Below, piece by piece: positions 1-32,000 of a stretch of 32,000 nt of DNA. This DNA is from Rhodobacter capsulatus SB 1003 (GTDB lineage: Bacteria > Pseudomonadota > Alphaproteobacteria > Rhodobacterales > Rhodobacteraceae). The stretch covers positions 960,001 through 992,000 of the forward strand of contig NC_014034.1 in NCBI RefSeq assembly GCF_000021865.1, written 5' to 3'. Under the pieces are notes generated by a model. The model saw nothing but the letters and a program-made list of their open reading frames with translations, searched no databases and was not told where the DNA came from. Both the position numbers and the translations under genes were made by a program. Position 1 is the stretch's first letter; every line of letters starts with the position of its first letter.

Positions 1-449
1 TGATCGAGGCGGAATTCGCGGCCTCCGACCGGCGTTCGATCATGGGGCATTCGATGGGCGGGCATGGTGCGCTGGTCGCGGCCTTGCGCCATCCGGGGCG
101 CTACCGGGCCGTCTCGGCCTTTGCGCCGATCGTCGCGCCCGCGCAGGTGCCCTGGGGGGAAAAGGCGTTCTCGGCCTATCTGGGGCCCGACCGGACGGCC
201 TGGGCGGAATGGGATGCGACGGCGCTTCTGGCAGGGGCGGCGGAACGGTTGCCGATCCTGATCGATCAGGGCGAGGCGGACAGTTTCCTGGAAGACCAGC
301 TGAAGCCCTGGATCCTGACCGAGGAAGCGGCGCGGCTTGGCCATCCGGTGACGCTGCGCCGTCATCCGGGCCATGACCACAGCTATTACTTCATCGCCAG
401 CTTTCTGGCCGATCACTTCGCCCATCACGCCGCCGCGCTGCAGGGCTGA
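1..449 (+). CDS. fghA: S-formylglutathione hydrolase (esterase D family), C-terminal part; 5' end lies upstream of the window
   Basis: The frame is open from nt 3 (IEAEFAASDRRSIMGHSMGGHGAL...). It has the serine-esterase nucleophile motif GHSMGGHGA. The C-terminus (GHDHSYYFIASFLADHFAHH) is typical of FghA/FrmB/YeiG. Confidence 0.85.
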   Translation, partial: IEAEFAASDRRSIMGHSMGGHGALVAALRHPGRYRAVSAFAPIVAPAQVPWGEKAFSAYLGPDRTAWAEWDATALLAGAAERLPILIDQGEADSFLEDQLKPWILTEEAARLGHPVTLRRHPGHDHSYYFIASFLADHFAHHAAALQG

Positions 450-460
450 GCCCGAAACGG

Positions 461-486
461 AAAAAACCCCGCGGCGGACCGCGGGG
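461..486 (-). terminator. Intrinsic terminator-like hairpin serving the minus-strand yccA-like gene
   Basis: Stem CCCCGCGG (467-474), loop CGGA, stem CCGCGGGG (479-486). AAAAAA at 461-466 gives a U-tract when read on the minus strand, downstream of the stop at 519. Confidence 0.6.
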
Positions 487-518
487 CCTTTCCCGGAGGT
501 TGGTTCGGGTCGTTCAGA

Positions 519-1235
519 TCATTCGCGATTGCCAAGGAACTGCAGCAGGAACATGAACAGGTTCAGGAAGTCCATGTAGAGCTGCAGCGCGCCAAGGATC
601 GCGGCCTTGCCCAGGAAATCGGCATCCGATTGGGCCAGTTGCAGATAGGTGTTCTTGATGTTCTGCGTGTCATAGGCGGTCAGACCTGCAAACAGCAGCA
701 CACCGATCACCGAGATCGCGAATTGCAGCGCCGACGAGGCGATGAAGATGTTCAGCAGCGAGGCGACGATCAGGCCGATCAGACCCATCATCAGGAACGA
801 GCCGAAAGCCGAGAGGTTGCGCTTCGTTGTGTAGCCGTAAAGCGAGAGCGCCGCGAAGGCGATGGCGGTGATCAGGAAGGTCTGCGCGATCGAGACGCCG
901 GTGTAGACCTTGAAGATGAAGCTCAGCGACAGGCCCATCAGCGCCGAATAGCCGAAGAAGACCATCTGCGCGGTCGAGGTCTGCATCTTGTGGATCAGCG
1001 CCGAGAAGGCGAAGACCACGACGAGGGGGGCAAACATCACCACCCATTTCAGCGGCGTGCCGAAGATCGCGGCCAGAAGCTGGTCGTTCAGGCTGACGCC
1101 GAAGGCGACCGCGCCGGTGACGATCATCGCCACCGACATCAGGCCATAGACCTTGTTCATATGGGTCCGCAGACCCTCGTCGATGTAACTCGCACGGCCA
1201 GCCGCGGTGCTGTGCATCGTGTTGTAATTAGCCAT
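519..1235 (-). CDS. BAX inhibitor-1/YccA family inner-membrane protein
   Basis: ATG at 1235 (MANYNTMHS...) is preceded by GGAG. The 238-aa product has about 7 hydrophobic segments and the family-typical N-terminus (YIDEGLRTHMNKVYGLM) and C-terminus (ILGALQLYMDFLNLFMFLLQFLG). The longer 320-aa ORF prefix is P/R-rich and not protein-like. Confidence 0.85.
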   Translation of the reverse strand: MANYNTMHSTAAGRASYIDEGLRTHMNKVYGLMSVAMIVTGAVAFGVSLNDQLLAAIFGTPLKWVVMFAPLVVVFAFSALIHKMQTSTAQMVFFGYSALMGLSLSFIFKVYTGVSIAQTFLITAIAFAALSLYGYTTKRNLSAFGSFLMMGLIGLIVASLLNIFIASSALQFAISVIGVLLFAGLTAYDTQNIKNTYLQLAQSDADFLGKAAILGALQLYMDFLNLFMFLLQFLGNRE

Positions 1236-1356
1236 GTGGTTGTCTCCAGTCTCATGCAGCGACACGCGCGAGGGTGCCGCCGTCGGGTCCGATATCGGAA
1301 AGGACCCTGCGGGTTTCAAGAACCGGGGGGCAGAAAAAACATCCCCGGCGCGGGGC

Positions 1357-2316
1357 TCACCCCATCGTGACGACGATCTTGCCGGTGGAACGGCGGGTGC
1401 GCAACATCTCCAGCGCCGCGGCGGTCTGCGACAGGGGGAAGCGGGCCGAGATATGCGGATGCAGCCGGCCTTCGGCGGCAAGGGCGAAAAGTTCCGTCAT
1501 CGAACGGCGCAGCGCCGCCGGGTCGAGATCCAGATAGCCGCCCCAGTAAAGCCCATGGATTTCAAGGTTTTTCACCAAAGCATGGTTGAGCTTCAGCACC
1601 GGCGGTGCCCCCGCGGCAAAGCCGATGACCAGAAAGCGCCCGCCCGGTTTCAGCGCCGCGAAAGCCGCCTCGCCCAAGCTGCCGCCGACCGCGTCATAGA
1701 CGACATCGGCGCCGCCAAGCGCCTTCAGCGCGGCTTTCAGATCGGGGGTTTCGGCATCCAGCGTCTCGGCCGCGCCCGCCTGCGCGGCGACGGCGCATTT
1801 TTCCGCCCCGCGCGCGACGGCGATCACCCGCGCCCCCAGCCGCGCGCCGATCTCGACCGCGGTCAGCCCGACGCCGCCCGCCGCGCCCAGCACCACCAGC
1901 GTCTCGCCCGCGCGCAGCCGCCCGCGCAGGGTCAGCGCCAGATGCGAGGTCCCATAGGCGATCTGGAAGGCCGCGGCGGTGTCGAAATCCAGACTGTCGG
2001 GCAGGGGGGTGCAGCGGTCCTCGGCAAAGACCCCGGCCTCGGCCAGACCGCCGTGACCGGCATGGATGGCAACGCGCGTGCCCGGCGTCAGGCTTGCGCC
2101 CGGCCCGGCGGCGGTGACGGTGCCCGCGGCCTCCAGCCCCGGCACGAAGGGCAGCGGCGGGGTGGCCTGATAGCTGCCCTCGAGCATCAGCAGGTCGGCG
2201 AAGTTCAGGCCGCAGGCGGCGATCCGCACCGCAACTTCGCCCGGGCCGGGGGCGGGCAGCGGCAGATCGGTCAGGGACGGCGGCGTTTTCGGATCGGTGT
2301 GAAGAAAGGCGCGCAT
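1357..2316 (-). CDS. NADPH:quinone oxidoreductase / zeta-crystallin-like medium-chain dehydrogenase
   Basis: Start MRAFLH at 2316. GEVAVRIAACGLNFADLLMLEGSY and VLGAAGGVGLTAVEIGARLGARVIAV (Rossmann GxxGxxG) are typical of the Qor/MDR family. Confidence 0.8.
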   Translation of the reverse strand: MRAFLHTDPKTPPSLTDLPLPAPGPGEVAVRIAACGLNFADLLMLEGSYQATPPLPFVPGLEAAGTVTAAGPGASLTPGTRVAIHAGHGGLAEAGVFAEDRCTPLPDSLDFDTAAAFQIAYGTSHLALTLRGRLRAGETLVVLGAAGGVGLTAVEIGARLGARVIAVARGAEKCAVAAQAGAAETLDAETPDLKAALKALGGADVVYDAVGGSLGEAAFAALKPGGRFLVIGFAAGAPPVLKLNHALVKNLEIHGLYWGGYLDLDPAALRRSMTELFALAAEGRLHPHISARFPLSQTAAALEMLRTRRSTGKIVVTMG

Positions 2317-2386
2317 CTTGCTCCGGGGGTTGTCGCGATGCCTCAGCCTAGCCCGGCTGCGGCGGTCGAACCAGCCGGAGATCGTT

Positions 2387-2404
2387 GTTGATTGCCGAAT
2401 CAAC
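2387..2404. promoter_or_regulatory. Perfect 7-4-7 inverted repeat GTTGATT-GCCG-AATCAAC in a divergent promoter region
   Basis: Read directly from the sequence. It lies between the qor-like start (2316, minus) and the XRE start (2660, plus) and contains a GANTC site (GAATC). Confidence 0.35.
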
Positions 2405-2439
2405 CGGAGCGCGAAGCAGATTTTTCCTCTCGCACGATG

Positions 2440-2470
2440 TGCAATTTGCGATGCAATTTGCGAATTGCGA
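2440..2470. repeat. Tandem direct repeat TGCAATTTGCGA x2 plus a partial third unit ATTGCGA
   Basis: Read directly: tgcaatttgcga tgcaatttgcga attgcga. Each unit contains the 4-1-4 palindrome GCAA-T-TTGC. It sits in a locally AT-richer 343-bp intergenic region. Confidence 0.6.
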
Positions 2471-2659
2471 CCCGGCTTGTTGCGGCCCCGACAGCCGATC
2501 TTGACGGAACATGGTTAACAATTGCAGGATGTGCGACATTACGTAGCGGTTAGTATATGAATTTACCTGTCTTTTTGGATAGGTTCCAGATTTTGCAACC
2601 GAAACGGCGCCCTGCTTCGTGCTAGCTTCATCCATCCGAAGAGTTCCGGGGAAGAATGA

Positions 2660-3022
2660 ATGAAGCATCCGGTCGATGTCCATGTGGGCAAGCGTATCCG
2701 TCACCGCCGCTGGCTGGTGGGGGTGACGCAACAACAACTCGCCGACAAGGTCGGCATCAAGTTCCAGCAAATTCAGAAATACGAAACGGGGATGAACCGT
2801 GTCTCGGCCTCGCGGCTTTGGGACATTGCCGATGCGCTTGACGTGCCGGTGTCGTTCTTCTTCGAAGGATTGTCGGGCGAAGACCCGAACACGGCCGCGC
2901 AGGAGGGGGATCTGTTCTCCGACAAGGAAGCGCTGGCCCTGGTGCGTTCGTATTACGCGATCCCCGAGGCGCAGCGGCGCCGTCTGTTCGAACTGGCAAA
3001 GGTTCTCTCCGACGTGGCTTGA
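2660..3022 (+). CDS. XRE (Cro/CI) family helix-turn-helix transcriptional regulator, 120 aa
   Basis: SD GGGGAAG lies 5 nt upstream of the ATG. HTH_3 signature: VGKRIRHRRWLVGVTQQQLADKVGIKFQQIQKYETGMNRVSASRLWDIADAL. Confidence 0.85.
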   Translation: MKHPVDVHVGKRIRHRRWLVGVTQQQLADKVGIKFQQIQKYETGMNRVSASRLWDIADALDVPVSFFFEGLSGEDPNTAAQEGDLFSDKEALALVRSYYAIPEAQRRRLFELAKVLSDVA

Positions 3023-3048
3023 TATGGCCGCACAATCGGGGTTGAAAA

Positions 3049-3080
3049 GACGGGGAGCGGTGACGCTCCCCGTCTTTTTT
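3049..3080 (+). terminator. Rho-independent terminator after the XRE gene
   Basis: Perfect 11-bp stem GACGGGGAGCG / CGCTCCCCGTC with loop GTGA, followed by TTTTTT (3075-3080). Confidence 0.8.
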
Positions 3081-3091
3081 CCGGAGTCCTC

Positions 3092-3913
3092 ATGCCGCCC
3101 CATCTGAGCGAGGCCGACAAGGCCGATCTGATCGCCACCGCCGAAGCCCTGGCCGATGCCGCGCGGGCGGTGACGCTGGTGCATTTCCGCACCCCGGGCG
3201 GGATTGCCGCCGAAACCAAGGAAGCGGTGCGCTTCGATCCGGTGACCGTGGCCGATCGGGCCGCGGAACAGGCGATGCGCGAGATCCTGGCCTGGCGGCG
3301 GCCTGCGGACGGGATCTGGGGCGAGGAATTCGGGGTGACGCGGGGGACATCGGGGCTGACCTGGGTGCTGGACCCGATCGACGGCACCCGGGGCTATCTG
3401 TCGGGGACGCCGACCTGGGGGGTGCTGATCGCGCTGTCCGAGGAAGGCGGCGACAAACCCGGGGCGCCGCTGATGGGGCTGATCGACCAGCCCTATATCG
3501 GCGAGCGGTTCCTGGGCGGCTTCGGGCAGGCGCGGGTGACCGGGCCGCTCGGCCGGGCCGATCTGCGCACGCGCACGCCGCGGCCGCTTTCCGAGGCGAT
3601 CCTGTATTCCACCTTCCCCGAGGTCGGCACGCCCGAGGAAGGCGCGGCCTTTGCCCGGCTGGCGCGGCAGGTGAAGCTGACGCGCTATGGCACGGATTGT
3701 TACGCCTACGGGCTGATCGCGGCGGGGCAGATCGATCTGGTGGTCGAGGCGGGGCTGCAGCCCTATGACGTCGGCGGGCCGATCGCGGTGATCGAGGCGG
3801 CGGGGGGCATCGTCACCGACTGGACGGGCGGTCCGGCATATCGTGGCGGGCGGGTGCTGGCGGCGGCCAATGCCGAGGTGCATGCGGCGGCGATGGCGGT
3901 CCTGAACGGCTGA
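3092..3913 (+). CDS. Inositol monophosphatase family protein, probably HisN-type histidinol-phosphate phosphatase
   Basis: SD GGAG lies upstream of the ATG. IMPase motifs: WVLDPIDGTRGY and the metal-binding EE region (IWGEEFG). Overall similarity to alphaproteobacterial HisN-like proteins is from memory, not from a search. Confidence 0.75.
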   Translation: MPPHLSEADKADLIATAEALADAARAVTLVHFRTPGGIAAETKEAVRFDPVTVADRAAEQAMREILAWRRPADGIWGEEFGVTRGTSGLTWVLDPIDGTRGYLSGTPTWGVLIALSEEGGDKPGAPLMGLIDQPYIGERFLGGFGQARVTGPLGRADLRTRTPRPLSEAILYSTFPEVGTPEEGAAFARLARQVKLTRYGTDCYAYGLIAAGQIDLVVEAGLQPYDVGGPIAVIEAAGGIVTDWTGGPAYRGGRVLAAANAEVHAAAMAVLNG

Positions 3914-3949
3914 GGGGGAAGGTCGGGGGGCTGCCGCCGAACCCCCCGC

Positions 3950-3975
3950 CCGAAGGGGCCCTCGGGCCCCTTCGG
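3950..3975. other. GC-rich hairpin downstream of the hisN-like gene (no U-tract)
   Basis: Stem CCGAAGGGGCC / GGCCCCTTCGG with a 4-nt loop. No T-run follows, so terminator function is uncertain. Confidence 0.35.
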
Positions 3976-4013
3976 ACTTCCCCGAGGGGATTGCGTTGCG
4001 CGGGAGGCATCTG

Positions 4014-5351
4014 ATGCGGGAAATTCTGATCCGGGGGGCCGAGGTCGTCGTCACCATGGATGCGGCGCGGCGGGAATTGCGTGGCGCCGATCTGCTGCTG
4101 CGGGGCGGCGAGATTGTCGCCCTGGGGCAGGGGCTTGTCAGCACGGGCGAGGTCGTCTCGGCCCGGGGCTGCGTGGTCACGCCGGGGCTGATCAACACGC
4201 ATCATCACCTTTATCAGACGCTGACGCGGGCGGTGCCGGGCGGGCAGGATGCGCTGCTGTTTGGCTGGCTGAAGACGCTTTACCCGATCTGGGCGCGGAT
4301 GGGGCCCGAGGAGATCTTCACCTCGGCGCAGATCGGGTTGGCGGAACTGGCGCTCTCGGGCTGCACGCTCTCTTCGGATCACCTTTATCTGTTTCCGAAC
4401 GGGGCGCGGCTGGATGACACGATCGCCGCCGCCGCGGAACTGGGGCTGCGCTTTCACCCCACCCGCGGCGCGATGTCGATTGGCGAAAGCGCGGGCGGGC
4501 TGCCGCCTGACGCCCTGGTCGAGCGCGAAGAGGCGATCCTGGCCGATTGCATCCGCGTCATCGACACCCATCACGATCCCCGCCCGGGCGCGATGTTGCG
4601 GGTGGGCGTGGCCCCCTGTTCGCCGTTTTCGGTCTCGCGCGAGCTGATGCGTGACGCCGCGCTGCTGGCGCGCGACAAGGGGGTGATGCTGCACACCCAT
4701 CTGGCCGAGAATGACGAGGATATCGCCTATTCCCTGCACAAGTTCGGTTGCCGTCCGGGCCAATATGCCGAGGATCTGGGCTGGACCGGCGCCGATGTCT
4801 GGCATGCCCATTGCGTCAAGCTTTCAGGTTCGGAAATTGATCTTTTTGCCCGGTCCAGCACCGGGGTTGCCCATTGTCCATGTTCGAATTGTCGCCTTGG
4901 CTCGGGCATCGCGCCGGTGCGGGCGATGCGCGATGCGGGGGTGAAACTGGCTTTGGGCGTCGATGGATCGGCATCGAATGACGCGGGCAATCTGATCGCC
5001 GAGGCGCGACAGGCGCTGCTGTTGCAACGGGTGCAAAACGGCGCCGATGCGATGTCGGTGCGCGAGGCGCTGGAGATCGCGACGCTGGGCGGCGCGCAGG
5101 TTCTGGGCCGCCCGGAGTTGGGCAGCCTTGAGCCCGGCAAGCGTGCCGATCTGGCGATCTGGGACGTCTCGGGGCTGGAGGCCGCGGGTGCCTGGGACCC
5201 GGTGGCGGCGCTGCTTCTGTCCGGTCCGACGCGGGTGAAGCATCTTTTCGTCGAGGGCCGCCCGGTCGTGCAGGATGGCCAGATCACCACGCTCGACCTG
5301 CCGCGCGTCATCGAACGCGCGAACGCCCTTGCCCGCGCCCTTGCGCGCTGA
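4014..5351 (+). CDS. Amidohydrolase superfamily, 8-oxoguanine deaminase / TRZ-ATZ-like
   Basis: ATG at 4014 is 6 nt after GGGAGG and is preferred over the TTG at 3996. Metal-binding INTHHHLYQ, HTHLAEN and the GVDGSASND motif are typical of this deaminase clade. Confidence 0.75.
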   Translation: MREILIRGAEVVVTMDAARRELRGADLLLRGGEIVALGQGLVSTGEVVSARGCVVTPGLINTHHHLYQTLTRAVPGGQDALLFGWLKTLYPIWARMGPEEIFTSAQIGLAELALSGCTLSSDHLYLFPNGARLDDTIAAAAELGLRFHPTRGAMSIGESAGGLPPDALVEREEAILADCIRVIDTHHDPRPGAMLRVGVAPCSPFSVSRELMRDAALLARDKGVMLHTHLAENDEDIAYSLHKFGCRPGQYAEDLGWTGADVWHAHCVKLSGSEIDLFARSSTGVAHCPCSNCRLGSGIAPVRAMRDAGVKLALGVDGSASNDAGNLIAEARQALLLQRVQNGADAMSVREALEIATLGGAQVLGRPELGSLEPGKRADLAIWDVSGLEAAGAWDPVAALLLSGPTRVKHLFVEGRPVVQDGQITTLDLPRVIERANALARALAR

Positions 5352-5378
5352 TTTTATCTTGCTTCAAATACCCCGGGG
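5351..5378 (-). repeat. Solo half-copy of the dispersed GTATTTG..CAAGA(A/T)AAA repeat, reverse orientation
   Basis: The plus strand reads attttatcttgcttcaaataccccgggg. Its reverse complement CCCCGGGGTATTTGAAGCAAGATAAAAT aligns with the copies at 14201, 20344 and 25679. Confidence 0.5.
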
Positions 5379-5462
5379 TGAGACGGGCAAGGCGGCCTTC
5401 CGGGGGAAGGACGCCCCGTCGAACGGGCAGAGCCCCGCTCTGTCGTTGCCGCTGGGCGCCCG

Positions 5463-6746
5463 CTACTTCATCCGCCGCCCGGCCACCCAGACCCCGGCAA
5501 TGGCGCGGTCATCGCCCATCATGATTGTCGGAAACAGCGCCTCCCAGACATCGCCCGCCCGTTCGGCGCGCTGGGCGATCGCGGGGGTCGAGGCCAGATC
5601 GACCGCGATCAGATCCGCCTCCATCCCCACGGCGATATTGCCCACCGCGTGATCGATGCGCAGAACCTGCGCCGCGCCAAGGGTCGCCAGATACCAGAGC
5701 GCCGCCGGATGCAGCGCCCCGCGCCGCAGCTGCCCGATCTCATAGGCCGCCGCCATCGTGCGCAGCATCGAGAAGCTTGATCCGCCGCCGGTGTCGGTGG
5801 CGAGCCCGATCCGCAGCCCGGCCGCCGAAAGCCCCGCCGTATCAAAGAGCCCCGAGCCGATGAAGCTGTTCGAGGTCGGGCAATGCGCCAGCCCCGCGCC
5901 GACCTCGCGCAGCCGGGCGATCTCGCGCGGCTCGAGATGGATCGCATGGCCGTAAACGCCGTTTTCCCCAAGCAGGCCAAAGGTTTCGTAAGTGTCCAGA
6001 TAATCCCGCGCCGCCGGATACAGGCTTTTCACCCAGGCGATTTCATCGACCTGCTCGCTCAGATGCGTCTGCATCAGGCACTCGGGATGTTCCGCCCAAA
6101 GACTTCCCAAGGCCAGCAGCTGATCGGGCGTCGAGGTGGGCGAGAACCGCGGCGTGATCACATAACCCAGCCGGTCCCGCCCGTGCCAGCGCGTCAGCAG
6201 CGACTTGCTTTCGTCGTAAGCCGCCTGCGCGCTGTCGCGCAGCCCCGCGGGCGCGGTGTCGCGGTCCATGCAGGTCCGCCCGGCGAGCGCCCGCATCCCC
6301 CGCCGCGCCGCCTCGCCCATGAAGGCATCGACCGAGGAGGAATGGATCGTCGCATAGGAACACATCGAGGTCGTGCCATGCGCCAGCGCAAGGTCGAGAT
6401 AGCGCGAGGCGATCTCGGCCGCATAGGCGGGATCGGCAAAGCGCATCTCCTCGGGGAAGGTGTAGGTATTGAGCCAGTCGATCAGCCGCTTGCCCCAGCT
6501 CGCGATGATCGCGGTCTGCGGGTAATGCACATGCGCATCGACAAAGCCCGCAGAAATCAGCCGCGCGCCCAGATCGGTGCGCCGCGCCTGCGGGAAGCGC
6601 GCCAGAACCGCCTCGGCCGGGCCCAGATCGACGATCCGCCCCGCCTCGATCGCCACCGCGCCGTGACGGTCGTGCCGGGCGGCCCCGGGCCCCTCGACCA
6701 TCGGATCGCCCGCATATCGCAGCACCTGCCCCAGCAAAATCTCCAC
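5463..6746 (-). CDS. guaD: Guanine deaminase
   Basis: GFVDAHVHYPQTAIIASWG..LIDWLNTYTFPEE, HLSEQVDEIAWVKSLYP and HCPTSNSFIGSGLF match GuaD closely. I prefer the GTG start at 6746 (VEILLG), 6 nt after AAGGAAGG. The ATG at 6776 and TTG at 6803 are alternatives. Confidence 0.85.
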   Translation of the reverse strand: MEILLGQVLRYAGDPMVEGPGAARHDRHGAVAIEAGRIVDLGPAEAVLARFPQARRTDLGARLISAGFVDAHVHYPQTAIIASWGKRLIDWLNTYTFPEEMRFADPAYAAEIASRYLDLALAHGTTSMCSYATIHSSSVDAFMGEAARRGMRALAGRTCMDRDTAPAGLRDSAQAAYDESKSLLTRWHGRDRLGYVITPRFSPTSTPDQLLALGSLWAEHPECLMQTHLSEQVDEIAWVKSLYPAARDYLDTYETFGLLGENGVYGHAIHLEPREIARLREVGAGLAHCPTSNSFIGSGLFDTAGLSAAGLRIGLATDTGGGSSFSMLRTMAAAYEIGQLRRGALHPAALWYLATLGAAQVLRIDHAVGNIAVGMEADLIAVDLASTPAIAQRAERAGDVWEALFPTIMMGDDRAIAGVWVAGRRMK

Positions 6747-6875
6747 GCGCCACCTTCCTTTCCCGTGCGCCCCCATGCTAGGGCCGCGATCAGGCTTCGG
6801 CAATCACGGCTTTTTTGTCGCAGTCGGCTGCGATAAGGTAGCGGAAATCATAAGCGGGCAGCAACAGGGGGCGGC

Positions 6876-8258
6876 ATGGCACAAGAGCGGGCAGAAGAGC
6901 ACGAAGCCGAAGACCTGCCCGCGCTGACCGAGGATCTGGTCGAAAGCGTTCTGACCGCGACCGAGGCGGGCGATGCCGCGCTGCTGGCCGAGCTGCTCGA
7001 ACCGCTGCATGGCGCCGATATCGCCGACCTTCTGGAACAGGTCACCACCGCCGAACGGCGCGAGATCCTGCGGCTTTACGGCCGCGAGATGGACGGCGAG
7101 ATCCTGACCGAGATCGACGAATCCATCCGCGAGGAGGTGATCGAGCAGATCCCGGCCGATGTTCTGGCCGAGGCGGTCCGCGAGCTTGATTCCGATGACG
7201 TCGTCGACCTGATCGAGGATCTGGAAGAGGTCCAGCAGGAAGCCATCCTTGAGGCGCTGGATGAAACCGACCGCGCCGCGGTCGAGCAATCGCTGACCTG
7301 GCCCGAAAATTCCGCCGGCCGTCTGATGCAGCGCGAGGTCGTCGTGGCCCCCCTGCATTGGACCGTGGCCGAGGCGATCGGCTTTCTGCAACGCGAGGAC
7401 TGGCTGCCCGACCAGTTCTATCACGTGATTCTGGTCGATCCGGCGCATCATCCGGTGGGCTATGTGACCTTGGGCAAGATCCTGTCCTCAAAGCCCGAGA
7501 CCGCGCTGACGGCGATCACCGAGGACAGTTTCCGCACCATTTCCGCCCGTCAGGAAGAGGGCGACGTCGCCTATGCCTTCAACCAGTATCACCTGATTTC
7601 GGCGCCTGTCGTGGATGACGACGGCCGTCTGGTCGGCGTGATCACCATCGATGACGCGATGAACGTGCTCGATGAGGAACACGAAGAAGACATCCTGCGG
7701 CTGGCGGGGGTGGGCGAGGAAAGCTCGATCTCCGATTCGGTGCTGGAAACGGTGCGGCAGCGGCTGCCCTGGCTGGTCGCCAATCTGTTCACCGCCTCGC
7801 TCTCGGCCATCGTGATTTCGCAGTTCCAGGCGACGATTTCCGCGCTGGTGGCGCTGGCGGCGCTGATGCCGATCGTCGCCTCGACCGGGGGGATCGCGGG
7901 GACGCAATCGCTGGCCGTGGCGGTGCGGGCCTTGGCGACGCGCGATCTGACCGCCTCGAACGCGCGCCGGGTGGTGTTGCGGGAAATCGGCGCCGGGCTG
8001 GTGAACGGGCTGAGCCTGGCGCTGCTTCTGGGCGTCGCGGGCGGGCTGATCTTTGGCCATGTCGAGCTGGGCGTGGTTCTGGGGCTGGCGATGATCGTCA
8101 ATCAGCTGGTCGCGGCGCTCGGCGGCGTGATGGTGCCCCTGACGCTGGAACGGCTGGGGCTGGATCCGGCGCTGGCCTCGGGCACCTTTGTCACCACGCT
8201 GACCGATGTTATGGGCTTTTTCGCCTTTCTGGGTCTGGCGAGCTGGGTGCTGATATGA
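6876..8258 (+). CDS. mgtE: Magnesium transporter MgtE
   Basis: Acidic N-domain, a CBS pair (HLISAPVVDDDGRLVGVITIDDAM) and a C-terminal 5-TM MgtE channel domain (PIVASTGGIAGTQS..., FVTTLTDVMGFFAFLG). Confidence 0.9.
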   Translation: MAQERAEEHEAEDLPALTEDLVESVLTATEAGDAALLAELLEPLHGADIADLLEQVTTAERREILRLYGREMDGEILTEIDESIREEVIEQIPADVLAEAVRELDSDDVVDLIEDLEEVQQEAILEALDETDRAAVEQSLTWPENSAGRLMQREVVVAPLHWTVAEAIGFLQREDWLPDQFYHVILVDPAHHPVGYVTLGKILSSKPETALTAITEDSFRTISARQEEGDVAYAFNQYHLISAPVVDDDGRLVGVITIDDAMNVLDEEHEEDILRLAGVGEESSISDSVLETVRQRLPWLVANLFTASLSAIVISQFQATISALVALAALMPIVASTGGIAGTQSLAVAVRALATRDLTASNARRVVLREIGAGLVNGLSLALLLGVAGGLIFGHVELGVVLGLAMIVNQLVAALGGVMVPLTLERLGLDPALASGTFVTTLTDVMGFFAFLGLASWVLI

Positions 8259-8830
8259 CCGATCTGACGGCGCGGAAGGCTGCGGCGCGCAAGACCGCCT
8301 TCGGGGCGCGCAAATCCGCCTTTGCGGCGGGGCAGGGCGCGGCCTGCGCGCATCTGCTGGCGGCGCTGATGCGGTTTGAGGGGGCGCCGATGGCGGGTTA
8401 CCTGCCGATCCGCACCGAGATCGACCCGCGCCCGGCGATGGCGGCGCACAGGGGCGCGGTCGGCGTGCCGGTGATTGCGGGCGAGGGCCTGCCGCTGACA
8501 TTCCGCGCCTGGACGCCCGAGGCACCCCTGATCCCCGGTCCGTTCGGCGCCCTTGTCCCCGAAACCGGCGCCGAGATCACGCCGCGGGTGCTGATCGTGC
8601 CGCTGGTCGCCTTTGACCGGCGCGGGTTCCGGCTGGGCTATGGCGGCGGTTTTTACGACCGCACGCTGGAACGGCTGCGCGCGGCCGGGCCGGTGACGGC
8701 GATCGGCTTCGCCTTTGCGGCGCAGGAGCTTGACACCGTGCCGACCGAGCCCACCGATCAGCCGCTTGATCTGATCGTGACCGAGGCCGGGCCGATCCTG
8801 CCGCTGCCCCCCGATCCCGGCCGGGGCTGA
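8255..8830 (+). CDS. 5-formyltetrahydrofolate cyclo-ligase
   Basis: ATGA overlap with the mgtE stop. Family motif: LIVPLVAFDRRGFRLGYGGGFYDRTL. Confidence 0.85.
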   Translation: MTDLTARKAAARKTAFGARKSAFAAGQGAACAHLLAALMRFEGAPMAGYLPIRTEIDPRPAMAAHRGAVGVPVIAGEGLPLTFRAWTPEAPLIPGPFGALVPETGAEITPRVLIVPLVAFDRRGFRLGYGGGFYDRTLERLRAAGPVTAIGFAFAAQELDTVPTEPTDQPLDLIVTEAGPILPLPPDPGRG

Positions 8831-8876
8831 GGCCGCGCGCTCTGGTCAAGCCCGCCCGCGCGGGCTAAAGCGGGGC

Positions 8877-9221
8877 ATGACCGATGACACCCTGCCGCCG
8901 TGCCCCGAATGTGCCAGCACCTTCACCTATCAGGTGGATGCGCTTTTCACCTGTCCCGAATGTGGCCATGAATGGGCCCCCGGCGGCGATGCCGCCGAAA
9001 GCGGCGTGATCCGCGATGCCGTCGGCAATGTGCTCTCCGATGGCGACACGGTGACGGTGATCAAGGATCTCAAGCTCAAGGGCAGCTCGCAGGTGGTCAA
9101 GGTCGGCACCAAGGTCCGCGGCATAAGGCTGGTGCCGGGCGATCACGACATCGATTGCAAGCTGCCCGGCATCGGCCAGATCGGGCTGAAGTCGCAATTC
9201 GTGAAAAAGGTTCAGGACTGA
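8877..9221 (+). CDS. phnA: PhnA/YjdM zinc-ribbon protein
   Basis: N-terminal CPECx..CPECGHEW zinc ribbon and a C-terminal SH3-like domain (VIKDLKLKGSSQVVKVGTKVRGIRLV..DHDIDCK). Confidence 0.9.
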   Translation: MTDDTLPPCPECASTFTYQVDALFTCPECGHEWAPGGDAAESGVIRDAVGNVLSDGDTVTVIKDLKLKGSSQVVKVGTKVRGIRLVPGDHDIDCKLPGIGQIGLKSQFVKKVQD

Positions 9222-9226
9222 CGAAA

Positions 9227-9248
9227 AAGGGCGCCGCGGGGCGCCCTT
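9227..9248. terminator. Bidirectional terminator hairpin between convergent phnA and the CHAP gene
   Basis: Stem AAGGGCGCC / GGCGCCCTT with loop GCGG. It is flanked by an A-run (9224-9228) on one side and a weaker T-containing tract on the other. Confidence 0.6.
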
Positions 9249-9270
9249 GCCGTTTCCGGGGAGGGGGGGC

Positions 9271-9855
9271 TCAGCCCCGGTCCTTGAGGATGAAGCCCGA
9301 GACCGGATAGACCCGGCCCGCGACGCTTTCCTGGCTCATCACCCGGACCTGGCTCCAGTCGTTGTTCTTCGACACGTCATGCACGGTCATGCCCAGCGAC
9401 ACCCGGTTGCGCTGCCAGTTCGCATGATCGATCTTGATCTCGCGCGGCGAGACGACTTCGGAGACCACCGCGACATGGCCCATCGGCATCTTGCGGGTGG
9501 GCGAAAAGGCCATGACCGCGCCCGGTTCGGGACGGTGGCTGCGCGCATAGCGGCCCGAGGCCTTCGACCACCAGGTGCCCGCATTGCCCTGCAGATCGAT
9601 CCCCGAGACAGTGCGCGCGAAGGGCACGCACCAGACCCGGCCGCCGCGCGCCCGCAGTTCCCGCGCCAGCGACACCGCGCTGTCGCGCCGGGCCGGATCG
9701 ACGCCCTCGGGGCGTTCCTGCGCCGAGGCGAAGCTCATCCGCGTGGCCTGGTCGGTTCCGCCGCCGCCGCCGCCGCAAGCCGAAAGCGCGGCCAGAACGG
9801 CAAGAGCGAGGGGAAGCCGGGCAAGGCGCCCGGAGGATGTCAGCGTGATGTTCAT
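9271..9855 (-). CDS. CHAP-domain lipoprotein (putative peptidoglycan amidase/peptidase)
   Basis: Signal peptide with lipobox LSAC followed by a Gly run. CHAP catalytic region: CVPFARTVSG...GHVAVVSEV..IKIDHANW. Confidence 0.8.
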   Translation of the reverse strand: MNITLTSSGRLARLPLALAVLAALSACGGGGGGTDQATRMSFASAQERPEGVDPARRDSAVSLARELRARGGRVWCVPFARTVSGIDLQGNAGTWWSKASGRYARSHRPEPGAVMAFSPTRKMPMGHVAVVSEVVSPREIKIDHANWQRNRVSLGMTVHDVSKNNDWSQVRVMSQESVAGRVYPVSGFILKDRG

Positions 9856-10168
9856 CGGACCTGTAACGAAATGTGAGTGCGTGGCTTCGTCGAGATGACC
9901 TCCTAACCGGGAATGGCATCAAGGTTAAAGCGCTCTGCGGGCGGGGGGCGGAAAACGGGCGGATTCCTGCCGTCAACCGGCTTTCCGGGCAGCGGATTTC
10001 CGCCGAGGCTGAAATTTTTCTCTAGGTCGCCCGATGGGTCCGCGGGGGAGTCGCCCTTTCTGCCGGGGCCCCGGGCCGATGCCGGAACCGGCCCCCGAAC
10101 GCGGCGGAAATGGCGTTTTGCGCAAGGCAACGGTTGCTTTCCGGCGGGGCTTCGGCCTAAGGAAGCCC

Positions 10169-10984
10169 ATGAAGATCTTGTTTCTTGGCGATGTGATGGG
10201 GCGCGCGGGACGTGCGGGGGTGGCGGAACGGCTGCCGAAGCTGCGCGCGGACTGGGGGCTCGATTTCGTCGTGGTGAACGGCGAAAACGCCTCGGGGGGC
10301 ATGGGGCTGACCGGCGAGCATGCGAAACTGCTGCTTGCCGCGGGGGCCGATGTGGTGACGCTGGGCGATCATGCCTTCGACCAGAAGGACATGCTGCGCT
10401 TCATCGAAACCGAGCCGCGGGTGATCCGGCCGCTGAATTACGCGAAAGAGGCGCCCGGCAAGGGCGCGCGGCTGTTCGAGGACCGCCGCGGCCGCAAGGT
10501 TCTGGTCGCGCAGGTGCTGGGCCAGGTCTTCATGAAGCGCCCCTTCGACGATCCGTTCTCGGCGATCGACACCGCCTTGCGCACGCATCCGCTGGGCGGG
10601 CTGGCGCAGGCGATTCTGGTCGACGTGCATTGCGAGGCGACCTCGGAAAAGATGGCGATGGGGCAGTATTGCGACGGCCGCGCCAGCCTTGTCGTCGGCA
10701 CGCATACCCATGTGCCCACCGCCGATGCGGTGATCCTCAAGGGCGGCACCGCCTATCTGTCCGACGCGGGGATGTGCGGCGATTACGACAGCATCATCGG
10801 CATGGAAAAGGCCGAGCCGATGCGCCGGTTCCTGACCGGGATGACGCGCGACCGTTTCACCCCGGCCGAGGGGCCGGTGACGCTTTCGGGCGTCTATGTC
10901 GAGACCGACGACCGCACGGGCAAGGCCACGCGCATTGCCCCGGTGCGGCTGGGCGGGCGGTTGCCCGAGGCGCTGCCGGTCTGA
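10169..10984 (+). CDS. YmdB-like metallophosphoesterase (2',3'-cyclic nucleotide phosphodiesterase family)
   Basis: ATG at 10169 follows AAGGAAG. MKILFLGDVMGRAGR, VVVNGENASGGMG, and DVHCEATSEK..GTHTHVPTAD are YmdB/TIGR00282-type motifs. Confidence 0.85.
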   Translation: MKILFLGDVMGRAGRAGVAERLPKLRADWGLDFVVVNGENASGGMGLTGEHAKLLLAAGADVVTLGDHAFDQKDMLRFIETEPRVIRPLNYAKEAPGKGARLFEDRRGRKVLVAQVLGQVFMKRPFDDPFSAIDTALRTHPLGGLAQAILVDVHCEATSEKMAMGQYCDGRASLVVGTHTHVPTADAVILKGGTAYLSDAGMCGDYDSIIGMEKAEPMRRFLTGMTRDRFTPAEGPVTLSGVYVETDDRTGKATRIAPVRLGGRLPEALPV

Positions 10985-11115
10985 GCCTTGGCCGCCATAT
11001 GTCCGCAAAAACAGCATTTTCCCGCCGACAGCCGAAGATGGCACGGAAAGCGGCGATGAAAGCTTGCCCGCATGGCTTGGGCGGCTAGTATCGCGGCGAA
11101 GCAGAGGGGCCTGAG

Positions 11116-12903
11116 ATGATCGACCTTGGACTGGGCGCCGCGGCGCAGGCATGGCTGTCCATCGCCATCGTGCTGGGCATGTTCGTTCTGTTCGTGCGCG
11201 AAAAGGATCCGCCCGAAGTCATCGCCATCGGCGGCGCCGCCCTGATGCTGGTGCTGGGCCTTGTGCCCTACAAGGAGGCGGTGGGGGCGCTCTCGAATTC
11301 GGCGCCCTGGACGATCGCCTTCATGTTCCTGATCATGGGGGCGCTGGTGCGCACCGGCGCGCTGGACCGCGCCACCCGTGCCGTCGAAAGCCAGATCGAC
11401 GAACGCCCGGCCACCACCACGGCGCTGCTCTTCGCCATCGTCATGGGCGCCTCGGCCTTCATGAACAACACCCCCGTCGTGGCGGTGATGATCCCGATCT
11501 TCATGCAGGCGGCGCGCAAGCTGAACGTGCCGCCCTCGCGGCTTTTGATGCCGCTGTCGTATTTCACCATCATGGGGGGGATGATCACGCTGATCGGCAC
11601 CTCGACCAACATCCTGGTTGACGGGGTGGTGCGCAAGGACGGGATGGCGCCGTTCTCGATCTTCGAGATCGCGCCCGTCGGGCTGGCGATCTGTCTGGCG
11701 GGCTCGCTCTTCATGGCGCTGTTTTCGCGCCGTCTGGTGCCCGACCGGGTCTCGATGGCGGCGACGCTGGGGGGCGGGCGGCCGAAGATGAAATATTTCA
11801 CCGAGGTGGCGATCCCCGAGGAATCGAACCTGATCGGCAAGGGCGTGCTGGAGATCGACATCTTCAAGCGCACCGGGGTCCGGGTGATCGACGTTCTGCG
11901 CGGCGATGCCAGCTTGCGGCGTGATCTGACGGCGGCGGTGCTGGAGGCGGGCGACCGGGTGGTGCTGCGCACCGAGGTCTCGGAGCTTCTGGGCATGCAG
12001 GCCAACAAGGATGTGCGGGTGGTGGACAAGCTGTCCTCGGTCGCCACCGAGACGGTCGAGGTGCTGATCTCGCCCGGCTGCCGGATGATCGGGCGGTCTT
12101 TGGGCGATTTGCGGCTGCGGCGGCGCTATGGCGTCTATGTGCTGGCGGCGCATCGGCGCAACCAGAACATCGGCCGCAAGCTTGACGATCTGGTGGTGGT
12201 CGTGGGTGATACGCTGCTGCTCGAGGGCGCGCCCGAGGATATCGCCCGGCTGGCGCAGGACATGGATCTGGTCGATGTCTCCCGCCCCACCGCGCGGGCG
12301 TTCCGGCGCGGCAAGATGCCGATCGCGGTTCTGGCCCTGCTTGCCGTGGTCGGGCTTTCGGCGCTGGATGTGGCGCCGATCATGGAACTGGCGATGGTGG
12401 CGGTGGCGGTGATCCTGCTGACCCGCTGCATCGATGCCGACGAGGCCTTTTCCTATGTCGATGGCCGGCTTCTGGCGATGATCTTCGCCATGCTGGTGGT
12501 GGGCGAGGGGCTGGACGCCTCGGGGGCGGTTGCGCTCATCGTCGATGCGGTGGCGCCGCTGATGCAGGATCTGCCGCCGATCGCGGCGCTGGCGGCGGTC
12601 TATTTCCTTGGCCTTGCGATGACGGAACTGCTGTCGAACAATGCGGTGGCGGTGATCTTCACGCCGATCGCGATCCAGCTGGCGCATACGCTGGGTCTGG
12701 ACCCGCGCCCCTTTGCCGTGGCGGTGATGTTCTCGGCCTCGGTCGCCTTTGCCACGCCGATCGGCTATCAGACCCACATGATGGTCTATGGGCCGGGCGG
12801 CTACAAATTCTCGGATTTCCTGCGGCTTGGCATTCCGCTCGATATCCTGACCGGCATCGTCGCGGTGCTGGTGATCCCGCTTGTCTGGCCGCTTGTCCCC
12901 TGA
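11116..12903 (+). CDS. SLC13/DASS-type anion permease with two central TrkA-C (RCK C-terminal) domains
   Basis: 595 aa. Hydrophobic N- and C-terminal transporter halves (NNTPVVAVMIPI, LSNNAVAVIFTPIA) flank two TrkA-C-like soluble repeats (..GDRVVLRTEVSELL.., ..GDTLLLEGAPEDIARL..). Confidence 0.85.
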   Translation: MIDLGLGAAAQAWLSIAIVLGMFVLFVREKDPPEVIAIGGAALMLVLGLVPYKEAVGALSNSAPWTIAFMFLIMGALVRTGALDRATRAVESQIDERPATTTALLFAIVMGASAFMNNTPVVAVMIPIFMQAARKLNVPPSRLLMPLSYFTIMGGMITLIGTSTNILVDGVVRKDGMAPFSIFEIAPVGLAICLAGSLFMALFSRRLVPDRVSMAATLGGGRPKMKYFTEVAIPEESNLIGKGVLEIDIFKRTGVRVIDVLRGDASLRRDLTAAVLEAGDRVVLRTEVSELLGMQANKDVRVVDKLSSVATETVEVLISPGCRMIGRSLGDLRLRRRYGVYVLAAHRRNQNIGRKLDDLVVVVGDTLLLEGAPEDIARLAQDMDLVDVSRPTARAFRRGKMPIAVLALLAVVGLSALDVAPIMELAMVAVAVILLTRCIDADEAFSYVDGRLLAMIFAMLVVGEGLDASGAVALIVDAVAPLMQDLPPIAALAAVYFLGLAMTELLSNNAVAVIFTPIAIQLAHTLGLDPRPFAVAVMFSASVAFATPIGYQTHMMVYGPGGYKFSDFLRLGIPLDILTGIVAVLVIPLVWPLVP

Positions 12904-12910
12904 GGTTTTC

Positions 12911-13294
12911 ATGCGTTTCGCCGTCCTGCTGCCCACCCTCCTGCTGCCCGCCGTCCTTGCGCTTTCGGCCTGTTCGCTGCCGCCCGCGCCCGCGCCCAAC
13001 CCGGGGCGCATCGATCTGCTTTCCGACCGGCTGACGGTGCATTTCACCGATGGCAGCCGCTGCAGCGCCGATATCGCCGCCGCGCCCACGGGGGCGCTTG
13101 CGGGCTGCGCGGTGCCGATGACCTATGCGGTCGAGATCCGCCGCAAGATCCATGTTCCGGTCGCCGACGGGCTGATCGAGCCCTATGCAAAGGTCCGGCT
13201 GACCCGGCAATCCGACGGGCGCGTCTTCGACTGGGTCACCCCCGAGGGCGGCGCGTGGCACCGGCCGGTGAATTACGGCCATCAGCCCGGCTGA
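12911..13294 (+). CDS. Hypothetical lipoprotein
   Basis: ATG at 12911 gives MRFAVLLPTLLLPAVLALSAC (lipobox LSAC). I recognise no family. Confidence 0.55.
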   Translation: MRFAVLLPTLLLPAVLALSACSLPPAPAPNPGRIDLLSDRLTVHFTDGSRCSADIAAAPTGALAGCAVPMTYAVEIRRKIHVPVADGLIEPYAKVRLTRQSDGRVFDWVTPEGGAWHRPVNYGHQPG

Positions 13295-13379
13295 GGGGCG
13301 GTTTCATTGGCGCGGCTTGCGGTAAGGCCGGGCTTTGGCTATAGCGGCCGCCAGCACACCAATTCGACGGAGTAGGGGC

Positions 13380-14120
13380 ATGGCAGGCCATTCCAAATGG
13401 GCGAACATCCAGCACCGCAAGGGCAAGCAGGATGCGATCCGCTCGAAGATGTTCTCGAAGCTGGCGAAGGAAATCACCGTCGCCGCCAAGATGGGCGACC
13501 CCGATCCCGACAAGAACCCGCGTCTGCGGCTGGCGGTCAAGGCCGCCAAGGCGCAATCGATGCCCAAGGACGTGATCGACCGCGCGATCAAGAAATCGCA
13601 GATGGGCGATGCGGCGGATTACACGGAAATCCGCTACGAGGGCTATGGCCCGAACGGGATCGCGATCATCGTCGAGGCGATGACCGACAACCTGAACCGC
13701 ACCGCGTCGAACGTGCGCAGCTATTTCACCAAATCGGGCGGCAACATGGGGCAGACCGGCTCGGTCAGCCACGGCTTTGACCGGGTGGGCGAGATTTCCT
13801 ATCCGGCTGCGGTGGGCGATGCCGATGCGGTGATGATGGCGGCGCTGGAAGCGGGCGCCGATGACGTCGAGAGCGACGAAGAGGGCCACTGGATCTATTG
13901 CTCGGTCGAGGCGCTGTCGGAAGTCTCCGAGGCGCTGGAAAAGGCCCTGGGCGAATCGACCGAATCGAAGCTGATCTGGAAGCCGCAGACGACGACCGAA
14001 GTCGATCTGGAAACCGCGCAGAAGCTGATGAAGCTGATCGACGCGCTGGAAGAAGACGACGACGTGCAGACGGTGACGCATAATTTCGACGTGCCCGAGG
14101 ATGTTGCCGCGCAACTCTGA
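13380..14120 (+). CDS. yebC: YebC/PmpR family DNA-binding regulatory protein
   Basis: [24 protein letters not shown] is the hallmark N-terminus. Length is 246 aa. Confidence 0.9.
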
Positions 14121-14139
14121 ACGCCGCCGGATGGCATTC

Positions 14140-14170
14140 AAAAGGCGCCCCCCGGGGCGCCTTTTGTTTT
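14140..14170 (+). terminator. Rho-independent terminator after yebC
   Basis: Stem AAAAGGCGCC / GGCGCCTTTT with a CCCCGG loop, followed by TTTTGTTTT. Confidence 0.85.
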
Positions 14171-14200
14171 CGCCACGCTGTCGCGTGGCGACCCGCCGTC

Positions 14201-14307
14201 GCCCCCCGGACCCCCCAGCGTATTTGCACCAAGAAAAAGCAGACGGGCGGGATCCGGCATGGCCGTGCGCAGCGGCTTGTTTTCACCTTGCGACAAATAT
14301 CCCGGGG
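14201..14307. repeat. Inverted pair of the dispersed repeat (forward copy 14201-14243, reverse copy 14276-14307)
   Basis: The forward copy gccccccggaccccccagcgtatttgcaccaagaaaaagcag is nearly identical to 25679-25723. The reverse copy cttgttttcaccttgcgacaaatatcccgggg is its imperfect complement. Together they can fold into a long hairpin. Confidence 0.6.
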
Positions 14308-14378
14308 TGTGCGGAAGCCCCCGGCGGGTCGCCTCGGCGACAGCCGAGGCGAAATACCCCCGCCGCAACGGCCGGTTC

Positions 14379-15377
14379 TCAGCCGAACAGGATCAGGTTC
14401 GAGCGCGCGATCACCCAGAGGGTCATCAGCGCATAGGCCGCAAACCCCGCCAGCGCCCAGAGTGTCAGACGGCGCATCACCGCGGGCAGGGGGCTGCGCA
14501 GGCTGCTGCGCGCGGCAAAGGGGCTCACCGCGCCAAGCCCGAGCGCCAGCGCCGTCGCCCCGAAGAGCGGCAGGTAGAACGCATAGCCGACATGGCCGTA
14601 TTCCGGCTTCAGGATGCAGAAGGGGCAGTGATGGTTCGGGTTTTCATAGACATAAAGCGAGATCGTCGAGACCATCGCCACCAGCGCCGCGCCGAAATAG
14701 CCGGCCCCCGCCAGGGCAAAGAGCCCGTGCCCGCGCCCGCTGCGCAGCGCGTGCAGGCCGGTTGCCAGCACCAGCCCCGCCGCGATCGCCAGGGCCCATA
14801 ATGCGGTTGCCGGATCGACCGCCGCCATCTCGTCCGAAATCCCCGCATTGGCCGGGGTGAAGAGCTTCGAGCAGCAGGACGTGATCACATCGGTGCGCAG
14901 ATTGAGGAAATAGGCCAACTGCAGCCCCCCCGTCACCAGAACCAGCGGCGCGATCGCCAGCACGGCGGCATATTTCACCCGCGTCAGCGGGTAATCGCGC
15001 CCCAACCGGTCGACATGATCCAGCACCAGCCAGACCGCCGCCGCGAAAAAGCTGGCGATCTGCCCGGTAAGCGCCGGAAAGCCGTAGCCGTTCACGTTCA
15101 GCGTGCCCACCGCGCACATCGCCCCCACGAACAGCGCCGCCATCCGGTCGGCGTTGAAGACGAACAGGAACAGCGCCGCCGCCTCGGCCGCCATCACCAG
15201 CGCGAAAAGCGTCGAGACCAGTTCGGTGCGCCGCTCCAGCAGCAATTGCCCACGCGCGCCGCTGCTCGGATCCCAGCGCCGCAGCACGGAAATTCCGAAG
15301 CCCGCCGACCAGAGCGCCACCAGCGCGGCCAGCGCCGAGACCAGCAGCAGCGTCAGGATCGGCGTGTGAAAGATCAT
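14379..15377 (-). CDS. Polytopic membrane protein of unknown family with Cys/His motifs (SCC, HHCPFC)
   Basis: 332 aa with about 8 hydrophobic segments. The start overlaps the upstream ABC ATPase stop (ATGA at 15374-15377). Motifs read from the sequence: ITSCCSKLF and ENPNHHCPFCILKPEYGH. Confidence 0.7.
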   Translation of the reverse strand: MIFHTPILTLLLVSALAALVALWSAGFGISVLRRWDPSSGARGQLLLERRTELVSTLFALVMAAEAAALFLFVFNADRMAALFVGAMCAVGTLNVNGYGFPALTGQIASFFAAAVWLVLDHVDRLGRDYPLTRVKYAAVLAIAPLVLVTGGLQLAYFLNLRTDVITSCCSKLFTPANAGISDEMAAVDPATALWALAIAAGLVLATGLHALRSGRGHGLFALAGAGYFGAALVAMVSTISLYVYENPNHHCPFCILKPEYGHVGYAFYLPLFGATALALGLGAVSPFAARSSLRSPLPAVMRRLTLWALAGFAAYALMTLWVIARSNLILFG

Positions 15378-16051
15378 GACCGCACCTGCAGGACCGCGCC
15401 GTCCCGCATCTCGACCACCGCCGTCACCGGCGCGGCCGAAATGATGCGCGGATCATGGCTGGTCAGGATCACCGTTTTCCCCTCGGCCCGCAGCCCGGCG
15501 ACGATGTCAAGAAAGCGCAGCGCCAGCGCGGTATCGAGATTGGCCGTCGGCTCGTCGGCGATCAGCACCGGCGCGTCATTCACCAGCGCCCGGGCAATCG
15601 CCGCGCGCTGCGTCTCGCCGCCCGACAGCACCTCGACCGGCATCCGCGCCTTCCCCGCCAGGCCAAGCGCCGCGAGCCGCGCCAGCGCCCGCGCTTCAAC
15701 CACCGCGCGATCCTCGCCCAGCGGCGCCGCGGGCAGCATCACGTTTTCCAGCACCGACAGGCCCCGGATCAGGTTGAAGCGCTGAAAGACAAAGCCGAAC
15801 CGGCGCCGCCGCAGATCGGTCAGGAAGCGCTCGGGCAGGGAGGAAATCACCTCGCCCGCCAGCGTGATCCGCCCCGTCGTCGGCCGCGCCATGCAGCCCA
15901 CCAGGCTGAGAAGCGTCGTCTTGCCCGAGCCTGAAGGCCCCATCACCACCGTCACCCCCGGCGCGATCGCCAGATCGATGTCGCGCAGCGCGGTGACTTC
16001 GTTCGGGCGGCCTTCGTTGTAGGTCTTTGAAACGCCGTGCAAGGTGATCAT
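15374..16051 (-). CDS. ABC transporter ATP-binding protein, MacB/LolD-like
   Basis: Start MITLHGVSKTY at 16051. Walker A GPSGSGKTT, signature LSGGETQR, Walker B VLIADEPT, H-loop TSHD. ATGA overlap with the permease stop (16048-16051). Confidence 0.9.
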   Translation of the reverse strand: MITLHGVSKTYNEGRPNEVTALRDIDLAIAPGVTVVMGPSGSGKTTLLSLVGCMARPTTGRITLAGEVISSLPERFLTDLRRRRFGFVFQRFNLIRGLSVLENVMLPAAPLGEDRAVVEARALARLAALGLAGKARMPVEVLSGGETQRAAIARALVNDAPVLIADEPTANLDTALALRFLDIVAGLRAEGKTVILTSHDPRIISAAPVTAVVEMRDGAVLQVRS

Positions 16052-17187
16052 CGCATCACCGCATCCGGGTCGGCCGCCGCGCTGCGCCAGACCGGAACCA
16101 CGGTCGCGGCGGCATAGGGCAGGGTGGTCAGAAGAAACAAGGTCAGCAGCTGCGCCGTGTCGATCGCGGGGCTGAGCCGGAACTCGGGATAGATCACCGC
16201 CCAGCCCTGCAGCAGCGGCGCGAAAAGCGCCGCCCCCGCCCAGAACACATGCGCATAGGCCAGCACAGTGCCGAGCACAAACGCCCCGCCCGAGATCAGC
16301 CCCCCCTCCCAAAGCTTCATCGCGATCACGTCGCGCGTGTCCCAGCCGATCGCCTTCAGAATGCCGATTTCGCGCGCCTCCTCGGCGGAAAGCCCGCTGG
16401 CCTTGTCGGCGGCAAAGATCGCGAAAGCCAGCATCGCGACGAAAGCCAGCGCCACCATCACCCCCTCGCGCCAGTCGAAAAGCTTCTGATAGGTGCGGGC
16501 GATGTCGCCCCGGGTGACAAAACGGGCCTCGGGCAGCCGGGCCGTGGCTTTTTCGACCACGGTCGACAGCTCGCGCGGGTTGCGCACCGTCACCGCCAGA
16601 TCGGTGAACTGCCCCGCAGGCACGTTGAAAAAGCTGCGGAAATCGGCCTCGTTCATCAAGATCAGATCGGCGCTGACCAGCGCCAGTTCGGTGTCCAGCG
16701 TGCGGGCGACGTCGAAGCGCACCAGATCGCCCTCGTGGCGCGACAGGAACAGCGGCGTGCCCTGCCATTTGAAATCGCGCAGCCGCGGCACCGCTTCGCC
16801 CAGGATCACCTGCCCCGGCGGCGGGATCAGCGCGGCGGTGCCCGGCACCATCACCGTGTAATTCGCCCCGTTGATCCGGTCGTAAAAATAGCCCCAAAGC
16901 CGCCCCTCGACCCCGGCGACGCCGCGGATTGCGGCAAGCTGCGGCACCGCCTCGGCGCCGATCATCGTCTGACGGCCAAGGCTGAGGCTTTGCACGATCA
17001 GATCGGGGGCGCTGGCCAGTGTCGCCTCGGCCTCGCGACGCAGAGAAGCGGCCAGGAACATCGCCGAGGCCAGCAGGAACACGACCGCGGCAAAGACCGC
17101 GACGAGGGCGAGCGTCTTGACCCGCCGCCGCGCCAGCGCCGCGACGGTGAAATCCAGAAGCGCGCGATGCCGGTTCAGCGCGCTCAT
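16048..17187 (-). CDS. FtsX-like (MacB/LolCE-type) ABC permease
   Basis: Start MSALNRH at 17187. One N-terminal TM is followed by a periplasmic domain of about 200 aa, then 3 TMs with REIGILKAIGW, which is typical of the FtsX family. Confidence 0.85.
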   Translation of the reverse strand: MSALNRHRALLDFTVAALARRRVKTLALVAVFAAVVFLLASAMFLAASLRREAEATLASAPDLIVQSLSLGRQTMIGAEAVPQLAAIRGVAGVEGRLWGYFYDRINGANYTVMVPGTAALIPPPGQVILGEAVPRLRDFKWQGTPLFLSRHEGDLVRFDVARTLDTELALVSADLILMNEADFRSFFNVPAGQFTDLAVTVRNPRELSTVVEKATARLPEARFVTRGDIARTYQKLFDWREGVMVALAFVAMLAFAIFAADKASGLSAEEAREIGILKAIGWDTRDVIAMKLWEGGLISGGAFVLGTVLAYAHVFWAGAALFAPLLQGWAVIYPEFRLSPAIDTAQLLTLFLLTTLPYAAATVVPVWRSAAADPDAVMR

Positions 17188-17513
17188 CGCAGATCCCCGG
17201 CCGAAAAGGCAAGCGCCGTCGGCCCGAAATGCGTCGGCGGCGCAATCAGGCTTCCCGAGGGAAAGTGATCGAAAGACAAGGGGTTGTCCTGAAAGGCGGT
17301 GGCCAGATCGGCCAGCGACGGGTGGCGGGTGTAGCGCGCCTCGGTGAACAGCGCGAGATCGCTCAGGCCAAGGTCCCGCACCAGATGCGCGGCGGCCTGC
17401 AGACGCGCGGCCTCGCGCGGGGCGGTCAGAACGGCATGCGCCGCCTCGGCCCCCGCCAGCGCGAAAGCCAGGCCAAAGGCCGCCAGCACCGGGGTTGCGG
17501 GACGCAGGCTCAT
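17184..17513 (-). CDS. Small secreted protein, no recognisable family
   Basis: 109 aa. Signal peptide MSLRPATPVLAAFGLAFALAGAEA. ATGA overlaps on both sides (17510-17513 and 17184-17187) support translation within the operon. Confidence 0.6.
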   Translation of the reverse strand: MSLRPATPVLAAFGLAFALAGAEAAHAVLTAPREAARLQAAAHLVRDLGLSDLALFTEARYTRHPSLADLATAFQDNPLSFDHFPSGSLIAPPTHFGPTALAFSAGDLR

Positions 17514-18031
17514 TCGAACCGGCCCTCGTCCAGCTTCGCGGGCAGGTCCGCGGGGATGTCGGCAAAGCGCAGCAGGCGCTTGCCCGCGTGATCGCGCATG
17601 AAATCGGCCGCCTCGGCCTCGCTGGCCAGGGGCACGAACTCATGCCCCATCGGCCCCAGAACATCCGAGCCGACCGCGTAAAGCGCCGTCTCGGCCGCGA
17701 TCGGGCGCAGGCCGTAATAGTCGGTCACCCCCATCGCGGTGATCTGATCGCGACGGCGCCCGGCGGCGTATTTCGGCACCTCGGCCACGAATTTGAAGAA
17801 GTCCTTCGGGCCGTCGAAATGAAAGGCTGCGCCATCGGCAAAGACCACCGTCGCGATCCAGTCGGGATAGCGCGCGACGAACATGCCGCAGACCGGACAG
17901 GTGTCGCGCGGCCCGGGTTTGGGCAGATCGAGGCGCGTCGCATCCGCGCGGGCGGCCTGCGGCAGGCAAAGGGCAAGCGCCGAGACGCCTGCCAGCAGGC
18001 CAAGCGCGGTGCGGCGGGAAAGGTTGCACAT
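17510..18031 (-). CDS. NosL-like periplasmic protein (CPVCGM motif) with an RR-containing signal peptide
   Basis: I prefer the ATG at 18031 (GGAG 6 nt upstream), giving MCNLSRRTALGLLAGVSALA... CPVCGMFVARYPDW...FHFDGPKDFFKF resembles the NosL/YHS-type metal-binding fold. Starts at 18043 or 18082 are possible. Confidence 0.7.
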   Translation of the reverse strand: MCNLSRRTALGLLAGVSALALCLPQAARADATRLDLPKPGPRDTCPVCGMFVARYPDWIATVVFADGAAFHFDGPKDFFKFVAEVPKYAAGRRRDQITAMGVTDYYGLRPIAAETALYAVGSDVLGPMGHEFVPLASEAEAADFMRDHAGKRLLRFADIPADLPAKLDEGRFE

Positions 18032-18086
18032 GGTCAACTCCATCCCCGGCCGTGCCGGGTTTGCACGGCCGGAATGTTGCAAAAGG

Positions 18087-18734
18087 TCAATGCGAGCCGG
18101 GCATCTTCAGGCCCATGTCATGCCGTTTCTCGCCCCGGCGCTTGCGGATCATCGCGGTGTCCTTGGCCATTTCGACATAGGCGGCCATCAGCGCCGTGTC
18201 GAAATCGGCAAGGCTTGCATCGGCGCTGCCCGCGGCGGCGGCCTCGGCCTTGGCGCGGTCGGCAAAGGCCAGTTTCGACACCGCCGACATCGTGCCCGGT
18301 TTCGCGGGATCGATCACATAGGTCATCGCGGCCGTATCGGCGAGCGGCTTCGTCTCGCCCTCGGCCCCGGCATCGCCCGCATAGATCGCCTTCGGCCCGG
18401 CGTCCATGTTGAGCGCCAGCGAAATCGCCGCGCAATGGATCGAACAGGTGCCGTCCACGGTGTCGTTTTCATAAACGATCAGATGGCGCGAGGCCGAGAA
18501 CATCGCCCGCATCATGCCGCAATAGGGGCAGCGCGGATATTTGCCCAGATCGTCGGTCACCGGGTCGGGATCGACCTTGAGAAACCGGGTCAGCCCGTTT
18601 TCATCGGTCCATTGCATCGGGCTGACCGGCTTTTCGGCGGGGGACATCGCCATTTCGGCGCGGGCGGGCAGGGCGGCCAGCGGCACAAGCGCGGTGGCAG
18701 AGGCGGTGGCGGCAAGAAAATCACGACGTTTCAT
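18087..18734 (-). CDS. Tat-signal periplasmic protein with a NosL/TRASH-like Cys4 motif and Met/His-rich termini
   Basis: ATG at 18734 follows GGAGA. Twin-arginine signal MKRRDFLAATASATAL..ARA. Motif CPYCGM-x22-CSIHC (C-x2-C-x24-C-x3-C). The mature N-terminus EMAMSPAEKPVSPM and C-terminus HDMGLKMPGSH are rich in Met and His. Confidence 0.75.
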   Translation of the reverse strand: MKRRDFLAATASATALVPLAALPARAEMAMSPAEKPVSPMQWTDENGLTRFLKVDPDPVTDDLGKYPRCPYCGMMRAMFSASRHLIVYENDTVDGTCSIHCAAISLALNMDAGPKAIYAGDAGAEGETKPLADTAAMTYVIDPAKPGTMSAVSKLAFADRAKAEAAAAGSADASLADFDTALMAAYVEMAKDTAMIRKRRGEKRHDMGLKMPGSH

Positions 18735-18829
18735 CGCTGTCTCCAGAACGGAACATTGGCAGGGATCAGGGCACGGCGGGGACCCCGCGGGGACGGGGAG
18801 GGCGGGACGCTGCCCCCCTCGCGCCCCCG

Positions 18830-19261
18830 TCACAGGGTCGCAACCACCGGCGGTGCGCGGATCAGGCCGCTGCGCGGCAAAGGCGCGATGAAGGTGAAGG
18901 GGATCAGGGCCGCGGGATCAGGCGCGGTCAAAAGATGCAGCTGCGGCGGCGGCAGATCCGGCAGCGCGGGCATGGCAAAGGCGCAGACCGCGGCGCTGGT
19001 GCAGATCGCGCAGCCCGCATGGCCGCCGTCCGTGTCCAGGACCCGGCCCGAGACGGGATCGTAAAGCGCCCCCCCCTCGCCGGTGCAAAGCTGCAAGAAC
19101 CCCGCCCGCGCGCCCGGGCCAAGGCCGCCCAGATCCTGCAGCGCCGAGGCCGAGAGATGTTCGGCGAAGAACAGGCTTTGCAGCGCGAGGGCCAGCACCG
19201 CCAGCCACCGGGCGAAAACGCCGGCGCGGAAGGACAGCTGGGGGCGGGCAGGGCGGATCAT
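18830..19261 (-). CDS. DUF2946-like small membrane-anchored/secreted protein (CxxC)
   Basis: Start MIRPARPQLSF at 19261. It has an N-terminal hydrophobic segment (WLAVLALALQSLFF), then LCTGEGG and HAGCAICTSAAVC followed by LPDLPPP. This matches the architecture I recall for DUF2946. The family call is from memory. Confidence 0.55.
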   Translation of the reverse strand: MIRPARPQLSFRAGVFARWLAVLALALQSLFFAEHLSASALQDLGGLGPGARAGFLQLCTGEGGALYDPVSGRVLDTDGGHAGCAICTSAAVCAFAMPALPDLPPPQLHLLTAPDPAALIPFTFIAPLPRSGLIRAPPVVATL

Positions 19262-19380
19262 CACGGCTCGCGGTCGCGGGGTTGGCACAGCATTGCGGCA
19301 GGCCGGGGGGAAAGCAATGCCTTCCCGCCGGTGTTTCGGGCTGCCGTGCTCTCTGGCTATCGGGCAGGCGCACCGCGCGC

Positions 19381-19396
19381 CTTGACCGAGGTCAAG
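19381..19396. promoter_or_regulatory. Perfect 7-2-7 inverted repeat CTTGACC-GA-GGTCAAG in the divergent promoter region
   Basis: Read directly. It lies between the DUF2946-like start (19261, minus) and the EamA start (19467, plus), and contains TTGACC on both strands. Confidence 0.35.
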
Positions 19397-19466
19397 TGTC
19401 GCAGGCGGGCTGTATCCCGCACAATCGGCCGCTTGCGCCCCCGCGCGGGGCAGGGCAGCAAGGGGC

Positions 19467-20354
19467 ATGACGTCGATCTCCGAGAAGAACCAACCCGTCG
19501 AGGGCGTGCTGTGGATGCTGGCCACGGGCATCGCCTTCGTCTTCGTCAACGGCATCGTGCGTTATCTGGGCACGGCGTTGCCCGCCGCCGAATCCGCCTT
19601 CATCCGCTTCGCCTGGGGGCTGCTGTTTCTGGCGCCCTCGTTGCTGCCCTTGTTGCGTTCGGGGATTTCGCCCGGCCTTTTCAAGCTTTTCGCGCTGCGC
19701 GGCGCGCTGCATACCATCGCCGTGATGCTGTGGTTCTACGCGATGGCGCGGATCACCATCTCCGAGGTGACCGCGATCGGCTATCTGAACCCGATCATCG
19801 TCACCCTGGGCGCGGGTCTGTTCTTCGGCGAGGGCTTCCGCCCGGCGCGGATGGCGGCGATTGGCCTGGCGATGCTTGGCGCGCTGGTGGTGCTGCGCCC
19901 GGGGCTGCGCGAGCTGTCGCCCGGCCATCTCGCGCAGCTTGGCGCGGCCTTCGGGTTCGGGCTGTCCTATCTGGTGATGAAGCGGCTGACGCAGCTTGCC
20001 CCGGCCTCGACCGTGGTGGCGGTGATGGCGCTGTCGGTGACGATCGGCCTTGCGCCCTTTGCGCTGGCGGTCTGGCAGCCGGTCAGCCTTTCGCAGCTGC
20101 TCTGGCTGGGGGCGGTCGCCGTCTTTGCGACGGCGGGGCATTACTGCATGACCCGCGCCTTTGCCTGCGCGCCGATGACGGTGACGCAGCCGGTGACCTT
20201 TCTGCAGCTGGTCTGGGCGACAGCTCTCGGCTGGTCGGTCTTTGGCGAGGCGGTCGACCCCTGGGTGATCCTGGGCGGGGCCATCATCCTGGCGGCAGTC
20301 GTGTTCCTGACCTGGCGCGAGTCGCGTGGGCAGCCGTCGCAAGGGCGTATTTGA
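19467..20354 (+). CDS. EamA/DMT superfamily transporter
   Basis: 295 aa, 10 predicted TMs, two EamA-like repeats. SD AAGGGG lies upstream. Confidence 0.8.
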   Translation: MTSISEKNQPVEGVLWMLATGIAFVFVNGIVRYLGTALPAAESAFIRFAWGLLFLAPSLLPLLRSGISPGLFKLFALRGALHTIAVMLWFYAMARITISEVTAIGYLNPIIVTLGAGLFFGEGFRPARMAAIGLAMLGALVVLRPGLRELSPGHLAQLGAAFGFGLSYLVMKRLTQLAPASTVVAVMALSVTIGLAPFALAVWQPVSLSQLLWLGAVAVFATAGHYCMTRAFACAPMTVTQPVTFLQLVWATALGWSVFGEAVDPWVILGGAIILAAVVFLTWRESRGQPSQGRI

Positions 20355-20417
20355 GCCAAGAAGAAACCCGAAGCCAAAGGACTCCGGGTTTCCGTTTTTT
20401 CTTGGGAAAAATACGCC
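20344..20417. repeat. Palindromic copy of the dispersed repeat filling the EamA/proV convergent gap; likely bidirectional terminator
   Basis: Left arm GGCGTATTTGAGCCAAGAAGAAACCCG, right arm CGGGTTTCCGTTTTTTCTTGGGAAAAATACGCC. Paired blocks are GGCGTATTT/AAATACGCC, CCAAGAA/TTCTTGG and AAACCCG/CGGGTTT. The EamA stop codon (20352-20354) lies inside the left arm, and the proV stop is 3 nt beyond the right arm. Confidence 0.65.
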
Positions 20418-20420
20418 TCT

Positions 20421-21482
20421 TTACCCCTTGGCGGCGGTGCCGCGCGGGTCGATCAGCCGGGCGATCACGCCTTCGCGGGTGATCCGCCGCCCGTCGGTCA
20501 GCGCCACGGCGGGGACGGTCTTCAAAAGCTCCATCACCTTGATCACCGGGGTTTCGGGCGCAATCGGCGTGCCCTCGGCCGCGCCCGGTTCGGCCATGTC
20601 CTCGGCCGTCAGCACGCCAAGCGGGTTCATGTGGGCGACGAATTCGGCGACGTACTCATCGACCGGATTGGCGATGATTTCCCGCGCCGTGCCCATCTGC
20701 ACCAGCCGCCCGCCTTCCATCAGTGCGATGCGGTTGCCAAGCTTGAAGGCCTCGTCCAGATCGTGGGACACGAAGACGATGGTGCGTTTCAGCGTCGATT
20801 GCAGCTCCAGAAGTTCATCCTGCAGCTTCGCCCGAATGAGCGGATCGAGCGCCGAGAAGGGCTCGTCCATCAGAAGGATCGGCGCTTCGGTGGCAAAGGC
20901 GCGGGCCAGCCCCACGCGCTGCTGCATGCCGCCCGAAAGCTCGCCCACCTTGCGCTCGGCCCAGTCGGTCAGGTTCACCAGTTTCAGCTGCGCATCGACG
21001 CGGTCGCGCCGTTCCGCCTTGCCCATGCCGCTCAGTTCCAGCCCCAGCCCGACGTTTTCGCGCACGGTCCGCCAGGGCAGCAGGCCGAATTGCTGAAACA
21101 CCATCGCGACGCGGGTCTGCCGGATCCGGCGCAGGGTCTGCGGATCGGCATGGGTGACATCGACAAGCCCGTTGCCGTCGCAGACCTCGACCTTGCCGCG
21201 GCAGACCGGGTTGAGCCCGTTCACCGCGCGCAGAAGCGTCGATTTGCCCGAGCCCGAAAGGCCCATCAGCACCAGGATTTCGCCCTCGGCCACCGAGAGC
21301 GAGCAGTCATGCACCCCCAGAACCTGACCCGTGCGAGCCTGGATCTCGGCGCGCGACATGCCTTGGTCCATCAGCGGCAGGGCGCGGTCCGGGTGATCGC
21401 CAAAGACGATCGAGACATTGTCGAACCGCACCGCGACGCCCGCGGTCAGCTTCGGATCGGTGATCATGGTCGCATGTCTCAT
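20421..21482 (-). CDS. proV: Quaternary-amine (glycine betaine/choline) ABC transporter ATP-binding protein with C-terminal CBS domains
   Basis: Walker A GLSGSGKST, signature LSGGMQQRVGLAR, Walker B LLMDEPFSALD. ATGA overlap with the permease gene. The ChoV-like assignment is inferred from the neighbouring bet genes. Confidence 0.9.
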   Translation of the reverse strand: MRHATMITDPKLTAGVAVRFDNVSIVFGDHPDRALPLMDQGMSRAEIQARTGQVLGVHDCSLSVAEGEILVLMGLSGSGKSTLLRAVNGLNPVCRGKVEVCDGNGLVDVTHADPQTLRRIRQTRVAMVFQQFGLLPWRTVRENVGLGLELSGMGKAERRDRVDAQLKLVNLTDWAERKVGELSGGMQQRVGLARAFATEAPILLMDEPFSALDPLIRAKLQDELLELQSTLKRTIVFVSHDLDEAFKLGNRIALMEGGRLVQMGTAREIIANPVDEYVAEFVAHMNPLGVLTAEDMAEPGAAEGTPIAPETPVIKVMELLKTVPAVALTDGRRITREGVIARLIDPRGTAAKG

Positions 21483-22510
21483 TTCGATCCCCCGAAGCGC
21501 ATCATCCGGTCAAGCACGATGGCGACGACCACGATGATCATCCCCGATTCAAAGCCAAGCGCGGTGTTGACCGAGTTCAGCGCCCGCACCACCGGCACAC
21601 CGAGCCCGTTCGCGCCCACCAGCGCCGCGATCACCACCATGGAGAGCGAGAGCATGATCGTCTGGTTCAGCCCCGCCATGATCTGCGGCAGCGCATAGGG
21701 CAGTTCGACCTTCCACAGCACCTGCCGCGGCGTGGCGCCAAAGGCGCGGGCGGCTTCCAGAAGCGGCTGCGGCGTGGTGGACACCCCCAGATGCGTCAGC
21801 CGGATCGGCGCGGGCAGCACGAAAATCACCGTCGCGATCAGCCCCGGCACCATGCCGATGCCGAAAAACACGATCGCCGGGATCAGATAGACGAAGGTCG
21901 GCAGCGTCTGCATCAGGTCGAGGATCGGCTGCATCGCCAGATAAAGCCGGGGCCGGTGCGCGGCGGCGATGCCGATCGGCACGCCCAGCGACATGCAGAC
22001 GACACAGGCCGAGATCACAAGCGTCAGGCTTTCCGTCGTCGGTTTCCAGTAGCCCTGGTTGAAGACGTAAAGCAGGCCCAGAAGCACGGTCAGCAGGATC
22101 GACACCCGCCGCTGCAGGAACCACGAGATGCCAAGGAAAAAGCCCGTCATGATGAAGGGCTGATATTCCGGCGGGTAAAGCGGCGTATATTCTGCCGCGC
22201 CGGTGATCCAGGAAATGTCGAGCGGCGTCGCAAAGATCGCCATGATCCCGTCGATCAGCGTTTCGAAGATCGCGGCCAGATGATCGAAGACGATCGAGAA
22301 ACTGTCGCGCATCCATTCGAAGACGTGCTTGGCCCAGGGGCCGACGGGAATTTTCCATTTGCCGGTGAAAAGATCGGTGCCGCTGTGGCCGGTGATCAGC
22401 CCGGAGCCGATCAGCAGGGCCGCCAGTTTTTCGAGGACCGTCTTGAGCAGGATGGCGCCGAAAATCGACGCGGCGATGGTGCCGATCAGGCGCATCGTTT
22501 GCTGTAGCAT
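21479..22510 (-). CDS. proW: Quaternary-amine ABC transporter permease
   Basis: 343 aa. BPD-transport inner-membrane component with an EAA-like loop (EAARAFGATPRQVLWKVELPYALP). Confidence 0.9.
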   Translation of the reverse strand: MLQQTMRLIGTIAASIFGAILLKTVLEKLAALLIGSGLITGHSGTDLFTGKWKIPVGPWAKHVFEWMRDSFSIVFDHLAAIFETLIDGIMAIFATPLDISWITGAAEYTPLYPPEYQPFIMTGFFLGISWFLQRRVSILLTVLLGLLYVFNQGYWKPTTESLTLVISACVVCMSLGVPIGIAAAHRPRLYLAMQPILDLMQTLPTFVYLIPAIVFFGIGMVPGLIATVIFVLPAPIRLTHLGVSTTPQPLLEAARAFGATPRQVLWKVELPYALPQIMAGLNQTIMLSLSMVVIAALVGANGLGVPVVRALNSVNTALGFESGMIIVVVAIVLDRMMRFGGSK

Positions 22511-22541
22511 GTCGCTTGCCTTGCGTGGTTCGGAAGACCGA

Positions 22542-22559
22542 CAGGCGGGGGCCCGCCTG
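22542..22559 (-). other. Intercistronic hairpin between the substrate-binding-protein and permease genes
   Basis: Stem CAGGCGG / CCGCCTG with loop GGGC in the 75-nt proX-proW gap. Hairpins of this kind commonly give differential SBP/permease expression; that function is inferred here. Confidence 0.4.
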
Positions 22560-22585
22560 CCTGGATCGTCAGGTCAGCGCAAGGC

Positions 22586-23512
22586 TTATTTCAGCGCCGC
22601 GGTCACCGCCGCAAGGCCGTCGCCGCCGTCCTTGGTGGTCACGCCGGCAAGCCAGGGGGCCAGAACTTCCGGGTGCGCGGCCAGCCAGTCCTTGGCGGCG
22701 GTCGGCGGGTCGATGCCCTCGTCAAGGATCTTGCCCATGATCTCGTTTTCCATCGCCAGGCTGAATTCGAGATTGGAGAGCAGCTTGCCGGTGTTCGGGC
22801 ATTCCGCGACATAACCCTTGCGGACATTGGTGCGCACCTCGGCGCCGCCGAAATTCGGGCCGAAGACCTCATCGCCGCCGGTCAGGTAGCTCATCTTGAA
22901 ATTCGCGTTCATCGGATGCGGTTCCCAGCCGAGGAACACCACCGGGGTATTGTCCTTTTCGCCCTTGGCGACGGCGGCGAGCATCCCCTGTTCCGAGCTT
23001 TCGACAACCTCGAAGCCGGTCAGGTCGAATTTGCCCGCGGTGATCATGTCGAGCACCAGACGGTTGCCGTCATTGCCCGGCTCGATCCCGTAGATCTTGC
23101 CCTCGAGCGCGTCCTTGTTCTTCGCGATATCGGCGAAATCCTTGATGCCAAGTGCGGCGCCCGCGGCATTGGTGGCCAGCGTGTATTTCGCGCCCACCAG
23201 GTTGGTGCGCAAAGTTTCGACCGTGCCGTCATCGCGATAGGGCGCCAGATCGGCCTCCATCGAGGGCATCCAGTTGCCCAGGAACACGTCCACATCCCCC
23301 GAGGAGAGCGCCGTATAGGTCACCGGCACCGACAGAAGCTTGATGTCGGTTTCATACCCCAGCGCCTGCAGCACCGTCGTCGTCACCGCGGTCGTCGCGG
23401 TGATGTCGGTCCAGCCCACATCCGAAAAGATCACCTTGTTGCAATCGGCCGCGGCGGGAAGGGCAAGCGAAACTGTCGCAGCCCCGGCAAGAAGGAAGGA
23501 ACGAAGCGTCAT
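22586..23512 (-). CDS. proX: Quaternary-amine (choline/glycine betaine) ABC transporter substrate-binding protein
   Basis: ATG at 23512 follows GGGAGA. Signal peptide MTLRSFLLAGAATVSLALPAAA. FSDVGWTDITATTAVT...FLGNWMPS is ProX/ChoX-like. Confidence 0.85.
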   Translation of the reverse strand: MTLRSFLLAGAATVSLALPAAADCNKVIFSDVGWTDITATTAVTTTVLQALGYETDIKLLSVPVTYTALSSGDVDVFLGNWMPSMEADLAPYRDDGTVETLRTNLVGAKYTLATNAAGAALGIKDFADIAKNKDALEGKIYGIEPGNDGNRLVLDMITAGKFDLTGFEVVESSEQGMLAAVAKGEKDNTPVVFLGWEPHPMNANFKMSYLTGGDEVFGPNFGGAEVRTNVRKGYVAECPNTGKLLSNLEFSLAMENEIMGKILDEGIDPPTAAKDWLAAHPEVLAPWLAGVTTKDGGDGLAAVTAALK

Positions 23513-23558
23513 CAGGGTCTCCCGTTGGTTGCCCGGTTTACGGTCAGGCTTTTTGTTG

Positions 23559-23572
23559 ATTGACGAGTCAAT
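23559..23572. promoter_or_regulatory. Candidate BetI operator: palindrome ATTGAC-GA-GTCAAT
   Basis: Perfect 6-2-6 inverted repeat (extended form TTGATTGACGAGTCAATAA) in the AT-richer 116-bp divergent region between proX and betI. It resembles the TetR-type BetI boxes I recall from proteobacteria. Confidence 0.55.
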
Positions 23573-23628
23573 AAACTTGCCTGTAGCTCCTAAAAGCAAG
23601 TTCTTTTTTGAGCGGAGTCGCAAAAGAC

Positions 23629-24213
23629 ATGCCGAAGCTTGGAGCAGAGCCTATTCGACGGGCGGCCTTGGTGAAAGCCACGATCGAAACGGTGGGCGAG
23701 GCGGGGTCGCTTGAAGTGACCGTAGCACAGATTGCGCGGCGTGCGGGGATGTCCTCTGCGCTGGCGCATCATTATTTTGGCTCGAAGGAGCAGATTTTCC
23801 TGGCCGCGATGCGGGCGATCCTGACGCTTTACGGCGCCGAGGTGCGCGGCGCGCTGGCCGCGGCCGAGCGCGGGCCCGAATCACGGCTGCGCGCGATCAT
23901 CGCGGGCTCGTTCTCGCCGGGGTCGTTCCGGCGCGAGGCGATCTCGGCCTGGTTGAATTTCTACGTTCTGGCGCAGACGAATCGCGAGGCGATGCGGCTT
24001 TTGCGGGTCTATCAGCGCCGCTTGCGCTCGAACCTGCAGCATGAATTGCGCCCGCTGGTCGGCCCGCGGGCCGAGGCGGTGGCGCGTGGTCTGGGGGCGA
24101 TGATCGACGGCGTCTATATCCGGGCGGCCTTGGCCGAACATGCGCCGGATCGCGCTTATGCGCTTGAAATCGTGTATGAATATCTGAACCGGGAACTGGA
24201 GGTGCGGTCATGA
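23629..24213 (+). CDS. betI: TetR-family choline-responsive repressor BetI
   Basis: [54 protein letters not shown] is the BetI signature N-terminus. It lies immediately upstream of betB with an ATGA overlap. Confidence 0.9.
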
Positions 24214-25661
24214 GGGCACAGCCGAAGGCCAGCCATTTCGTCAATGGCGACTGGGTCGAGGACAAGGCCGGGGCCGAGATCGAGGTGATCTTTCCCGGCA
24301 CCGGCGAGGTGATCGCGGTGCTGCACGAAGCAACCCCCGCGGTGATCGAGGCGGCGCTGTCGGGGGCGGTGGCGGCGCAACGCGCCTGGGCCGCGCTGAA
24401 GCCGGTCGAGCGGGCGCGGATCCTGCGCCGCGCCGCCGATCTGATTCGCGACCGCGGCGCGGAACTGGCGTTTCTGGAAACGCTCGACACCGGCAAGCCC
24501 CTGCAGGAAACGCTGGTCGCCGACTGGCCCTCGGGCGCGGACAGTCTGGAATATTTCGCGGGGCTGGCGCCGACCCTGACCGGCGAGACGATCCCGCTTG
24601 GCGGCGATTTCGCCTATACGATTCGCGAGCCTTTGGGGGTCTGCGTCGGCATCGGCGCCTGGAATTACCCCAGCCAGATCGCCTGCTGGAAGGCCGCCCC
24701 GGCGCTCTCGACCGGCAATGCGATGGTGTTCAAACCCTCGGAGGTCACGCCCTTGGGCGCGCTGCAGCTGGCCGAGCTCTTCATTCAGGCGGGGATGCCC
24801 GCGGGGGTCTTCAACGTCGTGCAGGGCCGGGGGGCCGTGGGCGGCGTGCTGAGCACTGATTCGCGGGTGGCCAAGGTGTCGCTGACCGGCTCGGTCACGA
24901 CCGGCGCGCGGGTCTATGCGGCGGCGGGTGCGGGGATGAAACATGTGACGATGGAGCTGGGGGGCAAATCGCCGCTGATCGTCTTTGAAGATGCCGATCT
25001 GGAAAGCGCCATCGGCGCGGCGATGCTGGGGAATTTCTATTCCTCGGGGCAGGTCTGCTCGAACGGGACGCGGGTCTTCGTGCACAGATCGATCAAGGAG
25101 CGCTTCCTGACCCGGCTGGCCGAACGCACGGCCGCGATCAAGGCGGGCGATCCCCTGGACGCGGCGACGCAATTCGGCCCGCTCGTTTCGGCGGCGCAGC
25201 ATGCCAAGGTGCTGGGCTATGTCGCCACGGCCAAGGCCGAGGGCGCGCGGCTGGTCTGTGGCGGGCAGGCGGGCAACGAGGGGCCGCTGTTCGTGCAGCC
25301 GACGGTCTTTGCCGATGTCACCGACACGATGACGCTGGCGCGCGAGGAAGTCTTTGGCCCGGTGATGGCGGTTCTGGATTTCGAGACCGAGGACGAGGTG
25401 ATCGCCCGGGCGAATGGCACCGAGTTCGGGCTGGCCGCCGGGGTCTTTACCGCCGATCTGGCGCGGGGGCACCGGGTCATCGCGCAGCTGCAGGCGGGGA
25501 CGTGCTGGATCAACGCCTATAACCTGACGCCGGTGGAGATGCCCTTTGGCGCGGTGAAAGCCTCGGGCGTGGGGCGGGAAAATTCCAAGGCCGCGATCGA
25601 GCACTATACGCAGGTGAAGGCCGTCTATGTCGGCATGGGGCCGGTCGAGAGCCCCTATTGA
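24210..25661 (+). CDS. betB: Betaine-aldehyde dehydrogenase
   Basis: 483 aa. ALDH motifs: [10 protein letters not shown] and the catalytic Cys region [16 protein letters not shown]. Context is between betI and betA. Confidence 0.9.
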
Positions 25662-25678
25662 AACGCAGGCCGGCCGGT

Positions 25679-25723
25679 CCCCCCCCGGACCCCCCCGGCG
25701 TATTTGCGCCAAGAAAAAACAGG
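25679..25723 (+). repeat. Solo forward copy of the dispersed repeat inside the betB-betA intercistronic gap
   Basis: cccccccggacccccccggcgtatttgcgccaagaaaaaacag is nearly identical to 14201-14243, differing at a few positions. Confidence 0.6.
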
Positions 25724-25744
25724 GTTCAGGCAGAGGGTCGCGCG

Positions 25745-27400
25745 ATGGATGCGGATTATGTGATCGTTGGGGCAGGCTCGGGCGGCTCGGCCTTGGGCTA
25801 TCGGCTGGCCGAGGCCGGGCATCGGGTGGCGATCATCGAATTCGGCGGCACCGACTGGGGCCCCTTCATCGAGATGCCGGCCGCCCTGTCTTACCCGATG
25901 AACATGGGGCGCTATGACTGGGGTATGGGCACCGAGCCCGAGCCGCATCTGGGCAACCGCCGTCTGGTGACGCCGCGCGGCAAGGTGATCGGGGGCTCGT
26001 CCTCGATCAACGGCATGGTCTATGTGCGCGGCCACGCCTGCGATTTCGACCATTGGGCGGAACAGGGCGCGGCGGGCTGGGGCTATGCCGATGTGCTGCC
26101 CTATTTCAAGCGTCAGGAACATTGGCACGGCGGCCATGACGGCGCCGACGCGACCTGGCGCGGCTCGAAAGGCCCGCTGCATGTGACGCGGGGGCCGCGC
26201 AAGAATCCGCTGTTTCAGCATTTCATCGAGGCGGGGGCGGCGGCGGGCTACCCGGTGACGATGGATTACAACGGCGAACAGCAAGAGGGCTTCGGCCCGA
26301 TGGAGGCGACGATCTGGCAGGGGCGGCGCTGGTCGGTGGCCTCGGCCTATCTGCGCCCTGCGATCAAGACCGGGCGGCTGAAGATCGTCCGGGGCCTCGC
26401 GCGCAAGGTGGTGATCGAGCAGGGCCGCGCCGTCGGCGTCGAATATGAAAAGGGCGGCGAGATCAAGGTCTTGAAGGCCAAGGCCGAGGTGATCCTGGCG
26501 GCCTCGGCGCTCAACACGCCGAAGCTTCTGATGCTCTCGGGCATTGGCGACGGCGCGCATCTGCAAGCGCATGGGATCGAGGTTCTGGCGCATCGCCCCG
26601 GCGTGGGGTCGAACCTGCAAGATCACCTTGAAATCTATATGCAATTTGCCTCGAAAGAGCCGGTGACGCTCTATAAATACTGGAACCTTTGGGGCAAGCT
26701 GACGGTCGGCGCGCAATGGGTGCTGACGAAACGGGGCCTTGGCGCCTCGAACCAGTTCGAGGCCTGCGGCTTCATCCGGTCGGACAAGGGCGTCGAATAC
26801 CCGGATATCCAGTATCACTTCCTGCCCATTGCCGTGCGCTATGACGGCAAGGCCGCGGCCGAGGGGCATGGCTTTCAGGTGCACACCGGCCCGATGCGGT
26901 CGAAATCGCGCGGCACGGTGCGGCTGCGCTCCGCCGATCCGCGCGAAAATCCCGAGATCCGCTTCAACTACATGTCGCATCCCGACGATTGGGAGGAGTT
27001 CCGCAAGGTTGTGCGGCTGACCCGCGAGATTTTCGCGCAAGCGCCGATGGCGCAGCATGTGAAGCACGAGATCCAGCCCGGCGCCGCGGTGCAGACCGAT
27101 GCCGAGATCGACGCCTTCATCCGCGATCACGCCGAAAGCGCCTATCACCCCTGCGGCACCTCGCGGATGGGGCGGGCCGATGATCCGATGGCGGTGGTGG
27201 ACCCGGATGCGCGCGTGATCGGGGTCGAGGGGCTGCGCGTTGCCGACAGCTCGATCTTTCCGCGGGTGACGAATGGCAACCTGAACGGGCCCTCGATCAT
27301 GACCGGCGAGAAGGTGGCCGATCATATCCTCGGCCGTCGTCTGCCCGCCGAGAATGCGGCCCCCTGGATCAACCCGAACTGGCGCATCTCACAGCGCTAA
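25745..27400 (+). CDS. betA: Choline dehydrogenase (GMC oxidoreductase)
   Basis: Start [23 protein letters not shown] (FAD GxGxxG). GMC signatures: [14 protein letters not shown] and [14 protein letters not shown]. Confidence 0.9.
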
Positions 27401-27453
27401 GCATGACGGCCGACGCGGCTTGCGTTCGCTTTCCGTTCTGCTAGCTTGCGCCC

Positions 27454-28089
27454 ATGGTGAAGTGGGTTCTGATCGGGCTCGTGCTGGCGCTGCCGGCACA
27501 GGCGGAAATTCTGGCGGGTCATGCGCGGGTGGTTGACGGCGATACGCTGGTGATCGACGCTCAAAAGGTGCGCCTGTTCGGGATAGATGCGCCGGAACAT
27601 GATCAGCTGTGCAAGGATGCGCAGGGCCGCGACTGGCCCTGCGGAGAGGCGGCGCGGGATCGGCTGGGGGTTCTGGCCGCCGGTCTGGTGAGATGCGCGG
27701 GCCGGGGGCGGGACCGCTACGACCGGCTTCTGGCGGTTTGCAGCGCGGGCGGGCGCGATCTGAACGCGGCGCTGGTCTCCGAAGGCATGGCCGAGGCTTA
27801 CCGCAAATATGCCCGCGACTATGTTCCCGAGGAGGCGCAGGCGCGCGCGGCGCAGCGCGGCATCTGGGCCGGGCCGCATCTGGCCCCCGAGGCGGTGCGG
27901 CGCGGCCCGGTGCAGACCCCGCCCGGCGCCTGTCGGATCAAGGGCAACATCTCGAAAAAGGGGCAGATTTTCCATCTGCCCGGCTCGCGCGATTACGACC
28001 GCACCCGGATCGACGAAACAAGGGGCGAGCGCTGGTTCTGCACCGAAGCCGAGGCGCGGGCGGCGGGCTGGCGGCCGATGGGCAGCTGA
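27454..28089 (+). CDS. Secreted thermonuclease (SNase) homologue with a C-terminal Cys-flanked basic domain
   Basis: Signal peptide MVKWVLIGLVLALPAQA. SNase motifs: VVDGDTLVI...VRLFGIDAPE. The C-terminus CRIKGNISKKGQIFHLPGSRDYDRTRIDETRGERWFCTEAEARAAGWRP resembles the small DNA-binding 'sunset'-type module found on secreted nucleases. Confidence 0.75.
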   Translation: MVKWVLIGLVLALPAQAEILAGHARVVDGDTLVIDAQKVRLFGIDAPEHDQLCKDAQGRDWPCGEAARDRLGVLAAGLVRCAGRGRDRYDRLLAVCSAGGRDLNAALVSEGMAEAYRKYARDYVPEEAQARAAQRGIWAGPHLAPEAVRRGPVQTPPGACRIKGNISKKGQIFHLPGSRDYDRTRIDETRGERWFCTEAEARAAGWRPMGS

Positions 28090-28139
28090 TCGCCCCCTCA
28101 CGTCCTCGTCGGTGGACATCCGCCCCGCGCCGTCGCAGC

Positions 28140-28718
28140 ATGGCCAAAACGGCAGGGGGCCCCATGGACGCCAAGCTTCGCATCCTTTCCGAGCGGCTTT
28201 TGCGCAAGAGCTTCGAAGAGCTGAGCGAGCGCGACAGGCGCGTGCTGCGCCATGTCGCCGAACATGGCACGGTGGCGCGCGATCTGAGCCAGCCCGAGTC
28301 GGATCTGGGCGCCCGCATCGCCGACCGGGTCGCGGCCTTTGGCGGATCCTGGGCCTTCATCGGGATTTTCGCGCTGGTCCTGCTGGGCTGGGTGGCGCTG
28401 AACACGGTGATTCTGGTCGCGGCCATTGACCCCTATCCCTTTGTTTTCCTGAACCTGATCCTGTCGATGCTGGCGGCGGTGCAGGCCCCCGTGATCATGA
28501 TGAGCCAGAACCGGCAGGCGGAAAAGGACCGGCTGGCGGCGGCGCATGATTACGAGGTCAACCTGAAGGCGGAAATCGAGATCATGCGGCTGCATGAAAA
28601 GCTGGACGAGCTGCGGATGGTGGCGCTGGAGGGGCGGTTCGCGGCGCTGGAGGCGCGGCTTGACGCGATCGCGGCGGCGGTGGGGGCGGATCAAGGCGCG
28701 ACCGGGGGGGCAACTTGA
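28140..28718 (+). CDS. DUF1003 family membrane protein
   Basis: FGGSWAFIGIFALVLLGWVALN...DPYPFVFLNLILSMLAAVQAPVIMMSQNRQAEKDRL is the DUF1003 core. A coiled-coil tail follows. An alternative start is at 28164. Confidence 0.75.
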   Translation: MAKTAGGPMDAKLRILSERLLRKSFEELSERDRRVLRHVAEHGTVARDLSQPESDLGARIADRVAAFGGSWAFIGIFALVLLGWVALNTVILVAAIDPYPFVFLNLILSMLAAVQAPVIMMSQNRQAEKDRLAAAHDYEVNLKAEIEIMRLHEKLDELRMVALEGRFAALEARLDAIAAAVGADQGATGGAT

Positions 28719-28793
28719 CACGGGTCAAGGTGGCGCAAGCGCTCCGGGTCTAGGCTTGAGTCGTAAGAAATGAAGAGCGCAAAGGAAGAGGCC

Positions 28794-29033
28794 ATGTCGA
28801 ACACCCCGCATACCCTGTCCGAGGAATTCCCGTTCGAGATGGAAAAGCTGCATGCTTTGAAGGTCTCGAACGCCCATTTCGCCAAGCTTCTGGAAGATTA
28901 CGACGCGGTGAATGACAAGGTTCACCGGGCTGAAACCAACGTCGAACCGCTGGAGCATTTCGCCGAAGTCGATCTGCGCAAGCACCGCGCGCATATCAAG
29001 GACGAAATCGCCCATATGCTGCACCATTCCTGA
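28794..29033 (+). CDS. DUF465 (YdcH-like) small protein
   Basis: ATG at 28794 follows AAGGAAGAGG. FAKLLEDYDAVNDKVHRAE...LRKHRAHIKDEI is typical of DUF465. GC content is locally lower. Confidence 0.75.
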   Translation: MSNTPHTLSEEFPFEMEKLHALKVSNAHFAKLLEDYDAVNDKVHRAETNVEPLEHFAEVDLRKHRAHIKDEIAHMLHHS

Positions 29034-29055
29034 CGACCTCCACAGACTGATCGAC

Positions 29056-29085
29056 AAGCCTCGGTTTTCCGGGGCTTTTCGATGT
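29056..29085 (+). terminator. Terminator-like hairpin after the DUF465 gene
   Basis: 9-bp stem AAGCCTCGG / CCGGGGCTT (one G-U pair), loop TTTT, followed by TTCGATGTTT. Confidence 0.55.
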
Positions 29086-29092
29086 TTGGGGC

Positions 29093-30490
29093 TCAGGCGA
29101 TGTCGTAGGGCAGCATGCCGCGGCGGTTCGGATCGACGCGCAGGCGCCGTTCCAGGGGCGGCACGGACCGCTGATGGCAGTCCTTGCGTTCGCAGATCCG
29201 GCAGGAAATCCCGATCGGCTGATAGGCGCGCGGATTGCCCAGTTCCATGTCGTCGGCATAGACGAGGCCGCGGGCATGGCTGACCTCGCAGCCGAGACAA
29301 ATCGCATAGCGCCGCACCGGGGCGGTGAAGCTGCCGCCCGATTTCGAGACGTCGCGGGCCAGGCACAGATAGCGCACCCCATCCGGCGTCTCGGCCAGTT
29401 GGCGCAGGAATTTCGTCGGCGTTTCAAAGGCCTGATGCACGTTCCACAGCGGGCAGGCGCCGCCGAACCGGGCGAATTGCAGCCGCGTCGCGGAATGGCG
29501 CTTGGTGATCGTGCCGGCCTGATCGACGCGGACGAAGAAGAAGGGGATGCCCTTGGCACCCGGCCGTTGCAGGGTTGAGAGCCGGTGCGCCACCTGTTCG
29601 ATGCTGGCGCCAAAGGCATCGGCAAGCCGTTCCAGATCGTGCCGGGTCTCCTGCGCCGCGTCCAGAAAGGCGCGATAGGGCAGCAGGGCTGCCCCGGCGA
29701 AATAATTCGCCAGACCGATTTTCGCGATAGCGCGCGAGGTCTCGGATTGAAAGCGCGCCAGATCGAGCGTGGCCTCGAGCAGCTCGTTTTGGGTGATCAG
29801 CGCGACCTGATGCAGCAGCTGGAACGCCTGGGTCGAGCGGCTGGCATGGGCGGAGATCAGGATCCGGTCGCCTTCGCGGGCGCGCAGCTCGGAAATGTTC
29901 GAAAACTGCACGTCGACGCCGCGGGCACGCAGGGCATCGCTGGCCCGCAGGATCGGGTCCAACCTCTTGCCATCCGGGCAGGAAAACCGTTCGGCGGCGC
30001 GGTCGACGGCATCGATGTAATTGTCGCAATAGTGAAAGAAGTCGCGCACCTCTTCCCAGGGGGAAACCACCGTCTGCGCGCCTTCGCGGCCCAAGGCCTC
30101 GTCAAGCGAGGCCAGCCGTTCATGCGCCTGCCGGTAGGCGCGGTGCAGCTCCAGGAACGCCCGCGCCAGCGCAGGCGCATTCGAGGCCGCCAGCCGCAGA
30201 TCGGCGAGGGGCGGCGTGCCGCCATCGGCAAAGACCGGATCGGCCATCGCCTCGCGCATGTCGGAGACCAGACGCTCGGCATCGCCCGCCGAAAGCTCGG
30301 TCACGTCAAGCCCGAATTCACCCGCCAGCGCCAGCACCACCGCCGCCGAAACCGGACGGTGGTTGTTCTCCATCTGGTTCAGATAGGGCAGCGAGACGCC
30401 CAGCCGGTCGGCAAAGGCCTTTTGCGTCAGCCCGAGCCTTGCGCGCGTCTCGCGCAGTTTCACACCGGCATAAAGTTTCTGCGTGGCCAT
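29093..30490 (-). CDS. XRE-HTH plus ImmA/IrrE-like peptidase-fold plus DUF2083 regulator (RamB/PrpR/ScfR, short-chain fatty acyl-CoA regulator family)
   Basis: Start MATQKLYAGVKLRETRARLGLTQKAFADRLGVSLPYLNQMENNHRP at 30490. The C-terminal Cys-rich DUF2083-type region is CPLWNVH...CLGCEVSH...CRICERKDCHQR. Confidence 0.8.
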   Translation of the reverse strand: MATQKLYAGVKLRETRARLGLTQKAFADRLGVSLPYLNQMENNHRPVSAAVVLALAGEFGLDVTELSAGDAERLVSDMREAMADPVFADGGTPPLADLRLAASNAPALARAFLELHRAYRQAHERLASLDEALGREGAQTVVSPWEEVRDFFHYCDNYIDAVDRAAERFSCPDGKRLDPILRASDALRARGVDVQFSNISELRAREGDRILISAHASRSTQAFQLLHQVALITQNELLEATLDLARFQSETSRAIAKIGLANYFAGAALLPYRAFLDAAQETRHDLERLADAFGASIEQVAHRLSTLQRPGAKGIPFFFVRVDQAGTITKRHSATRLQFARFGGACPLWNVHQAFETPTKFLRQLAETPDGVRYLCLARDVSKSGGSFTAPVRRYAICLGCEVSHARGLVYADDMELGNPRAYQPIGISCRICERKDCHQRSVPPLERRLRVDPNRRGMLPYDIA

Positions 30491-30599
30491 GGCGTCCCCT
30501 GCTTTGCAAAGCTCTCGTAGCCTTTGCAAACGATCCGTGCAAGGGAAGGTTGCATTGCTGGGACAAAGCGCCCTAGCTTGGCGCAGCAGGGGGGGAGAG

Positions 30600-31160
30600 A
30601 TGCGACGACTGTTGGCTTTGATCGTTTTGGGTTTGTCGGGCTGCACCTCTGGTCCGCCCGAGATCACCGCGGATCAGGCGGCGCGGATCGCCGCGCCCGA
30701 TCCCGCGCTGGCGGCGCAGATCGCGCGGCTGATGCCCGCCTTGCGCGCCGAGGAACGGGCGCGTGATGCCCGGGCGCTGTCCGAGGGGCGGGGGCTGACC
30801 CCGGCCGAGCAGGAGATCGCCCGCAGGGTTGGCGTGCAACAGCCGCAAAAGGTGCGGCTTCTGGCGCTGCCGCGGATCCCGCCGATGACCGACCCGGAGC
30901 TGGCGCGGCTGTTCCCGGTCGAGCGCGCCTGGGGGCTGACGACGGGCTACGGCATCACCGTGACGCAGCAGCCGGTGCCCGACTGGCTTTTGGCGCATGA
31001 GCTGGCGCATGTGGCGCAATACGAGCGGCTGGGGGCGGGGCCGATGCTGCGCCGCACGCTGACCGAGGTGCTGGTCTTGCCGGGCAATCTGATCCCGATC
31101 GAGCGCGAGGCGATCGCGCGGGGCAACACCGTCGCGACATCGCCCGCCTATGGCTATTGA
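30600..31160 (+). CDS. Lipoprotein with an HExxH zinc-metallopeptidase motif
   Basis: ATG at 30600 follows GGGGGAGAG. Lipobox LSGC (MRRLLALIVLGLSGC). The motif LAHELAHVAQYERLG is DUF4157-like; the family call is tentative. Confidence 0.6.
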   Translation: MRRLLALIVLGLSGCTSGPPEITADQAARIAAPDPALAAQIARLMPALRAEERARDARALSEGRGLTPAEQEIARRVGVQQPQKVRLLALPRIPPMTDPELARLFPVERAWGLTTGYGITVTQQPVPDWLLAHELAHVAQYERLGAGPMLRRTLTEVLVLPGNLIPIEREAIARGNTVATSPAYGY

Positions 31161-32000
31161 GGCCGCCGCATCACCCAGAGGATCGCCGCGACCGAGAGGG
31201 CCGAAGAGCCGAACATCACCCACAAAAGCCGGGCCACCTCGACCTCGGCGCCAAGGAAGGTCGCGGTCAGGCTGGCCAGAACCGCGCCGGTGCCGATGGT
31301 CATCGTCGCGCCAAGCCCCGAGGCGGTGCCCGCCAGATCGGCCCGCACCGACATCAGCCCGGCATTGGCAGAAGGTAGCGACAGGCCGTTGCCGATCCCG
31401 GTCACGCCGACGGCGGTGAAGAAGGTGATCGGGCCCAGCACGCCCGCCGCCTTGGCGATCAGCGCCACGGCGATGGCGGCGGTGGCGAGCACCGTGCCCG
31501 AAAGCACCATCCGGTCCATGCCCAGATGCAGCGAAAACCGCCCCGAGATCCAGTTGCCGATCAGATAGCCAAGGGAGGGCAGGGCGAAGAAATAGCCGAC
31601 CTCGACCGGGGAGAGGCCAAAGGCCTGCTCGCCCACCAGCGCCGCGCCGCCCAGATAGGCGTAAAACAGCCCCGCCGAGGCGGCGGCAGAAAGCGCATAG
31701 CCCCAGAACCGCGGCGAGCGCAGCAGGATCGGATAGGCCCGCATCTGCGCGCCAAAACCAAGCCCGCCGCCCGAGACCGTCTCGCCCATGTCGGCCCAGA
31801 CCAGCGCGAAAAGAAGCGCCCCCGAGAGCGCCAGCACGGCCAGGTTCGCCTGCCAGCCGAAAAGCCCGTCCAGCAGCCCGCCGACGGCCGGGCCGATCAT
31901 CGGCACCAGCGACATCCCCATGGTGACATAGCCGATCATCGAGGCGGCACCGGGCCCGGGGACCATGTCGCGCACCGCCGCCCGGGCCAGAACGAAGGCG
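31154..32000 (-). CDS. MFS transporter, Bcr/CflA drug-resistance subfamily, C-terminal part; 5' end lies beyond the window
   Basis: The frame is open to nt 32000 (..AFVLARAAVRDMVPGPGAAS..). It has hydrophobic repeats and a Bcr/CflA-like PMIGPAVGG. Stop TAG at 31154-31156. Confidence 0.8.
   Translation of the reverse strand, partial: AFVLARAAVRDMVPGPGAASMIGYVTMGMSLVPMIGPAVGGLLDGLFGWQANLAVLALSGALLFALVWADMGETVSGGGLGFGAQMRAYPILLRSPRFWGYALSAAASAGLFYAYLGGAALVGEQAFGLSPVEVGYFFALPSLGYLIGNWISGRFSLHLGMDRMVLSGTVLATAAIAVALIAKAAGVLGPITFFTAVGVTGIGNGLSLPSANAGLMSVRADLAGTASGLGATMTIGTGAVLASLTATFLGAEVEVARLLWVMFGSSALSVAAILWVMRRPQ

Follow-up and report, generated by a model that had tools for sequence, protein, structure and literature searches.

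Several described systems pair an ABC machine with periplasmic partners in a way that bears on the locus reported here. NosFY drives NosD between NosL and NosZ, LolCDE passes its cargo to LolA, and FetABCDEF, of the FetMP iron system, combines an 8-TM Cys-rich protein with an ABC transporter, thioredoxins and a YHS domain. In the 32,000-nucleotide stretch of the Rhodobacter capsulatus SB1003 chromosome analysed here (the window, to which all positions refer), seven minus-strand genes, rcc00891 to rcc00885 (g1–g7), set two NosL-type proteins beside a type VII ABC module and a Cys-rich membrane protein. We give about even chances to the reading in which the products of this operon make up a periplasmic machine that handles Cu(I) and is induced at low oxygen, resembling NosDFYL but working on a type VII ABC scaffold. 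A sequence-only reading knew of no characterised system of this composition, and our literature search likewise found no orthologous one; nowhere in the literature searched is the function of the g1–g7 system described, and its architecture appears only as one row of a supplementary table. The extensive literature on cbb3 biogenesis in R. capsulatus does not mention these genes. The features of the locus, in the direction of transcription, are as follows.

19382..19395, no strand assigned: FNR/FnrL box TTGACCGAGGTCAA, 134 nt 5' of the g1 ATG, in the intergenic region common to the divergent EamA gene (rcc00892)
18830..19261, minus strand: g1 (rcc00891, ADE84656), 143-aa exported DUF2946/CutF-like protein; CxxC as HAGCAIC, C-terminal tail IRAPPVVATL
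18788..18829, minus strand: GC-rich RNA hairpin with loop CAGCGUCC, beginning 1 nt past the g1 stop codon
18087..18734, minus strand: g2 (rcc00890), 215-aa NosL-like protein with a Tat signal; CPYCGM...CSIHC and a distal Met
17510..18031, minus strand: g3 (rcc00889), 173-aa soluble NosL-family protein; CPVCGM and GPMGHE
17184..17513, minus strand: g4 (rcc00888), 109-aa exported or membrane-anchored protein; motifs LFTEARYTRH and HFPSG
16048..17187, minus strand: g5 (rcc00887), 379-aa FtsX-type (type VII ABC) permease with 4 TM helices
15374..16051, minus strand: g6 (rcc00886), 225-aa FtsE/MacB/LolD-type ABC ATPase
14379..15377, minus strand: g7 (rcc00885, D5AQ63), 332-aa 8-TM protein of a new family
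14140..14172, no strand assigned: terminator-like hairpin AAAAGGCGCCCCCCGGGGCGCCTTTTGTTTT, bidirectional, in the gap that separates g7 from the convergent yebC (rcc00884), from direct reading of the sequence

The seven co-directional open reading frames lie where the sequence-only reading had placed them, and their lengths agree with independent NCBI gene calls in R. capsulatus genomes. The four ATGA overlaps, at 17510-17513, 17184-17187, 16048-16051 and 15374-15377 on the minus strand (junctions g3-g4, g4-g5, g5-g6 and g6-g7), are likewise borne out by the sequence; g1 and g2 are separated by 95 nt and g2 and g3 by 55 nt. By tblastn, dozens of species have homologues of each gene at 31–95% identity and in matching order; these are real genes rather than high-GC shadow ORFs. 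The ATGA coupling is real but frequent in high-GC operons, and is thus unremarkable by itself. The hairpin at 14140..14172 was not among the output of a consensus scan.

Profile searches confirm two NosL proteins, an FtsX permease and an FtsE/MacB/LolD-type ATPase, and the AlphaFold model agrees for g5; like the synteny and motif conservation described below, these results favour the sequence-only reading. This permease scores 30.1 bits against the FtsX profile (gathering score 25.5), with a partial lolCE match, and carries a periplasmic domain of ∼180 aa between TM1 and TM2. Its model (pLDDT 80.2) finds LolE as the best Foldseek match (6e-15), together with LolC, MacB, HrtB, BceB, YbbP and FtsX, and also matches isolated LolC/LolE periplasmic domains; as modelled, g5 has the fold of a type VII (LolCDE/MacB/FtsX) mechanotransducing ABC permease. 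The g6 protein matches ABC_tran at 94.9 bits, and its top NCBIfam scores (FtsE 178.8, MacB 170.7, LolD 166.7) each fall under the respective equivalog cut-off; judged by these matches, it is the ATPase type that fits the g5 permease class. No family match to g4 was found in Pfam or NCBIfam, yet its gene lies immediately 5' of the FtsX gene in 75 of 81 loci, and its homologues keep EARYTR (67/75) and HFPxG (74/75). Homologues of g4 and g5 have no conserved Cys, and Met and His are sparse in their periplasmic parts, so that the ABC module is unlikely to ligate copper.

The membrane protein g7 also found no family match in Pfam or NCBIfam. Its AlphaFold model (pLDDT 80.8) has 8 TM helices, and a PDB fold search with this model returned no match (best E 0.09, TM-score about 0.25). 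Three long loops bear the invariant C88, S167-C168-C169 and H249-H250-C251-P-F-C254, and these would lie on the periplasmic side, given the topology, the invariance of the Cys and His residues and the positive-inside rule. HHCxxC and SCC are kept in all 81 homologues and GAMC in 80. The family comprises 1125 clusters at 50% identity; among the 150 representatives listed there is no fusion, each being ∼330 aa long or a shorter fragment. A conserved intramembrane ladder of Met, His or Cys was not found in g7, its invariant residues outside the loop motifs being mainly aromatic, Gly or Pro.

The thiolate motifs reported for g1, g2, g3 and g7 (SCC and HHCPFC in the last) are all present. Both g2 and g3 are annotated by NCBI as 'nitrous oxide reductase accessory protein NosL', and against the NosL profile (gathering score 24) they score 33.3 and 104.6 bits, respectively. 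The Tat signal of g2 contains KRRDFL, and both ends of the protein are Met/His-rich; its homologues keep the RR motif (53/61), CxxCxM (60/61) and CxxCxM followed by CxxxC (60/61). Its residues align with the ligands C59/C62/M64/C88/D92/M145 of Shewanella NosL, D92 being changed to Cys (PMC8457098). In the original 'NosL/TRASH' label the TRASH half is loose, the NosL Zn/Cu site being a better reading of the g2 cysteines. Homologues of g3 have CxxCxM (63/63) and G[PA]MG (61/63), and a lipobox in none of 63. A search of solved NosL chains gave weak similarity to g3 (E about 2e-3) and no match to g2. The two proteins keep the NosL copper ligands, namely the bridging Cys, the Met and the distal Met, and neither carries a lipobox.

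Relatives of g7 are found at 586 or more places among species-representative genomes, and the synteny extends across Alpha-, Beta- and Gammaproteobacteria, well beyond close relatives. The g4-g5-g6-g7 core is essentially invariant (75–81 of 81 loci), the g2-g3 pair accompanies it in 45–46 of 56 full-flank loci, and the metal-ligand motifs, whose conservation had been proposed as a check, are retained in 95–100% of homologues. Clusters in Beta- and Gammaproteobacteria and in Magnetospirillum add genes for SCO1, PCuAC (127 bits), DUF2946 (29.9 bits), a TlpA-like thioredoxin, DsbD_2, a Cu(I)-type P1B-ATPase and a stand-alone FixI/CcoI-type metal-binding ORF (PF12156, 30.2 bits). All these neighbours, including SCO1/SenC (130 bits) and the AhpC-TSA/Redoxin thioredoxin, lie within the same co-directional cluster, and the E1-E2 ATPase has an HMA domain and, as read from its sequence, the motifs CPC, YN(x)4P and M(x)2SS. 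At least one copper-specific neighbour gene is present in 40 of the 56 full-flank loci. Copper had been a guess; the SCO1, PCuAC, P1B-ATPase and TlpA-like/DsbD_2 genes co-located in other lineages make it a stronger candidate. A client cuproenzyme gene was found in or near the cluster at none of 81 loci.

A perfect FNR box that precedes g1 is occupied by FnrL in vivo, and transcript levels of g2 and g3 depend on this regulator. The sequence TTGAYN4RTCAA occurs twice in the window against 0.10 expected, and the box at 19382..19395 corresponds to FnrL ChIP-seq peak 19, enriched 16.4-fold (PMC4634722 Table S1). In FnrL RNA-seq, g2 changes 2.6-fold and g3 1.72-fold; the g1 transcript changes −1.19-fold, which is not significant, and g4–g7 are not among the matches listed in the differential-expression tables. 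Enrichment of FNR-type boxes upstream of the cluster extends to other taxa: among 73 loci, 15 have TTGA-N6-TCAA no farther than 300 nt 5' of the leading gene, giving 16 boxes where 0.8 would be expected.

The DUF2946 label given to g1 is shared by its UniRef name, although the profile match is weak (19.3 bits, under the gathering score of 23.7). The protein has the features used in published filters for CutF-like proteins (PMC9973294), and all 19 homologues retain its CxxC as well as a PP among the 15 C-terminal residues; it is probably a copper-sensing leader or chaperone. Among 15 Rhodobacterales loci, at least 10 have a hairpin that starts no more than a few nucleotides from the g1 stop, with G(C/U)CCC in the loop or at its edge and stems that differ in sequence between loci. 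Folding of the whole g1-g2 region was no stronger than shuffles (z = −0.73), and an automatic alignment gave no consensus structure.

Other roles can be proposed for such a set of genes. One is anaerobic copper detoxification, in which toxic Cu(I), building up while the O2-dependent CutO cannot work, would be captured from the periplasm or outer leaflet and sequestered or expelled, the type VII ABC extracting copper as HrtBA does haem or as MacB expels periplasmic substrates. FnrL-dependent induction, which means production at low oxygen, agrees with this, as do the likeness of g1 to the leader found in cutFOG, an operon for copper resistance, the usual outward direction of type VII cargo from membrane or periplasm, and the Cu-exporting P1B-ATPases co-located in many taxa. 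However, genes for membrane-fusion or outer-membrane factors are not recurrent neighbours, leaving no evident exit route; the clusters lack CusF/CusCBA and multicopper oxidase, and the partners (SCO1, PCuAC, the FixI-type domain, the TlpA-like thioredoxin) are chaperones of biogenesis rather than resistance genes. We consider detoxification unlikely. High-affinity uptake would instead have the NosL-like proteins, as periplasmic binding proteins, give Cu(I) to g7, which would conduct it into the cytoplasm with ABC help. CcoI-type ATPases would then re-export the copper to SCO1/PCuAC, in line with the known 'route copper through the cytoplasm' logic by which cbb3 is assembled; according to a review, copper delivery needs a cytosolic copper pool. 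The eight helices, predicted periplasm-facing thiolates and lack of a known fold in g7 would suit an importer, which the extended clusters would then pair with an exporter and chaperones. We know of no type VII ABC transporter that imports, a class that works through mechanotransmission and offers substrates no path across the membrane, and the missing intramembrane ligand ladder also counts against a conducting g7, making uptake improbable.

It is no more probable that the cluster is a thiol-redox or soft-metal module without copper specificity, either FetABCDEF-like or serving Zn, Hg, Ag, Cd, Fe-S or persulfide species. Its composition, including the thioredoxin genes of extended clusters, does recall FetABCDEF; a structural relationship links NosL to MerB, and the Shewanella protein binds Zn as well; the vicinal Cys pairs recall MerT and MerC; and the four-Cys site of g2 with Tat export is compatible with cofactor insertion in the cytoplasm. 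The DUF2318 and YHS profiles do not match g7, however, Ftr1/P19, mer and other metal-specific genes are not recurrent whereas four copper-specific families are, and the NosL ligands kept are those for copper, beyond those for zinc alone. A dedicated paralogous system for N2O-reductase maturation, replacing or supplementing nosDFYL, might be expected from the NosL annotations, the presence of NosZ in R. capsulatus and the many denitrifiers among cluster-bearing taxa. We regard it as very improbable: the locus was rightly judged not to be nosDFYL, having no NosD, NosY or NosZ, and the canonical nosRZDFYLX, complete with its own nosL, sits on the SB1003 plasmid. Linkage of nosZ, nosD or nosY to the cluster was seen in 0 of 81 loci, and members of Gallionellaceae and Sideroxydans, taxa not generally known to have nosZ, also carry the cluster.

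In the preferred reading of a Cu(I)-handling machine, g5, probably as a homodimer, would assemble with g4, g6 and g7 into one membrane complex, and the Cys, Cys-Cys and His-His-Cys-x-x-Cys of the g7 periplasmic loops would make up a Cu(I) site of thiolate/imidazole type. By hydrolysing ATP, g6 would power movements of the g5 periplasmic domain through which Cu(I) is handed between this site and the soluble chaperones of NosL type, much as in the NosL-to-NosDFY-to-NosZ precedent and in transfer from LolCDE to LolA. As a CutF-like exported leader, g1 would link the copper status of the periplasm to translation of the downstream genes. Such a relay may serve to supply copper to envelope cuproenzymes, for which cbb3 oxidase or N2O reductase are the obvious candidates, when oxygen is low and copper would be present as poorly available Cu(I).

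The sequence-only reading had proposed that seven minus-strand genes form an operon for a candidate copper system, in which NosL/TRASH-like proteins are paired with a MacB/FtsX-type ABC machine. All seven open reading frames are found where it placed them, ATGA overlaps are present at each of the four junctions that it named, and every Cys, Met and His motif that it quoted is present in the products. Proteins ADE84650 to ADE84656 of strain SB1003 correspond to rcc00885 to rcc00891, a numbering fixed through published tables, and we refer to these genes as g7 (rcc00885) up to g1 (rcc00891). They encode a DUF2946/CutF-like protein (g1), two NosL proteins (g2 and g3), a family-less protein (g4), an FtsX permease (g5), an ATPase (g6), and a protein with eight transmembrane (TM) helices (g7). 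The 332-aa g7 product is identical, with the same neighbours, in complete R. capsulatus genomes.

Features of the operon, in window coordinates.
14140-14172, bidirectional terminator-like hairpin between g7 and the convergent yebC
14379-15377, minus strand, g7
18788-18829, minus strand, hairpin at the g1 stop codon
19382-19395, FNR box TTGACCGAGGTCAA, 134 nt upstream of g1

A scan of the window for sigma-70 promoters gave no match, the expected outcome for R. capsulatus. Upstream of the operon, the region 19467-25661 contains an EamA transporter, a glycine-betaine/proline ABC system (proX1, proW1 and an ATPase), a TetR regulator, an aldehyde dehydrogenase and the choline dehydrogenase betA; these genes make up a locus for osmoprotectants, apparently unconnected with the copper cluster. 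Long alternative-frame or antisense reading frames of up to 731 aa overlap the real genes (10894-13089, 15374-17245, 16048-17664, 17883-19064, and others). These are shadow ORFs typical of DNA with 65–70% GC, and antisense and alternative-frame 'families' of this kind even group across species in all-versus-all BLAST.

Both g2 and g3 match the NosL profile (PF05573; gathering score 24), g3 with 104.6 bits and g2 with 33.3 bits. Their similarity to solved NosL chains is remote and marginal, and a sequence search of solved structures with g2 returned chance hits only. The Shewanella NosL crystal structure has Zn bound by C59, C62, C88 and D92, and Cu(I) by C62, M64 and M145; the latter are the three strictly conserved residues, and the Zn ligands vary between orthologues (PMC8457098). 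The g3 protein contains C45-x-x-C48-x-M50 plus M128 within GPMGHE, and so keeps all of the NosL copper ligands and the first zinc Cys, the only zinc Cys present; at the remaining Zn-ligand stretch it has H71, D73 and D77. In g2, C69-x-x-C72-x-M74 is accompanied by C97, C101 and a conserved distal Met, C101 replacing the Asp such that all of the Zn positions are Cys (CxxC-x24-CxxxC in 60 of 61 homologues). Of 61 g2 homologues, 60 have the CxxCxM motif and 60 have it with CxxxC after it; conservation of the distal Met is 90% or more. Homologues of g3 have CxxCxM in 63/63 cases and G[PA]MG in 61/63, and a lipobox-like motif is present in none of the 63. The g2 protein carries a Tat signal, with a twin-arginine motif in 53 of 61 homologues, and the g3 N-terminus in Rhodobacterales is an SRRxxL-type signal.

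The earlier description of g2 as TRASH-like did not survive this analysis. Its cysteines are spaced C-x2-C-x24-C-x3-C versus C-x2-C-x19-22-C-x3-C in the TRASH signature, and neither the TRASH nor the YHS Pfam profile matches g2 at E <= 0.1. We have dropped that assignment; the cysteines align with the NosL Zn/Cu site, and are better read as such a site with a putative all-Cys structural metal position.

The g5 permease matches the FtsX Pfam profile with 30.1 bits and lolCE partially. Its AlphaFold model (pLDDT 80.2) has a long TM1 helix (residues 22-58), a mixed alpha/beta periplasmic domain (residues ∼63-236) and three TM helices. Foldseek returned LolE (6e-15), then LolC, MacB, HrtB, BceB, YbbP, YtrF and FtsX, and isolated LolC/LolE periplasmic domains match too, with TM-scores of 0.5-0.6; the predicted fold thus places g5 firmly in the type VII ABC class. 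A sequence search of the PDB yielded no close relative of g5 (best phmmer E 0.51), and for this protein it is the fold comparison that is informative, with the sequence search of solved structures being uninformative. The best NCBIfam matches of g6 are FtsE, MacB and LolD (178.8, 170.7 and 166.7 bits); these are below all of the equivalog cut-offs, and g6 is therefore of a type shared with FtsE, MacB and LolD but an orthologue of none. The gene list of the locus contains no membrane-fusion (HlyD) or outer-membrane-factor partner, and neither do the recurrent neighbour families. The g4 protein matches no Pfam or NCBIfam family, and has EARYTR in 67 of 75 homologues and HFPxG in 74 of 75. Conserved Cys residues are absent from the exported parts of both g5 and g4, and these two look like mechanical parts rather than metal ligands.

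No Pfam or NCBIfam family matches g7, and its proposal as a DsbB, VKOR, CcdA or CopD relative is unsupported by Pfam. An AlphaFold model (pLDDT 80.8) has eight TM helices, and a PDB fold search with it gave only spurious GPCR-like hits (best E 0.09, TM-score about 0.25). HHCxxC and SCC are conserved in all 81 homologues and GAMC in 80/81. The short loops 1-2, 3-4, 5-6 and 7-8 are Arg/Lys-rich, so by the positive-inside rule the long loops carrying C88, S-C-C and H-H-C-P-F-C would face the periplasm together. This would put five thiols and two imidazoles on one periplasmic face, the three long Cys/His loops themselves being low-confidence regions of the model. A profile search of 1.84 billion representatives identified 1125 family clusters, and among the 150 of these 1125 representatives that were listed no fusion partners were seen, all being about 330 aa or shorter fragments.

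Scanning one genome per species by pattern and tblastn confirmed at least 586 relatives of g7. Of 81 homologous loci examined, 80 have g6 next to g7, 77 contain g5 and 75 contain g4. Among the 56 loci with full flanks, 45-46 have g2 and g3 as a pair in the co-directional cluster with these genes; in Rhodobacterales and Hyphomicrobiales the pair is encoded upstream of g4, and in Betaproteobacteria, Gammaproteobacteria and Magnetospirillum it comes downstream of g7. Metal-type motifs hardly vary among homologues of g1, g2, g3 and g7, and the cluster reaches Alpha-, Beta- and Gammaproteobacteria. The copper reading had been made to depend on conservation of its Cys/Met/His residues and on synteny outside close relatives; given that the residues are conserved and the synteny is wide, it is refuted on neither count. 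Among the hosts are purple and magnetotactic bacteria, oxidisers of iron and sulfur, and denitrifiers such as Accumulibacter.

Rhodocyclaceae, Gallionellaceae, Sulfuricella, Sedimenticola, Magnetospirillum and others have a longer version of the cluster, typically ordered [SCO1/SenC] - small ORF - g4 - g5 - g6 - g7 - TlpA-like thioredoxin - [FixI/CcoI-type metal-binding ORF - Met-rich small membrane protein - 198-aa protein - P1B-ATPase] - DsbD_2 - g2 - g3. Pfam matches on these clusters include SCO1-SenC (130 bits), AhpC-TSA/Redoxin, an E1-E2 ATPase with an HMA domain, and DsbD_2, and the small ORF preceding the ATPase gives 30.2 bits with PF12156, the profile for the N-terminal metal-binding domain of FixI/CcoI-type ATPases. 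Magnetospirillum loci have in addition, upstream of g4, genes for PCuAC (127 bits) and DUF2946 (29.9 bits) proteins. The P1B-ATPase sequence has the CPC, YN(x)4P and M(x)2SS motifs that mark Cu(I)/Ag(I) pumps in the P1B classification. At least one copper-linked neighbour gene is present at 40 of the 56 full-flank loci; no cuproenzyme, NosD/NosY, membrane-fusion or outer-membrane-factor gene is recurrent in the 81.

Three small conserved ORFs lie between the thioredoxin and the P1B-ATPase in 26-27 loci (for example L048 11500-12665, and about 11900-12530 in L035 and L037). They encode a stand-alone FixI/CcoI-type metal-binding domain of ∼56 aa (CxxC...CCxxC, PF12156), a 122-aa protein with a Met-rich N-terminus (MMTEEMMKKMPHMM...), and a 198-aa protein of no family with a C-terminal TM segment. 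Directly 5' of g4 in Betaproteobacteria and Magnetospirillum there is a further conserved ORF of ∼65 aa (...LLLGAGFALASLILLPAVAQRVGLGSSLTIALRGALMRAANRV), which belongs to no family and is found in 28 loci (L025 7652-7891, L030 7462-7743, L034, L035, and others); it is missing from the R. capsulatus operon.

FnrL, the low-oxygen regulator of R. capsulatus, binds upstream of g1, and g2 and g3 depend on it. The pattern TTGAYN4RTCAA matches twice in the window versus 0.10 expected, and the exact g1-upstream motif is peak 19 in the FnrL ChIP-seq data of Kumka and Bauer, with 16.4-fold enrichment; this is among the stronger peaks in their table, in which ccoN has 25.7-fold (PMC4634722). In the corresponding RNA-seq data, rcc00890 (g2) and rcc00889 (g3) are FnrL-dependent, by 2.6-fold (q about 0) and 1.72-fold (q = 0.045) respectively, and rcc00891 (g1) is unchanged (PMC4634722). 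Neither gene flanking the 19262-19466 interval, g1 or the divergent EamA gene (rcc00892), shows an FnrL-dependent change despite the strong peak, whereas g2 and g3 respond. The discrepancy may reflect mRNA that is processed, or differs in stability, around the g1-g2 hairpin, or else the use of a second start site. Of 73 loci, 15 have a TTGA-N6-TCAA box in the 300 nt preceding the first gene of the cluster (16 boxes versus 0.8 expected); these 15 include closely related species and three loci outside Rhodobacterales (L059, L069 and L071). From this enrichment, low-oxygen control seems to be ancestral for part of the family at least.

Another perfect FNR box (TTGACACGGGTCAA, 28715-28728) is located ∼45 nt upstream of an 87-aa ORF at 28770-29033 on the plus strand (MKSAKEEAMSNTPHTLSEEF...). 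The published FnrL tables assign this motif to rcc00900/rcc00901, and rcc00901 is activated 6.87-fold by FnrL and repressed by RedB.

The g1 product scores 19.3 bits against DUF2946 (PF11162), below the gathering score of 23.7, and bears the DUF2946 label in UniRef; its positional counterpart in Magnetospirillum sp. UT-4 scores 29.9 bits. Published filters for CutF-like proteins are a length below 150 aa, an N-terminal signal peptide, a Cys/His motif, PP among the final 15 residues, and a gene that follows on the same strand after a short gap (PMC9973294). By these filters g1 is CutF-like: it has 143 aa, CxxC (19/19), a tail PP (19/19) within an invariant [IA]R[AG]PP, a signal peptide as judged by eye, and a 95-nt gap to g2 (72-172 nt in relatives). 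CutF is a co-translational periplasmic copper sensor, and a stem-loop controls translation of the downstream Tat-exported CutO; in sensors of this type the stem-loop masks the ribosome-binding site of the next gene until stalling at the PP motif opens it. The hairpin at 18788-18829 begins within a few nt of the g1 stop, with G(C/U)CCC located in its loop or at the loop edge. When sequences were folded separately, such a hairpin was present in at least 10 of 15 Rhodobacterales loci (L004-L018), with differing stem sequences. As a single sequence, the g1-g2 spacer does not fold more strongly than shuffles (z = -0.73), and automatic alignment of the spacers gave no consensus base pairs because their lengths differ. 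The g2 Shine-Dalgarno sequence lies ∼35 nt beyond the stop-codon hairpin, in a separate weak hairpin, and is not obviously sequestered.

By analogy with the cutF-cutO stem-loop, the g1-stop hairpin may be a regulatory RNA element, and a role for g1 as a cis-acting translational copper sensor is plausible; g1 may instead act in trans, as a chaperone. Like CutF of the R. capsulatus cutFOG operon and the wider CutF-like/DUF2946 group (CruR, CopL), g1 is of similar size with an N-terminal hydrophobic signal, a central Cys motif and a tail PP, and both CutF and g1 precede the gene for a Tat-signal protein, with a hairpin right at the stop. They differ in that the CutF motif is CxxxC whereas that of g1 is CxxC, and the gene downstream of CutF encodes a multicopper oxidase whereas those downstream of g1 encode chaperones and an ABC machine.

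The closest functional parallel is NosDFYL, which assembles the copper centre of N2O reductase (PDB 7osf-7osj, 7znq). Both systems have a NosL-family Cu(I) chaperone and an ATP-driven ABC complex, which in NosDFYL relays copper via a periplasmic module to the client enzyme, and the copper ligands, CxxCxM and a distal Met, are kept in g2 and g3. The operon nevertheless lies outside NosDFYL, as the sequence-only reading had held: no NosD, NosF, NosY or NosZ is present in the locus gene and Pfam lists or recurrent in the 81 loci, there being neither a NosD beta-helix protein nor a linked NosZ. NosY is of the ABC-2 type whereas the operon ABC is of type VII, with the FtsX/LolC fold. Canonical NosL is a lipoprotein, whereas the operon encodes two soluble paralogues, one of them Tat-exported with Cys for the Zn-ligand Asp, and it adds two new families, the family-less g4 and g7. 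A dedicated NosZ maturation system is rejected, since the canonical nosRZDFYLX cluster of SB1003 is elsewhere, on the plasmid (rcp00070-76).

The type VII ABC systems (LolCDE, MacAB-TolC, FtsEX-EnvC, HrtBA, YbbAP-TesA and BceAB) have the g5 fold, with four TM helices and a periplasmic domain between TM1 and TM2, and an ATPase of the FtsE/MacB/LolD type like g6. They work with periplasmic partner proteins and the operon likewise encodes such proteins, although the known partners are LolA, MacA, EnvC and TesA and those of the operon are NosL-type metallochaperones, a 109-aa protein and the 8-TM Cys/His protein. Literature searches brought up no type VII ABC with a metal-ion cargo. The described cbb3 copper delivery pathway of R. 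capsulatus (CcoA, CopZ, CcoI, SenC and PccA) has FnrL control in common with the operon, ccoN also being a ChIP-seq peak, and the extended clusters share a CPC-type P1B-ATPase, the FixI/CcoI metal-binding module, SCO1/SenC and PCuAC with cbb3/fixGHIS-type clusters. None of those genes is in the R. capsulatus operon, however, and the pathway as described is without NosL, FtsX or g7.

The best-supported reading is that the operon encodes an FnrL-induced periplasmic Cu(I) relay which, as in NosDFYL, would have a chaperone working with a mechanotransducing ABC system. Its components would form a complex with Cu(I) as the probable cargo and a periplasmic or membrane cuproenzyme as the putative client; Cu(I) would pass from the g7 membrane site to the soluble NosL-type chaperones. 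We slightly favour this direction of transfer by analogy with LolCDE and HrtBA, but the reverse, from the chaperones to the g7 membrane site, may apply, and the operon may alternatively be a detoxification system or a copper uptake system. It may also have a thiol-redox support role like that of FetABCDEF, the accessory proteins of the P19/Ftr1 iron uptake system FetMP-FetABCDEF of Campylobacter jejuni and E. coli, which comprise the 8-TM FetA, the FetBCD ABC system and the FetEF thioredoxins; FetB and FetC are probably of FtsX type. The likeness extends to a periplasmic metal-binding protein, an 8-TM protein with periplasmic Cys motifs, an ABC system, thioredoxins, and a CxxC/YHS-type module in both. 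However, FetA has DUF2318 and YHS domains and g7 matches neither, Ftr1/P19 is missing from the locus, the operon in the window is itself without a thioredoxin, and the neighbours indicate copper, not iron.

The overall interpretation of the operon as a real copper-linked system is upheld, and no characterised orthologous system was found in the literature. Full-text searches brought up no publication pairing NosL with an FtsX/MacB/LolC-type transporter or discussing rcc00885-00891; the sole trace found of the architecture is one row in the supplementary neighbourhood table of the CutF paper. Searching the supplements of the aerobic/anaerobic transcriptome and RedB papers for the rcc00885-00891 tags gave no match, and main-text searches gave none either. 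We tentatively raise the possibility, as yet a doubtful one, of a distinct, unrecognised class of envelope metallation machine, in which a type VII LolCDE-like mechanotransducer, together with the g7 8-TM thiolate protein and the small g4 subunit, would spend ATP on pulling Cu(I) out of a site embedded in the membrane and handing it to soluble NosL-type chaperones, or would run in the opposite direction. In that case it would be the first type VII ABC system with a metal-ion cargo, and would serve cuproenzymes in hundreds of proteobacterial species as a general copper-distribution hub under oxygen control.

How copper is routed to periplasmic and membrane cuproenzymes without poisoning the cell is only partly understood, particularly at low oxygen, where Cu(I) dominates. 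To our knowledge, NosDFYL is the only described ABC-powered copper relay, and it serves a single enzyme. If the relay reading is true, the principle of a NosL chaperone working with a mechanotransducing ABC would have been built independently on a LolCDE/MacB-type scaffold and be widespread. It would also widen the cargo range of type VII ABC systems to include a metal ion, and g4 and g7 would be two new protein families for copper biology. Genetic work on cbb3 oxidase and copper homeostasis has R. capsulatus SB1003 as its main model; since the operon resides in this strain with FnrL ChIP-seq and RNA-seq support in hand, the hypothesis is testable with existing strains and assays.
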